Notes under the pieces: model-generated | Seen by the model: the letters and a program-made list of their open reading frames with translations, nothing else | Told to the model about the DNA's origin: nothing | Database searches by the model: none | UHGV virus genome: UHGV-1578121 | From: a virus | Strand: one strand, 5' to 3' | DNA length: 16,995 nucleotides | Part shown: positions 1 to 16,995 of the stretch, piece after piece | Layout of the letters: every line of letters begins with the position of its first letter | How positions within the stretch are numbered: position 1 is the first letter of the stretch | Program-made: the position numbers and the translations under genes

Positions 1-113
1 GCGGCGAAATGGCTCACGATATGGCGCATGTAATCAGCATGGTTGATGTTCAGTAGTGCGAACTTATCCGCCGTGTCGATGTACCGGACGGCAGGTTTGA
101 GGATGTCAGGCAT
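1..113 (-). CDS. partial CDS (N-terminus only, continues past window start); hypothetical protein
   Basis: ATG at 113 on minus strand, reads MPDILKPAVRYIDTADKFALLNINHADYMRHIVSHFAA and stays open to the window edge; start overlaps the stop of the upstream gene by 8 nt (operon-style coupling). Confidence 0.35.
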   Translation of the reverse strand, partial: MPDILKPAVRYIDTADKFALLNINHADYMRHIVSHFA

Positions 114-843
114 GTTCACGTTCTCCCAGGCGACGGGCCAGCCAGCGTTGGGCTAATTCGGTGAGACGTTCTTTACGTTCTGGCGTTGGCATATCCATAT
201 CCAGTAGCGCACAGTTACGGCTTTCCAGATACGCGAGCAACGCCAGTTGATCAGCGGTTATATGGTCACGAACTTTTTTTGATGGGATGCCGTTTTTTTT
301 GGCCCATACAGGCGGGTGCATCCCTAATACAAGGCGCGCAATGAAAGTACATTCGTTGTTATAAGCATGACCGTGTTGAGTGTCTCCAGTACGCTCTATG
401 TATCCCTTCATGGCATCCCCCATAGAGCGCATCTCAGCTTTGGCCTCACATCTCTCTGCTATCCAGTTAGCCATGCGGTTAAACTGCGCAATGTATGCCT
501 CTTTGAATGCAGCCGCTTTTTTTCCGGTAAATCCCATTGTTAAAAACACGAAGCCGTCTTTGGTGACTTCGTAGGCTCTCAATACGCGCCCCTTATGCTC
601 AAATTTAACCCGCCGAAAATTGCGGGTTAAAAATTCAGCAGAACAACACAGGTTTTCAATCCGGTTAACAACCTTATCGTGATCCTTTCTGAAAAATCGG
701 GCGATAGCCTGTGAAGTGGTTACAGGCTCACCGCCAGAAGGAAACACTTCCGGCGCAGTGAGTGCATTTTTATTTATTCCGTCAGCAATAATCTCATTGC
801 CGGAAATTACCGAAATAATTGCGGCGAAATCATAATTACGCAT
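106..843 (-). CDS. phage regulatory protein, Rha-like N-terminal domain (245 aa)
   Basis: Provided ORF; N-terminal segment VTTSQAIARFFRKDHDKVVNRIENL...GRVLRAYEVTKDGFVFLTMGFTGKKAAAFKEAYIAQFNRM matches the recalled Rha-domain pattern; overlaps upstream gene by 8 nt. Confidence 0.5.
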   Translation of the reverse strand: MRNYDFAAIISVISGNEIIADGINKNALTAPEVFPSGGEPVTTSQAIARFFRKDHDKVVNRIENLCCSAEFLTRNFRRVKFEHKGRVLRAYEVTKDGFVFLTMGFTGKKAAAFKEAYIAQFNRMANWIAERCEAKAEMRSMGDAMKGYIERTGDTQHGHAYNNECTFIARLVLGMHPPVWAKKNGIPSKKVRDHITADQLALLAYLESRNCALLDMDMPTPERKERLTELAQRWLARRLGEREHA

Positions 844-1351
844 GATTCACCCCCAGAGACGGCGCTGACGTCATCAGGCTGGCGAACGTCTCCATGCGGC
901 GAGCAACTTCCCGCACCGCTTCGGTCGGTGTCATGCCGTTCTGTATCGCCTCGTTAAAAGCCGATATCCCGATTTCTTGTACAACTGACAACAAATGAAA
1001 GCGGTGTTTTGTTTCGTCCTGCTTGAGGTGGCGCATATGTTCTGGGTTACGACCGCGAACAATGCGTAACAAGTAATCATGTTGCATTTCATTCAGCATA
1101 TAGCGCATTTCTGGGCGACCGCGCTTATGGCCTGATTTCAGACTATAGCGAGGCAATGCTCCCAGATCGCGTAACTGCTGCTGATGTTTTTTGATCGTCG
1201 CGCAAAGACTTTCGTGTTGTATTCCTGCTCGCTCAGAAATAACGCGGGAATCAATACGCGACTCTGCTTTGTGGCGAATCAATATATCGTTCTGGTTGAT
1301 TTCAGGCTGAACGAAGCCCTGCCCCTGTACGGGCATATTCGGACGTTTCAT
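836..1351 (-). CDS. hypothetical phage regulatory protein (171 aa), possibly Rha/antirepressor-related
   Basis: Provided ORF in the same operon as alpA and the Rha-like gene; basic protein with an RVISERAGIQHESL...GRPEMRYMLNEMQ segment loosely resembling the Rha pattern. Confidence 0.4.
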   Translation of the reverse strand: MKRPNMPVQGQGFVQPEINQNDILIRHKAESRIDSRVISERAGIQHESLCATIKKHQQQLRDLGALPRYSLKSGHKRGRPEMRYMLNEMQHDYLLRIVRGRNPEHMRHLKQDETKHRFHLLSVVQEIGISAFNEAIQNGMTPTEAVREVARRMETFASLMTSAPSLGVNHA

Positions 1352-1415
1352 TGAAAACTCCTGCTATCGGATCAGGTTTAGTGCTGGGGGAGAATATCCC
1401 CCTCCCAAAAGATTA

Positions 1416-1619
1416 TTACGCGGCGTTGTTGCGAGAAGCATCAATACGCTGGTTAATCCATTCGTCGACTTCACTTTCAATAAAAGCCACGGAGCGGGGA
1501 CCAATTTTTACCGGTTTAGGGAAGCGCCCCAGGCTGATCAGGCGATAAATCCATGCGCGACCGTAACCAGTACGGCGCATAACCTCAGAAAGACGGATGA
1601 ATGAATTGTTATTAGCCAT
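1416..1619 (-). CDS. alpA: AlpA-family phage transcriptional regulator / excisionase-like HTH protein (67 aa)
   Basis: Translation MANNNSFIRLSEVMRRTGYGRAWIYRLISLGRFPKPVKIGPRSVAFIESEVDEWINQR shows the hallmark IRL..V...TG......IY.......FP.P...G.RSV.W.E.EVDEWI pattern of AlpA/CP4-57 regulators; sits downstream of a P4-type integrase. Confidence 0.8.
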   Translation of the reverse strand: MANNNSFIRLSEVMRRTGYGRAWIYRLISLGRFPKPVKIGPRSVAFIESEVDEWINQRIDASRNNAA

Positions 1620-1707
1620 TTATCAATCTCCTTAATGTTGACGCGGAAATCCCCTCCTGTGGCTTAGCAAGAGTTTTATTTGCGTCAAATTACGAACACG
1701 ACAAAAA

Positions 1708-1731
1708 CCACAACATGAAAACATGTTGTGG
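1708..1731. promoter_or_regulatory. perfect palindrome CCACAACATG-AAAA-CATGTTGTGG, candidate operator upstream of alpA
   Basis: 10-bp perfect inverted arms with 4-bp spacer read directly from the sequence, about 90 bp upstream of the alpA start on the minus strand. Confidence 0.4.
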
Positions 1732-2261
1732 TATTGCATAAGATAAATTCAGATTGTTTGGTTGGTATGCTCCAGCAAGGTAGAGCTATTCCCGCTTTCG
1801 GCGGGGTCACACGATTAGGCGTGACGTCCAGTAGTTTTAAAGAGCGCTTTTTCAGTACATGGTGGACGGACAAGAGAGCAATTGCGCTTTGTCAGCGCCG
1901 TAGATTCATATTTGAATCGTTGTATGTTTCCCGATAGCAAATCTATCGGTCACTGCGGGACGAACCATCCCGCCGCATCAATGTTAAAGATCAACAGCAC
2001 TTTGCCAGCGCTCCACCGCCTCATGGATGAATCATTACATGCTTTGTAATAGTGCATGTATCACCATTCTTTCCTGCATCAGGAAAGCACTAAAGGCTGT
2101 TAAAGAGCATCCAGCTTTTCAGCTGCGTAGAAAACTCAATCTTCGTTGTTACAAAGAGCGCCCATACATGACGGATAACTGCGTGAAAAACCCTCTGTAA
2201 GGATGTTAGCTGTAGCTTTCCGTGTACGTTAGCATACATCTGTATACTTGTCCAGTCGTTT

Positions 2262-3476
2262 TTATGCACATACACTAAACTTGCCGTGCACCACGTTTCC
2301 GCCCTGTTCCAGTGAGTCCATATAGTCGGCGTACCACTGGAGCATCTCCCGCCGTCCGTCCAGATATTGCGCGTGATTGTATGTGCCACGGATCGAGTTT
2401 TTATCGACGTGCGCCAGCTGCGTTTCTATCCACGCGGAGTTATAACCCTGCTCATGCAAAATTGTACTCATGGTATGCCGGAACCCATGACCAGTAACGC
2501 GCCCAGCATAGCCAATACGACGAATAAGCACGTTCATCGCCATTTCACTCATCGGTTTACTGTGCTGTATTCGACCAGGGAAAATAAACGGATACTGCCC
2601 CGTCATGTGTTTCAGTTGTTCCAGAATAGCAATCGCCTGTTCTGAAAGCGGCACGCAATGAGGACGGCGCATTTTCATTCGTTCTTTCGGCACTTCCCAC
2701 AGACGATTATCAAAATCAATCTCCTGCCACTCTGCCTGCCGCAATTCACCCGGACGGAGTCCTGTAAGAATCAACAATCGCATACCCAGCTTGACGATCT
2801 GGCTTCCGGTGTACGTATTAAAAACGCGGAAAAATTCCGGTAGCTCATCAACTTTCAGATACGCGTAATGCTCTTTTTTGTGTGGTGCAAATGCGCTTGC
2901 CAGATCAGGAGCGGGGTTATATTCAGCGCGTCCGGTAATTATTGCGTACCGAAACACTTCGCCACATCGCTGGCGAACCTTACGCAATTTTTCAGTTGCG
3001 CCACGGTCATTAAGACGGGATAGAACCGCGAGCAATTCCATCGGCTTAATCTCTGCGATGGGCCTACCTCCAATGTACGGAAAAACGTCTTTTTCAAACG
3101 TCTCTATCATTTCCTCTGCATATGAGGGAGACCATCGGTCCAGGCGTTTTTCATACCACTCACGGGCGATCACCTCAAAGGTGTTACCGCATTTGTTCGC
3201 CTGTTCTCGCTTTTGGGCCTTTCTGACCTCACTCGGATTAACTCCACCAGCGATAAGCCTTTTGGCTTCATCCCTTGCCGTCCTGGCATCAGAAAGGGAC
3301 ACCTCAGGATAGACACCCAGCGACAACATTTTGGGCTTGCCTGCAAACCTGTATCGCAATCGCCAGCCCTTCGAACCGTTCGGCTCAATGAGTAACGAAA
3401 GCCCGTTGCCGTCATTGAGTGTATAGGCTTTCTCTTTTGGCTTCGCGCGGCGGATAGCAAGGTCTGAAAGCAACAT
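2262..3476 (-). CDS. int: P4-type tyrosine integrase (site-specific recombinase)
   Basis: Translation begins MLLSDLAIRRAKPKEKAYTLNDGNGLSLLIEPNGSKGWRLRYRFAGKPK (classic P4-integrase N-terminus) and ends with catalytic motifs HGFRHT...LAHVDKNSIRGTYNHAQY; start placed at the internal ATG 3476 (GGGGG upstream) rather than ORF-track 3515, which has no RBS. Confidence 0.9.
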   Translation of the reverse strand: MLLSDLAIRRAKPKEKAYTLNDGNGLSLLIEPNGSKGWRLRYRFAGKPKMLSLGVYPEVSLSDARTARDEAKRLIAGGVNPSEVRKAQKREQANKCGNTFEVIAREWYEKRLDRWSPSYAEEMIETFEKDVFPYIGGRPIAEIKPMELLAVLSRLNDRGATEKLRKVRQRCGEVFRYAIITGRAEYNPAPDLASAFAPHKKEHYAYLKVDELPEFFRVFNTYTGSQIVKLGMRLLILTGLRPGELRQAEWQEIDFDNRLWEVPKERMKMRRPHCVPLSEQAIAILEQLKHMTGQYPFIFPGRIQHSKPMSEMAMNVLIRRIGYAGRVTGHGFRHTMSTILHEQGYNSAWIETQLAHVDKNSIRGTYNHAQYLDGRREMLQWYADYMDSLEQGGNVVHGKFSVCA

Positions 3477-3533
3477 GTGTATAGCCCCCAAAAAACGATT
3501 TTGTCCTATACGCATTACTATACACTTCTGTGT

Positions 3534-3632
3534 GTAGATTTAGGTAGATGACTGTAGACGGTTGTAGACGAGGAAAAACGCTGGAGGCCTTGATATTCGG
3601 GGGATTGGTAGACTTTAGTAGACGTTGGTAGA
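3534..3632. repeat. array of seven direct GTAGA(C/T) repeats phased at 10 bp (3534, 3544, 3554, 3564 and 3608, 3618, 3628); candidate integrase arm-type or accessory-protein binding sites
   Basis: Read directly: tGTAGAttta gGTAGAtgac tGTAGAcggt tGTAGAcgag ... gGTAGActtt aGTAGAcgtt gGTAGAtgtt; lies between the integrase start and the tRNA-like core. Confidence 0.6.
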
Positions 3633-3640
3633 TGTTTGTT

Positions 3641-3662
3641 TGGAGCGGGCGAAGGGAATCGA
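3641..3662 (-). other. 22-nt partial tRNA 3' end (T-loop to CCA), tRNA-Gly-like; att core/junction direct repeat
   Basis: Reverse complement of 3641-3662 is TCGATTCCCTTCGCCCGCTCCA = T-loop remnant + T-stem 3' strand + acceptor 3' strand + discriminator + CCA; sequence further 5' does not continue as a tRNA. Assignment to tRNA-Gly(CCC) is from memory and unverified. Confidence 0.55.
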
Positions 3663-3747
3663 GGAAACCCATAATAACCTGCTGTAAAATAAAGATTTTG
3701 TGATCAATCATAGGTAACTGATTACGTGATAATAGAGGATCATTATC

Positions 3748-4968
3748 GTGTCGATCAAGAGCCAAGCATACTTATTTAAAAGAAAAGATGGGATCTGGAT
3801 GTTTCAGATTTTTGTTCCTAAATACTTACGTCATCTTTACCCTTATAAGTTGTGGAGAAAAAGCACATCTACACGAGATCTGAATGAGGCGAGAAGATTC
3901 AGAAACCATCTATTATTAGAATGGGAGGAACTAAAGCGGAAACATAATCCTGATAACCCCGAAAGGAGGTTACAACAAGCTATTGAATCCTTACATTCAG
4001 AGGCAAGGGCCAATAAAAACACGCAAAGAGCCGTAAAACGCGGTTATGCACCGCCTTCCCTGTGCCTAATACGTGACGAATACGCCGAATGCTACAGAGA
4101 GCGTCGTTCATACTCAACACTACAGAAATCAGCAAGGGCCGTTGAGCTATTTTTACAAAGCATTCAGAAAGATGATATTCATATTGAGAAAATAGGCAGA
4201 CGGCTTGTAACAGTATTCTTAGATGACCAGAAGCAACGAGGAGCAGCCGATCAATCTCGTCAAAACTGGCTTACATGCTTAGGATCGCTCTATGAATTTG
4301 CTAAACGCCGTTATGACGGAATACCAGACAGTAACCCTTTTCACGGTCATAACCTCGAAGCACGTCGCACAATCGAGAGTTATCAACCGTTTACACCTGA
4401 ACAAATGCAAAAGCTACTTGATGCAGCGGAGCCGGAGATCAGAAATATTATCTTAATGGGCTTGTTTTCAGGGGCCAGATTAGACGAACTGGCAAGCCTG
4501 AAAAAGTCAGAGATTGTAACTGTGGAAGGAATACGCTGTTTTTATATCAGCAAGAGTAAGACTAAGGCAGGGATCAGACACGTTCCGATACATTCGAGAC
4601 TATCGATTATTGTCGATGAATATTTAAATCATAATTATGGTGAATATTTGTTCCCTCATTCAAATAAAGTAAAAAGAACCGACGGTAAGAAAGGCCCGTT
4701 CTATTCTCAAGCGTTCTCACGTTTACGTCGTAGCGTCTTGCCAATCGCTACAAATAGACAATGCTTTCACAGCTTGCGCGGGATGTTTATCACTTGTCTT
4801 GATCGTGCAGGAGTGCCTGAACAGCGGATCGGAGCCATTACCGGACATACAGAGCAGATAGCTAAAACAGAAGCCTTTCGCACCTACTCACAAGGGGCAA
4901 GCATTCCAGAATTAGCTGAATATGTAGAATTAGTAAAATATGAATTAAATATTGATTTTAAGGCGTAA
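3748..4968 (+). CDS. tyrosine recombinase / phage-type integrase (406 aa), second integrase, divergent from the P4-type one
   Basis: GTG start with AGAGGA upstream; C-terminal catalytic region contains HSLRGMFIT (H-x-x-R) and GHTEQIAKTEAFRTYSQ (His and Tyr); visibly more AT-rich codon usage than the left integrase. Confidence 0.8.
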   Translation: MSIKSQAYLFKRKDGIWMFQIFVPKYLRHLYPYKLWRKSTSTRDLNEARRFRNHLLLEWEELKRKHNPDNPERRLQQAIESLHSEARANKNTQRAVKRGYAPPSLCLIRDEYAECYRERRSYSTLQKSARAVELFLQSIQKDDIHIEKIGRRLVTVFLDDQKQRGAADQSRQNWLTCLGSLYEFAKRRYDGIPDSNPFHGHNLEARRTIESYQPFTPEQMQKLLDAAEPEIRNIILMGLFSGARLDELASLKKSEIVTVEGIRCFYISKSKTKAGIRHVPIHSRLSIIVDEYLNHNYGEYLFPHSNKVKRTDGKKGPFYSQAFSRLRRSVLPIATNRQCFHSLRGMFITCLDRAGVPEQRIGAITGHTEQIAKTEAFRTYSQGASIPELAEYVELVKYELNIDFKA

Positions 4969-4988
4969 AACAACGCCATAAACGTAAT

Positions 4989-5020
4989 AAAAAGGCTTCC
5001 TTGTAATGGGAGCCTCTTAT
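4989..5020. terminator. bidirectional intrinsic terminator between convergent genes
   Basis: aaaaaGGCTTCCttgtaatGGGAGCCtcttatat: imperfect GC stem flanked by an A-run on one side and a T-rich run on the other; sits between the stop of the plus-strand integrase (4968) and the stop of the minus-strand 613-aa gene (5076). Confidence 0.5.
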
Positions 5021-5075
5021 ATGCTTAATTCCTTACAAGAGTGTTTTAGATTGTGATTAAATATTCTCTTTATCA

Positions 5076-6917
5076 TTAACTTGGTGCTTGCCCAGACAGA
5101 GCCGCCAACGTGAAACTACGTTCAAAATCTTGTTGGATACTTCCCACTTTGTAATCGAGGTATGATCCAAGCTGACTACCATCAGGGGCGATATTCACAT
5201 CCACCTTGCTTTCCGGCACGTTTACGACGATGTTCGGTGCATACGTCATAGATGGGGTAGTGTTCAGATCACGGCTAACGTTCTGTTTCAAGGATTGCAC
5301 GTTATCGGATGGGCTGGAATAGTTCTGAATTGCAGTGCCGCCAGTTGTTGGCTTGTCTTCCGTGCCAGGGATAGGTGATAAGCCTAAAGCACTACGACCC
5401 CAATCAACCATACCCCCTACAAACGAGTCCTTATAATACATACCGGACGAATCCAATTGCTCGTGCTTATTCTCTGGATTGATTTTTTGATATGCAGCAG
5501 TGATCCACGATACAGCACCAGCAAAGGCGCTCATCATTTCAGCCGTTGAGCTTCCAAGTTCTCTAAACAGAGGATTGAGATCTTTCAGCATTTGCGCCCA
5601 CTCTTCACCAGCTTTCGCGTCGAATTCTTCACCGAATCCCGTCATGATAGCTTTCTTACTACCTTCCCAGGCCATATTCATATTGGCTTGCACTGCCTGG
5701 AGACGTTCAGCAGCGTCCAGATCCGCTTGTGTATAGGTGGCATTGGCTTTTTGCATCTTAACGATGGTTTTGTTTAGCTCTTCACCGTTACGACTGAAAG
5801 CACCACGGAAATATTGTAAATCATTTCCAAGATCTTCAAGAATATGACCTATTTCCTGATCAGAGAGTCCACGGCGTTCTCCTTCTTTCACTACAGCGCC
5901 CAGGAAACCTAATGGATCAGTCTGGAAACCTTTAACCTGTTCAGGACTCCAACCATATTTATTAAGGATGTTATCAACGGCACCGTTACCGCCAGCCCAG
6001 CGACCTTTTTTAGCGTCCCATTTGGTATTCCCTACGGATTCACCTAAACGCTCTTGAACGTCTTTAAGGTTATCTTGACGTTGAGAGACGGAACTATCAA
6101 CACCGTGTTCTAAGCCGTACTGGTTGAGTGCTAACAGGGCGTTAGTGTTGACGTTTACAGCCTTTGCCTTGCGGTTAGTGTCTGTGATCTTGCTTGCCTG
6201 ATCGGTTACGGTATTGAATATCGCAGCACCGCCGAGAGTAGCAGCAGTGAGAGCAGCACCGCCCGCCATTGCACCTACACTACCGCCCATATGACCGCCT
6301 TTAAGCTGTTTAGCCATATGTGGATACTTGCCACCATCAGCCGCCACCTGGCGAGCTTTTACAGCAGCCGCACGGCGTTCTAACGTGATACGATCACGGA
6401 TCAGGTGATTCATCTTAGCCTGACTAATAACGCCTTTCTCATACGCTGCCGTTTGTGCTTTGATGTACTGTAATGTTTTGTAGTATTGGGCGGAGTCCAT
6501 ACCGTCACCCATACGCCCCTTCTTGATGCCTTCAAGCTGTCTAAAAGCTTGCTGGCGTTTAATCTCTGCTTTCTCTGCTATCGTTGCTTTAGCGCGGATC
6601 TGTTTATCGGCAGCTATCGCGGCTTTAGCCTTCGCTTTAGCTTCTGCCTTTGCCACCTTATCAGCATTCTTCTTATCTGTTTGAGCTTGCTTGTCTGACG
6701 CTTTAGCATCAGCTTTAGCCTGTGCAGCTTTACGGGCCTTTACCAGATCGTTAGCATCGTCTATAGCTCGTTTAGCCTTCTTCCCTTTCAATGTTGGATT
6801 GGTTAGGTTTTCCATTTCTTTCTGAAATTTCTTACCTGCATCGCGTGCTTTCTGTAATGATGCAAAATCAACTTTAAAAACGACGCGGTTCGTTAAGGTT
6901 GAGATGTTCAACTCCAT
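5076..6917 (-). CDS. large Lys/Ala-rich coiled-coil protein with a Gly-rich hydrophobic segment; tape-measure-like / virion structural protein (613 aa)
   Basis: AAGGAAAA RBS before ATG 6917; N-terminal KAxAKA-type low-complexity coiled coil, then GGHMGGSVGAMAGGAALTAATLGGAAIF glycine-rich hydrophobic stretch as seen in tail tape-measure proteins; function inferred from composition only. Confidence 0.4.
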   Translation of the reverse strand: MELNISTLTNRVVFKVDFASLQKARDAGKKFQKEMENLTNPTLKGKKAKRAIDDANDLVKARKAAQAKADAKASDKQAQTDKKNADKVAKAEAKAKAKAAIAADKQIRAKATIAEKAEIKRQQAFRQLEGIKKGRMGDGMDSAQYYKTLQYIKAQTAAYEKGVISQAKMNHLIRDRITLERRAAAVKARQVAADGGKYPHMAKQLKGGHMGGSVGAMAGGAALTAATLGGAAIFNTVTDQASKITDTNRKAKAVNVNTNALLALNQYGLEHGVDSSVSQRQDNLKDVQERLGESVGNTKWDAKKGRWAGGNGAVDNILNKYGWSPEQVKGFQTDPLGFLGAVVKEGERRGLSDQEIGHILEDLGNDLQYFRGAFSRNGEELNKTIVKMQKANATYTQADLDAAERLQAVQANMNMAWEGSKKAIMTGFGEEFDAKAGEEWAQMLKDLNPLFRELGSSTAEMMSAFAGAVSWITAAYQKINPENKHEQLDSSGMYYKDSFVGGMVDWGRSALGLSPIPGTEDKPTTGGTAIQNYSSPSDNVQSLKQNVSRDLNTTPSMTYAPNIVVNVPESKVDVNIAPDGSQLGSYLDYKVGSIQQDFERSFTLAALSGQAPS

Positions 6918-6935
6918 AATATTTTCCTTTATCTC

Positions 6936-7151
6936 TTATTTATTCTGTTTTAATACGTAATATTGCACTGCTTCCATAGCGGAGCAGCCCGTAGCAAAAA
7001 TTCTTTGACGTACAGCGGTATTGCTGATCCCTAAAAACTTACATACTTGTGAGATATTTAGAATATCTTCCGGTAAGGTGGAAACAGCTTTCAAGATTTC
7101 AACTGGATTGTTATTTTGTGTGTTCATGGTTTTCTCACTTTTATTCGACAT
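6936..7151 (-). CDS. small HTH DNA-binding protein (71 aa; possibly starts at internal Met, ATG 7127)
   Basis: Contains ISQVCKFLGISNTAVRQRI, a typical helix-turn-helix of excisionase/AlpA-like small regulators; no clear SD at either candidate start. Confidence 0.45.
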   Translation of the reverse strand: MSNKSEKTMNTQNNNPVEILKAVSTLPEDILNISQVCKFLGISNTAVRQRIFATGCSAMEAVQYYVLKQNK

Positions 7152-7265
7152 TAGAAAACAAAAAGGGCAAAGAGATCAGAGCATATTTTGCGTATATGGT
7201 TAATCCCTTCGCCCTTATTGCCTGTTTTATTTCCAGTCGCACAGGAAACGACTATTAACGCTTTA

Positions 7266-8294
7266 TTACGATACAGTGATCTGTACGGTGAAGCCTACGC
7301 CGTGGTTTACAACCATCTGGCTATTCTCGGTAACTACGTTTACAGCGTCGTTACGTGCTGGGCTAAATGCATAGCTGTAATATTCAGCCGCGCCAGAATT
7401 CAGCAGGTCGAACGTTGAAGACGGAGCGCCGTAGATGTTCTGGTAAACGTTAGAGCCTTTAGCGAACTTCGGAACAGCAACCGCATCAGAAGTCATATGA
7501 GCCAGCAGCAGCGGATCGGTGACTTTGATGATATCAATGTTAGTGCCTGGAATAGTGAAGGTAGTCACACCTGGCAGCAGGGAGCGCACGCTATAAACGA
7601 TGTTTGCGTCATCGGTAGGGCTTGCATACTGGAACGCGTTAACCATGCCAGCACTATAACGGATAGCGTTGAAAGCGGCAGGTTTACAGAATACTACGAT
7701 ACGTTCTACAGCCGCTGCCTGACTTTGGGCCTTAGTGATAACGTCTGTATGCAATTGATCGAATTGCTGGAACACCGTAGAAGGTGTGGTGCTTGATGCG
7801 TCGATGGTTGCAGTCAGAGGAACAGCACTAAACAGATCGCCCCACTGGATCAGCACATCATCAGTTTTAGGGGTGTAAGTTTTACCACTGAACAAGGAAG
7901 CGGCTAATATGCTTTCTTTAGTACGCTGGAAAGCGATGTGATGCTTAGCAACATATTCCGCGTAGATATCTGTCAGAGTTTCTTCAACGGTAGCGCCTGG
8001 CTTACGTTTGCCTTGTACGTCTTGCGGTTTAATCACATCTTCACGCAGGAAGTAAGGGATTTCTACCAGCCATTCTTTACCCTGTTCACGCTTAGTTACG
8101 TTGTGTTCAGAAGAGAAACGAGAGGTTTCTTTGTTGAACAGAGATTCGTTAGTTTCTACCAGTTGGCTAACAGCCACTTTATGAGAACTCACGCCTACTG
8201 GATCAGTAAAGTCGAGAGAAGTTAACAGGAAGTTACGAGAGTCATGCAGACTAAACAGCGGAGCCAGATCGACGGATTCATTACCAATAATCAT
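7266..8294 (-). CDS. major capsid protein, lambda gpE-like (342 aa)
   Basis: AAGGAA RBS; length 342 aa vs 341 for lambda E; collinear local resemblances recalled against lambda E (APLFSLHDS vs DPLFLRLFF; ERIVVFCKPAAF vs VNIIVFDPKGWALF); immediately preceded by a ~120-aa gene in the D position. Confidence 0.55.
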   Translation of the reverse strand: MIIGNESVDLAPLFSLHDSRNFLLTSLDFTDPVGVSSHKVAVSQLVETNESLFNKETSRFSSEHNVTKREQGKEWLVEIPYFLREDVIKPQDVQGKRKPGATVEETLTDIYAEYVAKHHIAFQRTKESILAASLFSGKTYTPKTDDVLIQWGDLFSAVPLTATIDASSTTPSTVFQQFDQLHTDVITKAQSQAAAVERIVVFCKPAAFNAIRYSAGMVNAFQYASPTDDANIVYSVRSLLPGVTTFTIPGTNIDIIKVTDPLLLAHMTSDAVAVPKFAKGSNVYQNIYGAPSSTFDLLNSGAAEYYSYAFSPARNDAVNVVTENSQMVVNHGVGFTVQITVS

Positions 8295-8312
8295 TATGTT
8301 TATTCCTTTATA

Positions 8313-8684
8313 TTAAGATGTGAATACAGTGTTAAAACCAGCCATTTGGAAGCCTTTAGCAGCCAGAGCAGCAATAGCGGCTTCTTTAATAGCGCCTTCA
8401 ACATTCAGAGCATCAGACTTGATGCAAACCAGTCCGGCATTGCTACGCAGCACGTTAACGGTTTTAGCGTCGCCAGCGGATACCGCATCAGACACAACCA
8501 TAAGAACATCGCCGCCGCTTACATATTCAGCGCCGTCACTGGTAATCAGATCGCCGCATTCAACATCAACCGCCAGATCAACGGTAAAAGATTGCACACA
8601 ACCGAACTCATCAGTTGCATATGAAACGATATCGGTAAATGATTTGCGAACTGGAAACAGATCGCTCATATTAATAATAGCCAT
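8313..8684 (-). CDS. putative head decoration protein, gpD-like (123 aa)
   Basis: AAGGAAAC RBS; size and position directly upstream of the E-like capsid gene mimic the lambda D-E pair; Ala/Gly/Val-rich; no confident motif match. Confidence 0.4.
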   Translation of the reverse strand: MAIINMSDLFPVRKSFTDIVSYATDEFGCVQSFTVDLAVDVECGDLITSDGAEYVSGGDVLMVVSDAVSAGDAKTVNVLRSNAGLVCIKSDALNVEGAIKEAAIAALAAKGFQMAGFNTVFTS

Positions 8685-8686
8685 AA

Positions 8687-8902
8687 TTAATAGTTTCCTT
8701 TTTTGGATTGTTTGATTTGTTCTGCTTTTGCTTTAATCAGATCCTGCATAGTAGGTTTCTGTTCATCAGCAGACTTAAAAAGCTTATCACAATGTTTTTT
8801 CAATTCTGTTGGAGTGATCCCCAACATATAAGCCGTAGCATTGAATGTTTCATCAGTGATAATCAATTCTTCGTTACCATTCTTTAGAATTAGATTTTGC
8901 AT
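8687..8902 (-). CDS. hypothetical small protein (71 aa from internal ATG; ORF-track version 8687..8929)
   Basis: Stop overlaps the D-like start region (4-nt spacing); the second ATG has a weak AAAGG upstream, the first has none. Confidence 0.45.
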   Translation of the reverse strand: MQNLILKNGNEELIITDETFNATAYMLGITPTELKKHCDKLFKSADEQKPTMQDLIKAKAEQIKQSKKGNY

Positions 8903-8950
8903 TGTTGCTTTACCTTTTATTCCTAACATTCTTGTTTAGTGCTGATAAAA

Positions 8951-8980
8951 TAAAACCGGAAGGGAAAAGCTTCCGGCTTT
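8951..8980 (-). terminator. rho-independent terminator (minus-strand orientation favoured)
   Basis: Perfect 7-bp stem CCGGAAG/CTTCCGG with 7-nt loop; on the minus strand the stem is followed by TTTTATTTTAT; located immediately upstream of the capsid gene block. Confidence 0.6.
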
Positions 8981-9783
8981 ATGAATACAACATTGAAGGA
9001 TGTTATAGAGTAGTGTTACTAAATCGCAGTTATATGCACTTAAAGAGGTAGGACATATAAGAATAAGATTTCTTATTGTTATAAGCCCTTGAGGGGTGAA
9101 TAACAGGCTTACAGAGGAGTAGGCGCTTAGGAGGTCGCCCCCTTGGAAAGGAATCATTGTAAACCTGTTATTCGTGCGATGGCTAATCGCTGTCTTTCTC
9201 AATGTGGATGCATCGATCAGACTATTCAGGAATCACCTATTAACTTTCAAACCTTTTGGATTCTCATTTTAATAGGAGGCGGTGCCGAGATGATTTCGGG
9301 GATCATCCACGCTTTCGCGTTCTAAGATTGACACCTTAATAAACACCAACAAAAACATATTCAGCTCATTGTTGTCAAGAAACAATATACACCGTTATTT
9401 GTTTATACGGGGTTTATAGAACACTGAAAAACAGTGCTTTTAGAAAGTGTTTCGTGTTTCATGCTTCATAGTTGATTAAAAGATGAGGGGCCAAGTCCAT
9501 AGCCCCTGCATTCTCAAATACACAATATGATAAAGCAATAAAGAATAAGGAAAATAAAATGAAACTATTTTTTAAGAGGAAACAATTTCTAAAAATCACT
9601 GTAAATGGAAAGCGAGGTAGGTTAGATAGGGCGCAACCCCTTGAGGTCTACCCCGCTTTCATGTAGATTAGAATAGGGAGAAGAATTAACACCAGCTAAC
9701 TCCAATTTCCATTCAATACTCTTCATTTATTATTCTAACAGATTTGTCAGTAGAAGTCAATATTTAAATCAATAAAAATTAAT

Positions 9784-9876
9784 TTATTTTTCGTTTGTTA
9801 ATTCCCACTTACCGAACATGCAGTTGCCATCTAAAACAATAGTTTGTTCGTTACCGTTATCATCGGTTACGTGCAT
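9784..9876 (-). CDS. hypothetical small protein (30 aa), translationally coupled
   Basis: ATG overlaps the stop of the upstream 38-aa ORF (TGATG); reads MHVTDDNGNEQTIVLDGNCMFGKWELTNEK; below the ORF-track size cut-off, found by manual translation. Confidence 0.3.
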   Translation of the reverse strand: MHVTDDNGNEQTIVLDGNCMFGKWELTNEK

Positions 9877-9992
9877 CAGGCGGCCTGAGTGTCGAGCTTA
9901 CCAGTGTAGATCTTGCCTACTGTGAAACAATGGCACGATATGCCTTCTTCTGTAAGTGCCAGTAAACGGGCACGTTTGGTTTTTACTGTCAT
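9876..9992 (-). CDS. hypothetical small protein (38 aa), translationally coupled
   Basis: ATG overlaps the stop of the upstream 102-aa ORF (ATGA); reads MTVKTKRARLLALTEEGISCHCFTVGKIYTGKLDTQAA; found by manual translation. Confidence 0.3.
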   Translation of the reverse strand: MTVKTKRARLLALTEEGISCHCFTVGKIYTGKLDTQAA

Positions 9993-10297
9993 TGGTTAAC
10001 CTTATCGATTAGTTCTGCTATGAGTGGTTGAAGATCAGCTACCGCTTGTTGCATGATTTCAGTGGTGTCATTGATCACGATAATCAGGTTACTCAGATCA
10101 TCAGCTTCAACCTGTGCACCTTCGGATTGTTCGCACGCTGCAATAAGTAGTTGCAATGCTTCCCGCGTCGATTCCAGATTAATAACCGCCTGTGTGATGG
10201 TCAGTTCGCTTGGATATTCCATCGCTGCGTTAACTGCTTTCTGCAAGTCAATAACAAGGTCCATCATTTGGATAGTTACGTTGTGTACTTCGCTCAT
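9989..10297 (-). CDS. hypothetical highly acidic alpha-helical protein (102 aa)
   Basis: Provided ORF; strongly acidic composition (many D/E, few K/R); start overlaps stop of the upstream 70-aa ORF by 1 nt. Confidence 0.55.
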   Translation of the reverse strand: MSEVHNVTIQMMDLVIDLQKAVNAAMEYPSELTITQAVINLESTREALQLLIAACEQSEGAQVEADDLSNLIIVINDTTEIMQQAVADLQPLIAELIDKVNQ

Positions 10298-10509
10298 TAT
10301 GCCGCTTCCTCTAATTGTTGTTGTGCTTCACGAGCTTTAGTCAATGCAATCTGTAGCGGTATTCTGTAAGTTGCAATGCTGTCTACAACGTCATCCAGAG
10401 TTGCCAGATCGTTCTCTTCCTTTGCACGTTCAATAATATTTATAAAACATTCTGAAAGAAGCTTAAGATCATGAAAAGTGGTTGTCTCTAAAATTACTTT
10501 GTTAATCAT
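10297..10509 (-). CDS. hypothetical acidic helical protein (70 aa)
   Basis: Provided ORF; coupled to the downstream 102-aa ORF; ends with QQQLEEAA helical tail. Confidence 0.5.
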   Translation of the reverse strand: MINKVILETTTFHDLKLLSECFINIIERAKEENDLATLDDVVDSIATYRIPLQIALTKAREAQQQLEEAA

Positions 10510-10550
10510 TTTATTTTCCTTTTGTTAAGGGTTATATTCAGCCAACGCTG

Positions 10551-10931
10551 TTAATCGTCTATTTTTATTCTTTCAAGCATAAGTAACTCTGTCTCTCTTG
10601 CGCCTGCATACTGCAAACTATTAAGAGCCATGTAGCCACGAAAATGATTCATATCCTGGAAGCCTAAACACTGCCACCTTTTAAGAAGGCTGCTATCAAT
10701 GATTGTTGTTTTGCGTGGGCGTGGATTGAAGTAAACACCATCCATACTTTGAATGATTGATAATTCTTCGTCTGTCAATTCTGGGCTTGGTTCTTCAAGT
10801 ATAAAGATCAATTCCTCGCCTGGTTGTGCATCATGCTCATAATTATATTTGCGAGGATTGTTTAACGCATACTGATCACATGCTTCGCCAATAGCCATTA
10901 TTACGTTTTTCTTGCTTTTTTGCTTGCTCAT
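10551..10931 (-). CDS. hypothetical protein (126 aa)
   Basis: Provided ORF with strong AGGGGA RBS about 7 nt upstream of the ATG; no recognisable motif. Confidence 0.55.
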   Translation of the reverse strand: MSKQKSKKNVIMAIGEACDQYALNNPRKYNYEHDAQPGEELIFILEEPSPELTDEELSIIQSMDGVYFNPRPRKTTIIDSSLLKRWQCLGFQDMNHFRGYMALNSLQYAGARETELLMLERIKIDD

Positions 10932-11043
10932 TGCTTCCCCTTCGTTTTGGTTTTCTTGTTGCAGTGTTAAAAAAGGAAGCGATCATGAATACTAAGAAAA
11001 ATATTAAGCTTTCCATTGTTTCACCCTTCAAGATGTTTGATAG

Positions 11044-11064
11044 TTGTTTGTTGTTTGTTGTTTG
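11044..11064. repeat. tandem heptamer repeat (TTGTTTG)x3 in an intergenic gap
   Basis: Read directly: ttgtttg ttgtttg ttgtttg tttt between the 72-aa and 126-aa minus-strand genes. Confidence 0.6.
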
Positions 11065-11066
11065 TT

Positions 11067-11285
11067 TTAAGCTACAGAGTCGATTCTGAATGCTTTCATA
11101 TGAGTTTTTGTATACTGCAATAATCCTTGTTTACTTAGGTTATCGAGAAGAGCATATAAAAATTGCACACCTACCACACCGGAAAACTCAGAATCAAACA
11201 GAATCATTCCCGTTCTTTCCCGTAAATATTGCAGAAAGATTTCTTGTGAAAATTCGCCATCGAATATGATCACAGTGTCACCCAC
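11067..11285 (-). CDS. hypothetical protein (72 aa); GTG start with no RBS, may be the C-terminal part of a frameshifted gene together with 11270..11527
   Basis: Provided ORF; first codon is GTG with an in-frame stop immediately upstream; overlaps the 85-aa ORF by 16 nt in another frame. Confidence 0.35.
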   Translation of the reverse strand: MGDTVIIFDGEFSQEIFLQYLRERTGMILFDSEFSGVVGVQFLYALLDNLSKQGLLQYTKTHMKAFRIDSVA

Positions 11286-11527
11286 AATTCAAACGGGCTT
11301 ATCTCAAGCAGTCTGAACGTTTGATTATTCACAGCTTCATACTGAATTACCCCAAAATGGCTTAGGTGATTTAGCCAATGCTGCGTGTGTTCTTTACTGT
11401 GCGGTAACTCCTGAAAGCTGATAATCGCGGGTAGCTCATAATTGCTATCAGCAAGCTGTTTTGCCAGTGTGTAGCCGCTTTCTGTAATTTCGAATGTTCG
11501 TTTGTTTAATGTCAGGTTGTATTTCAT
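11270..11527 (-). CDS. hypothetical protein (85 aa); possibly the N-terminal part of a frameshifted/fused gene
   Basis: Provided ORF, tightly packed after the 221-aa gene; 3' end overlaps the next ORF. Confidence 0.45.
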   Translation of the reverse strand: MKYNLTLNKRTFEITESGYTLAKQLADSNYELPAIISFQELPHSKEHTQHWLNHLSHFGVIQYEAVNNQTFRLLEISPFELWVTL

Positions 11528-11539
11528 TTTTTATTCTCC

Positions 11540-12205
11540 TTAAAATGGTATTGAGTCATAGATTTCACTTTCTTTTCTCAGGGCTATCATCAGTGCATTA
11601 AAAGCATCATCTTCAAGAATTATCCTCTTCGAGGTCAGTGCACGTTTTATAAAATTTTCTGTTTCTTCTTGCATAGGCTTTTGGCTGTCTATGGAAATAA
11701 GCCATGTAAAAAGATCAGATTGTTCCGTGATTTCTGCCTGTGTTTCCTGCTCAATAGAGTGTGTCGCTTCTAACGGTTCCTGTGTTTCAGGTGCAGGCTG
11801 TTCTACGTTTACAGAGGTTTTTACGTCTTCCGGTGGTGTGATGTGTGCATCTGTAAAGGGTAATGCTTTATAGAGTGATGTTTGCCCGTCCCGTGCCTCT
11901 ACAGAAAGAACACCCATATCAATAAACATATTTATAATATTACGCACCTGACGATCACTAACCATTCCAATATTAGCTAATGTTTTTTGATTGGCGTAAC
12001 ATTCTTGCCCTTGTTCATTGAACCCAGCTACGTAACTGTAGATTTCAACGGCTGGAAGTGTCGCGGTGTATTCCTTACCTGACGGTGAGAACCACTTTTT
12101 AAACATCTTCAGCCATTGTTCAACTACTACATATGTTTGTTTACTATCTTTCTTATTGAGGCATTGCGCTTTTGCTTCGGCAATTGTTTTGGTGTTTTGG
12201 TTCAT
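11540..12205 (-). CDS. putative replication-initiator-like / winged-HTH DNA-binding protein with acidic C-terminal half (221 aa)
   Basis: Strong AAGGAGG RBS; N-terminal region YSYVAGFNEQGQECYANQKTLANIGMVSDRQVRNIINMFIDMGVL resembles the N-terminal DNA-binding domain of lambda-O-type replisome organisers (recalled pattern); C-terminal part E/Q/T-rich. Confidence 0.45.
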   Translation of the reverse strand: MNQNTKTIAEAKAQCLNKKDSKQTYVVVEQWLKMFKKWFSPSGKEYTATLPAVEIYSYVAGFNEQGQECYANQKTLANIGMVSDRQVRNIINMFIDMGVLSVEARDGQTSLYKALPFTDAHITPPEDVKTSVNVEQPAPETQEPLEATHSIEQETQAEITEQSDLFTWLISIDSQKPMQEETENFIKRALTSKRIILEDDAFNALMIALRKESEIYDSIPF

Positions 12206-12329
12206 TTAGTTCCTCCTTTGTAAGGACTGTAATTAGTAATTCATTAACAAGTTTTGGAATTGATTTCCCTTCTGCCTTTGCACGATTTAACAACGCGTTA
12301 TAAGTTGCAGAATCAAAATTAATATTCAT
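12153..12329 (-). CDS. putative ribbon-helix-helix-like small regulator (58 aa), overlaps start of the 221-aa gene
   Basis: Manual translation MNINFDSATYNALLNRAKAEGKSIPKLVNELLITVLTKEE: beta-strand then helix pattern typical of RHH/CopG-like proteins; strong AAGGAG RBS; 53-nt out-of-frame overlap with the next gene lowers confidence. Confidence 0.35.
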   Translation of the reverse strand: MNINFDSATYNALLNRAKAEGKSIPKLVNELLITVLTKEELNEPKHQNNCRSKSAMPQ

Positions 12330-12352
12330 TTGGCTTTCTCCTTCTCCTGTTA

Positions 12353-12535
12353 TTATTCTTTCTCTACTTCTGCCTTACGCAGTTCATCAATAATTTTTAG
12401 TGCATCGTCAAAGCATTTTTCACGCTCTGGATAACCACAGCGCCGCGCTGTGTTCCTGTTCATCCTTACTTGATGTCGTGTTAGCTCACCTTTTTTAAAT
12501 GCCTCTACGACGTGTTCCGGTGTATACCATTTCAT
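12353..12535 (-). CDS. hypothetical small basic protein (60 aa), first gene of the leftward early operon
   Basis: Provided ORF with strong AAGGAG RBS 6 nt upstream; directly downstream of the long non-coding region. Confidence 0.5.
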   Translation of the reverse strand: MKWYTPEHVVEAFKKGELTRHQVRMNRNTARRCGYPEREKCFDDALKIIDELRKAEVEKE

Positions 12536-13404
12536 AAAAACTCCTTATTTAGATAAAAGAAAAACACACCTTGCAGCCTAACGGCTCAAAGTGCAGTGTT
12601 CTGTGATTTGATTATTTAGATGGAGAGAGATGTTTCTCCCCTCCCTACTTACAATACTACATAACGGCGGCTTTGTCAACCCTCTTTTATAAAAAATTTG
12701 ATCATTTTCAATTTCTTATAATTTTTCTTAGCTTTTTGTGCTGCCTACTCTGGTACAATTCTTCCCTGTTGTCTAAAACGCTCTCAATCGCACTCTGACG
12801 GGGTTTTGATAAAAATAATACATTCCCTTATGTAGAGGTTGTTTATCTCGTCAGAGGCTTATTTAAGGGGCTTATTTTTGATTTATCAGATGATGGAAAG
12901 ATGGTGGATAGATAAACTCTGATTTCAGACATCTTATAAAATACCTGCAAAGTTCTCAGAAGCTCTGTAACGAGCTAATCTATTACCGCTAAGGTGTTTC
13001 CCTTACATTACCCTGTTTAGCTCGCCTACGGCTTGATTTAAGCGGTAGAATCTTATTTAACCTTCAACTACAAAAACCATTCTTTCTTTTTTGTTGTTGG
13101 TTGTTTTGTCATGTTATGCGTTAGCATCCCCAAAGGGTAACGCGACACTAACAACCATTCGCTTACGCTCAGGTTATTGCACAAGTAAATTTCAATCGTT
13201 AGATGGTAGTTAGTTAATTATCGTTCTGCGCACAGCGCAAGACTATTAGCCATACGCAAGTCGTAGGCTATTTGCACATAGTAGATTACATATTCGTTGT
13301 GAGCGGAAAGCGAACATAGATCAGCTAACTACTAACAAAAAACAAAAAACAAAAACTATCTGTTATGACAAGCATCAGTCTAACTTGTGCAAGGTTCTGG
13401 CGAA

Positions 13405-13473
13405 TGCCAATAGATTAAGGGATAGTCGAAGACTCCCTAACGGGTATCCCTATAATTATTCTTTAAAAGATAA
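13405..13473. repeat. copy 1 of a ~70-bp direct repeat containing a nested hairpin (AGGGATA...TATCCCT) and a TATAAT hexamer
   Basis: tgccaatagattaagggatagtcgaagactccctaacgggtatccctataattattctttaaaagataa read directly; near-identical copy at 13588-13657. Confidence 0.7.
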
Positions 13474-13518
13474 AAGAATTTATAAAAGATAGTTTAATTG
13501 TAGTTTAATTATAGTATT

Positions 13519-13571
13519 GTAGGAACTCATTTCCTGGGTAGGTAGGAACTCATTTCCTGGGTAGGTAGGAA
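13519..13571. repeat. 23-bp tandem repeat x2.3 (gtaggaactcatttcctgggtag), each unit with internal palindrome AGGAA-ctcat-TTCCT
   Basis: Read directly; lies between the two copies of the 70-bp direct repeat. Confidence 0.7.
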
Positions 13572-13587
13572 ACCCGCACTATACGAT

Positions 13588-13657
13588 TGCCAATAGATTA
13601 AGGGATAGTCGAAGACTCCCCTAACGGGTATCCCTATAATTATTCTTTAAAAGATAA
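13588..13657. repeat. copy 2 of the ~70-bp direct repeat (one extra C relative to copy 1)
   Basis: tgccaatagattaagggatagtcgaagactcccctaacgggtatccctataattattctttaaaagataa read directly. Confidence 0.7.
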
Positions 13658-14334
13658 TTATAGTTAGTTGTTAGTTTTATTATTAGTATTATTAAAGTAA
13701 TCTTATTGTCAGTCATCGTGACCGACACCCCCCCACACAACATCTGTGCAATGATCTTCTAAAAGTGTTTCTTGCTATCAAAAATTAAAAAAACAGGCTT
13801 AAATTCAAGATTAATTGATGATTAATCCCTATGTAATTCCATACTAAAAATTCAATGAAAAGTAGATTCAAAGTGCAATTCTTACTTTCTTCACTTTTAC
13901 ATTATCATCAGCAAAGCCTTATGTAATGCGGCATATAGCGTATCACTGCAAAATTGTTGCTCAATAAACGTTCTACCATTTGTTGAACGAATGTTCACTC
14001 GTGCACATCTCAAAGAGAATAATTATTTATCATACAATTCCATAATAAGAATTATTATCACTTATAATGCAATACAACCCAGATTCGATACACTTTAGCA
14101 AAGTGTATTCTGTAACCTACTGATCTTTATATACTCAGGCATATATAGACCATTTATCGCTATTTATTGGCTTTTTTTCATCTGCCGAAAATAAATTTCT
14201 TGACAAGACAGATCATTTGTGAGCGGCTTGCATAAAATAAATTTACTTATAAATCAACAAGATATTTCATATTTGTGCCTGCATCAGATCGGGAGGCTTG
14301 ATCTTTGTGTTCAACGATGGTGACGGACGCACCT

Positions 14335-14420
14335 AAATTAAATCGGTTTTAATCGCCTTTAATACCTTTTAATCAGTCTTAATCACCTTTTAATAGCCCT
14401 TTAATCATTTTTGATCATTT
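14335..14420. promoter_or_regulatory. array of eight TTTTAATC-like repeats phased at 10-11 bp (helical repeat): candidate curved DNA / iteron / protein-binding array upstream of the short recombinase gene
   Basis: aatcggtttt aatcgccttt aatacctttt aatcagtctt aatcaccttt taatagccct ttaatcattt ttgatcattt read directly with near-constant 10-bp period. Confidence 0.6.
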
Positions 14421-14517
14421 AGTGCTCTCAACCATAAAACGTATCGTGCAACATATTGAAAATGATCATTTTATGATCAAAACTACTTTCATTGAAACGA
14501 ATAAGGAGAGTATAAAG

Positions 14518-15096
14518 ATGAAAGGTATTAGCCAAGCCCTCAAGAATGTAGACGAGGTAAAAACAGTAGCAGCAGAGCTACAGCGCAATAGTAAAACCAA
14601 CCTGTTTTATTGCTTATGGGTGTTTATGTATGAAAGCGGGTTGCGTGTCTCTGACGTACTCAAGCTAAAATATCAGGATGTTGAGGGGCAATCTCATTTG
14701 AAGATAAAGCAGGAGAAAACCGGAAACGTAGTAAGGCCAAAAGTTACCCCCGCCATGTTGTCAGTGGTGGCACAACGCAAGGCAGAGCAAACGAAGATGC
14801 CTGTAGCTACAGATTTTATTTTCAGTGCTGGCACATTACGCAGTAAAGGCGAAGCCGTAACCCGTAACACGGTATTCACTGAATTTGGGAAGATGGGACG
14901 TAGAGCCGGATTCTCTAATGTGGGATGCCATACGCCACGTAAAAGTCGGGGCCGTGTGATGTTTGATGCAGGGGTAGCTATAGAGACAATAGCCCATTTC
15001 CTGGGACAGACAGATCCGCGCTCTACTATGTATTACATCGGGTATGGTCAGGATGTGCAGGACGATTTAGCAGAGGAGTTTTCTTTAGAATGGTGA
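14518..15096 (+). CDS. short tyrosine recombinase, catalytic domain only, FimB/FimE-like (192 aa)
   Basis: Start moved to ATG 14518, which has AAGGAG 8 nt upstream (ORF-track start 14422 has none); motifs LFYCLWVFMYESGLRVSDVLKLKYQDV (box I Arg), CHTPRKSRGR (H-x-x-R) and LGQTDPRSTMYY (catalytic Tyr); size typical of invertase-type recombinases. Confidence 0.75.
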   Translation: MKGISQALKNVDEVKTVAAELQRNSKTNLFYCLWVFMYESGLRVSDVLKLKYQDVEGQSHLKIKQEKTGNVVRPKVTPAMLSVVAQRKAEQTKMPVATDFIFSAGTLRSKGEAVTRNTVFTEFGKMGRRAGFSNVGCHTPRKSRGRVMFDAGVAIETIAHFLGQTDPRSTMYYIGYGQDVQDDLAEEFSLEW

Positions 15097-15305
15097 TCCA
15101 AATTAAAAGCTTATTTGTGCTGACGTTGGCGCTATTGCCTGTCCTATCGAATGCCGGACAGATAACAATGGTCAACCCACAGGAAGAACAGACGGAGAAT
15201 GGAAAAACGCTGTGCACGTATCAGAACAGCAATTATCTGTTCACTTACGTAACTAAGGGGAAATGCCCTTATGCAAAAACATTTGACACTTCCGCCAAAG
15301 AATAA
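15090..15305 (+). CDS. small secreted protein (71 aa precursor) with predicted signal peptide and two Cys in the mature part
   Basis: N-terminus MVIQIKSLFVLTLALLPVLSNA followed by GQ looks like a Sec signal peptide with AxA-type cleavage site; ATG overlaps the recombinase stop (ATGGTGA), suggesting coupling. Confidence 0.45.
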   Translation: MVIQIKSLFVLTLALLPVLSNAGQITMVNPQEEQTENGKTLCTYQNSNYLFTYVTKGKCPYAKTFDTSAKE

Positions 15306-15310
15306 CGATT

Positions 15311-15730
15311 TTAACGGGATTTTGGATAAATGCTGTTTCTGCAATTAATGCAATACCAACTCGCGGAGTATTGACCAACGGCACGCGAAAAAACCATGTG
15401 TGTTTGCACCTTATCAACTTCAAAGCATTTGGGACAGTAGGCTGTTTCATCGCCTTCTTTCCAGTAAAGTCCATCTTTGAAAGTGAAGGTGTGCTTATCC
15501 TTTAGCTGCTCTTCAAGCTGCTTATTTTTCTGTTCAGCCTCAAAAAGAAGTGCTTGGGTTGTGATTACTTCCATCTTCACACTTGCAAGTTCGCTCATGA
15601 GGTTAGCAAGCTCAAGTTTAAGCGTTGCTTTATCAAGTTCGCCGCCATCATCAGCGAGCTTCTTTGCAATACCTACAGCTTTGTCAATGATACCTACAGC
15701 CGCCGCTGTACTTGCCAACACTCCAGACAT
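15311..15730 (-). CDS. hypothetical coiled-coil protein with C-terminal CxxC...CxxC zinc-ribbon-like motif (139 aa)
   Basis: Provided ORF; RBS TTAGGGGCAAT-ATG; C-terminus CPKCFEVDKVQTHMVFSRAVGQYSASWYCINC; N-terminal half predicted helical. Confidence 0.55.
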   Translation of the reverse strand: MSGVLASTAAAVGIIDKAVGIAKKLADDGGELDKATLKLELANLMSELASVKMEVITTQALLFEAEQKNKQLEEQLKDKHTFTFKDGLYWKEGDETAYCPKCFEVDKVQTHMVFSRAVGQYSASWYCINCRNSIYPKSR

Positions 15731-15752
15731 ATTGCCCCTAATTTTAACAAGT

Positions 15753-16388
15753 TCACTTTATAAAAGCTAAAGCCCTAAGAACGGTTTTTAACCGCGTTAC
15801 CTGCTCAGGCTTTTCAAGTTCATCCAAATTAACATTAATTTTATCTAAACAGATGGCTATACGTGACATAACCTCGCCATGAATCTGCTTCAAACCTTCG
15901 CCATATTGAGTGGCAATATGGTAAGTCTGTTCTAAATTAAAACGATGGATATCTTTCTGCGTTTCATGAAATATGGTTTGAAGTTTAGCTAAGTCCTCTA
16001 AAACCTGATTATTCATTCTGAAAGTATCAACCAGACTCCTTGCTGAGCCATAACAAATAACAATTGCCTTCATTGTCTCTTCATTAACAGAAGTTAATGC
16101 AAAAGAGTTGCTTTCATAGAATGAGAAATAATTTTGAGTCAACGGAAAGATGCTTTCAAAAGGTTTACCACCTTCATAATTTTCAAGAGAATCGTAAATT
16201 CTGGCTTTATAAAGTTCCAGAAGCGTTTCGACTTCTGCTTTTATTCCAATCAAGACACTCTTTTGCTTATCCTTTGCTTCATTAAATGAAGCTCTGTCTT
16301 GCCTACGTCCATCGATCAGAGTACCCCACAGGGTGAACAATCCCCCTATCAAGGCACCAACTAAACCAGAAATCAGTTCACTTCCCAT
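15753..16388 (-). CDS. hypothetical membrane-anchored protein (211 aa from ATG 16388; ORF-track version starts at TTG 16403)
   Basis: RBS TTAGGGGGCAAC-ATG; N-terminal hydrophobic helix SELISGLVGALIGGLFTLWGTLI followed by a soluble domain; no recognised motif. Confidence 0.55.
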   Translation of the reverse strand: MGSELISGLVGALIGGLFTLWGTLIDGRRQDRASFNEAKDKQKSVLIGIKAEVETLLELYKARIYDSLENYEGGKPFESIFPLTQNYFSFYESNSFALTSVNEETMKAIVICYGSARSLVDTFRMNNQVLEDLAKLQTIFHETQKDIHRFNLEQTYHIATQYGEGLKQIHGEVMSRIAICLDKINVNLDELEKPEQVTRLKTVLRALAFIK

Positions 16389-16403
16389 GTTGCCCCCTAA
16401 CAA

Positions 16404-16964
16404 TCATTTTTGACGGCAATGATCCCATTGCTCAGTAGTCCTTGCAACTCGATCACTGATTGCAAAGTTATTCAGCAACGAATCATAAGCGTACACTTTG
16501 CTTTTATCATCTGCTGTCATCAACTTACCATCAGGTTTCAACTTTGGCGAAAGCAAGTATGTACCGTTTAAACGGTTAGCTTTGAAGCTATCAACATGCA
16601 ACGTTACTTCAGCACTTCCCAGCACACGTAAAGAACCTATTCTACCATTCTGTACTGCTGCAATAGCGTACTGACAGAGATAGGTTTTCGCAGTTGAAGC
16701 TGTGTTTTTTCCCTCAACCTTCGCTGATGGGGAATGTGAAGAGGAGTTAGGGATTGAACTATGAAGAGAAGATGATGGGTAAGAGTAAGAATAATTTTTA
16801 TACGCAGAAGAGGTGCTTGATCCAATCCTGCACGTTTTTCCAACCGCAATGCACGAATTACCGCATGGTATACCTTTCTTGCAGTTCTTCGCGTATGTAG
16901 AGAACGACAACCCAGCTAATAGAAATGTACCAATGGTTATCCTAACCAGCGAAGACCAACCCAT
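16404..16964 (-). CDS. hypothetical secreted protein (186 aa): signal peptide, Cys-rich knot (C-x5-C-x3-C-x6-C), Ser/Tyr-rich linker, C-terminal domain
   Basis: Strong GAAGGGGGGG RBS; N-terminus MGWSSLVRITIGTFLLAGLSFSTYA is signal-peptide-like; low-complexity SSTSSAYKNYSYSYPSSS linker. Confidence 0.55.
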   Translation of the reverse strand: MGWSSLVRITIGTFLLAGLSFSTYAKNCKKGIPCGNSCIAVGKTCRIGSSTSSAYKNYSYSYPSSSLHSSIPNSSSHSPSAKVEGKNTASTAKTYLCQYAIAAVQNGRIGSLRVLGSAEVTLHVDSFKANRLNGTYLLSPKLKPDGKLMTADDKSKVYAYDSLLNNFAISDRVARTTEQWDHCRQK

Positions 16965-16995
16965 AACCCCCCCTTCTTTTTAGTTTTTCCCTACA

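Follow-up and report, generated by a model that had tools for sequence, protein, structure and literature searches.

The 22-bp sequence at positions 3641-3662 of the virus genome UHGV-1578121 is very probably the attachment site in the middle of a tandem at the E. coli tRNA-Gly(CCC) gene glyU, formed by two integrative elements independent of each other and here called A and B. The window referred to below is the whole stretch of DNA that was analysed, 16,995 nucleotides in length. From the sequence alone it had been proposed that two different elements were inserted side by side at one tRNA target; indeed, A alone, B alone, the tandem and the empty site all occur. The features around the junction are as follows.

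1-3640 (minus strand): tRNA-proximal 3.6 kb of element A, with Rha-like genes, AlpA and the integrase; the remainder of A lies past the left edge
1416-1619 (minus strand): AlpA-family regulator of A (Pfam Phage_AlpA, E 2.4e-20), at the same position in genomes with A alone
2262-3476 (minus strand): Int A, 404 aa, P4 family (Pfam Arm-DNA-bind_3, Phage_int_M and Phage_integrase)
3533-3633 (plus strand): candidate arm-type Int A-binding repeats, seven (K/A)GTAGAY, between the int gene and the core
3641-3662 (minus strand): att core, 22 bp, equal to the 3' end of the glyU tRNA-Gly(CCC); in other genomes it also marks the boundaries of A alone, of B alone and of the tandem
3663-16995 (minus strand): element B, 13.3 of ~13.8 kb, its ends fixed by comparison with strain MJ-T
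3663-3747 (plus strand): integrase-proximal arm of B, holding ATAGGTAACTG at 3710-3720
3748-4968 (plus strand): Int B, 406 aa, GTG start, a DUF6538-type tyrosine recombinase (DUF6538 and Phage_integrase domains)

The core and the two elements that meet at it

On the minus strand, positions 3641-3662 read TCGATTCCCTTCGCCCGCTCCA and match the 3' end of glyU, an annotated tRNA-Gly(CCC) gene, at 22 of 22 positions (GCGGGCGTAGTTCAATGGTAGAACGAGAGCTTCCCAAGCTCTATACGAGGGTTCGATTCCCTTCGCCCGCTCCA). The name glyU is that of the matching gene in K-12, and the 22-mer also ends annotated tRNA-Gly genes in several E. coli chromosomes. It begins with six of the seven bases of the T loop, continues with the 3' strands of both the T stem and the acceptor stem, and ends with the discriminator base and CCA. 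The sequence-only reading had seen here a T-arm, an acceptor stem and CCA cut off from the rest of a tRNA-Gly. The partial 3' end, its match to a host tRNA and the tRNA-Gly identity, with anticodon CCC, were all borne out, but the T-arm is incomplete, as it consists of the loop and the 3' strand only. By the Islander definition, displaced tDNA reproduces the 3' part of a host tRNA gene exactly or almost exactly, and the core is such a copy, an exact one.

The 22-mer is present as a single copy in the window with up to three mismatches permitted, and a script found no second copy there at up to six substitutions, so that both elements are incomplete here. A match to the 22-mer arose in none of 200 dinucleotide-preserving shuffles, and a chance resemblance to a tRNA is ruled out by the exact, unique 22-mer. 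Neither ARAGORN nor Rfam at gathering thresholds found a tRNA in the window, and Rfam found no other RNA family either; the 22-mer is therefore a fragment. No promoter or terminator signal above the shuffle expectation was found in 3400-3850. The second copy of the core for which a search had been suggested exists in relatives, at the ends of the elements, but not in the window, and the distal copy of A is imperfect (20/22).

The intact tRNA-Gly gene lies on the same strand as the fragment and ~13.8 kb away from it in the strains MJ-T, 08-00022 and FORC_042, a distance that places it beyond the window edge. It had been expected past the right edge, within tens of kb. In MJ-T, whose element B stands alone at glyU and is 99.9% identical to positions 3640-16995, it begins just 481 nt beyond the equivalent of the window end, far nearer than was allowed for.

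The minus-strand P4-type integrase with its start at 3476 was correctly recognized. Int A carries the arm-binding (Arm-DNA-bind_3/DUF4102), central and catalytic domains of the P4 family (Pfam E-values of 1e-25, 6e-34 and 9e-27) and is homologous to P4 Int over its full length (BLASTP, 38% identity, E 2e-96). The element on this side, positions 1-3640, shows 97-98.5% identity to the ~13.9-kb island that stands alone in S1-KEN-03-A. The plus-strand gene starting at 3748 likewise proved to be a different tyrosine recombinase, Int B, with the R, K, HxxR, H and Y motifs visible in its translation. Int A and Int B share 22% identity over the catalytic domain (E 0.002), and to judge from this comparison they are unrelated beyond their common fold. 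The right side is also more AT-rich, as had been noticed, with a G+C content of ~0.38-0.45 against ~0.49 on the left.

Between the int gene of A and the core, the seven (K/A)GTAGAY repeats start at 3533, 3543, 3553 and 3563 and at 3607, 3617 and 3627, forming two groups in exact 10-bp phase. KGTAGAY has 13 exact matches in the 17-kb window, six of which fall in the 101 nt of 3533-3633, all on one strand. All seven repeats are identical to those of genomes with A alone. They are likely to be the arm-type sites of Int A, because the annotated attP of P4 shows the same order of int gene, repeats and core. The AlpA-family gene at 1416-1619 is probably the excision factor of A. The motif CTATACAC (GTGTATAG on the other strand) occurs in three copies just upstream of the Int A start codon (3477-3525) and in two copies near the distal end of A (L026, about 13900-14000); it may be a further protein-binding site of the attP arms of A.

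The arm of B is less marked. Its 11-mer ATAGGTAACTG has a second copy across the core, at the tRNA-proximal end of B in MJ-T, and two copies are weak evidence. At the same end of B, just outside the window (L004, 16790-16829), there is a hairpin GAGAAGAC-A7-GTCTTCTC, read on the tRNA strand. B supplies it ~15 nt downstream of the CCA end of the rebuilt glyU, and it may replace the native downstream terminator or processing signal of the tRNA.

The annotated genes in relatives of A include a primase/helicase (DUF927 or D5_N/Pox_D5), Icd-like, Rha and AlpA genes. Of the genes that mark a P4-like satellite (sid, psu, delta, epsilon and alpha), sid, psu and delta are absent from the annotations of these relatives. 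This is a statement about annotation only, and most of A lies outside the window; we therefore do not count A among the P4-like satellites.

Occupation of the glyU site in other genomes

We compared positions 3300-4000 by megablast with 5426 complete E. coli genomes. The matches split exactly at 3640-3662. The left part (up to 3662) adjoins an intact tRNA-Gly in many of these genomes, and the right part (from 3640) is present in others without the left part. The site was found in the following states.

K-12: empty site, where the ETT2 flank meets the core that belongs to glyU
MJ-T and FORC_042: B alone (~13.8 kb), between a core beside the flank and the core inside glyU
S1-KEN-03-A: A alone (~13.9 kb), between an imperfect core (20/22, 18 contiguous) beside the flank and the core inside glyU
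08-00022: tandem in the order of the window, where the flank is followed by a degenerate core, A, a core, B and the core inside glyU
Window: end of A, core, end of B; the flanking bases are identical to those in these genomes

In all of them the break points lie exactly at the core, and every state predicted for a tandem occurs in nature. The two members are thus found independently at the same site, which is also found empty, and each brings an integrase and a tDNA fragment of its own. Of the three cores, the distal one is known only from relatives: the full array is read from them, since both the intact tRNA and the distal core of A lie outside the window.

Along the tRNA strand, which is the minus strand of the window, the order would be glyU (~0.5 kb past the right edge), B, the core from 3662 to 3641, and A; beyond A, past the left edge, the degenerate core and then the ETT2/GH15 chromosomal flank would follow. 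In the proposed mechanism the attP of each element would carry a copy of the tRNA 3' end, so that integration by the element's own tyrosine integrase would rebuild the tRNA and leave a displaced core at the far end. The second element would then have entered one of the two cores. The middle core would accordingly be a hybrid att site made of the tRNA-proximal end of A and the tRNA-distal end of B. Because the int gene lies just inside each element beside the shared core, at the tRNA-distal end in B and at the tRNA-proximal end in A, the two integrase genes abut it and diverge. The order in which A and B arrived cannot be read from the sequence, as either scenario would end in one and the same arrangement and both stacking orders are found in nature. 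We infer that the integrases are active and that the repeats are their arm sites. Recombination of 3641-3662 with the distal core, by Int A with the help of AlpA and the phased GTAGA repeats, would excise A, and recombination of 3641-3662 with the core inside glyU would excise B, so that each of them should be able to leave alone.

The order of the window was found in one of the 5426 complete genomes, that of 08-00022, whose A variant is 92% identical. The reverse order (glyU, A-like element, core, B-like element, core, flank) is present in six, for example in ETEC4077 (L040). Among 17 further contigs with the core/B junction, the core is joined to the chromosomal flank in 15 and to other elements in two (L016 and L010). 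The latter are metagenome contigs, whose partner integrases of 535 aa (with DUF4145 and Rha genes) and 647 aa (DUF6538) are encoded next to the core and divergently from Int B. On account of the reverse order and these two other partners of B, at least four integrase lineages appear to use the 22-bp glyU site.

Int A and Int B occur widely as exact proteins, in 155 and 266 collection blocks, respectively. Each adjoins glyU in 25 of 25 contigs examined, and all 50 contigs carry the element singly. The exact 40-nt A/core/B junction had no match in the GTDB representative genomes or in the JGI metagenomes, and the exact pair of the window was not found elsewhere in these two sets or in the 50 contigs. 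Such rarity of pair and order makes the tandem a rare secondary event at a busy site.

The array could instead be a fossil, with one or both elements unable to excise and the 22-mer left as an inert scar. Decay of this kind does happen. In the copy of A in 08-00022 the proximal GTAGA repeats are mutated and the distal core has lost a single nucleotide at two places (L001, 20300-20342 and 6405-6424), which suggests that this copy is decaying in place, and circular forms were not found either, as the predicted attP circle junctions of A and of B had no match in IMG/VR. However, in the window both integrase reading frames are of full length with their catalytic motifs, AlpA is intact, and the seven phased repeats have remained identical to those of A alone. 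Moreover, both elements are ~98-100% identical in many unrelated strains, in which they occur alone, in either order or not at all, and near-identity across such varied states points to recent mobility. We therefore consider an inert array rather unlikely.

The absence of the exact A/core/B pair from all other records searched would also be expected if the window were an assembly chimera, in which contigs or strains with A/core/tRNA and flank/core/B had been joined through the shared 22-23 bp. This is very improbable, since the same architecture exists in the finished genome of 08-00022 and the reverse order in six more. Furthermore, the final contigs of common assemblers are built with k-mers longer than 22-23 bp, so that a repeat of this length falls below them. 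Slightly less probable still is that A and B, adjacent and sharing a core, make up one composite element, which would move as a whole with its two integrases and keep the internal 22-mer as a relic. Each half is found by itself at glyU, bounded precisely by the core, and also in the opposite order and with other partners, and the two co-occur in only 1 + 6 of the 5426 genomes. Finally, an episomal or phage genome with the 22-mer as attP core beside its own integrase, which the P4-like int-attP layout could suggest, can be practically dismissed, because the two sides of the core are different elements that occur separately in chromosomes at glyU, plasmid placements number 0 of 266 (query 3300-4000) and 3 of 1527 (query 3640-16995), and the phage collection shares just ~430 nt of similarity with B.

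Gene content of element B

Element B is almost complete in the window. Its layout is compact and conserved: integrase, tape-measure homologue, a small ORF, capsid, small ORFs, an HTH gene, an ORF-free stretch, a short recombinase and a few ORFs. The recognizable genes after the integrase are the following.

5076-6917: tape-measure homologue, 613 aa, nearly full-length match to the tape-measure protein of Phapecoctavirus anhysbys (30% identity, E 4e-58)
7266-8294: capsid gene, HK97-type (Pfam Phage_cap_E, E 3e-12)
11540-12205: HTH_36 gene, initiator-like, with weak similarity to replication initiators
14422-15096: short tyrosine recombinase, catalytic domain only (192-224 aa, about the size of FimB/FimE)

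The capsid protein is 25-26% identical over its full length to major head proteins of the Stephanstirmvirinae, and five of the 20 ORFs of B have homologues in this group. Capsid and tape-measure both find their best resemblance (25-30% identity) in proteins of virulent phi92/phAPEC8-like myoviruses of ~150 kb. No gene for a portal, terminase, protease, head-tail connector, sheath, tube or lysis protein was detected in the 13.3 kb of B, and apart from capsid and tape-measure none of its ORFs of at least 53 aa had a structural match in Pfam or PHROGs. With ~13.8 kb and this gene content, B does not qualify as a complete temperate prophage, which would have terminase, portal, tail and lysis genes, or as a cf-PICI, which would combine its capsid with portal, protease, connectors and small terminase. 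The 123-aa ORF upstream of the capsid gene was considered as a Phapecoctavirus decoration protein and rejected, as it shows no similarity.

Positions 11850-12343 cover part of the HTH_36 gene and a small ORF upstream of it (12171-12329). Their DNA is 91-95% identical to that of accessory genes in the virulent Justusliebigvirus phages muut, inny, Mt1B1_P17 and PaulScherrer; the counterparts are muut_154 (two HTH_36 domains and a T5orf172-type domain) and bas60_0101 of PaulScherrer. Identity this high points to recent gene exchange between the B island and these phages. A 71-aa ORF of B also has a homologue in muut. The tRNA-Gly of muut, examined as a possible relative of the core, is unrelated to it.

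Capsid and tape-measure modules of the B type are present in ~60 of the 5426 complete E. coli genomes at an identity of at least 90% and in ~270 more at ~75%, so that the family including its distant relatives occupies roughly 6% of complete E. coli genomes. Among the relatives of B (L004, L002, L039 and L040 were considered), some carry a baseplate gene; one B-type copy stands at a non-tRNA site near paoD.

The stretch 12536-14421 has no ORF longer than 41 aa over 1.9 kb and a G+C content of ~35%. It contains a 75-nt direct repeat (13401-13473 and 13584-13657, 184 nt apart) and a perfect 23-nt tandem repeat (13519-13571). The blocks 12381-12914 and 13825-14014 are 75-88% conserved where the capsid genes of the relatives are only ~72-75% identical. 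An Rfam scan of 8800-14600 with E-values up to 1 gave no match. This stretch is possibly an origin or control region of B; in 08-00022 a helicase module stands in place of 11495-13832. Directly before the short recombinase gene (14347-14420) there are about six 10-nt repeats TTTAATCRCC. The short recombinase could serve in dimer resolution, inversion or integration. A further ~1 kb (8930-9988, G+C 0.35-0.39) has no annotated gene in RefSeq relatives; its sole ORF, mechanically called at 8936-9202 (88 aa), has no family matches.

From this gene content we venture a tentative proposal, which is possible but on the whole doubtful: B and its relatives may be an undescribed family of E. coli satellites that exploits virulent ~150-kb phi92/phAPEC8-like myoviruses (Stephanstirmvirinae), bringing its own capsid and tape-measure, borrowing the rest of the virion and using the 1.9-kb stretch as origin or control region. 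Dependence on such a helper is hypothetical. Our literature search for satellites at glyU, or for any that use Stephanstirmvirinae, phi92 or phAPEC8, yielded no relevant work. If the proposal were true, the junction would show a satellite-like island, A, stacked on a new kind of satellite, B. Phages like phi92 and phAPEC8 are used in phage-therapy collections, and a new satellite family of this sort could affect phage efficacy and gene transfer.

Comparison with known systems

The nearest counterparts of B are the cf-PICIs and other satellites. De Sousa et al. (2023) are reportedly the source of the SatelliteFinder classes P4-like, PICI, cf-PICI and PLE. B resembles such satellites in being ~14 kb long and bounded by an integrase, in having its own HK97-type capsid and a replication/regulation module, and in its presence in many E. 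coli genomes. In contrast to cf-PICIs, B has no detected portal, protease, connector or small terminase gene, but it has a full-length tape-measure homologue and, in some relatives, a baseplate protein.

For element A the closest system is P4. Int A is a full-length homologue of P4 Int; the int gene, the arm repeats (candidate ones in A) and the core follow in the same order and at similar distances (about 150-165 nt), the annotated P4 attP then continuing with arm repeats again beyond the core. Both also possess a small regulator of the AlpA/Vis type. They differ in the target, which is a tRNA-Leu gene for P4 and glyU for A, in the repeat type (ATGCCCCC in P4, GTAGA in A) and in the P4 satellite genes sid, psu and delta, none of which is annotated in the relatives of A.

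The locus itself has been reported as an island hotspot adjoining ETT2 (PMC2808357; bioRxiv 10.1101/860726). The array lies at this same chromosomal locus, and its outermost core is flanked by the terminal gene of ETT2, GH15 (glucoamylase-like). ETT2, however, is an old and largely fixed island, whereas A and B, which lie between it and glyU, are variably present.

Tandem arrays at tRNA genes form a documented class. A tyrosine integrase that acts at a tRNA 3' end restores the core on both sides, and a second element may enter either copy (PMC7192596). Islander, which asks for one integrase and one tDNA fragment per member, counted 125 tandems in a total of 3919 islands (PMC4383910). The window offers a clean example, with two unrelated integrases at one 22-bp glyU target, and together with its relatives it illustrates both stacking orders in nature. 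It also allows both islands to be delimited correctly in annotation, the exact ends of B being fixed. As in the arrays of Islander and TIGER (PMC4383910, PMC7192596), every member comes with an integrase and a displaced tDNA fragment of its own, integration restores the core on either side, the fragment is, to judge from relatives, oriented as the tRNA, and the crossover belongs to the T-loop/T-stem class. There is no essential difference between those arrays and the window, which adds a particular pair at glyU. We conclude that the junction is an ordinary instance of this class.

Follow-up and report, generated by a model that had tools for sequence, protein, structure and literature searches.

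Introduction

Operators of recombination directionality factors (RDFs) generally consist of direct repeats spaced about one helical turn apart, which are bound cooperatively and accompanied by bending (PMC7498355). In KplE1, five TorI sites (GTTCG/GATCG/GTCCG) are arranged in two blocks overlapping PintS (Panis et al.; PMC2951348), and the arm-type sites of the integrase IntS are a separate, TAAA-containing motif (PMC2951348). Vis of P4 reportedly binds attP (EMSA and DNase I), bends it and forms higher-order complexes, and it is cited among the RDFs with direct-repeat operators spaced by one helical turn. A high-affinity IHF site lies in the P4 int regulatory region (PMC7286903).

Excisionases of the AlpA family are found in HPI (Hef), GIsul2 and P4. 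AlpA itself was first described as an activator of intA/slpA. For some Gram-negative PICIs it is described chiefly as a transcriptional activator, and one paralogue failed to promote excision of its own island (PMC11773190, PMC10111431). The effect of these proteins on the integrase gene differs between systems: int is repressed by TorI in KplE1 and by Vis in P4, and is reported to be activated in CP4-57, and RdfS stimulates intS transcription. In helper-embedded PICIs, a doubled motif (tgTGTATTGCa x2) is located at 81 ± 2 and 132 ± 2 bp from the attP centre; the study describing it left undecided whether the motif is bound by the Int arm domain or by AlpA, and reported no phased 10-bp array (PMC10111431).

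Here we describe an array of seven phased GTAGA repeats at the attachment junction of a P4-type island integrated at glyU, and compare it with these systems.

Results

The window, by which we mean the whole 16,995-nucleotide stretch that was analyzed (UHGV virus genome UHGV-1578121), represents an E. coli-type glyU (tRNA-Gly) locus with two mobile elements in tandem. The first, island A, encodes within the window an integrase, an AlpA-family protein and two Rha-domain proteins. The integrase is a P4-family tyrosine integrase (2262..3476, minus strand; Pfam Arm-DNA-bind_3, Phage_int_M and Phage_integrase, E 1e-25 to 7e-34) with 39% identity to P4 Int. Its ATG is at 3476, the same start as in RefSeq homologues, and use of the upstream ATG of the ORF at 3515 is unlikely. 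The att core (3641..3664, minus strand) comprises the last 24 nt of tRNA-Gly (glyU) in reverse complement and marks the junction of island A with the second element. It is identical to the 3′ end of the intact tRNA-Gly in the related locus L001, with divergence past 3664, and a repeat of about 19 nt of the core is present at the far island end in loci L001, L004 and L005. ARAGORN found no intact tRNA in the window, because the second element is inserted between the tRNA and island A, and Rfam returned no match anywhere in the window.

Sequences at least 99% identical to int and the array abut an intact tRNA-Gly in 144 complete E. coli genomes. The junction seen in the window is shared with one of 5426 complete E. 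coli genomes, at 90% identity, and the glyU satellite island is present in at least 258 of the 5426. Homologues of island A measure approximately 14 kb. Their gene content includes int, alpA, Rha/Ant/Bro, an Icd-like gene, DUF4222, a primase (DUF927) and SSB, which is the Gram-negative PICI/P4-like organization (PMC10111431). The minus strand at 1700-1740, in the interval separating the int-distal region from alpA, contains a perfect hairpin (CCACAACATG-ttttc-CATGTTGTGG) followed by TTTTTG, and a TTGACG −35-like hexamer comes after it; the hairpin looks like an intrinsic terminator shielding alpA from int read-through.

The second mobile element, element B, is stacked between tRNA-Gly and island A and occupies 3665-16995. 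It encodes a DUF6538-type tyrosine integrase (3748-4968, plus strand), a 613-aa protein of unknown function (5076-6917, minus strand) and a capsid-E protein (7266-8294, minus strand). In strain 08-00022 the second element extends for about 14 kb up to the intact tRNA. An AT-rich interval of about 1.9 kb in element B (12536-14421; GC 0.32-0.37) holds no ORF of at least 50 aa in any frame and has no Rfam match, and contains near-perfect direct repeats (13401-13473 and 13584-13657, a spacing of about 183 bp) as well as a perfect 23-bp tandem repeat (13519-13564). In the homologous element of strain 08-00022, a DEAD/DEAH helicase gene overlaps part of this interval. The AT-rich interval could be an origin/iteron region or the product of gene decay. 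The sole sigma-70-like match in 3400-3800 (TTGATC-18-TATTAT, 3729-3758, minus strand) also lies in the element B arm and is directed at the core and the int gene of island A; in the tandem arrangement it could be a source of int transcription, replacing read-through from tRNA-Gly.

The GTAGA repeats start at 3534, 3544, 3554, 3564, 3608, 3618 and 3628, all on the plus strand and in 10-bp steps inside each of two blocks. Block 1 (3533..3569, plus strand) consists of four phased sites, R1-R4 (TGTAGAT, GGTAGAT, TGTAGAC and TGTAGAC), and block 2 (3607..3633, plus strand) of three, R5-R7 (GGTAGAC, AGTAGAC and GGTAGAT), each with 10-bp spacing. The sequence of 3530-3640 reads tgtGTAGATttagGTAGATgactGTAGACggttGTAGACgagg...(35 nt)...ttgGTAGACtttaGTAGACgttgGTAGATgtttg. 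Block 2 is positioned 8-33 bp from the core, its end being separated from it by 8 bp. GTAGA occurs 38 times on both strands of the whole window compared with 24.3 ± 4.9 expected, a count reached in 0 of 200 shuffles. With one mismatch allowed, the two GTAGA blocks are the only 10-bp chains of this pentamer with at least three sites in the whole window; an exact GTAGA chain of three arose in 0 of 300 shuffles, and chains of at least three for any 5-mer numbered four in the window vs 0.03 per shuffle. Within island A, no other GTAGA-type phased chain that might mark an AlpA-regulated promoter was found, and the single other chain there is a spurious GTATAC chain directly past the int stop codon. 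Replication-origin iterons were considered for the array and rejected: the array is at the att junction, and in homologous islands about 5 kb separate it from the primase/DUF927 gene.

An earlier note on this DNA had listed these seven starts, 10 bp apart in two blocks, and its coordinates are exact; shuffled sequences fail to reproduce the pattern. It had also placed every site on the same face of the DNA, which holds approximately: at 10.5 bp per turn, the seven sites fall within −51 to +17 degrees of the first; the blocks are offset by 74 bp, which is not a multiple of 10, with an IHF-like element in between. The location that it gave, between the start of the P4-type integrase and the tRNA-like core, agrees with the int ATG at 3476 and the core at 3641-3664.

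The att arm contains a second motif, CTATAC(A/G)C, with two direct copies at 3506 and 3518 that form a 12-bp tandem pair and with inverted copies at 3477 and at 3419. We refer to the direct form as CTATACAC, whose reverse complement is TGTGTATAG, and to the inverted form as GTGTATAG. The proposed int-proximal arm-type pair spans 3505..3528 (plus strand; CCTATACGCATT / ACTATACACTTC, 12-bp tandem). The inverted copy GTGTATAG at 3477..3484 (minus strand) abuts the int start codon and is kept in all glyU variants, and a further inverted copy is located at 3419-3426. The pair itself is invariant in six glyU island variants, in one of which the Int N-domain is just 70% identical. The doubled motif TCTATACACATT x2 is found about 80 bp inside the far island end in loci L001 (6415-6438), L004 (1170-1193) and L005 (8172-8195); at the far end in L002, one copy is exact and the other differs by a single change. 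The int-proximal pair is about 132 bp from the core centre, and the far pair about 80 bp.

The array has no counterpart at the far end: GTAGA repeats are absent from the far arm of L001, L002, L004 and L005, and the array (3534-3632) lies between the arm-type pair (3505-3528) and the core (3641-3664) on one arm only. CTATACAC, in contrast, has copies on both attP arms. It also reproduces the P4 arm layout, whereas the GTAGA repeats, spaced by 10 bp and located in the interval from pair to core, do not. Because of this P4-like layout on both arms and the restriction of GTAGA to the int-proximal arm, we assign the arm-type sites to CTATACAC and not to GTAGA; the CTATACAC sites are probably the true arm-type sites of the integrase, as predicted from their arrangement.

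The relatives comprised 160 loci with integrase homologues, 80 from GTDB genomes and 80 from IMG/VR, which yielded 85 distinct int-tRNA spacers. The Int proteins of these spacers were 42-96% identical to P4 Int or 54-80% identical to the window Int, and the tRNA targets were Gly, Ser, Thr, Arg, SeC, Phe, Leu and Asn. The 85 spacers had a base identity of 0.42 at lag 10 vs 0.27 expected (z=31), with z=18 at lag 20, and lags 9 and 11 were at background; the controls, namely int coding sequence and the host DNA lying upstream of the tRNA, were flat at lag 10. When anchored at the tRNA end, NNGA(C/T) sites occurred at about −105/−95/−85/−75 and −32/−22/−12 in most loci, with a conserved TTGAT(A/T)TT...GGG between the blocks. 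Whatever the tRNA, its 3′ end and the integrase ATG were mostly 160-177 bp apart, a nearly constant spacing (loci L009-L168). A rigid seven-site template (0/10/20/30/74/84/94) was also tried and gave weak, misplaced fits across the relatives, a result of ±1-bp variation in the block offset and of spacer indels near int; it was replaced by the lag autocorrelation and the anchoring at the tRNA end.

Four classes of phased motif were distinguished among the relatives: TAGAC, CGGAC, TTGAC/G and TGGAC. The sole feature that sets the window apart from its relatives is that all seven of its sites are perfect, most relatives having 2-4 perfect sites. In other E. coli glyU variants, either R1, R3 and R6 are kept and R2 is one base off, or R2 and R6 are kept and R1 is one base off; R4, R5 and R7 are degenerate in these variants, and the middle site of block 2, AGTAGACGTT, is the same in every E. 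coli glyU relative. The earlier note would have been contradicted by absence of the array from relatives, and the opposite was observed, a family-wide 4+3 slot occupied mostly by 2-4 perfect copies. These data support the assignment of the GTAGA array to the attL intasome region. The 4+3/IHF scaffold appears to be general across P4-type integrase loci, which seems to be unstated in the literature consulted and would be a modest extension of it.

The proposed cognate RDF of island A is an AlpA-family winged-helix protein of 67 aa (1416..1619, minus strand; PF05930, 2.4e-20), 39% identical to P4 Vis. Its sequence matches the GIsul2 excisionase 8c3t and, weakly, TorI 1z4h. A structural model of moderate confidence (pLDDT 73) was closest to 8c3t (TM 0.70-0.80), TorI, RdfS and Pukovnik Xis, with weak Foldseek E-values. 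The element encodes its own small winged-helix protein, and the nearest solved relatives of this protein are excisionases.

The motifs were compared with the clades of both proteins, leaving out of the AlpA comparison those loci without AlpA within 4 kb and reading the motif classes of CP4-57 and KplE1 by eye. The arm motif followed the Int N-domain clade (14/0/3/45, Fisher 2e-11) and the phased motif followed the AlpA clade (40/0/2/7, Fisher 4e-7), although such Fisher values overstate the support because the independent non-TAGAC lineages are few (the P4 clade, L039, CP4-57 and KplE1). Against the Int clade the phased motif was mixed, TAGA and NGGA each occurring with both clades, so that GTAGA does not track the Int N-terminal domain in the way that CTATACAC does. 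Site sequence thus covaries with the RDF and not with the integrase, over a limited number of independent lineages. Two loci with weak arrays, L015 and L063, were classed against this trend. No AlpA gene was found within 4 kb in about half of the relatives, including all TTGAC-class loci; for the TTGAC class and several CGGAC-class loci (L024 and L027), none appeared within this distance even at E<50.

Loci in which the two proteins have different affinities are instructive. In L039 (Yersinia, tRNA-SeC), the Int N-domain is 65% identical to that of the window and 41% to that of P4, and the arms carry CTATACAC; its AlpA shares 64% identity with Vis, compared with 42% for the window AlpA, and its phased sites are CGGAC. 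L014, L041, L083, L142 and L147 mostly show the converse, with a window-like AlpA (65-72%) and TAGAC phased sites combined with ACCCCCA arms. In four of these five, the Int N-domain is nearer to P4 (61-67% vs 49-62% to the window), and L014 is a near-tie (58 vs 59%). Among E. coli glyU relatives, those with an Int N-domain 94% identical and an AlpA about 65% identical to the window proteins have lost R4, R5 and R7. Relative to islands with a different AlpA, block 1 is the most diverged segment, its identity being 70% where the int CDS has 86% and the arm-site block 91%. The recognition helix reads (S/G)(K/R)AW(I/L)Y where the sites are TAGAC, and SRSTIY (Vis) or ARATIY (CP4-57 AlpA) where they are CGGAC; in general form, ..AW(I/L)Y.. 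is paired with TAGAC, ..(S/A)TIY.. with CGGAC and ..TFIY.. (TorI) with CGAAC. The clean split, in which the arm motif tracks Int and the phased motif tracks AlpA, seems not to have been stated in the literature consulted and, judged from these sequence comparisons, would be a modest extension of it.

Between the blocks lies a central element, CTTGATATTCGGGGGATT (3589..3606), which differs by one base from the element at the same position of KplE1 attL, CTTGATATTCAGGGGATT. The family consensus here is TaTaa..GG.tTt, and the element holds the reverse complement of the IHF-like TATCAA. We infer an IHF-type bending site at 3589-3606. By scan, 3477-3640 contains no consensus sigma-70 promoter for int. 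By analogy with KplE1, where P'1 overlaps the −10, TATAGT in the arm-type site (3519-3524, minus strand) is a candidate int −10. Block 1 would then adjoin or overlap the −35 region, and the array would probably overlap the int promoter.

Discussion

We consider it likely that the seven GTAGA(C/T) sites form the operator array of the AlpA protein encoded at 1416-1619, acting as RDF on the int-proximal att arm of a P4-like, PICI-type glyU island. The features that point to this reading are the seven direct repeats one helical turn apart within their blocks, their position on a single arm between the arm-type pair and the core, the winged-helix protein encoded by the same island, the covariation of the sites with that protein, and the positional homology to experimentally mapped RDF sites, the TorI sites of KplE1 being in register with those of the window. 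Of the two identities that the earlier note had offered, arm-type sites of the integrase or excisionase/AlpA sites building an intasome, the intasome location and the AlpA option are retained and the arm-type option is given up.

On this basis we propose that AlpA would bind as one monomer per site, head to tail and one helical turn apart, and would form two short filaments of 4 and 3 monomers flanking the IHF-type bend at 3589-3606. Int would be held by its N-terminal domains on the CTATACAC sites (3477, 3506, 3518 and the far-end pair), and the bent arm would bring it to the core at 3641-3664, favouring attL x attR excision. Since block 1 abuts the presumed int promoter, binding of AlpA probably tunes int transcription too; this modulation would take place at block 1, and we leave its direction unpredicted.

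The array is located in an att arm beside a heterobivalent P4-type integrase, and arm-type sites are likewise short direct repeats, so binding by the Arm-DNA-bind_3 N-terminal domain of Int has to be weighed. We regard it as very unlikely. It is CTATACAC/GTGTATAG that matches the layout of the annotated P4 arm repeats, occupies both arms and is invariant across Int variants, and GTAGA is confined to one arm, the far arm being without it. The phased motif tracks the AlpA/Vis clade and not the Int N-domain clade, as L039 illustrates with a window-like N-domain but CGGAC sites. In KplE1, moreover, the sites in register with the array are TorI sites, and the arm sites of IntS are separate and contain TAAA. 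An array that is mainly a transcriptional operator and has no part in recombination architecture, AlpA either activating the int promoter through it (the proposal for CP4-57) or repressing it (the case of KplE1 and P4), would suit block 1, which abuts the likely int promoter, and would suit the regulatory record of this protein group, in which AlpA activates intA/slpA, TorI and Vis repress their own int genes and RdfS stimulates intS. It fits block 2 poorly: any plausible −35 is more than 85 bp downstream of this block, whose position, across spacers of different lengths, is fixed relative to the tRNA end and not to int, a placement that fits an intasome role. A purely transcriptional function is accordingly unlikely, but the operator and intasome roles are not exclusive, and the best explanation holds both.

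The binder might also be a host protein or an island protein other than AlpA, for instance one of the Rha/Bro family, given that in many relatives a phased array is present but AlpA is missing within 4 kb, and that two Rha-domain proteins are encoded in island A. This is highly improbable: elements of E. coli carry different phased motifs (TAGAC, CGGAC and CGAAC), which within the same host species argues against a common host factor; AlpA clade predicts the motif wherever AlpA is present; and the Bro/Rha zone is highly variable among islands that share the array. That the repeats are a functionless product of neutral tandem duplication or slippage is scarcely credible. The 7/7 perfection of a single lineage, compared with 2-4 perfect copies in relatives, is what such a process could leave behind, but site positions are kept in more than 80 diverged spacers in which the intervening bases vary, and the periodic signal, which peaks sharply at 10 and 20 bp exactly, is missing from the controls.

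If the array is the AlpA operator, the window provides a testable attL map of a widespread E. coli glyU satellite, with the core, a bend site, arm-type sites and RDF sites. A rule for P4-family islands, PICIs and pathogenicity islands is suggested as well, namely a 4+3 array around an IHF-like site in a nearly constant spacer of about 160-177 bp in most relatives. Such a rule would let RDF operators and RDF/island pairings be predicted from sequence, and would help decide what binds the doubled attP motif in helper-embedded PICIs. More tentatively, specificity may be set by a simple code that can be swapped, made up of the recognition helix of AlpA and the first two or three bases of the pentamer, with the scaffold and Int arms fixed; we think this possible but doubtful. 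Were it true, co-resident or tandem P4-type islands, such as the two elements at glyU here, could excise independently without cross-talk between their RDFs, and the 7/7 perfect array would represent operators recently re-optimized for a diverged AlpA.

Comparison with known systems

The architecture is a known one, represented by KplE1 TorI, P4 Vis, lambda Xis and 186 Apl, and no new kind of mechanism is revealed; to our knowledge, the array of the glyU island itself seems not to have been described. Lambda Xis (X1-X1.5-X2), 186 Apl and P2 Cox resemble the proposed array in being winged-helix/HTH RDFs that bind head to tail and cooperatively, bend one att arm and are often transcription regulators too (PMC7498355). 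They differ in belonging with other integrase subfamilies and in having single arrays without an IHF-like split and with unrelated sites. The doubled motif of helper-embedded PICIs corresponds to the arm-type sites of the window, at about 80 and 132 bp, and not to the GTAGA array. CP4-57 has phased (C/G/A)GGA(C/T) sites.

KplE1/CPS-53 attL resembles the window in running from the tRNA 3′ end to an outward-reading integrase with 10-bp pentamer repeats in two blocks, and its IntS has the same Arm-DNA-bind_3/Phage_int_M/Phage_integrase composition as the window Int. The two can be set in register, with CGATC/CGAAC/CGAAC on R2-R4 and CGGAC/CGGAT/CGAAC on R5-R7. TorI sites I3-I5 fall on R2-R4, published sites also lie at R5 and R7, and R6 corresponds to an unlisted in-phase CGGAT. 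The central element CTTGATATTC(A/G)GGGGATT is shared. Unlike the window, KplE1 uses the motif CGAAC/CGATC/CGGAC in place of GTAGAC and targets argW instead of glyU; five sites (3+2) are listed for it vs seven (4+3) here, and TorI has no Pfam AlpA-family match, unlike the window AlpA.

P4 shares with the window the integrase family and, in Vis, a PF05930 AlpA-family protein. It differs in its phased sites, (C/T/A)GGA(C/T/A), its arm motif, ATGCCCCCAA, and its target, leuX, and Vis differs from the window AlpA in having an N-terminal extension and in regulating late promoters too. No second phased CGGA array was obvious upstream of P4 vis, near the late promoters, where the annotated 10-bp 'ori type 2' repeats are an unrelated motif. 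The annotated arm repeats of P4 attP comprise a copy within int, an inverted copy where int starts, a 12-bp tandem pair before the core and a second such pair after it, and the window has the same order; the P4 coordinates are 3915-3926 (overlapping the int start, the counterpart of window 3477), 3942-3965 and 4151-4174. Between arm pair and core, P4 has phased sites CGGA at 3973, 3983 and 3993, AGGA at 4003, and TGGA/CGGA/TGGA at 4046, 4056 and 4066. Secondary citations, together with position, suggest that exactly these CGGAy repeats are protected by Vis. The 4+3 sites of P4 occupy the same slots as R1-R4 and block 2 (TGGAC/CGGAT/TGGAA), with a block offset of 73 bp vs 74 bp in the window.

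Follow-up and report, generated by a model that had tools for sequence, protein, structure and literature searches.

A tRNA-Gly-integrated element and its genes

The window analyzed in this work, i.e. the whole stretch of 16,995 nucleotides of virus genome UHGV-1578121, encompasses the left boundary of an element of 13,828 bp which is delimited at both ends by 22-nt att repeats at tRNA-Gly. The distal att copy (3641..3662, unstranded; TGGAGCGGGCGAAGGGAATCGA) is identical to the tRNA-Gly 3' end and represents this left boundary. In strain MJ-T, the 22-mer is located at positions 12002-12023 and 25830-25851 of locus L001, the second copy lying within the tRNA-Gly gene and the spacing being 13,828 bp; the integration site is the 3' end of tRNA-Gly (glyU), adjoining the ETT2 island. 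The span of 3748-8929 delimited by the initial annotation corresponds to approximately one third of the element, which starts at 3641-3662 and extends past the right end of the window. A P4-type integrase island (window 2262-3515) adjoins the element and is genuine, though separate from it.

A large tyrosine integrase of 406 aa with a DUF6538 N-terminal domain is specified by an intact ORF on the plus strand (3748..4968), with matches to Pfam Phage_integrase (1.2e-12), DUF6538 (2e-09) and phrog_1 (3e-38), and is 80% identical to its counterparts in K. pneumoniae and Citrobacter elements. Next to the tRNA-side att, variable cargo (15090..16964; p71 on the plus strand, and p139, p216 and p186 on the minus strand) falls within the att-att interval in MJ-T and SCU-102 and differs among other family members; a defence-system search of these four ORFs returned no match.

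The virion-related genes form one minus-strand operon, in which a short first ORF is followed by the genes for a decoration protein with the gpD fold, the E-family major capsid protein (MCP), a small HTH protein and a tape measure protein (TMP) of full length. The integrase gene and the D-like, E-like, small HTH and 613-aa genes had all been proposed from the initial reading, and were found to be present, intact and correctly placed, with no frameshifts or stop codons indicative of decay in the MCP and TMP genes. The first ORF of the operon (8687..8929, minus strand) encodes 80 aa rather than the approximately 70 aa first estimated (the RefSeq call being 71 aa), retains its position in the family, and had no protein-family match in Pfam, PHROGs and a further search. 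The terminator and non-coding DNA said to lie beyond this small gene were both recovered, the former as an intrinsic terminator just upstream of the operon (8944..8977, minus strand; dG -23.3 kcal/mol, z -5.6) and the latter as approximately 1 kb upstream on the minus strand. In each of the 11 family members inspected, an equivalent GC hairpin with a T-run behind it precedes the first structural gene by 30-90 nt.

The decoration (cement) protein of 123 aa (8313..8684, minus strand) has a gpD/SHP-like fold, and is followed by the MCP of 342 aa (7266..8294, minus strand), which belongs to the lambda gpE/Phage_cap_E family as had been suggested (Pfam PF03864, 3.2e-12, 46.6 bits against a cut-off of 22.9, residues 25-341). 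The MCP is 25% identical end to end to that of phage anhysbys (6e-13), and its family profile matches the solved Phi92_gp124 (1.9e-17). Next, a small HTH protein of 71 aa (6936..7151, minus strand) gave only weak HTH/excisionase-like matches; an ORF of 60-79 aa is located between the MCP and TMP genes in every family member examined. The 613-aa protein (5076..6917, minus strand), initially described as tape-measure-like, is a homolog of phi92 gp134 and of the phAPEC8-type TMP, as it matches phrog_16051 'tail length tape measure protein' (3e-67), the solved Phi92_gp134 (6e-51) and, by BLASTP, the TMP of phage anhysbys (4e-58; an end-to-end alignment that covers the N terminus and residues 165-611), which is encoded downstream of sheath, tube and chaperone genes. 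In agreement with the initial annotation, no ORF of the element had a Pfam, PHROGs or NCBIfam match to a portal, protease, scaffold or terminase protein, and neither a TerS homolog nor a recognisable pac or cos site was found in the element.

Upstream on the same strand, a putative replication initiator (Rep; 221 aa, 11540..12205, minus strand) is a winged-HTH protein of HTH_36 type, with an HTH_36 score under the Pfam cut-off and a match to phrog_270 'replication initiation protein' (7e-06). The putative origin (13401..13657, unstranded) contains a 23-nt semi-palindromic iteron, GTAGGAACTCATTTCCTGGGTAG, present 2.3 times at 13519-13571 and flanked by two direct repeats of 73-74 nt and AT-rich DNA. 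Other loci with the same Rep allele keep the same iterons, those with other alleles contain different iteron arrays in the same place, and Rep alleles covary with iteron cores across 50 loci. On this comparative basis the element has its own Rep-plus-iteron replicon, in which the iterons are predicted to be cognate to the Rep-like protein.

The early/replication operon starts with p60 (12353..12535, minus strand), which five other loci (L003, L006, L013, L015 and L045) retain at 33-82% amino-acid identity, with a dN/dS of 0.11-0.12 where measurable. The small RHH-like protein p58 (12153..12329, minus strand) is absent from the RefSeq annotation, shared with phi92-like phages, and has homologs in four further family members. 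Five small ORFs, p102, p70, p126, p72 and p85 (9989..11527, minus strand), had no match in Pfam, PHROGs or phages; as a group they have a dN/dS of 0.10-0.24, and p126 is the only one conserved family-wide. A small tyrosine recombinase of 192-224 aa (14422..15096, plus strand; Pfam Phage_integrase 1e-15, phrog_216 5e-29), with a FimB/E-type resemblance that is under the cut-off, is retained in the plasmid forms and is replaced by a serine resolvase in L015-type elements; it is likely to be a multimer resolvase or invertase of the circular form.

Distribution and circular forms of the family

The same compact gene set was sought in other genomes and found to be syntenic, with gene order conserved in at least eight genera (Escherichia, Klebsiella, Citrobacter, Kluyvera, Buttiauxella, Scandinavium, Enterobacter and Pantoea), thereby defining a family of 12-14-kb elements of Enterobacterales. 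Such elements are common in E. coli and related bacteria; when two variants were used as queries at a coverage of at least 80%, these were carried by 58 and 287, respectively, of 5,426 complete E. coli genomes. The MCP is 30-98% identical between family loci, and strong purifying selection acts on both this protein (dN/dS 0.07) and the TMP (dN/dS 0.08, from 94 synonymous against 32 non-synonymous differences); a Pantoea allii member is devoid of the TMP.

Circular copies without the integrase occur in E. coli and Pantoea. Logan contigs of 14,051 nt (Pantoea, with ParA across the junction) and 13,944 nt (E. coli) are circular with 30-nt terminal overlaps, and two E. coli contigs from NCBI (13,786 and 13,624 nt) have a TMP ORF that reads on from one contig end into the other. 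No family members were found among deposited phages or plasmids, and the matches in IMG/VR are mostly prophage calls in isolate genomes, which do not constitute virome evidence.

Relatedness to Stephanstirmvirinae phages

The best phage matches of the TMP are in Phapecoctavirus and Justusliebigvirus, and those of the MCP in Phapecoctavirus alongside Pseudomonas phages, with no known phage at 60% identity or above. Identity of the MCP to its Stephanstirmvirinae counterparts reaches only 21-26%, and no sequence similarity is detectable between the decoration protein and those of these phages. A tail-tube initiator found in relatives of the element matches the solved Phi92_gp135 (2e-78) and is 56-78% identical to the phage protein, the top value being nested inside the phage-to-phage range of 69-82%. 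The MCP (gp124), decoration protein, TMP (gp134) and tube initiator (gp135) of phi92 (Justusliebigvirus) belong to the same protein families as those of the element and its relatives, and the local order is shared in that the decoration protein precedes the MCP and the TMP precedes the tube initiator. In phi92, however, these genes are part of a 147-kb virulent genome with approximately 6 kb of neck, sheath and tube genes between them, whereas the element holds these pieces only, at 21-42% identity (56-78% for the relatives' tube initiator).

At the nucleotide level, window positions 11850-12110 and 12177-12343 share 91-95% identity with early genes of phages muut, inny, Mt1B1_P17, BI-EHEC, PaulScherrer and VEcB, which shows recent co-residence in one cell. 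The former segment, within rep, is 91% identical to gp094 of Justusliebigvirus muut, and p58 is 95% identical in nucleotide and 91% in amino-acid sequence to bas60_0101 of phage PaulScherrer (Bas60). Taxonomy and annotation class the phi92-like phages as virulent, without a prophage state. The description of the capsid pair as lambda-like stands only at the level of fold and Pfam family, the probable helpers being large virulent Stephanstirmvirinae myoviruses rather than lambda-like phages.

Some Stephanstirmvirinae encode a chimeric nuclease which contains, in tandem, the DNA-binding domains of two different Rep alleles. In Mt1B1_P17 gp053, Rep of the common E. coli variant is matched by residues 1-119 (82% identity) and Rep of the window by residues 119-226 (75% identity); residues 230-326 match phrog_681 'endonuclease' (2e-18) and MUG113/T5orf172. 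The assignment as GIY-YIG is based on the PHROG annotation and on MUG113 scores at the Pfam cut-off of 22.3 bits (22.5 for muut gp094 and 21.2 for Mt1B1_P17 gp053). The nuclease domain was searched for in the satellite loci and was absent from all of them. In phage ICP1, the Odn protein joins a T5orf172 nuclease to a copied PLE RepA_N domain and cuts at the iterons (PMC8263062). The two systems are alike in that a chimeric T5orf172-type nuclease of the helper carries a copy of the DNA-binding domain of the satellite Rep, and differ in that the phage nuclease described here has two Rep-type domains in tandem. By analogy, phages appear to fight back against the element by means of this chimeric nuclease, although the gene could instead be an ordinary homing endonuclease or regulator, and the transfer of its wHTH domains might have run from phage to element and not the other way.

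A candidate satellite and its alternatives

Taken together, the comparisons make it probable that this family is an undescribed phage satellite of phi92/phAPEC8-like virulent myoviruses (Stephanstirmvirinae), which would build its own small shell and chimeric tails on helper parts; from its sequence, we infer that the element is packaged and depends on a helper. Infection by a phi92-like phage would induce excision of the element and replication from its own origin, and the structural operon would be expressed past the conserved upstream terminator. The MCP and decoration protein would then form a small shell sized for approximately 14 kb, and too small for the 147-kb helper genome, on the helper portal, scaffold/protease and terminase. 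The TMP, together with the tube initiator in some relatives, would be built into otherwise helper-made contractile tails; that the TMP is a true homolog and that relatives encode a tube initiator point to chimeric tails, as for PLE, and the TMP is approximately 40-50 aa shorter than that of the phi92-like phages, the presumed helpers. The element would thereby harm its helper, which would explain why some phages carry the chimeric GIY-YIG-type nuclease with two Rep-allele domains, acting analogously to ICP1 Odn cutting the PLE origin. The initial annotation had proposed a satellite supplying only its shell and decoration protein: comparative evidence strongly supports the satellite reading, but the restriction to these two components is incomplete in view of the element's own TMP and Rep/iteron replicon, and of the tube initiator of relatives. 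If true, this would be a satellite with its own capsid shell, cement and tail-ruler genes and no DNA-packaging genes.

With an identity of only 21-26% between the MCP and its Stephanstirmvirinae counterparts, it is uncertain whether the element's MCP would co-assemble with the portal, scaffold and protease of the helper, and the actual helper may be a relative not yet sampled. A rather unlikely alternative goes further, by assuming a different, unsampled helper (e.g. a myovirus, temperate or virulent, whose E-type MCP is closer) and attributing the Stephanstirmvirinae likeness to shared ancestry and occasional gene exchange rather than to a present-day helper role. This is consistent with the MCP divergence, the lack of detectable similarity of the decoration protein, a continuum of 215 E-type MCP relatives retrieved by profile search (context unknown), and distant 12-kb relatives in a 36% GC host. 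However, the near-identical early genes, the tube initiator within the phage-to-phage range, and the chimeric nuclease with the element's Rep domains all implicate Stephanstirmvirinae phages themselves.

Slightly less credible still is an unpackaged mobile anti-phage defence island, spread otherwise or only vertically, in which the MCP, decoration protein, TMP and tube-initiator homologs would serve as dominant-negative decoys poisoning phi92-like assembly. The structural homologs are indeed divergent copies of helper parts, the phage nuclease apparently aimed at the element implies that the latter harms the phage, and interference with tail assembly is a known defence strategy (PMC11364771, PMC12987554). 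Against this, element sizes fall within a narrow band of 13.6-14.0 kb in both integrated and plasmid forms, suggesting a packaging constraint, a decoy needs no complete and strongly conserved MCP with its cognate cement protein across eight genera, and satellites typically have a self-amplifying Rep/ori module; moreover, an element can serve in defence and be a satellite at once, as PLE does.

The decayed prophage offered as the alternative by the initial annotation, i.e. a lambda-like or phi92-like prophage minus portal, protease, terminase and most tail genes, is contradicted and highly improbable: the virion module is present in fragments only and IMG/VR pipelines label such regions prophages, but eight genera share the compact gene set and its order, with MCP identities of 30-98%, MCP and TMP are intact at a dN/dS of 0.07-0.08, the element has its own replicon and circular, integrase-less plasmid forms, all known phage MCPs are below 60% identity, and phi92-like phages are virulent. 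An autonomous miniature phage or phage-plasmid, with portal, terminase and tail proteins hidden among the mostly unannotated small ORFs, has an equally slight probability despite the ParA-containing plasmid forms, as large terminase and portal proteins have approximately 400 aa or more each, no ORF of the window element other than integrase, TMP and MCP exceeds 224 aa, and no terminase or portal match was obtained with Pfam, PHROGs and NCBIfam.

No sequence homology to known satellite genes was found in the element. The candidate satellite resembles P4-like satellites as an integrative element of approximately 11-14 kb at a tRNA gene with a possible plasmid life, and in redirecting capsid size towards a small shell, a role proposed for the element. 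P4 uses the MCP of a temperate P2-like helper with the external scaffold Sid and with Psu, and possesses the primase-helicase alpha and cos sites; Sid, Psu and alpha had no Pfam or PHROGs match in the element. PLE shares with it the status of an integrative element (approximately 18 kb for PLE, 14 kb here) facing a large virulent myovirus, and a RepA and iteron origin of its own that are exchanged as one module. PLE has a serine integrase, and its small capsids use the TcaP scaffold; the element differs in its tyrosine integrase and Enterobacterales hosts. According to work cited in PMC12846349, PLE small capsids are made from the ICP1 coat protein, whereas the element has MCP and cement genes of its own. 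A TMP, a tail assembly chaperone and a hub are PLE-encoded, and the chimeric tails of PLEs are 10 nm shorter (PMC12987554); the likeness extends to a TMP shorter than and only approximately 20-40% identical to that of the helper, plus a baseplate-core protein, which give chimeric tails in PLE (PMC12987554) and are predicted to do so in the element.

Capsid-forming PICIs (cf-PICIs; e.g. EcCIEDL933) are likewise enterobacterial islands with their own HK97-fold MCP and own small capsids, the latter being predicted for the element. They encode all proteins for small-capsid production and exclusive packaging, so that tails alone are stolen (bioRxiv 2022.09.08.507074), and putative tmp genes are present in some of them (PMC12987554, Extended Data Fig. 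10), whereas the element is devoid of portal, protease, head-tail connector and terminase genes, and pairs an E-family MCP with a cement protein of gpD type. The Streptomyces satellites MulchRoom and MiniFlayer also encode their own encapsidation genes (PMC10690885), but these are actinobacterial, siphovirus-based and described without key replication genes, whereas the element has no packaging genes and contains a Rep/ori module.

Extent and gene content of the element

The window represents E. coli chromosomal DNA, with megablast identities of 100% in strain PSJ-16 and 99.9% in MJ-T. In MJ-T and SCU-102 the genes of the satellite candidate (the element) have on one side a GH15 gene that sits on the margin of the ETT2 type III secretion island, and on the other a tRNA-Gly gene which adjoins actS/xdhA and which we take to be the glyU locus. 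The corresponding interval of 13,828 bp is flanked by a 22-nt direct repeat representing the 3' end of tRNA-Gly, the distal copy being at 3641-3662, and the spacing of these att repeats places the element from 3641 to beyond the right end of the window. ARAGORN detected no tRNA inside the window, the tRNA-Gly being situated just past its right end, and Rfam returned no match in it. The "first integrase" (2262-3515) is part of a separate P4-type island carrying AlpA (1416-1619). This island (1-3515), which also encodes two Rha-like regulators (106-1351), forms a tandem insertion on the distal att copy of the element and is missing in MJ-T and SCU-102; the relatives L021 and L022 are also flanked by an island, with a P4-type integrase and a reverse transcriptase.

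All ORFs named in the initial annotation are present and intact. Profile searches identified the 406-aa product of 3748-4968 as a tyrosine integrase with an N-terminal DUF6538 domain. The 342-aa protein, proposed as an E-like major capsid protein (MCP), scored 46.6 bits against Phage_cap_E (Pfam gathering cut-off, 22.9), its residues 25-341 aligning with profile positions 20-329 of 329, and is thus of the lambda gpE type over the full domain. The tape-measure protein (TMP) assignment of the 613-aa protein was borne out by full-length homology to tailed-phage TMPs, with matches to phrog_16051 ("tail length tape measure protein", 3e-67), to the anhysbys TMP (4e-58), whose gene comes after those for sheath, tube and chaperone, and to Phi92_gp134 (6e-51), which shares one solved entry with the tube initiator gp135.

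The 123-aa protein was identified by fold comparison only, as Pfam, PHROGs, PADLOC, NCBIfam, tblastn against phages, BLASTP against a phage decoration protein and a PDB profile search returned no match. An AlphaFold model was generated from an 18-sequence family alignment (mean pLDDT 74), and Foldseek searches of BFVD and PDB were in agreement. The gpD-like fold of this moderate-confidence model, the size class (≈110-130 aa) and the position beside an E-type MCP uphold the D-like claim and point to a decoration protein of the lambda gpD/phage 21 SHP type. The model of p126, a protein conserved family-wide, was unusable (AF2, pLDDT 41).

The claim that portal, protease, scaffold and terminase are missing was substantiated, with no match to portal, prohead protease, scaffold, terminase, sheath or tube among the element ORFs in Pfam, PHROGs and NCBIfam; baseplate genes are likewise absent from the window element. 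Also as annotated, a strong intrinsic terminator (8977-8944, minus strand) and approximately 1 kb of non-coding DNA precede the small ORF that lies ahead of the decoration gene. A terminator occupies this position in 11/11 members examined, and when the region ahead of the structural operon was searched for a common late-promoter motif, this conserved terminator was all that emerged. The 8930-9988 segment (minus strand) further contains a good sigma-70-like promoter (9760-9732) and a terminator-like hairpin (9507-9486) ahead of the strong terminator, and could act as an antitermination switch or be the source of one or two small RNAs, with no match in Rfam.

The remainder of the element consists of a small-gene operon encoding a Rep-like protein (9989-12535, minus strand), a 1.9-kb non-coding stretch, a small tyrosine recombinase (14422-15096) and, next to the tRNA-side att, a cargo region of four ORFs (15090-16964) whose content varies among family members. 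Cargo proteins include p139 (coiled coil and zinc-ribbon-like), p216 (membrane-anchored) and p186 (secreted, Ser-rich), the C-terminal half of the latter being 42% identical to a hypothetical protein of temperate Klebsiella phages. PADLOC assigned no defence system among the structural or cargo genes.

Conservation, circular forms and the putative origin

MCP homologs of 342-357 aa were retrieved from E. coli, Klebsiella, Citrobacter, Cronobacter, Enterobacter, Dryocola, Serratia and Pantoea, several of the family contigs being taken from draft or Logan assemblies. The search for the same compact gene set in other genomes, as had been recommended, revealed its conservation in Escherichia, Klebsiella, Citrobacter, Kluyvera, Buttiauxella, Scandinavium, Enterobacter and Pantoea: all loci compared share the order small ORF, decoration protein, MCP, small ORF, TMP and integrase, and on the upstream side have small genes together with a gene for a Rep-like protein, then a long stretch of non-coding DNA and a small recombinase gene. 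The window-type element is near-complete in 58 of 5,426 complete E. coli genomes, and the structural module of the commonest variant in 287 of the same 5,426. This common E. coli variant is inserted in a LysR-family gene beside scpABC-type genes; in it a serine resolvase replaces the small tyrosine recombinase, and an additional 237-aa Dit_like gene follows that for the TMP.

An autonomous mini-phage was rejected, portal and terminase matches being absent in Pfam, PHROGs and NCBIfam. A prophage, whether intact or decayed (the latter being the alternative raised in the initial annotation), is contradicted by the comparison of the window with SCU-102, in which no gene contains a stop codon and dN/dS ranges from 0.07 to 0.24 across element genes (TMP, 0.08, with 32 non-synonymous and 94 synonymous differences; MCP, 0.07, with 14 and 56, respectively), and by the retention of the gene set in eight genera. 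We regard it as close to certain that the element is a mobile replicon, conserved and under selection, and not the debris of a prophage.

Synonymous divergence between the window and the SCU-102 copy at the same site (3748-16964) is mosaic, being 0 for rep221, 0.04 for the integrase, 0.28 for MCP and TMP, and 0.64 for p102, a pattern which indicates recombination among element variants. The PSJ-16 copy (NZ_AP027632.1) is interrupted by IS3, this strain being otherwise identical to the window, and an IS21 is located within the MCP region of the HCM-22C-2 copy (NZ_AP038228.1). The MCPs of the Pantoea allii and Enterobacter ludwigii loci are 88% identical to one another; the former locus lacks a TMP gene, and the latter carries a 630-aa TMP-like gene barely similar to other TMPs.

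Circular forms were recognized among assembled contigs. Two Logan contigs, from Pantoea (14,051 nt) and E. coli (13,944 nt), exhibit terminal overlaps of 30 nt, which fit circles since the assembly k is 31, and in the Pantoea contig ParA lies across the junction. Both ends of two E. coli contigs from NCBI (13,786 and 13,624 nt) fall within the TMP gene, and circularisation of these contigs yields an unbroken TMP ORF of approximately 615-620 aa. The circular copies are without the large integrase, and element sizes are strikingly uniform (13.6-14.0 kb). No match for the MCP was found among PLSDB plasmids. Matches in IMG/VR are mostly prophage calls in isolate genomes and are therefore no evidence for encapsidation. 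Three integrase-less E. coli circular forms have, directly behind the tube-initiator gene, a gene for a superinfection-immunity protein resembling T4 Imm (PF14373), and their Rep (495 aa) is of another type.

The long non-coding stretch of the window contains tandem semi-palindromic repeats (23 nt x 2.3, 13519-13571). Repeats of the common E. coli variant (23 nt x 3.7) are unlike these in sequence, K. pneumoniae members possess 32-nt arrays and the Pantoea member carries 42 nt x 2.6. Repeat core and Rep-like allele covary across 50 loci, and within a single allele the repeats are conserved while their flanks have diverged. The annotation as Rep is based on weak profile matches (phrog_270, 7e-06; HTH_36 below cut-off), and the Rep-like protein and its repeats are read as a putative Rep-plus-iteron origin. 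An ORF at 12153-12329, absent from the RefSeq annotation, encodes p58, an RHH-like protein of 58 aa with 91% amino-acid identity to the product of PaulScherrer phage gene bas60_0101. This ORF overlaps the start annotated for the Rep-like gene by 53 nt, and Rep may in fact begin downstream, at Met34. A 19-nt inverted repeat (12699-12717 and 14450-14468, 89% complementary) flanks the 1.7-kb iteron-bearing non-coding stretch, and the recombinase beside it resembles FimB/FimE-type invertases below cut-off; no inversion of this segment was seen, a single orientation being present in 6/6 loci.

Relationship to Stephanstirmvirinae and a chimeric phage nuclease

The nearest phage relatives of the element MCP (24-26% identity over the full length) include Phapecoctavirus and related large myoviruses as well as many Pseudomonas phages, and the MCP family profile matches the solved phi92 MCP, gp124, at 1.9e-17. 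The TMP is approximately 30% identical to Phapecoctavirus TMPs (1e-43), whose gene, as in phi92, is positioned after those for sheath, tube and chaperone. In relatives, the Dit_like protein is the tail-tube initiator, with matches to Phi92_gp135 (2e-78) and to the PhiTE "tube initiator"; it is 56-78% identical to the phage protein, values within or close to the range of 69-82% among the phage genera themselves. Element MCPs constitute one coherent group (30-98% mutual identity). Element TMPs are shorter than those of the phages (599-630 versus 651-662 aa), and are 21-35% identical between groups and 25-42% identical to phage TMPs; divergence among the elements thus approximates that from the phages, which suggests fast evolution or repeated exchange.

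When the non-structural half of the element was compared by blastn with 50,697 phage records, matches were obtained to Stephanstirmvirinae only, these being large virulent myoviruses of the phi92/phAPEC8 type. Within the Rep-like gene, window 11850-12110 matches a gene present in muut, inny, Mt1B1_P17 and BI-EHEC at 91% identity, and for 12177-12343 (p58) the identity is 95% with gene 0101 of PaulScherrer (Bas60) as well as with VEcB. Identities of 91-95% imply recent recombination, with element and phage present in one cell. A tblastn search with twelve other small element proteins, concatenated, against all phages gave no Stephanstirmvirinae match.

The phage protein related to Rep (muut gp094/Mt1B1_P17 gp053, ≈330 aa) is encoded in the early region amid small accessory genes, and its gene is present in only six of the phage records. 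It comprises a tandem pair of HTH_36 winged-helix domains followed by a C-terminal phrog_681 "endonuclease" domain (2e-18), for which the GIY-YIG-related MUG113 and T5orf172 matches are at or near the Pfam cut-off. Mt1B1_P17 gp053 shares 82% identity over residues 1-119 with the Rep N-terminal domain of the common E. coli variant, and 75% over residues 119-226 with the window Rep (residues 30-143); the nuclease domain occurs in none of the element loci. This architecture is the same as that of ICP1 Odn, in which a T5orf172 nuclease is joined to a copied PLE RepA_N domain and cuts the PLE origin at its iterons (PMC8263062), except that two Rep specificities are placed in tandem in the phage protein. 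We infer that gp053/gp094 would cut the origin of the element, and the domain transfer could have run in either direction.

Proposed satellite status and life cycle

The element combines the features of a mobile element (integrase, att repeats, Rep with putative cognate iterons, circular forms) with an incomplete virion and packaging set, genes for portal, protease, terminase, sheath, tube and baseplate being absent. It is interpreted as a phage satellite, a reading derived from sequence which we regard as moderately probable. Full-text literature searches, of non-exhaustive coverage, retrieved no description of the family, the nearest statement being that tmp genes are present in other putative satellites, some cf-PICIs included (PMC12987554).

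Capsid-forming PICIs (cf-PICIs) are defined by a full head and packaging module consisting of MCP, protease, portal, head-tail connectors and a terminase subunit (bioRxiv 2022.09.08.507074), whereas the element has the MCP and decoration protein only. Classical PICIs of Gram-negative hosts carry an integrase, AlpA, a primase/replicase and genes for capsid-size or packaging redirection (TerS, Ppi, Rpp); the element possesses the integrase, but AlpA, primase and TerS are absent within 3641-16995, the AlpA at 1416-1619 not being counted because it is part of the neighbouring P4-type island. P4-like satellites are reportedly defined, as in SatelliteFinder, by Psu, Sid, Delta, an alpha primase-helicase and cos, none of which had an element match in Pfam or PHROGs. 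The PLE satellites of ICP1 have a core that includes a RepA_N-type initiator, a serine integrase and TcaP, in a Vibrio host, and the element differs from them in its HTH_36-type Rep, tyrosine integrase and E. coli host, and in bringing its own capsid and cement proteins. By analogy, the element would work most like PLE among known satellites, having its own TMP, a Rep with iterons and an Odn-like nuclease in the phage. No homology to known satellite genes was detected in the element, PLE being compared by description.

Three features speak indirectly for a helper phage that would induce and package the element, namely genes in common with Stephanstirmvirinae, the narrow size band and the phage-encoded chimeric nuclease. 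Upon infection by a phi92-like or phAPEC8-like phage, the element would excise and replicate from its iteron origin, and its structural operon would be expressed past the conserved upstream terminator; circular-form multimers would probably be resolved by the small tyrosine recombinase, or by the serine resolvase in the common variant. The element MCP and cement protein would then assemble a small shell on the helper portal, using helper scaffold/protease and terminase, which would fit approximately 14 kb and shut out the 147-kb helper genome. The element TMP, together with the tube initiator where encoded, would take the place of the helper TMP in tails otherwise made by the helper. This last step has direct precedent, as the TMP, tail chaperone and hub encoded by PLE, 20-41% identical to those of ICP1, are selectively incorporated, and PLE tails are 10 nm shorter, with a TMP shorter by 95 aa (PMC12987554); applied to the TMP difference of 38-49 aa, this length rule predicts element tails shorter by approximately 4-7 nm. 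Induction, packaging, helper identity and nuclease targeting are features that we infer from sequence comparisons. The initial suggestion that only a capsid shell and decoration protein are supplied is incomplete, since the TMP (and, in relatives, the tube initiator) would also be contributed.

The complete proposal has, in our estimation, an even chance of being right: a widespread Enterobacterales family of satellites of phi92/phAPEC8-like myoviruses would supply only shell and tail core, the helper providing portal, maturation, packaging and the remaining tail, in a PLE/ICP1-style arms race involving a tandem, dual-specificity, origin-directed nuclease built from captured Rep domains. Confirmation would give E. 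coli, the best available genetic model, its first satellite system of large virulent myoviruses, and would bridge the gap between capsid-less satellites and cf-PICIs with a full head module. It would furthermore mean that a foreign MCP can be grafted onto the portal and packaging machinery of a helper, that the chimeric-tail strategy of Vibrio PLEs is general, and that an Odn-like nuclease with two captured Rep domains is a second, independent case of phages weaponising the DNA-binding specificity of a satellite. Phi92-like and phAPEC8-like phages are found in phage-therapy and biocontrol collections, and resident elements could reduce the efficacy of such phages or be spread by them.

Two Logan contigs of approximately 11,965 nt (L057 and L058; GC content 36%, from a low-GC host) represent distant relatives, with an MCP that is 28% identical to that of the window; genes for the MCP, a decoration protein, a small protein resembling PhiTE_211, a TMP_3 protein of 581 aa and an integrase are present in an altered order, and the capsid/tail-gene strategy may thus extend beyond Enterobacteriaceae.

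What the first reader, a model, noticed from the sequence alone, without database searches (positions are those of the whole stretch)
9784..10931. Operon of five tightly coupled small proteins, two of them strongly acidic and helical
Genes of 126, 70, 102, 38 and 30 aa are chained with overlapping stop/start codons (TGATG or ATGA at 10297, 9989-9992 and 9876). The 102- and 70-aa products are strongly acidic and predicted helical, the charge profile typical of DNA-mimic or host-factor-binding inhibitors made early by phages and satellites. None matches a family I recognise, so this is a candidate anti-defence or host/helper-takeover module.
Basis: inference. Interest (0 to 1): 0.65.

Follow-up and report, generated by a model that had tools for sequence, protein, structure and literature searches.

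The report
Core small-protein operon of a phage satellite
These are four real small genes, one broken here, and three of them are a conserved core of an apparently undescribed E. coli/Klebsiella phage satellite with its own capsid and tail-length genes, so they more likely run the satellite's helper-dependent programme than serve as optional anti-defence cargo.

Summary
The 38-aa and 30-aa "genes" are two halves of one 69-aa gene, split by a 1-bp deletion in this strain. All four genes are under purifying selection.

The window is an E. coli chromosomal island next to tRNA-Gly, with the gene set of a ~13.6-kb phage satellite. It has an integrase, a replication module, and its own decoration, major capsid and tape-measure genes. 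Their nearest relatives are in ~150-kb virulent Stephanstirmvirinae myoviruses.

The 126/70/102-aa triad has no Pfam, NCBIfam, PHROG, PADLOC or PDB relative. It keeps its place across the family in Escherichia and metagenomic relatives, with the 70-aa or 126-aa gene missing in a few members. It always lies just upstream of a conserved near-consensus sigma-70 promoter. In the window that promoter is followed by a structured leader and two intrinsic terminators, then the capsid operon.

The triad type tracks that control region, not the capsid or tape-measure type. The 69-aa gene is variable and has phage relatives.

My best reading, by inference only, is a satellite-specific late-switch or hijack module. 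A DNA-mimic anti-defence role is unsupported.

The parts
10551..10931 (-). p126. First annotated gene of the module. It has a basic, poorly ordered N-terminal third and a confidently modelled beta-alpha-beta-alpha-alpha core (residues ~38-105). Conserved motif: PGE..IFILE..SPEL.D.EL..IQSM.GVYF.PR.RK.TII....LKRWQ.LGF.
10297..10509 (-). p70. Moderately acidic (pI 4.5), Pro/Gly-poor protein, probably a helical hairpin. Its stop shares one base with the p102 start (TAATG).
   Evidence: dN/dS 0.04-0.35. A profile search finds 465 relatives in E. coli and Klebsiella spp.; none carries an informative name (a few are labelled 'ABC transporter ATPase'). No PDB or PHROG family. Absent in the Escherichia sp. 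and Pseudenterobacter members L015 and L016.
9989..10297 (-). p102. Acidic protein (pI 4.05, net charge about -14), predicted helical bundle. It is the fastest-evolving member of the triad, yet pI 4.1-4.5 is kept in all positional equivalents.
   Evidence: Identity to the K_EC180 version is only 24%, against 48% for p126 and 64% for p70. dN/dS 0.10-0.39. The profile matches only designed helical bundles in the PDB. Pairwise hhalign to the distant positional equivalents gives E 3e-4.
9784..9992 (-). p69 pseudogene. It was read as separate 38-aa and 30-aa ORFs. A 1-bp deletion at about 9885/9886 splits a 69-70-aa gene. This is an accessory gene with phage relatives.
   Evidence: Alignment with the intact copies in SCU-102 and RM10740. 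PHROG 27862 matches both halves. tblastn gives 41% identity to hypothetical proteins in 71 phage records, mostly Phapecoctavirus-type. The gene is absent in L006 and is a 77-aa variant in L005.
10876..11016 (-). Unannotated 46-aa ORF with one hydrophobic helix and a basic tail (MESLIFFLVFMIASFFNTATRKPKRR...). It overlaps the p126 start in another frame and probably belongs to the same operon.
   Evidence: An ORF of the same kind starts ~76-88 nt upstream of the p126 ATG in 11 of 12 divergent family loci, despite sequence divergence. The window copy has a Shine-Dalgarno sequence, GAAGGGTG. Gene callers found it in L012, L034 and L035. Coding status is not proven.
9732..9760 (-). Near-consensus sigma-70 promoter (TTGACT-17-TAGAAT, with extended -10 TG) immediately after the operon's last stop codon.
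   Evidence: A promoter of this kind sits at the same place in nearly all family loci examined: TTGACT-17-TATAAT, TTGACA-17-CATAAT and similar, with a weaker TTTGCA-18-TATAAT in the L006 group. The predicted start region carries a conserved AGGG(G) motif in most members; the window copy has diverged there.
9486..9725 (-). Structured leader or non-coding RNA that ends at intrinsic terminator T1 (9486-9507).
   Evidence: MFE -82 kcal/mol, z = -5.8 against shuffles. T1 was found. In the alignment, the L005 and L006 groups have a different sequence at this position that by eye still reads as a hairpin plus T-run; those variants were not folded. No Rfam family. No phage BLAST match.
8944..8982 (-). 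Intrinsic terminator T2 (13-bp stem plus U-run), about 15-40 nt upstream of the first gene of the capsid operon.
   Evidence: Folding gives -21 kcal/mol, z = -5.3. Analogous terminators precede the late operon in L012 and L016 (clear) and L005 (weaker, z -1.8). No clear hairpin was found in the 71-nt L006 stretch folded. No minus-strand promoter was found between T2 and the gene.
12651..12679 (-). Candidate early promoter (TTGACA-17-TATTGT). It would drive p60, an RHH ORF, Rep, p85, p72 and then this operon.
   Evidence: All genes from 12535 down to 9784 are co-oriented, and no minus-strand terminator was detected before T1.

Best explanation
**What it is (well supported).** The region is the distal part of the early, leftward operon of a ~13.6-kb phage satellite integrated beside tRNA-Gly. 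It holds three satellite-specific core genes (p126, p70, p102). It may also hold an unannotated 46-aa membrane peptide. The fourth annotated-size gene (p69) is an accessory gene with phage relatives and is frameshifted in this strain.

**How it most likely works (inference).** The triad acts as the satellite's switch and hijack module. It would be made after helper infection, together with the replication proteins. It would then act on the control region directly downstream, which consists of:
- a strong, constitutive-looking sigma-70 promoter;
- a structured ~240-nt leader;
- two intrinsic terminators, the second abutting the first late gene.

The triad would let RNA polymerase read through into the satellite's own decoration, capsid and tape-measure operon. 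This is a lambda-Q-like or N-like arrangement by position.

In this model p126 is the nucleic-acid-binding specificity factor. It has a lysine/arginine-rich, flexible N-terminus and a novel alpha/beta core with a KPRKRK-type motif. The translationally coupled acidic helical proteins p70 and p102 are protein-binding partners. They would contact RNA polymerase or a helper factor.

**Shown:** gene reality, synteny, the orphan status of the proteins, the promoter and terminator anatomy, and linkage of the triad type with the control region.

**Inferred:** every functional step.
For: - **Satellite context.** The island has an integrase, a Rep-like HTH protein, its own decoration, MCP and TMP genes (a Dit-like gene in some relatives), and no portal or terminase. 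The nearest phage relatives of the MCP (26% identity), the TMP (30%) and p69 (41%) are Stephanstirmvirinae. Two stretches are 90-95% identical in DNA to Justusliebigvirus early genes.
- **Core status.** The order p126-(p70)-p102, then a promoter-bearing gap, then small gene-decoration-MCP-small gene-TMP, recurs widely. It is found in E. coli, another Escherichia sp., Pseudenterobacter and Kluyvera, in IMG/VR contigs, and in metagenome scaffolds whose p70 clusters with Klebsiella proteins. An Enterobacter ludwigii locus keeps a p126-like gene, an acidic 101-aa ORF, an MCP and a TMP.
- **Purifying selection** on all four genes.
- **Coupling.** Overlapping stops and starts link p70, p102 and p69.
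- **Conserved control region.** A near-consensus promoter follows the module in nearly all members. The leader folds with z -5.8. T1 is present. T2 sits just before the late genes, with no room for a promoter, and terminators occupy the same position in L012, L016 and, more weakly, L005.
- **Linkage.** The triad type co-varies with p85/p72 and with the 850-nt control region. That region is 85-87% conserved even in L010, whose MCP is only 20% identical. The triad type does not co-vary with the MCP, decoration, TMP or Rep type.
- **p126 N-terminus.** It is K/R-rich and poorly ordered in all family members.
Against: - No homology or fold match ties any of the three proteins to known antiterminators, sigma-binding proteins or nucleic-acid binders.
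- Co-variation with the adjacent control region may be simple physical linkage.
- A helper-encoded factor could equally well be the antiterminator or late activator.
- Natural variants lack p70 (L015, L016) or p126 (L008), so not every member is indispensable, unless those copies are decaying.
- The leader could be a functional sRNA in its own right. The RNAalifold consensus across groups was weak.
- No expression data exist.
Confidence: 0.35

Rival explanations
1. Helper-interference factors. The small proteins bind and block or redirect helper proteins, such as the helper's own capsid, scaffold, late-transcription or replication proteins. They would play no part in switching on the satellite's late operon. 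Precedents (recalled, not tested here) are SaPI PtiA/PtiM, P4 epsilon and PLE CapR/Gpi.
For: - Most characterised satellite-specific small proteins act by binding helper proteins (established knowledge of SaPI, P4 and PLE).
- The triad has no relatives in phages or cells.
- p102 evolves fast while keeping its acidity. That fits an arms-race interface.
- Helper candidates were identified.
Against: - The triad type does not track the MCP or TMP type, which presumably marks the helper type.
- dN/dS gives no sign of positive selection overall.
- No binding partner can be named.
Confidence: 0.2
2. Packaging-specificity module. p126, alone or with p70 and p102, recognises a pac or cos site in the adjacent 850-nt ORF-free region and recruits the helper's large terminase. 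This would be a small-terminase-like or Rpp/Ppi-like function.
For: - The satellite has no terminase genes and must be packaged by the helper's.
- The triad co-varies with the adjacent conserved non-coding region.
- p126 has a basic N-terminus.
- Small-terminase genes commonly sit beside their pac site, upstream of head genes (established knowledge).
Against: - No Pfam or PHROG terminase hit.
- The non-coding region carries a promoter, a leader and terminators, which suggests transcription control.
- The ends of the circular contigs are not in this region.
Confidence: 0.15
3. p102 and p70 are acidic DNA-mimic or host-factor-binding anti-defence proteins, in the manner of Ocr or ArdA. They would protect the satellite or helper from restriction or other defence systems.
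For: - p102 has pI 4.05 and net charge about -14 over 102 aa, and acidity is kept in all positional equivalents.
- The proteins are small, orphan and expressed early by position.
- The neighbouring accessory gene p69 is shared with virulent phages.
Against: - No match to Ocr, ArdA, Gam or any other Pfam, NCBIfam or PADLOC model.
- The genes are a fixed syntenic core rather than variable cargo.
- Acidity is shared by most proteins of the island.
- p70 is only mildly acidic.
- The profile resembles generic helical bundles.
Confidence: 0.08
4. Capsid scaffolding or size-determination proteins for the satellite's own major capsid protein, in the manner of phi29 gp7 or SaPI CpmB. Those are small, acidic, helical dimers.
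For: - Size, charge and helical character resemble internal scaffolds.
- The satellite encodes its own MCP and would need a small shell for 13.6 kb.
Against: - The triad type is uncoupled from the MCP and decoration type. L005 and L010 combine window-type triads (81-97% for p126) with an MCP only 20% identical. L024, L026 and L027 combine an ~80% MCP with a ~50% p126 and a 28% p102.
- The genes are separated from the capsid operon by a promoter and two terminators and lie in the early operon.
- The helper-type phage carries its own 371-aa gene at the protease/scaffold position.
Confidence: 0.05

Closest known systems
Lambdoid late control: Q gene, then PR' promoter, 6S leader, tR' terminator, then late genes. 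Also lambda N with its arginine-rich N-terminus.
   Same: - Small genes at the end of the early or delayed-early operon sit immediately upstream of a strong constitutive sigma-70 promoter.
- A short terminated leader transcript follows.
- Structural genes lie beyond the terminators, with no promoter of their own.
- p126 has a basic, disordered N-terminus.
   Different: - No sequence or fold similarity to Q or N proteins.
- There are three proteins rather than one.
- No demonstrated Q-binding element, pause site or nut site.
- The element is a satellite of virulent phages, not a temperate phage.
Vibrio cholerae PLE satellites of the virulent myovirus ICP1
   Same: - A chromosomal island of similar size.
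- It appears tied to a large virulent myovirus.
- It carries many orphan small proteins, plus a non-coding RNA candidate.
   Different: - PLE hijacks the helper's coat protein and remodels it with TcaP, whereas this element encodes its own MCP, decoration protein and TMP (a Dit-like gene in some relatives).
- It uses a tyrosine integrase, not a large serine recombinase.
- No protein homology.
- Helper dependence has not been shown here.
Satellite P4 (sid-delta-psu late operon, epsilon, plasmid state)
   Same: - Enterobacterial host and ~11-14 kb size.
- A tyrosine integrase next to a tRNA gene.
- It can exist as a circular episome.
- Small early proteins that manipulate the helper.
   Different: - No Sid, Delta, Psu, alpha or epsilon homologues in Pfam, NCBIfam or PHROG scans.
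- P4 has no capsid or tail genes.
- The helper class is different.
Capsid-forming PICIs (cf-PICIs) and satellite phages with their own capsid genes (for example MiniFlayer; Aci01-2-Phanie is recalled from memory)
   Same: The satellite encodes its own HK97-fold major capsid protein.
   Different: - cf-PICIs carry a full head and packaging set (terminase, portal, protease, connectors) and steal only tails.
- This element has only decoration plus MCP and TMP (a Dit-like gene in some relatives), with no portal or terminase.
- The triad has no counterpart in them.
DNA-mimic anti-restriction proteins (Ocr, ArdA)
   Same: Small, acidic and early-expressed.
   Different: - No family match.
- Lower charge density than I recall for Ocr (from memory, not computed).
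- A core syntenic position rather than cargo.

Membership tests
Ocr / ArdA-type DNA-mimic anti-restriction proteins | Sequence membership in Pfam Ocr, ArdA, Antirestrict or Gam models | tested here: not met
   hmmscan against Pfam at E<=0.1 gave no such hit for p126, p70, p102 or the two p69 halves. NCBIfam and PADLOC were also negative.
Ocr / ArdA-type DNA-mimic anti-restriction proteins | A surface array of carboxylates that mimics the B-DNA phosphate backbone | not testable with these tools
Only the bulk charge is known: pI 4.05 and 4.5.
Ocr / ArdA-type DNA-mimic anti-restriction proteins | Accessory, variable distribution among related elements, as is typical of anti-defence cargo | tested here: not met
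   The triad is positionally fixed across the family in several genera. Only p69 is variable.
Lambdoid Q-type late antitermination module | Regulator gene directly upstream of a constitutive late promoter, followed by terminator(s) and then structural genes | tested here: met
   Promoter at 9760-9732 directly after the operon; T1 at 9507-9486; T2 at 8982-8944; then the capsid operon. The promoter position is conserved in nearly all family loci.
Lambdoid Q-type late antitermination module | Homology or fold similarity to Q-lambda, Q21 or Q82 | tested here: not met
Lambdoid Q-type late antitermination module | Sigma-70-dependent promoter-proximal pause element (a -10-like hexamer in the initially transcribed region) and a Q-binding element | tested here: inconclusive
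   A -10-like hexamer (TATAAT, TAGAAT, AAGAAT, TTGAAT) follows the AGGG(G) motif about 15 nt after the -10 box in several members (read by eye). There is no statistics and no functional test.
Small terminase / Rpp / Ppi packaging-specificity proteins | Small-terminase fold or family membership | tested here: not met
   No Pfam or PHROG terminase hit. No structural match in PDB or BFVD.
Small terminase / Rpp / Ppi packaging-specificity proteins | Binding to the element's pac or cos site, or to the helper's terminase | not testable with these tools
   This requires mapping of virion DNA ends, or binding assays.
Internal scaffolding / capsid-size proteins (phi29 gp7, SaPI CpmB) | Co-evolution and linkage with the cognate major capsid protein | tested here: not met
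   The mosaic table shows window-type triads paired with an MCP only 20% identical (L005, L010), and divergent triads paired with an ~80% identical MCP (L024, L026, L027).
Phage satellite (generic) | An integrative or episomal element of ~10-20 kb with integration and replication genes, an incomplete virion gene set, and relatedness to a phage group that could supply the rest | tested here: met
   Integrase, Rep-like protein, and decoration, MCP and TMP genes, but no portal, terminase, sheath or tube. Circular forms of 13.6-13.8 kb exist. Structural genes are nearest to Stephanstirmvirinae. Actual helper-dependent mobilisation was not tested.
P4-like, PICI, cf-PICI and PLE families | Hallmark genes: P4 has Psu, Delta, Sid and alpha; PICI has AlpA or Stl with Pri-Rep and TerS or Rpp; cf-PICI has terminase, portal and protease; PLE has a serine integrase, RepA and TcaP | tested here: not met
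   None of these was detected by Pfam, NCBIfam or PHROG scans of the satellite's ORFs. The AlpA-like gene and P4-type integrase at window 1-3515 belong to a separate neighbouring island that is absent in MJ-T.

The most novel reading that the evidence does not exclude
The p126/p70/p102 triad is a previously unknown three-protein late-gene switch of a new class of phage satellite. It would work by processive antitermination or polymerase appropriation. It would act on a conserved promoter, leader RNA and terminator cassette. The satellite class is found in E. coli, Klebsiella and other Enterobacteriaceae. It parasitises large virulent Stephanstirmvirinae myoviruses and brings its own capsid, decoration and tape-measure genes. 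It exists in both integrated and integrase-less circular forms.
Probability: 0.25. Interest if true: 0.8.

Novelty: new variant of a known kind. Interest (0 to 1): 0.6.

Why it matters
Stephanstirmvirinae phages (phAPEC8-, phi92- and ESCO5-like) are common in E. coli and Klebsiella phage-therapy collections. A chromosomal or episomal satellite that exploits them would affect therapy outcomes, gene transfer and phage resistance. The elements appear in about 2% of complete E. coli genomes, including O26:H11 EHEC. It would be an enterobacterial counterpart of the PLE-ICP1 system.

The triad is the family's signature set of orphan proteins. It sits at the junction between the replication module and the capsid module. 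Working out its function would show how this kind of satellite times or redirects virion production. It could also reveal a new way of overriding transcription terminators or hijacking helper machinery.

The immediate practical corrections are:
- The '38-aa' and '30-aa' genes are one pseudogene.
- Two small genes may be missing from the RefSeq annotation seen here: a membrane peptide and an RHH protein.

Tried and rejected
**Family scans.**
- Pfam, NCBIfam, PADLOC and PHROG scans of all the small proteins gave only chance-level hits, apart from PHROG 27862 for p69.
- Scans of distant family members of p126, p70 and p102 also gave nothing.

**PDB and structure.**
- PDB sequence and profile searches found nothing for p126, p70 or p69. 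For p102 they found only designed helical bundles.
- AF2 of p126 with a shallow, E. coli-only alignment failed (pLDDT 45).
- The AFDB50 library was unavailable.

**Phage similarity.**
- tblastn of the concatenated four proteins against 50,697 phage records matched only p69.
- BLAST of the 850-nt non-coding region against phages found no match.
- A k-mer comparison with a helper-type late region gave only chance-level hits.

**RNA.**
- Rfam searches, at gathering threshold and at E<=1, found nothing.
- RNAalifold on the leader across groups gave a weak and unconvincing consensus, because the groups align poorly. I make no claim of a covariation-supported structure.

**Hypotheses and literature.**
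- The scaffolding hypothesis was rejected by the mosaic analysis.
- Literature searches for a described satellite of Stephanstirmvirinae, or a satellite with capsid plus tape-measure genes, found nothing matching. The library is incomplete, so prior description cannot be excluded.
Full report
**1. Observation**

On the minus strand of the window there are ORFs of 126 aa (10551-10931), 70 aa (10297-10509), 102 aa (9989-10297), 38 aa (9876-9992) and 30 aa (9784-9876). The 126-, 70-, 102- and 38-aa ORFs have Shine-Dalgarno sequences. The 30-aa ORF has none.

The last two ORFs are not separate genes:
- PHROG family 27862 (65 positions) matches the 38-aa ORF over its positions 1-35 and the 30-aa ORF over positions 43-63.
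- In E. coli SCU-102 and RM10740 the same locus carries a single annotated gene of 70 or 69 aa.
- The DNA alignment shows a 1-bp deletion in the window and in strain MJ-T, at about 9885/9886.

The operon therefore has four genes, and the last is a pseudogene here. Pairwise Nei-Gojobori dN/dS among relatives is 0.09-0.22 for p126 (close relatives), 0.04-0.35 for p70, 0.10-0.39 for p102 and 0.04-0.16 for p69. All four are genuine protein-coding genes.

p102 is acidic (pI 4.05). p70 is moderately acidic (pI 4.5). Most proteins of the island are acidic, so the charge is not distinctive.

**2. Where the operon sits**

The region is 100% identical to E. coli PSJ-16 and 99.8% identical to MJ-T. It lies in an island between the ETT2 / glycoside-hydrolase side and tRNA-Gly/actS.

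The island's genes, almost all on the minus strand, run in this order:
- a candidate early promoter at 12679-12651;
- p60;
- a 221-aa HTH_36 protein resembling replication initiators;
- p85 and p72;
- the operon under study;
- an 850-nt stretch with no conserved ORF;
- a 71-80-aa gene;
- a 123-aa gene at the position of the helper-type head-decoration gene;
- a gpE-type major capsid protein (PF03864);
- a 71-aa gene;
- a 613-aa tape-measure-like protein (PHROG 16051, E 3e-67);
- a divergently oriented tyrosine integrase.

Some relatives add a Dit-like "baseplate" gene. There is no portal, terminase, sheath or tube gene. This is the gene content of a phage satellite.

The nearest phage relatives of these genes are ~150-kb virulent myoviruses of the Stephanstirmvirinae (Phapecoctavirus, Justusliebigvirus):
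- MCP, 26% identity over its full length.
- TMP, 30% identity.
- p69, 41% identity.

In those phages the order is large terminase, portal, a methyltransferase-annotated gene, a 371-aa gene, decoration protein, MCP and, further on, TMP followed by a 235-aa protein. Two short stretches of the island are 90-95% identical in DNA to early genes of Justusliebigvirus phages. That points to recent exchange between them. I infer that these phages are the likely helpers. This is not shown.

**3. Distribution and forms**

The operon is present at 80% coverage or more in 61 of 5,426 complete E. coli genomes. Divergent versions occur in roughly 40 more.

Word-based protein searches with p102 and p126 found only E. 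coli proteins. Many of these lie on contigs of 13.2-14.6 kb. Three such contigs from independent draft assemblies are circular. One has a 111-nt terminal overlap. In the other two, joining the ends restores an intact 615-aa TMP ORF. All three lack the integrase and carry other genes in its place, including one with an Imm_superinfect domain. The element therefore also exists as an integrase-less circular molecule of about 13.7 kb.

A full HMMER profile search with p126 recovered about 20 distant representatives of 94-135 aa. Their genomic contexts, together with loci fetched from GTDB genomes and IMG/VR, show the same order:
- p60, a replication gene and p85;
- p126, (p70) and p102;
- a promoter-bearing gap;
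- a small gene, decoration, MCP, a small gene and TMP;
- an integrase.

This order is seen, in whole or in part, in Escherichia sp., Pseudenterobacter, Kluyvera and metagenomic scaffolds. A short Enterobacter intestinihominis contig shows the p126-p102 pair. An Enterobacter ludwigii locus keeps a p126-like gene, an acidic 101-aa ORF, an MCP and a TMP. A p70 profile search found 465 proteins in E. coli and Klebsiella species, none with an informative name.

p70 is missing in two members (L015, L016). p126 is missing in one (L008). p69 is variable or absent. The triad, above all the p126 + p102 pair, is thus a positional core of the family. p69 is cargo.

**4. What the proteins look like**

- No Pfam, NCBIfam, PADLOC or PHROG family matches p126, p70 or p102, or their distant relatives.
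- PDB sequence and profile searches are empty for p126 and p70.
- The p102 profile matches only de novo designed helical bundles and coiled coils. That supports a generic antiparallel helical bundle and says nothing about function.
- p126 modelled poorly with a shallow alignment (pLDDT 45).
- With distant homologues it modelled acceptably (pLDDT 73). The core at residues 38-105 scores 82-91 and has the order beta-alpha-beta-alpha-alpha. The K/R-rich N-terminal third has low confidence.
- The positional equivalents of p102 diverge to 15-28% identity but keep pI 4.1-4.5. Pairwise hhalign between the two groups gives E 3e-4.

**5. Anatomy downstream of the operon**

A near-consensus sigma-70 promoter lies directly after the last stop codon. 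In the window it is TTGACT-17-TAGAAT with an extended -10 TG (9760-9732). A promoter of this kind is conserved at the same place in nearly all family loci examined, although the surrounding sequence diverges. The L006 group has a weaker TTTGCA-18-TATAAT, and in L005 it was read by eye.

The transcript would begin near a conserved AGGG(G) motif. It folds into stable hairpins (-82 kcal/mol, z -5.8). It ends at an intrinsic terminator, T1 (9507-9486). In the alignment, the L005 and L006 groups have a different sequence at this position. By eye it still reads as a hairpin followed by a T-run, but those variants were not folded.

A second canonical terminator, T2, lies at 8982-8944. It has a 13-bp stem plus a U-run, and folds at -21 kcal/mol with z -5.3. 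It sits only about 15-40 nt before the first gene of the capsid operon. Analogous terminators occupy that position in L012 and L016, and more weakly in L005. No clear one was found in the L006 stretch that I folded. No promoter fits between T2 and the late genes.

Expression of the satellite's decoration, capsid and TMP operon must therefore depend on terminator read-through. This is inferred from the anatomy.

Rfam has no matching family. Phage genomes have no similar DNA.

**6. Linkage**

A table of protein identities across 22 loci shows extreme mosaicism. The triad type co-varies with p85 and p72 and with the 850-nt control region. That region is 85-87% identical across window-type elements, including L010, whose MCP is only 20% identical.

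The triad type is uncoupled from the MCP, decoration, TMP and replication-module types:
- L005 and L010 pair window-type triads with the alternative MCP.
- L024, L026 and L027 pair an ~80% identical MCP with a ~50% p126 and a 28% p102.

This argues against a scaffolding or size-determination role tied to the capsid protein. It fits a protein set that works on the adjacent DNA or RNA control region. It also fits plain physical linkage.

**7. Interpretation**

*High confidence.* This is the distal part of the early operon of a satellite. Three of its genes are family-defining core genes of unknown biochemical function. The fourth is a phage-shared accessory gene, inactivated here.

*Low confidence, by inference.* The arrangement has four parts in order:
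- small early genes;
- a constitutive promoter;
- a terminated leader followed by a second terminator;
- the structural genes.

This is the arrangement of lambdoid Q/PR'/tR' control. The basic flexible N-terminus of p126 recalls RNA-binding antiterminators such as N. I therefore favour a late-switch module.

In that model p126 recognises the promoter or leader. The translationally coupled acidic helical p70 and p102 contact RNA polymerase or a helper factor. There is no homology to Q or N, and the helper could supply the antiterminator instead.

The rivals are helper-protein interference, packaging specificity, anti-defence DNA mimicry and scaffolding. They are weighed in the dedicated fields.

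The genes are core rather than cargo, and no anti-defence family matches.

**8. Novelty**

The element differs from the known satellite families:
- P4-like satellites have no capsid or tail genes.
- PICIs differ in their hallmark genes, none of which was detected here.
- cf-PICIs carry a full head and packaging set.
- PLE steals the helper's coat protein and uses a serine integrase.

None of their hallmark genes was detected. Literature searches in the held library found no description of a satellite of Stephanstirmvirinae, or of a satellite with capsid plus tape-measure genes. The library is incomplete, so an earlier description cannot be excluded.

I classify the finding as a new variant of a known kind. 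It is a satellite early or hijack module made of orphan proteins.

**9. Limits**

- There are no expression or interaction data.
- p70 and p102 were not modelled.
- The helper relationship is inferred from similarity only.
- The leader RNA structure is supported by thermodynamics and by terminators that recur at the same positions with different sequences. It is not supported by convincing covariation.

Noticed in passing
window 3748-16995 (continues ~0.5 kb beyond the window, to tRNA-Gly): The whole island looks like an undescribed satellite family. It has a tyrosine integrase, a replication module and its own decoration protein, gpE-type MCP and tape-measure protein (a Dit-like protein in some relatives). 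It has no portal or terminase. Its structural genes are nearest to virulent ~150-kb Stephanstirmvirinae phages, and two stretches are 90-95% identical in DNA to Justusliebigvirus early genes.
   Followed up: partly
L009, L010, L011 (13,683, 13,786 and 13,624 bp contigs from E. coli draft assemblies): These are circular, integrase-less versions of the same element. One has a 111-nt terminal overlap, and in the other two, joining the ends restores the 615-aa TMP ORF. In place of the integrase they carry an Imm_superinfect-domain gene and other small genes, and a ~490-aa helicase-type replication gene. This suggests a plasmid-like or excised replicative form.
   Followed up: partly
window 8930-9783, minus strand: This is an 850-nt stretch with no conserved ORF. 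It contains a family-wide near-consensus sigma-70 promoter (9760-9732), a stably folded ~240-nt leader or ncRNA (z -5.8), terminator T1 (9507-9486) and terminator T2 (8982-8944). It has no Rfam family and no phage match. It is 85-87% conserved among window-type elements regardless of capsid type.
   Followed up: partly
window 10876-11016, minus strand: This is an unannotated 46-aa ORF with one hydrophobic helix and a basic tail, and a good Shine-Dalgarno sequence. It overlaps the p126 start in another frame. An ORF of the same type occupies the same position in 11 of 12 divergent family loci. It may be a small membrane protein of the operon.
   Followed up: partly
window 12156-12332, minus strand: This is a 58-aa ORF between p60 and the Rep-like gene, not annotated in the RefSeq relatives fetched: MNINFDSATYNALLNRAKAEGKSIPKLVNELL.... 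By eye the sequence looks like a ribbon-helix-helix protein, but this was not tested. The DNA is 95% identical to gene bas60_0101 of Justusliebigvirus phage PaulScherrer. It could be the satellite's regulator, and it marks recent exchange with a helper-type phage.
   Followed up: partly
window 12535-14422: This is a 1.9-kb ORF-free, AT-rich stretch (33-37% GC). It has a ~75-nt direct repeat (13401-13473 and 13584-13657, 97-100% identical) flanking a perfect 23-nt tandem duplication (13519-13564). It may be the replication origin or a regulatory region. It has no Rfam hit.
   Followed up: partly
window 1-3515: A second, unrelated integrative element abuts the satellite's integrase end. It has a 417-aa integrase that by eye resembles the P4 type, a 67-aa protein that by eye resembles AlpA, and two further ORFs; none of these was scanned against any family library. 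It is absent at this position in MJ-T and SCU-102, where a glycoside hydrolase family 15 gene is the neighbour.
   Followed up: no
window 14422-16964: This is a variable cargo region between the ORF-free stretch and tRNA-Gly. It holds a short 224-aa integrase-family protein, a 71-aa protein with a hydrophobic N-terminus and ORFs of 139, 216 and 186 aa with only PHROG 'unknown function' hits. Other family members carry different genes here, such as a serine recombinase, a DUF4145 protein, YecR or Hok.
   Followed up: no

Follow-up and report, generated by a model that had tools for sequence, protein, structure and literature searches.

How does a small integrative element use almost 2 kb of DNA in which no credible gene can be found? 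The question arises at positions 12536–14517 of UHGV virus genome UHGV-1578121, a stretch of 16,995 nucleotides that was analysed whole and is referred to here as the window. An earlier note had described these 1982 bp as AT-rich, non-coding and packed with repeats, and had proposed an origin of replication with iterons, a packaging or recombination site, or a cluster of small-RNA genes. The region lies within a 13.8-kb integrative element in E. coli MJ-T, located at tRNA-Gly and bounded by 22-bp att repeats 13,828 bp apart, the distal copy of which is the 3' end of tRNA-Gly. Among the genes of the element are those for an integrase, a capsid protein and a tape-measure-like protein, along with one that resembles winged-helix initiators. 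When 10-plus of its ORFs were compared with Pfam, PHROG and NCBIfam, the only matches were to the capsid, the tape-measure-like protein, the HTH initiator and the recombinases. The marker genes of known satellite families are alpha, sid, psu and delta for P4-like elements, alpA and pri-rep for PICIs and, for cfPICIs, portal, protease and terS within a complete head module. The region is probably the cis-acting control region of this integrative phage satellite.

Related DNA is present in ~740 of 5426 complete E. coli genomes, and an unannotated gap of 1.4–2.9 kb occupies the same position in every relative inspected. Homologues of the initiator-like protein come almost entirely from E. coli, with one match in E. 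albertii, and a search of species-representative genomes with this protein found no relatives; the family appears confined to Escherichia. A plasmid collection yielded just two matches, both of chromosomal type. Twelve related loci in IMG/VR are all provirus predictions from isolate genomes, so that they provide no virion ends, and they served only to enlarge the table of domain and iteron types. The literature searched contained no account of this E. coli family or of Odn-like nucleases in coliphages, an absence that is not proof.

The physical description in the earlier note is borne out, every feature lying on or a few bases from its stated position. The longest ORF within 12536–14517 encodes 41 aa, and A+T content is 65.5%, compared to 57.7% for the whole window. 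A direct repeat of ~70 bp, found within a few bases of where it had been placed (13401–13473 and 13584–13657), has copies that are identical except for a single mismatch and an additional C and that start 183/184 bp apart. Each copy contains a TATAAT hexamer, the second at 13635–13640, and a nested hairpin (DNA fold of −8.9 kcal/mol, z = −2.4). The 23-bp tandem repeat with its internal palindrome is likewise present, as 2.3 fully identical copies of GTAGGAACTCATTTCCTGGGTAG (TRF score 106) around the core GGAACTCATTTCC. Short repeats reported nearby correspond to ATAGTTTAATT, in 2.5 copies at 13489–13515, and to an AACAAAA run of 3.1 copies at 13334–13355 with a complementary T/G-rich run at 13080–13102. 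Exact repeats of 37–39 nt and 23 nt inside 2 kb are far beyond chance expectation. Sigma-70-like promoters show no excess in the region (6 found, 9.0 ± 3.2 in shuffled sequence), and a tRNA/tmRNA scan of it found none. From left to right, the region most likely comprises the promoter and leader of the early operon, a hairpin-rich block, the origin, a right block and the upstream region of a recombinase gene. These parts, together with two flanking genes, are located as follows.

11540–12205, minus strand: 221-aa winged-helix initiator-like protein with a variable N-terminal DNA-binding domain, here of type A
12536–12650, minus strand: DNA separating a promoter-like site from the start codon of a 60-aa gene, taken as the 5' leader of the leftward (early) operon
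12651–12679, minus strand: sigma-70-like promoter of the leftward operon (TTGACA, 17-nt spacer, TATTGT)
12680–12915, unstranded: conserved block 1, with candidate sites for a regulator or packaging protein
13070–13365, plus strand: hairpin-rich conserved block, possibly a structured transcript, an array of protein sites or a signal for single-strand priming
13401–13473, unstranded: left anchor, copy 1 (73 bp), with nested hairpin and TATAAT at 13451–13456
13457–13518, unstranded: putative DNA-unwinding element, 87% A+T, including the 2.5 copies of ATAGTTTAATT
13519–13571, unstranded: putative type-A iterons, 2.3 copies of the 23-bp unit with cores GGAACTCATTTCC at 13522–13534 and 13545–13557
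13584–13657, unstranded: anchor copy 2 (73 bp), which starts a second, iteron-poor putative origin cassette
13658–13733, unstranded: remnant of the second cassette, 85% A+T, with a degenerate type-C-like unit GTCAGTCATCGTGACCGAC and a C-run
13734–13990, unstranded: conserved right block, starting with the right anchor of the putative origin cassette
13991–14517, plus strand: upstream region of the tyrosine-recombinase variant, present only with the tyrosine recombinase
14518–15096, plus strand: 192-aa tyrosine recombinase with catalytic domain only (Pfam Phage_integrase)

The proposal of an origin with iterons has good support in the case of the 23-bp units and the adjacent A+T-rich stretch and fails for the ~70-bp repeats. 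Comparison of the repeat architecture, which the earlier note had suggested, finds an iteron cassette in every relative: two to five tandem units of 22–23 bp with a palindromic core adjoin A+T-rich DNA at the position of the putative unwinding element. Unit length and spacing fit the repeats of ~17–30 bp, in phase with the helix, that mark theta-type origins with iterons. Copy number varies (3.3 in locus L005, 4 in L002), and the window holds just two full units, each with a dyad-symmetric core. What speaks for an origin here is that the units co-vary with the DNA-binding domain of the initiator-like protein and that a phage nuclease carries the same domain. Scans of 12536–14517 found neither DnaA boxes (TTATCCACA with at most one mismatch, or TTWTNCACA) nor the IHF consensus. 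Such sites are common in iteron origins without being universal, and lambda ori has no requirement for DnaA. The origin accounts for only ~120–330 bp of the 1982 bp, and we favor its description as an exchangeable cassette held between two conserved anchors. The left anchor is single-copy and about 92–100% conserved in all A-type relatives, in which it lies directly upstream of the A+T-rich stretch and the iterons; its TATAAT faces that stretch.

By sequence comparison, the ~70-bp repeats are a lineage-specific duplication of this anchor. The second copy was seen in just five genomes, those in which the region aligns whole and unbroken, with the duplication checked directly in L001 and L005, and it is absent from L006, L007, L002 and L003. 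Readings of these repeats as iterons or as paired small-RNA genes were rejected because the anchor is single-copy in nearly all relatives. In the lineage of the window, two cassettes would instead stand in tandem, joined via the 73-bp anchor, an arrangement that would account for the direct repeat. The DNA following the second anchor (13658–13733) is 78–81% identical to the backbone of the type-C/E cassettes in L011, L013, L014 and L015.

The covariation that supports the iteron assignment is extensive. Five unit types match five types of N-terminal domain in all 16 loci compared, and these types follow neither the flanking DNA nor the protein C-terminus, the last 70 aa of which give a different tree. 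The clearest case is L003, the flanks of which are ~90% identical to the window even though both its domain and its units are of type B. Among further loci that contain both gene and origin region, types agree in 12 of 13. In some elements, two or three types of cassette occur together. The 221-aa protein matches Pfam HTH_36, and its AF2 model (pLDDT 60) has a winged helix at residues 49–114. After the N-terminal domain, the protein continues with a linker that is disordered and a C-terminal part that is helical and ends in IPF. A Foldseek search against the PDB gave generic winged-helix matches only, none at E ≤ 0.001; entry 4pql, which we take to be the N-terminal domain of a staphylococcal plasmid RepA, ranked fourth and does not discriminate. 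PHROG matches are to replication-initiator, O-like and DnaD-like families and are weak (E = 7e-6 to 4e-3), and on these profile matches the protein is likely to be a replication initiator.

Additional support comes from phage muut, whose 146-kb genome encodes relatives of four proteins of the element. Its gp154 joins two of the DNA-binding domains, one of type D and one of type A, to a nuclease domain (MUG113/T5orf172), and the DNA encoding the type-A portion is 90.8% identical to window positions 11850–12110 over 261 bp. Variants P0022 and P0023 combine type B and type A with the same nuclease. It appears that some large coliphages attack the origin with a nuclease that has incorporated the DNA-binding domain of the island itself. 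Sequences shared with the element suggest that muut-like phages could be its helpers, and those carrying gp154 may be resistant phages rather than exploitable ones. The muut sequence GGAAACCATTTCC, found in five copies in short intergenic gaps at 66.5–72.3 kb, was considered as a set of type-A iterons and judged to be phage stem-loops.

Domain/unit covariation and the muut chimera mirror the RepA/ori and Odn relationships established by experiment for PLE of Vibrio cholerae and its phage ICP1, and it is on this basis that the 23-bp tandem units are best read as origin iterons, an assignment that we hold with fair confidence. The ori of PLE occupies the right-most quarter of a ~3-kb non-coding region (PMC7567579), the N-terminal domain of its RepA co-varies with that ori, and the ICP1 nuclease Odn (T5orf172) uses a RepA-like DNA-binding domain to cut at the iterons (PMC8263062). 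In both systems a small satellite (13.8 kb here, ~18 kb for PLE) is linked, here apparently, with a large lytic myovirus (146 and 126 kb, respectively), and both satellites have an integrase, a leftward gene cluster and a multi-kb non-coding region with ori in its right part (PMC7567579). They also share semi-palindromic iterons, an N-terminal domain that co-varies with ori where the C-terminus does not, phage fusion of that domain to a T5orf172-type nuclease, and restructuring of ori by local duplication in some lineages (PMC8263062). The two also differ, and Pfam and homologue searches with the initiator detected no relatedness in sequence: HTH_36 replaces RepA_N, the iterons are 22–23 bp rather than ~30 bp, at least five specificity types exist where two are described for PLE, the phage nuclease has two tandem domains (D+A or B+A), and the satellite encodes its own capsid-protein homologue.

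Dyad-symmetric tandem repeats about two helical turns apart, with an adjoining A+T-rich stretch, additionally recall phage lambda ori/O and iteron plasmids such as pSC101, F, R6K and RSF1010. The resemblance extends to a winged-helix initiator, with its weak O-like and DnaD-like matches, and possibly to a promoter directed towards the origin. Unlike those systems, the origin here would lie outside the initiator gene, with only 2.3 units and with no DnaA box or IHF consensus. In the mechanism that we envisage, dimers of the 221-aa protein would bind the iterons via the N-terminal domain, the C-terminal domain would recruit a helicase or replisome supplied by the host or by a helper phage, on which firing of the origin might depend, and the A+T-rich stretch would then melt, possibly aided by transcription from the anchor TATAAT.

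Conserved features also occupy the left side of the region. The leftward promoter scores best in the region (10/12) and contains TTTGTCAA, invariant in 10 aligned relatives; the leader hairpin AGCC-N4-GGCT is conserved, and relatives show an extended stem and a changed loop. Block 1 contains the GATC palindrome TTTGATCATTTTC (12696–12708) and the direct repeats AGAGGCTTATTT/AGGGGCTTATTT (12853–12877) and AGATGATGGAA (2.4 copies, 12888–12913), and is 75–78% conserved even in the most distant backbone. The hairpin-rich block, flanked by the T/G-rich run and an (AACAAAA)n run at 13327–13355, contains GCGCACAGCGC (13228–13238), the hairpin TAGCCATACGCAAGTCGTAGGCTA (13247–13270) and GTGAGCGGAA. Non-coding DNA from 12760 to 13460 is 74–99% identical to that of relatives whose early genes are only 40–70% identical, and 13228–13475 is near-invariant among relatives whose neighboring genes diverge to the same degree. 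As RNA, 13070–13365 folds with z = −3.0 on the plus strand and −1.9 on the minus strand; the equivalent 436-nt block of another backbone reaches −8.7 and −6.3, respectively. Two compensatory pairs extend the GCGC hairpin. A hairpin-rich block beside an unwinding element recalls the ssi sites of IncQ oriV, and a larger structured transcript or single-strand signal may lie left of the origin.

Outside the origin lie a left block of ~700 bp and a right block of ~250 bp, and the role of this conserved DNA admits two rather different answers. It may hold pac sites or single-strand priming signals for helper-phage proteins, a somewhat unlikely proposal overall but one that would explain both conservation above that of the genes and the lack of variation with the initiator. 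In PLE, a pac mimic occupies the same non-coding region, between ori and the leftward cluster (10.1101/2024.04.22.590561), and the short direct repeats of block 1 suit such a role. Short, patchy matches from several satellites cluster, moreover, in one repeat-rich, non-coding 1.8-kb region of muut (64.0–65.8 kb), the best being 46 bp at 91% identity from L008 (E = 5e-12) and 22 bp at 95% from the B group. The window itself fares less well, with matches of 12–34 bp at E = 0.003–0.5 even against the 2-kb phage sub-region, and megablast and blastn searches of 50,697 phage records gave no match at E ≤ 1e-5 for the region or its core and none at E ≤ 0.01 for the B-type block. By analogy with PLE, a packaging site within the region is possible. 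The other answer is that 13070–13365, and possibly more, encodes a large structured rightward non-coding RNA, acting as a replication pre-primer or activator or as a regulator of satellite or helper genes. The plus-strand fold of the window block, the lengthened GCGC hairpin and the confinement of A-group variation to loops and bulges are consistent with an RNA. So is the 436-nt block of the other backbone, which folds to −158 kcal/mol, is 26 kcal/mol more stable on the plus than on the minus strand and is 96.5–98.7% conserved between relatives. The A and B backbones share the GCGCACAGCGC and GTGAGCGGAA islands, with hairpins of unrelated sequence at the same place between them, and abundant non-coding RNAs are expressed by PLEs and ICP1 (PMC7567579). 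An RNA nevertheless seems unlikely. The two window strands fold alike (−72.3 and −73.3 kcal/mol), sub-segments of the block have z of about −1, which is not significant, and there are effectively two independent lineages, so that covariation is thin; that within the B-type block is uninformative, its sequences being 97% identical. Sub-modules of ~106 bp vary in copy number between relatives, a pattern more usual in arrays of protein sites. Neither a promoter nor a terminator is convincingly conserved, and the TATAAT at 12718 is not kept in the B backbone. Rfam 15 returned nothing at gathering threshold for the window or L009, the best E-values being 3 and 5 for the window and 0.22 for L009. 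The cluster of small-RNA genes that had been suggested finds support neither in Rfam nor in the promoter and terminator scans, and the region, hairpins included, matches no RNA family model credibly at gathering or permissive thresholds.

Three further explanations bear on the origin itself or on the region as a whole. The 23-bp units could be operators and the 221-aa protein a transcriptional repressor or activator: dyad symmetry and covariation would suit any sequence-specific dimeric binder equally, the structure search returns mostly MarR-type regulators, some genome annotations call the protein a transcriptional regulator, and the units have a TATAAT 60 bp ahead of them. This interpretation is improbable, because the units are ~850 bp from the sole good promoter of the protein's operon, are always paired with a stretch of 85–87% A+T and occur in two to five phased copies, with two or three cassette types in some elements, while the profile matches of the protein are to replication initiators. 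A phage nuclease aimed at the units would also be easier to understand if its target were an essential origin, as in PLE and Odn (PMC8263062). A decidedly more doubtful alternative makes all or part of the region a segment that the adjacent short recombinase inverts or resolves, in the manner of Fim/Hin inversion or of multimer resolution. Small recombinases of two unrelated families lie directly to the right (serine in most relatives, tyrosine here), and both can be aligned over their full length with models of invertases, though at low score. A 19-nt inverted repeat (12699–12717 and 14450–14468) brackets 1.7 kb, and the DNA ahead of the gene has a phased TTTAATC array along with TGATCA palindromes. 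A catalytic-domain-only enzyme of ~190 aa beside non-coding DNA with inverted repeats does resemble FimB/FimE and Hin, but its full-length match to FimB/E-type models is weak (30 bits, cut-off 222), the region has a single orientation and the core does without the recombinase. Judged from the relatives, the recombinase gene occupies a variable cargo slot. Depending on the relative, the slot contains a recombinase of the serine or the tyrosine family, an unrelated protein that is secreted (L012, L016) or nothing (L008, L014), with the core unchanged. Serine-recombinase relatives that have no right arm of the inverted repeat still keep its left arm. All 25 genomes covering at least 80% of the region carry it on one strand only, missing just the replaced segment, and local BLAST of 22 E. 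coli loci showed no inverted blocks, only T/G- and A/C-rich arms. A recombination site is thereby unsupported for the conserved core, while the recombinase may have a site for resolution or regulation within 13991–14517. That the region is decayed, functionless DNA with pseudogene remnants is scarcely credible: it has no ORFs, no annotation in any genome, and segments replaced or deleted between relatives, but its conservation exceeds that of the flanking genes, no family member inspected lacks it, and its architecture is ordered and modular, with co-varying parts. The pattern of conservation contradicts decay.

If the region is indeed a satellite control region with an iteron origin, the conflict between satellite and phage over the origin, so far known only from V. 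cholerae PLE and ICP1, has a counterpart in E. coli that involves about one in seven of its complete genomes. At least five iteron/domain specificities, tandem multi-origin cassettes and two-domain phage nucleases would be in keeping with an arms race. Tentatively, and at less than even odds, the elements can be seen as undescribed PLE-like satellites of Stephanstirmvirinae in E. coli, engaged in such a race over their origins, with the hairpin-rich block as a new large structured RNA or a single-strand priming signal that would link replication of the satellite to the replisome of the helper. The E. coli system would offer easy genetics and a wider choice of variants, with five specificities of the origin and phage nucleases that are double-headed, and its phages are candidates for therapy. 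It would predict which nuclease variant cuts which origin type, and which carriers restrict which phages. It would also draw attention to a very conserved, structured non-coding block beside the origin.

The right side of the region changes character along its length. The right block, conserved in all backbones, contains TGTG(C/T)AAT-like motifs at 13745, 13830 and 13920 and the invariant sequence CTTTCTTCACTTTTACAT, and RNAalifold predicts essentially no structure for it (−9 kcal/mol). A small ORF at 13855–13926 was discarded, since in relatives its frame is interrupted by indels. The segment that accompanies the tyrosine recombinase includes a terminator-like hairpin (14286–14304), TGATCA palindromes at 14412, 14463 and 14474, and the ribosome-binding site of the recombinase gene. 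It also contains a TTTAATC array at 14347–14407, phased at 10/20 bp, a repeat that was absent from the earlier note's list.

The window matches the E. coli MJ-T chromosome at 100%, and the gene-free region at 12536-14517 sits inside a 13.8-kb element with a 22-bp direct repeat at both ends, the distal copy being the 3' end of tRNA-Gly. The element carries:

integrase, 406 aa
tape-measure-like protein (PHROG match), 613 aa, window 5076-6917
major capsid protein, lambda-E-type
leftward operon of small genes, among them that of a 221-aa HTH protein
2-kb gap, after the leftward operon
tyrosine recombinase, catalytic domain only, 192 aa

Four element proteins (the 613-aa, capsid, HTH and a 71-aa protein) have relatives in the lytic 146-kb phage muut (Stephanstirmvirinae), and the 613-aa protein aligns over its residues 233-604 with the structural-region protein gp231 of muut, at 29% identity (E = 1.5e-41). 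By these four relationships the element looks like a phage satellite. The 221-aa HTH protein, the putative initiator, has weak profile matches to replication-initiator, O-like and DnaD-like proteins. In relatives, a "phage baseplate protein" gene adjoins the 613-aa gene; the window's element is without it. The insertion adjoins a decayed ETT2 type III secretion cluster (window 1-3650; 1358-6879 in locus L001), in which the EscU/YscU and YscQ genes are frameshifted.

Read directly, the region contains every feature that the earlier note had claimed. The direct repeat, put there at ~70 bp, spans ~73 bp, with copy 1 at 13401-13473 and copy 2 at 13584-13657; a single mismatch and an additional C distinguish them. 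A TATAAT is found in both, at 13451-13456 in copy 1 and at 13635-13640 in copy 2, as is a nested hairpin (z = -2.4 in a DNA fold). The 23-bp unit GTAGGAACTCATTTCCTGGGTAG recurs in 2.3 copies with zero mismatches at 13519-13571 (TRF score 106). Also present are 2.5 copies of ATAGTTTAATT, 3.1 copies of AACAAAA with a complementary T/G-rich run, and a TTTAATC array in 10/20-bp phase at 14347-14407. The longest ORF in the region is at most 41 aa, in line with the claimed lack of a credible one, and a tRNA scan of the region found none. A+T content is 65.5%, versus 57.7% for the whole window.

In every relative, the site equivalent to 13519-13571 carries two to five tandem 22-23-bp units with a palindromic core and an adjoining A+T-rich stretch. 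The unit sequence varies among relatives, giving five types.

Core of the tandem unit by type
Type A (window): GGAACTCATTTCC
Type B: AACAGAATTCTGT
Type C: TAGCTCACAGTGACC
Type D: TATCAATATTGATA
Type E: GTAACGAATCGTTAC

The HTH protein is built of modules: its N-terminal winged-helix domain varies, the linker that follows is predicted to lack order, and the C-terminal domain has IPF as its last residues. Its N-terminal domain type corresponds to the unit type in 16 of 16 loci; the last 70 residues group differently. The cleanest test is a locus (L003) with flanks ~90% identical to the window and a type-B domain, for which the unit type was predicted before the units were inspected: five type-B units were found. 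Further loci with both gene and origin region agree in 12 of 13 cases, the sole exception being a decayed remnant.

The units and their A+T stretch form a cassette between two conserved anchors, the 73-bp element on the left and a sequence ending in CATCTGTGCAATGATCTT on the right. The second 73-bp copy, confirmed directly in L001 and L005, is limited to the five genomes that align the whole region as one piece (H1-H5). Together with the following DNA (13584-13733) it shares 78-81% identity with the backbone of the type-C/E cassettes in L011 and L013-L015, and only one degenerate unit is left within it. This resemblance indicates that the window lineage carries two tandem cassettes sharing the joining anchor. 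The 73-bp repeat is a cassette-exchange scar rather than a gene pair. Two or three cassette types occur in one element in L008 (10057-10380), L020, L027 and L028. Such side-by-side iteron clusters (e.g. C+A, C+A+B, C+D) could be multi-origin cassettes or decoys.

Full-length phage relatives of the initiator are chimeras only. Muut gp154 (332 aa; MN850573.1 81258-82256, or 31258-32256 in the muut segment L018) consists of a type-D domain nearly identical to that of L010, a type-A domain that shares 75% identity with the window protein, and a MUG113/T5orf172 nuclease domain of the GIY-YIG superfamily. In nucleotide sequence, window 11850-12110 and muut 81629-81889 share 90.8% identity (E = 6e-101). 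Phage proteins P0022 and P0023 have type B followed by type A domains, with a nuclease domain as in gp154. P0019 belongs to the same set of proteins, with two tandem satellite-type winged-helix domains fused to a MUG113/T5orf172 nuclease domain.

The same pattern has been established by experiment for PLE, the Vibrio cholerae satellite of phage ICP1. The PLE noncoding region is ~3 kb, with the ori in its right-most quarter (PMC7567579). The N-terminal domain of PLE RepA and the ori vary together; the ICP1 nuclease Odn, of T5orf172 type and with a DNA-binding domain like that of RepA, cuts at the iterons, and PLEs evade it via replicon module swaps or iteron restructuring (PMC8263062). By analogy, gp154, P0019, P0022 and P0023 look like double-headed counterparts of this origin-directed nuclease. 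The origin with iterons proposed in the earlier note thus gains support from the co-variation of unit type with HTH domain and from the domain shared with phage nucleases, and 13457-13571 is quite probably the replication origin. From domain/unit matching and phage chimeras that parallel the PLE/ICP1 pattern, we infer that the window's 23-bp units are origin iterons and a target in satellite-phage conflict.

The origin resembles an iteron origin, and the element appears to work like PLE. Its HTH_36-scoring initiator domain (RepA_N in PLE), initiator homologues confined to Escherichia and own capsid gene nevertheless place it outside the PLE family. It also departs from PLE in the number of specificities (at least five), in origins that hold several cassettes in tandem and in phage nucleases that carry two DNA-binding domains each. 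Searches of full-text literature turned up no account of the family or of such coliphage nucleases, and absence from the texts searched is no proof of novelty; a late-2025 commentary still treats PLE as the notable exception, a satellite using a lytic phage whose genome is much larger than those of classical helpers.

Constraint extends beyond the origin. Noncoding 12760-13460 is 74-99% identical to relatives, versus only 40-70% for their early genes; 13228-13475 is nearly invariant, and about two thirds of the region is clearly constrained. TTGACA-17-TATTGT on the minus strand (12679-12651), the best match to a promoter, is conserved and serves the early operon. The left part has two backbones, A (window) and B (L009-like), which have in common block 1 and the islands GCGCACAGCGC and GTGAGCGGAA; the interval enclosed by the two islands holds a hairpin in both backbones, but its sequence is unrelated from one to the other. 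TGTG(C/T)AAT-like motifs (window 13745, 13830 and 13920 in the right block, also 13176 and 13283) show strong enrichment in the gap. Of the 12 occurrences in 19.5 kb of L009, 9 fall inside the 2-kb gap (motif range 9602-10756). Most of those to the left of the origin lie on the minus strand and point leftwards, and most of those to its right lie on the plus strand and point rightwards, at a spacing of ~80-110 bp. The motif is not a DnaA box.

This conserved non-origin DNA may be transcribed into a structured RNA, act as a signal for single-strand priming or for packaging, or hold arrays of regulator sites; these readings are rivals or complements. Directly left of the origin, a 436-nt B block (L009:9555-9990; also L004, L008, L010 and L020-L023), conserved at 96.5-98.7% and without Rfam or phage match, folds at -158 kcal/mol on the plus strand (z = -8.7) and -132 kcal/mol on the minus strand (z = -6.3). 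The window's equivalent block folds at only z = -3.0 (+) and -1.9 (-), with insignificant sub-segments, and the A/B comparison yields two compensatory pairs, a covariation that is thin because only two lineages are available. For the conserved right block (13734-13990), the aligned relatives give no consensus structure. A packaging signal draws support from the PLE pac mimic, which occupies the interval equivalent to the left part of the region (10.1101/2024.04.22.590561), and from short DNA matches of several satellites that mostly gather in repeat-rich noncoding muut 64.0-65.8 kb, although the window's own matches there are weak. The small-RNA cluster also suggested earlier finds no support in the conserved core, generic promoter-like sites in the region being no more numerous than chance.

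Of 5426 complete E. coli genomes, 651-741 hold related DNA, which none of them annotates. The insertion site of the 22 E. coli loci inspected is tRNA-Gly, tRNA-Thr or a position next to the thiM riboswitch, and all share one gene order: early operon, 1.4-2.9 kb gene-free, variable slot.

Content of the variable slot
Serine recombinase: most loci
Tyrosine recombinase: window, L005, L006
Unrelated secreted 183-aa protein, opposite strand: L012, L016
Nothing: L008, L014

This variation in occupant marks the recombinase as cargo, and sequence right of ~13990 is part of its module. With no inverted sub-segment in any locus compared, and 25 of 25 genomes covering at least 80% of the region matching on one strand, a recombination site is likewise unsupported for the conserved core. 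The slot (window 14518-15305 and its equivalent in L002-L016) is a cargo hotspot between conserved core and tRNA; the tyrosine recombinase comes with the 71-aa protein, related to muut gp36, and a YecR lipoprotein is another occupant.

The satellite has a second gene-free gap of ~1 kb at window 8930-9988, between 80-aa and 102-aa genes; its equivalent is likewise ~1 kb in L002 and only ~350 bp in B-type relatives. It holds one AGGTTAGAT motif, of which a muut noncoding region has four within ~250 bp. That phage stretch, 64021-65788 (L018:14021-15788), is 1.8 kb, gene-free and repeat-rich, with four copies each of TGTATGAAATGATTAC, AGGTTAGAT and the Fur-box-like GATAATGATTATCATT, and may mark a phage origin or regulatory hub. 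Muut also has five copies of GGAAACCA(T/C)TTCC on one strand (0.04 expected), at 66500, 67359, 69368, 71677 and 72256 (L018:16500-22268), in the short gaps that separate small early-type genes; similar to the core of the type-A iteron, they are probably phage stem-loop elements.

Follow-up and report, generated by a model that had tools for sequence, protein, structure and literature searches.

Eight T-rich repeats follow one another at intervals of about one helical turn upstream of a short recombinase gene in the UHGV virus genome UHGV-1578121, and the locus raises the question of how such an array arose and what, if anything, it does there. The window, that is, the whole stretch of 16,995 nucleotides that was analysed, is a phage-satellite-like island of the E. 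coli chromosome. The array (14337-14418, plus strand) consists of eight units of 10-11 bp in the same orientation, built around a core TTTAATC that is followed by a variable 3' spacer. In order, the units read ATTAAATCGG, TTTTAATCGC, CTTTAATACC, TTTTAATCAG(T), TCTTAATCAC(C), TTTTAATAGC(C), CTTTAATCAT and TTTTGATCAT. Their AAT[C/A] cores start at 14341, 14351, 14361, 14371, 14381, 14392 and 14403, and the corresponding GATC of the last unit at 14413, with spacings of 10, 10, 10, 10, 11, 11 and 10 bp. The eight repeats that the initial annotation had placed at 14335-14420 with such spacings are present, although its single word common to all eight units was an overstatement. The exact sequence TTTTAATC occurs only at 14347 and 14367; four units (TCTTAATC, TTTTAATA, CTTTAATC, TTTTGATC) differ from it by one base and two (ATTAAATC, CTTTAATA) by two bases.

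The phasing of the array lies far beyond chance. Six TTAAT cores form a chain with steps of 10-11 bp, against a longest chance chain of 2 in 300 dinucleotide-preserving shuffles of the window and of 3 in 1000 AT-rich intergenic shuffles. Tandem Repeats Finder describes the array with a period of 10 (5.7 copies, 63% matches), but a period of 20 scores better (2.9 copies, 79% matches), and the array is therefore to be read as ~3.5 copies of a two-box unit, which implies growth by that unit. No ORF of at least 20 aa crosses the array on either strand, and no second array, defined as at least three phased TTAAT cores, occurs elsewhere in the window or in the whole island of E. coli strain MJ-T. 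The array is a genuine, statistically robust and lineage-specific phased repeat, of a general kind that is already known.

The genetic setting is provided by strain MJ-T, to which the segment 12500-15100 is 100% identical. In this strain the island measures ~13.7 kb and lies between an integrase gene and tRNA-Gly, adjoining the ETT2 locus. The island gene products include a 406-aa integrase, a lambda-E-like major capsid protein, a 613-aa protein that matches tape-measure families, a 221-aa Rep-like/O-like protein (WP_001075361.1) with weak matches to replication initiators, and several small unknown proteins. The array occupies the right end of a 1.9-kb ORF-free region (12536-14517), flanked on one side by a leftward operon, whose first and second genes encode proteins of 60 and 58 aa, and on the other by a rightward two-gene operon. 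The left part of this region (12536-13990, ~1.45 kb) contains neither an ORF nor any annotation; its relatives, at 60-100% identity, are found in 746 of 5426 complete E. coli genomes (~14%), and every genomic match falls on unannotated sequence. Directly left of the island's own integrase, the window carries two Rha-family regulator genes and a P4-type 417-aa integrase gene (together 106-3515, the latter at 2262-3515 on the minus strand), where MJ-T has a glycoside hydrolase gene and ETT2, and the island therefore appears in tandem with another integrative element. Nothing specific to this island family was found in the literature, and no DNA similar to the region was found in the phage collection.

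The short recombinase (14518-15096, plus strand) is a tyrosine recombinase of 192 aa that comprises the catalytic domain only (PF00589, E=8e-16) and has no extra DNA-binding domain. It is collinear with FimB and FimE, with 23-27% identity over residues 31-173, and reaches 29-31 bits where the NCBIfam cut-offs for the FimB/FimE invertases are 221-222, which places it far below them. The Arg, His-x-x-Arg and Tyr motifs are present, and near residue 160 this protein and its orthologues have FLGQTD where FimB/FimE have YLGH. Tyrosine recombinases have the His of the latter motif (or a Trp) as a conserved residue of the active site. The recombinase stop overlaps the start (ATGGTGA) of a gene for a 71-aa protein (15090-15305, plus strand; phrog_4641), which accompanies the recombinase in most orthologues. 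This protein has a signal-peptide-like N-terminus and looks exported; its mature part is variable. None of the 60-, 58- and 71-aa proteins matches a DNA-binding family in Pfam, NCBIfam or PHROG. In sister islands, which occupy the same tRNA-Gly site, the slot of the tyrosine recombinase (window 14518-15096; 11309-11860 in L011 and 10706-11257 in L012) is taken by a serine recombinase of 183 aa. This serine recombinase is about equally similar to Tn3/gamma-delta resolvases and to the Gin invertase, and its presence fits a resolution-type role for the slot.

The array does lie upstream of this gene, as had been proposed, but its supposed end at the ribosome-binding region proved wrong. The recombinase starts at the ATG at 14518, which is conserved and RefSeq-annotated and is preceded by AAGGAG at 14503-14508; the GTG at 14422 is merely the mechanical start of the open frame. 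The last unit ends 83 bp before the ribosome-binding site and 98 bp before the ATG, and the units together cover positions 98-181 bp upstream of the start. Between the array and the gene lies a promoter-like element (14456-14484, plus strand), composed of TTGAAA, 17 nt and AAAACT, the last replaced by AATGAT in orthologues. Its spacer contains two inverted boxes, ATGATCA at 14462-14468 and 14473-14479, 11 bp apart. From the first of these to the last array unit the distance is 51 bp, roughly five helical turns, and therefore all boxes face about the same side of the helix. The two GATC sequences in this spacer (14462-14479) also constitute a pair of Dam sites 11 bp apart, and the stretch that spans them, GATCATTTTATGATC, fits the degenerate Fis consensus, GNNYAWWWWWTRNNC, a match that serves as a lead only.

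A further conserved hexamer, TTGACA at 14200-14205 (plus strand), follows an A-rich tract on the other side of the array, so that the array sits between two promoter-like elements. In an orthologue, a promoter scan yields two rightward matches, TTGACA-16-AATCAT (10/12) and TTGAAA-17-AATGAT (9/12). The scan of the window reported no rightward match, as both fall below its threshold: the first hexamers are retained (the upstream one and 14456-14461), while both second hexamers are degenerate. This weakening fits dependence on an upstream element. Immediately left of the array, a small G+C hairpin is followed by TTTGTGTT (14286-14304, plus strand), and orthologues, as read by eye, appear to have a hairpin of different sequence at the same place. 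An RNA element was ruled out, since there are no Rfam matches in the region and the 291-nt leader folds no better than its shuffles (z=-0.5).

The origin of the array becomes apparent when the locus is compared with its relatives. Recombinases with 88-91% identity are found in Buttiauxella, Kluyvera, Enterobacter, Salmonella arizonae and one viral contig, and a conserved upstream 25-mer, used as a probe, recovered 28 more metagenome contigs, including modules whose recombinases are just 56-58% identical at the protein level. Across ~25 orthologous modules outside the E. coli lineage, all from other Enterobacteriaceae, the 110 bp before the ATG are conserved, and homology of the window with other genera begins exactly at 14409. 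This position is the first base of the last unit, TTTTGATCAT (14409-14418, plus strand), the ancestral distal box, which contains GATC and is kept by every orthologous module. None of the ~25 modules of the non-E. coli type has any of the other seven units. Because the last unit is universal and the other seven are confined to the E. coli lineage, the array represents an amplification of the TTTTGATCAT box. In an alignment of 31 distinct upstream regions, it takes the form of a ~75-bp insertion between GCGCAC(AC) and the conserved TTTTGATCATTT. On grounds of parsimony, the array can thus be regarded as a derived, E. coli-lineage-specific tandem amplification of the distal box by ~75 bp.

The array-bearing form occurs in 36 of the 5426 complete E. 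coli genomes, always with identical length, and in six metagenome contigs; the carriers are 97.4-100% identical over 381 bp. One E. coli genome has the array-less form, located at tRNA-Leu. Since the array is missing from every orthologous module, any function it has is an add-on. The array is needed neither for replication nor for the basic function of the recombinase. The conserved 110-bp block itself (14409-14517) is ~80% identical where the recombinase coding sequence is ~62% identical, so that conservation is higher in this non-coding block than in the gene that follows; the invariant parts of the block include ACGTATCGT and TTGAAAAT. The only other patch conserved with modules of other genera (14044-14124) encloses a perfect palindrome with a 9-bp stem, ATACACTTT-AGC-AAAGTGTAT, at 14088-14108.

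The amplification also changed the predicted shape of the DNA. Over the 96 bp from 14330 to 14425, the predicted bend is 75.8 degrees with the Bolshoy-Trifonov wedge model and 91.0 degrees with the AA-wedge model, both calculated with wedge parameters known from the literature (Bolshoy et al. 1991; AA-wedge model). Among 500 shuffles, 1.8% and 0%, respectively, reach such a bend; among window segments of equal length the shares are 0.9% and 0.1%. The proposal of intrinsically curved DNA is accordingly supported by prediction, with the array in the top 0.1-2% of window segments under both models, and the one-sided placement of the units on a single helix face holds as well. Across the whole window, local maxima of curvature coincide with the TGATCA boxes at 14474, 12695 and 14413. 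In eleven orthologues, the equivalent 96 bp have a predicted bend of 1-46 degrees and a G+C content of 45-57%, compared with 75-92 degrees and 30% for the array. The array therefore added a property that is absent from the ancestral module.

Taken together, these features suggest that the array is a curved protein-loading platform on one face of the helix, which modulates the recombinase promoter, an explanation that we prefer while regarding its chances as not quite even. According to this model, the distal box TTTTGATCAT would have been amplified in tandem within the E. coli lineage through a 20-21-bp two-box unit, which would have placed eight TTTAATC boxes one turn apart and on about the same face as the two inverted promoter boxes located 40-60 bp downstream of the array. 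The added 75 bp are AT-rich and, by prediction, strongly curved. A protein that recognises the box or prefers curved AT-rich DNA could then load cooperatively along this face and bend or wrap the DNA, and transcription of the recombinase operon might be raised or lowered as a result. Candidate binders include the recombinase itself, a Cox/Apl/Xis-like wrapping protein of the island or of a helper phage, and H-NS or Fis. Protein binding to the array, the identity of the binder and the direction of the regulatory effect are all points that we infer here. T(G/A)ATCA is common to the array units and the conserved boxes, and the recombinase might conceivably bind the units. Some orthologues have TAATCA, TTATCA or TAATAA in place of TGATCA as their promoter-proximal box, and these substitutions are the same as those that separate the array units from TGATCA.

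Whether the units have been kept by selection bears directly on the main alternative, the array as a neutral relic: copies produced by replication slippage at an AT-rich box would have drifted, and the array would do nothing and persist only because the E. coli lineage that carries it is young. This is a serious explanation, though on balance an unlikely one. It is consistent with the lack of the array in ~25 orthologous modules, including those with recombinases only 56-58% identical that nevertheless keep the flanking 110 bp, and with the period-20 structure, which points to simple tandem duplication. The high identity of the carriers fits it equally well, because recent common descent could account for both the fixed length and the low diversity of array-bearing sequences that are at least 97% alike. 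Among nine such sequences, one variable site falls in the 86-bp array, 20 in the 335-bp left flank, three in the 97 bp to the right and three in the 579-bp gene. SNP density in the array is thus about one fifth of that in the left flank (one-sided binomial ~0.05, by hand arithmetic), which speaks against neutrality, but the array is no less variable and no more conserved than the adjacent recombinase gene. Another objection arises from the uneven divergence of the units. Of 16 deviations from the column consensus, only five fall in the contiguous 7-bp core TTTAATC and 11 in the three spacer columns, a bias with P=0.004 under uniform scatter, with the choice of the best block allowed for, and 0.0005 in a star-tree decay simulation, both under the assumption that the copies decayed independently. 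The bias is also seen among the three two-box copies, where six of eight changes lie in three columns. Furthermore, the spacers are G+C-rich within an AT-rich region, and the helical phase is kept through the 11-bp units, two more points against neutrality.

Other alternatives assign the array to a different process altogether. Iterons, a role that had also been proposed, would make the units binding sites or an unwinding element of an island origin bound by the 221-aa O-like initiator. The 3.5 direct repeats of 20-21 bp, the AT-rich composition, the long ORF-free region and the replication-like module nearby all match this picture, yet the distribution among islands contradicts it and leaves it hardly credible. 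Islands that encode an identical WP_001075361.1 together with the serine recombinase (L011) lack the array, and an iteron or origin role is rejected for this reason; the array segregates with the recombinase module rather than the replication module. What is present in every locus that has WP_001075361.1 is a 23-bp tandem pair with an internal dyad (13519-13564), which is reduced to one copy at 93% protein identity and gives way to a different 22-bp repeat at 36%. A role for the array as an attP arm or packaging site was likewise discarded, as the tRNA-Gly end is ~2.5-3 kb away and sister islands with the same kind of capsid and integrase genes do without the array.

The repeats of the ORF-free region deserve a description of their own. 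The segment 13519-13571 contains a perfect 23-bp tandem repeat, GTAGGAACTCATTTCCTGGGTAG, in 2.3 copies with an internal dyad, and is flanked by two copies of a ~75-bp element (13401-13473 and 13584-13657) that are 97-100% identical. The 23-bp pair and these flanking copies form a candidate replication origin. In L012, which encodes a divergent initiator-like protein, positions 10117-10190 hold three copies of a 22-bp repeat, GTGACCTACCCCCTAGCTCACA, and the corresponding part of the window (~13707-13735) has one degenerate copy.

A role in recombination is more difficult to dismiss, although it too is improbable. In this alternative the units are accessory, architectural sites of a recombination site used by the adjacent recombinase, comparable to DR1-DR2 of the Tn4430 IRS, and would impose the geometry of the synapse for multimer resolution or inversion. 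The location directly upstream of the recombinase gene agrees with it, as do the length of the conserved block, ~110 bp beside the 116 bp of the IRS, and the Ser/Tyr swap in the sister islands, which is the same as that seen in Tn3-family resolution systems (PMC2847244). The higher conservation of the upstream block than of the coding sequence points in the same direction, and the recombinase is the sole DNA-binding protein that always accompanies the boxes. The absence of the array from orthologues would be tolerated, given that the accessory motifs of the IRS are dispensable. Against this, the aligned upstream sequences, examined by eye, contain no inverted pair of boxes 4-8 bp apart in the conserved block; ~40 bp separate the forward box (14409-14418) from the inverted ones (14462-14479), and the recombinase has no additional DNA-binding domain. 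Recombination products were not found either: no inverted junction was detected in array-bearing E. coli genomes, no minus-strand rearrangement among 12 loci, and no deletion between the direct copies of TTTGATCATTT (12697 and 14410), the one truncated locus being due to an IS1 deletion. The suggestion of recombinase accessory sites in the initial annotation thus holds as far as the array adjoins a recombinase gene, and is weakened by the ~25 orthologous modules without an array and by the missing core and products.

The inversion variant of this explanation has its own structural basis. An inverted copy (17/19) of 14450-14468 (AACATATTGAAAATGATCA) is found at 12699-12717 on the minus strand, upstream of the gene that opens the leftward operon and encodes the 60-aa protein, and the two arms, which share the core TGATCATTTTCAA, bracket a 1.73-kb ORF-free region. 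Homologues of the 60-aa protein are accompanied by the left arm down to 33% identity. Islands with a serine recombinase have this arm too, and it looks like a shared promoter or operator element. Complete E. coli genomes were searched with a chimeric query that represented the inverted left junction, and none of them covers it. There are no minus-strand HSPs among related loci, and all genomes and contigs show a single orientation. An invertible segment was rejected on these results.

A bolder form of the preferred model would treat the boxes as the sensor platform of an undescribed enterobacterial family of satellite-like islands, on which a helper Cox/Apl-like protein or the recombinase polymerises and switches the operon, possibly together with an orientation or excision switch of the 1.7-kb segment within the 17/19 repeat. 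This combined proposal is highly speculative and quite improbable; were it true, helper infection would be coupled to DNA rearrangement in a satellite. If the platform is functional in the simpler sense, a mobile element has rewired the control of its recombinase by amplifying one existing operator box, and a helically phased curved array has arisen within a single host lineage. Should it instead be neutral, the array offers a clean example of the birth of a minisatellite at a regulatory box. In either case it is a compact 75-bp handle for experiments on an uncharacterised island family. The wider context, namely the conserved 110-bp block, the Ser/Tyr replacement and the large conserved non-coding region, probably outweighs the array in importance, and the array itself merits less attention than the island family around it.

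Several known systems resemble the locus in part. The Tn4430 IRS carries tandem, dispensable TnpI-binding motifs that flank an IR1-IR2 core upstream of a tyrosine recombinase, and in related elements its function is performed by serine recombinases, as in the sister islands (PMC2847244). In sites of this type the accessory motifs have sequence in common with the motifs of the core. Like the array, the IRS has tandem motifs of the same orientation beside the recombinase gene, within a site of ~110-120 bp; it differs in having two motifs and an inverted core, whereas the array has eight motifs, no recognisable core and no recombination products. TnpI, at 284 aa, is also longer than the island recombinase with its 192 aa. 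Salmonella virulence plasmids would offer another analogy in their crs/rsd resolution locus, with a tyrosine resolvase downstream of eight direct repeats. This analogy was not borne out, since Tandem Repeats Finder detected no such array on pSLT upstream of rsdB, and the two proteins are not related. The fim switch shares with the island a recombinase of ~190-200 aa, a long regulatory intergenic region and a bracketing inverted repeat. The island recombinase nevertheless fails the cut-offs of the invertase family (30 bits vs 221-222), both orientations would be expected of a switch while the island segment has one orientation only, and the left arm of the island repeat also belongs to islands with a serine recombinase.

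Curved DNA built from phased A/T-tracts provides a broader comparison. Curved upstream DNA of this kind is a preferred target of H-NS and Fis. The array has the corresponding T2-T5 runs every 10-11 bp, G+C-richer spacers and a promoter-like element downstream. In contrast to such tracts, each of its T-runs is followed by a TpA step, its curvature is a prediction, and its conservation takes in AATC beyond the T-run, more than curvature alone would call for. A scan of viral contigs for phased TTTAAT returned unspecific AT-rich matches, including many GVMAG contigs.

A close parallel is found in the operator arrays of Cox, Apl and Xis proteins. P2 Cox and 186 Apl bind at least six direct repeats placed every 10-11 bp, bend the DNA and control promoters, and the PLL promoter of satellite P4 is activated by Cox through such boxes (PMC3936717; PMC7498355). 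The P2 cox-boxes are located at Pe-Pc, at attP and upstream of P4 PLL, with the consensus TTAAA(G/C)NC(A/C) (PMC3936717). The array likewise places a short AT-rich box at each helical turn over ~70-80 bp beside a promoter, and its eight units agree with the three or more, usually 5-7, phased direct repeats of these operators. The boxes of P4 PLL, CTTTAAGTGG, CTTTAAATGA and CTTTAAGTGG, can be set against the array units CTTTAATACC and CTTTAATCAT. With the P2 cox-box the array shares the TTAAA core only: on the minus strand, its units match 7, 5, 4, 5, 7 and 6 of the eight specified positions, and positions 6, 8 and 9 do no better than chance, so a P2 Cox binding site was ruled out. Arrays of this type usually go with a small winged-helix or HTH protein of the same element, as a rule the product of the first early-operon gene. 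No Cox/Apl/Xis-like gene was recognised in the island, and the second array expected at an att site is lacking. The array resembles the Cox/Apl operator arrays functionally, in its layout beside a promoter, without being a member of the group.

Follow-up and report, generated by a model that had tools for sequence, protein, structure and literature searches.

Several described systems come close to the recombinase reported here. FimB and FimE of E. coli, and with them HbiF, IpuA and FimX, are tyrosine recombinases of about 190-200 aa that consist of the catalytic domain only. Cre of the Cre/loxP system of phage-plasmid P1 and XerC/D, known from Xer/cer, carry an extra N-terminal DNA-binding domain. 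The Tn3 and gamma-delta resolvases, which are paired with res, have an unrelated fold and a catalytic mechanism different from that of tyrosine recombinases. On Lactobacillus plasmids, 195-aa 'INT_C_like_3' integrases have been found beside toxin-antitoxin and rep genes (PMC7117683).

The window analyzed here is the whole 16,995-nt stretch of DNA presented as UHGV virus genome UHGV-1578121. The original prediction, made from the letters of the sequence, had placed in it a short FimB/FimE-like recombinase, comparable to invertases that flip promoter switches, with a variant active-site position and coupled to a small secreted peptide. Follow-up by family models, cross-genus comparison and searches of complete genomes indicates that the recombinase is most likely a housekeeping resolvase for the DNA of a chromosomal island rather than a fim-type switch.

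A single-domain recombinase and its overlapping partner gene

The two genes of the module are:

14518-15096, plus strand: tyrosine recombinase of 192 aa, a stand-alone catalytic domain (PF00589, PHROG 216, XerA alignment)
15090-15305, plus strand: 71-aa precursor of a small, beta-rich, predicted exported protein, about 49 aa when mature, with two invariant Cys (PHROG 4641, E 7e-7)

The recombinase gene has its own ribosome-binding site, AAGGAG, 8 nt 5' of the ATG. Pfam family PF00589 matches the product with 58.7 bits (gathering threshold 27.1, E 8e-16) and spans residues 12-174, which makes the protein a single catalytic domain throughout, as had been predicted. Alignment to XerA of Pyrococcus (PDB 4a8e) and to 132 distant relatives places the catalytic residues at R43 (in GLRVSD), K67, H138-T-P-R141 and Y173, and the resulting 133 rows show next to no variation in R, K, H, R and Y. 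The same alignments bear out the expected box I Arg, H-x-x-R and catalytic Tyr as well as LGQ in place of LGH: Gln164 occupies a position that is usually His or Trp, and Y173 follows nine residues later. His is found at this position in 121 of the 132 aligned relatives, which are cluster representatives, and Gln in 8 (about 6%). LGQ is fixed in all members of the 85-100% identity clade to which the recombinase belongs; the nearest out-group protein (60% identity) has LGH. The variant is real and fixed in the clade, yet Gln recurs in the wider family and is tolerated, and as a variant it is not exceptional.

Codon comparison with orthologues from Salmonella, Klebsiella, Buttiauxella, Kluyvera and Enterobacter gave a dN/dS of 0.08-0.10 (about 0.09) at a dS of 0.7-1.1. 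The length of 192 aa is kept in seven genera and the identical protein sequence occurs in 5,467 blocks of a public assembly collection. The gene is intact and under purifying selection.

Alignment against FimB/FimE and integron-type recombinases had been suggested as a check; scored with the models of both families, the recombinase falls far below their cut-offs. The FimB/FimE invertase models NF007371 and NF007370 (NCBIfam) score the recombinase with 30.6 and 29.2 bits, compared to cut-offs of 222 and 221, and the integron integrase models with 33.6 bits against 265 and 15.7 against 435. The Xer models (XerC, XerD, XerA and XerS) yield 21-43 bits against cut-offs of 220-335, with only the C-terminal domain aligning. 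The best family match is PHROG 216 (E 1.2e-27). An exhaustive HMMER search retrieved 832 related cluster representatives at E<=0.001; among the best 150 of these, most are 180-195 aa long and align end to end (about residues 5-190). Relatives of about 30% identity were found by tblastn on Enterococcus, Bacillus and Carnobacterium plasmids and in Streptococcus phages. On small Firmicutes plasmids they adjoin Rep or stability genes, and one plasmid-borne relative lies 1.3 kb from repB in a 12.6-kb plasmid. The recombinase is a member of this widespread stand-alone family of about 180-195 aa (PHROG 216) and not a FimB/FimE protein, the likeness to which is one of size only.

The recombinase stop overlaps the start of the 71-aa ORF within the sequence ATGGTGA, and both ORFs, the signal peptide and the two cysteines are present as predicted. 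The signal peptide shows the n-h-c arrangement, with K6, hydrophobic residues 8-19 (13-residue core) and the cleavage motif S-N-A↓G. A second allele type has A-H-A↓G; the signal peptide features are conserved in alignments and, like both cysteines, occur in each of the two allele types. Cys42 and Cys59 are invariant in relatives. Orthologues of other genera gave a dN/dS of 0.13-0.26 for this ORF, and 494 homologue clusters were found. Its pairing with the recombinase, which the original prediction had not recognized from fim-type loci, is kept in E. coli, Salmonella, Klebsiella, Buttiauxella, Kluyvera, Enterobacter and Citrobacter and in the 60%-identical out-group, where a TTG start of the peptide gene overlaps the recombinase end. 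In all contexts that were examined the peptide gene is linked to a short tyrosine recombinase. For some relatives an ATG 12 nt further downstream is the more likely start; the E. coli gene has ATT at that position and must therefore start at the overlapping ATG. The 71-aa ORF is a genuine, translationally coupled gene. AlphaFold (AF2) models the mature protein as a five-strand beta meander with a pLDDT above 87. Searches with this fold gave no match in the PDB (best E 0.7), and structural matches in BFVD were unnamed phage homologues only.

The island and its interchangeable recombinase slot

The window matches E. coli chromosomes, and the recombinase gene is located within a 13.85-kb island at tRNA-Gly(CCC), the tRNA gene itself lying about 0.5 kb past the right end of the window. 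The main features of the island outside the module are:

3641-3662, plus strand: distal att repeat TGGAGCGGGCGAAGGGAATCGA, 22 bp, identical to the 3' end of tRNA-Gly(CCC)
3748-4968, plus strand: the island's own full-length integrase, 406 aa (PHROG 1, E 3e-38; annotation)
11540-12205, minus strand: replication-initiator-like protein, 221 aa (HTH_36; replication initiation O-like and DnaD-like PHROGs)
12679-12651, minus strand: leftward promoter of the rep operon, -35 TTGACA
13401-13657, no strand: probable replication origin, with 23-nt iterons between 74-nt direct repeats in AT-rich DNA

Integration of the island is already accounted for, because it has a dedicated large integrase and att repeats. 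The iterons (about 2.5 copies, 13519-13575) are located in an ORF-less region of about 1.7-2 kb, in which no known RNA was detected by Rfam at gathering score or at E<=1. The recombinase gene is part of a replicon and adjoins its origin and Rep gene, the location that a multimer-resolution or cyclisation module would have. Its surroundings are no fim-type locus but a tRNA-Gly-integrated, replication-competent, capsid-encoding island, in sisters of which the same slot holds a serine resolvase.

The capsid-E-like protein of the island had no match among phages at 1e-8 (tblastn), and a 613-aa protein is a homologue of phi92 gp134 (E 1e-50). With Rep and an iteron origin, a capsid gene and phi92-gp134-like genes, the island looks like a phage satellite. 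Phage homologues of the 71-aa protein are confined to 140-155-kb phages of the Justusliebigvirus and Phapecoctavirus type. The three best of them, in the Klebsiella phages KP2025, KP13-26 and FKP3, come from the phages that also give the top phage matches to the gp134-like protein of the island, and in FKP3 the homologue of the 71-aa protein is not beside a recombinase. The 71-aa protein is probably the product of an envelope-acting accessory gene, regarded as co-transcribed with the recombinase gene. A literature search for the protein accession, for this island type and for Phapecoctavirus satellites yielded no paper.

The island architecture recurs in Klebsiella, Salmonella, Kluyvera, Buttiauxella, Enterobacter and Citrobacter. 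Recombinase and peptide genes always come after the Rep genes and an ORF-less region of 1.4-2.5 kb, with any of three Rep types. The right-hand cargo differs between strains; its genes are packed into a tight operon on the other strand, lack attC-like repeats and included nothing significant in a PADLOC search of the neighbouring cargo for defence systems.

The slot occupied by the recombinase can be filled by other enzymes. The sister E. coli island L007 has a 97% identical integrase, a 70% identical Rep protein and a rep region with 81% DNA identity, and its ORF-less region is 81-88% identical up to window position 13996. In the same slot lies the gene of a 183-aa serine recombinase (PF00239, E 1e-38), whose closest kin are the Tn3 and gamma-delta resolvases (100 bits). 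All three exact TGTRGTGAT half-sites of this 25.6-kb locus fall within 130 nt upstream of the serine recombinase gene, and two copies with one mismatch join the same cluster, which gives five half-sites in a res-like arrangement. Of 5,426 complete E. coli genomes, 296 have the serine module and 37 the tyrosine module. In Citrobacter islands the same peptide gene (82% identical) follows another tyrosine recombinase, of 186 aa, which is 27% identical and has the canonical His, and this swap is flanked on both sides by TGATCA-containing sequence. Such replacement would be expected if the slot serves a generic housekeeping role in recombination. The replacement by a serine recombinase would fit an invertase as well.

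The conserved upstream block and the inverted 14-mer

Upstream of the recombinase gene, and at the far end of the ORF-less region, the following elements were mapped:

14409-14492, plus strand: conserved non-coding block, candidate recombination site and promoter (cross-genus homology)
14412-14417, no strand: TGATCA box 1, its GATC invariant in the cross-genus alignment
14463-14468, no strand: TGATCA box 2, in the middle of the 14-16-bp palindrome (G)AAAATGATCATTTT(C)
14474-14479, no strand: TGATCA box 3, 11 bp from box 2
14340-14420, plus strand: TTTAATCnnn repeated about eight times in tandem, period 10-11 bp, adjoining box 1; confined to islands of E. coli and Klebsiella
12699-12712, plus strand: left copy of the 14-mer TGATCATTTTCAAT, preceding the rep-operon -35 by about 20 nt
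14455-14468, minus strand: right copy of the 14-mer, with a -35-like hexamer, TTGAAA, directed towards the recombinase gene

Cross-genus homology starts exactly at TTTTGATCA (14409), by TGATCA box 1, and runs to the recombinase ATG. In the deepest comparison, with the out-group L036, the block of about 85 nt (-110 to -26) is 77-91% identical whereas the coding sequence is 64-71% identical, which makes the block more constrained than the gene. The conserved non-coding stretch is longer than a promoter would require. The block, of which there is one copy per island, also holds promoter-like elements, and part of its conservation may be regulatory. Inspection of the block by eye for a classical core site (11-13-bp inverted arms, 6-8-bp spacer) gave no convincing candidate.

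The inverted repeats that the original prediction had missed do exist: the two 14-mers form a perfect 14-bp pair that brackets 1.74 kb of ORF-less DNA, the right copy lying 50 nt 5' of the recombinase ATG. The 14-mer with up to two mismatches has three matches in the window compared to 0.35 expected by chance, and a Klebsiella island with flanks of only about 69% identity has the pair without any change. Such a repeat next to the gene, together with the short FimB/FimE-like architecture, would suit an invertase that flips the origin and promoter segment, either as a fim-like switch of two divergent operons or, in the manner of Flp and the yeast 2-micron plasmid, as a re-orientation of forks for copy-number amplification. 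The synthetic junction expected from a flipped 12713-14454 was used as the query against 5,426 complete E. coli genomes, and no place in them covered more than 53% of it. None of the 36 complete E. coli genomes with the full module and none of 10 further assemblies has an inverted allele, all being collinear. In metagenome contigs the inverted junction had no exact match compared to four for the native junction, and these four contigs are collinear as well. At the assembly level, no genome or contig examined carries the flipped arrangement. Use of the 14-mer as a recombination site was rejected on other grounds too. The left copy always precedes the GGGTTGACAAA -35 of the leftward rep-operon promoter by 19-20 nt, is found with the Citrobacter recombinase and, in degenerate form, in serine-recombinase islands, and is absent from Buttiauxella, Kluyvera, Enterobacter and some Klebsiella islands that have the same recombinase. 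The fixed spacing, the presence with other recombinases and the absence from some islands suggest that the 14-mers are a shared promoter-region element, and the inverted pair is read, from its sequence context, as two outward-facing copies of it. An invertase of either kind is accordingly very unlikely.

Three further explanations of the module have to be weighed against a resolvase. A second integrase or cassette recombinase, which moves its own module between islands or captures cargo, would be in line with the variable right-hand cargo, the homology boundary exactly at box 1, the TGATCA-bounded swap in Citrobacter and an 88-90% identity of the recombinase across genera, compared to 27-58% for other island proteins. 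The dS of 0.7-1.1 between genera, however, attributes this high identity to constraint and not to recent transfer; no second copy of the block marks a right-hand end of the module, and the tight opposite-strand cargo operon without attC-like repeats counts against it. This explanation is unlikely, if less so than an invertase. About as improbable as an invertase is a protein whose catalysis is crippled by the His-to-Gln replacement and which only controls its own operon and the rep operon by site-specific binding of DNA at the TGATCA motif. Both promoters do share a common motif, but this motif also occurs in islands with other recombinases, R43, K67, H138, R141 and Y173 are kept at a dN/dS of 0.09, and Gln recurs independently in the family with an intact Tyr. 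In mutants of vaccinia topoisomerase at H265, the equivalent position, Gln reportedly substitutes in part. Finally, the small size of the protein and the presence of a 406-aa integrase in the island might suggest the truncated remnant of a full-length integrase followed by a chance small ORF. That idea, which the original prediction had itself raised in the form of a pseudogene, is refuted by purifying selection on both genes and has practically no probability left: the ribosome-binding site and the conserved upstream block belong to the gene itself, its length is constant in seven genera, most of its 150 best-scoring relatives are themselves complete at about 180-195 aa, and the peptide has its own set of homologues.

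A possible resolution role and its nearest counterparts

The role tentatively favoured for the recombinase is to resolve multimers of the excised island, or to cyclise it, at a site within the upstream block, a possible reading to which we would not yet give the better part of our confidence. The recombinase would then be an accessory module, with the separate 406-aa integrase handling integration and excision of the island. It would bind a single candidate site in the block at 14409-14492, with its three TGATCA boxes, and recombine directly repeated copies of it, by which multimers of the excised, replicating island could be resolved or packaged concatemers cyclised, as by Cre/loxP, Xer/cer and resolvase/res. 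Gln164 would stand in for His or Trp as a hydrogen-bond donor without abolishing function. The overlapping ORF would supply a small beta protein of about 49 aa, exported by Sec and shared with phi92-like virulent phages. It is not obvious what a satellite that has to be packaged from concatemers would gain from a resolvase.

A more far-reaching and rather doubtful proposal is that recombinase and block form a minimal Cre/lox-like device, interchangeable with a serine resolvase, in undescribed satellites of about 13-14 kb that parasitise virulent phi92-like (Stephanstirmvirinae) myoviruses, the exported protein being a phage-derived factor active at the envelope in this interaction. A variant in which the recombinase uses the inverted 14-mers to flip the origin region, for amplification in the manner of the 2-micron plasmid, is less likely. 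If resolution or cyclisation is indeed the role, small phage-satellite-like islands of Enterobacteriaceae keep a plasmid-style housekeeping recombinase besides their integrase, and unrelated recombinases, two tyrosine lineages and one serine lineage, have been swapped into one slot. A compact single-domain recombinase with a site of at most about 85 bp would also be a candidate tool. The recombinase alone is unsurprising; greater interest attaches to the island family and its links to phi92-like virulent phages.

Among the known systems, FimB/FimE share with the island recombinase the length, the restriction to a catalytic domain, the R-K-H-R-Y chemistry and a gene beside the presumed DNA target. 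Unlike them, the recombinase has Gln at the canonical His position and no demonstrable invertible segment, and it resides in a replicating integrative island instead of beside a fimbrial promoter. Cre/loxP of P1 and Xer/cer have the same role as is proposed here, with a tyrosine recombinase beside its own site and a replicon packaged in phage heads. The GATC sites of the promoter region recall the Dam-regulated cre promoter. The island recombinase is without the N-terminal domain of Cre and XerC/D, the XerA, XerD and XerC models give it 33-43 bits (cut-offs 220-335), and no lox- or dif-like core was recognized at its locus. The short PHROG 216-type recombinases of Firmicutes plasmids and phages, such as ORF1 of pRC12, have the same length and align end to end at 25-35% identity. 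They are mostly from Gram-positive hosts, whereas the present clade is confined to islands of Enterobacteriaceae and combines Gln164 with coupling to an exported peptide. The Tn3 and gamma-delta resolvases, different as they are in fold and mechanism, are of the same type as the serine recombinase that fills the identical slot in sister islands, and because a resolvase-type enzyme with clustered half-sites takes this place, an equivalent function is suggested for the tyrosine recombinase.

Gene content and cargo of the tRNA-Gly island

The 13.85-kb element at tRNA-Gly (window 3641-16995) looks like a member of a so far undescribed family of phage satellites. Its gene set includes an integrase, Rep (with iterons), a capsid-E-like protein and a phi92 gp134 homologue, together with a cargo that varies; sister islands have in addition a Dam methylase or a tail protein resembling Dit. 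The top phage matches of the gp134 homologue are the virulent myoviruses Phapecoctavirus and Justusliebigvirus. A literature search for this type of island retrieved no paper.

5076-6917, minus strand: p613, homologue of phi92 gp134 (E 1e-50)
7266-8294, minus strand: capsid (capsid-E-like protein)
15311-16964, minus strand: cargo operon of three genes (139, 216 and 186 aa), between the gene of the 71-aa peptide and the tRNA

In other strains, the cargo operon is replaced by the 139-aa gene and a DUF4145 protein. The three genes gave no matches in PADLOC, and the phage families to which the 186-aa protein is similar (PHROG 2578) have no assigned function. The operon is possibly a new kind of defence cargo or accessory cargo.

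In a sister E. coli island (L007), the slot of the 192-aa tyrosine recombinase is filled by a serine resolvase preceded by a res-like cluster. Across complete E. coli genomes, the serine resolvase module is 8 times commoner than the tyrosine module (296 versus 37).

L007 13701-13816: res-like cluster with five TGTRGTGAT half-sites
L007 13832-14383: serine resolvase

Multi-hairpin element and TTTAATCnnn array

13087-13353, plus strand: multi-hairpin element of about 270 nt with a long closing stem, TTTTTTGTTGTTGGTTGTT / AACTACTAACAAAAAAC
14340-14420, plus strand: TTTAATCnnn array of about eight units with a 10-11-bp period, adjoining the conserved block upstream of the recombinase
12153-12329, minus strand: ribbon-helix-helix-like protein, 58 aa

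The multi-hairpin element has an RNA fold z-score of -3.7 on the plus strand and -2.0 on the minus strand. Across four diverged islands it retains its closing stem and five hairpins, and 5 compensatory pairs are seen. A comparison with Rfam returned no match; the element may act either as a structured RNA or as single-strand DNA. Similar modules also occur within a 600-nt variable insert of other strains (L002 15086-15686).

The TTTAATCnnn array is shared by the islands of E. coli and Klebsiella, and those of the other genera lack it. Some protein may bind to its units; the island also encodes the ribbon-helix-helix-like protein listed above.

Promoter control and the rep-operon leader

12679-12651, minus strand: leftward rep-operon promoter, TTGACA-17-TATTGT
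12545-12680, minus strand: this promoter and the conserved leader of about 100 nt downstream of it

GATC lies within every conserved box (14412, 14463, 14474 and 12699), a Dam-family methylase is encoded inside the ORF-less region of Klebsiella islands (L005 8495-9184), and boxes 2 and 3 are both changed to TATC in S. arizonae (L009). These sequence features hint that the recombinase and rep promoters might be under methylation-sensitive control.

The rep-operon leader (fold z-score -3.7) forms two hairpins, the second of which, an intrinsic-terminator-like stem followed by UGUUUUUCUUUU, stands immediately before the first gene. This arrangement suggests attenuation or a small RNA and recalls the CI-RNA immunity of P4.
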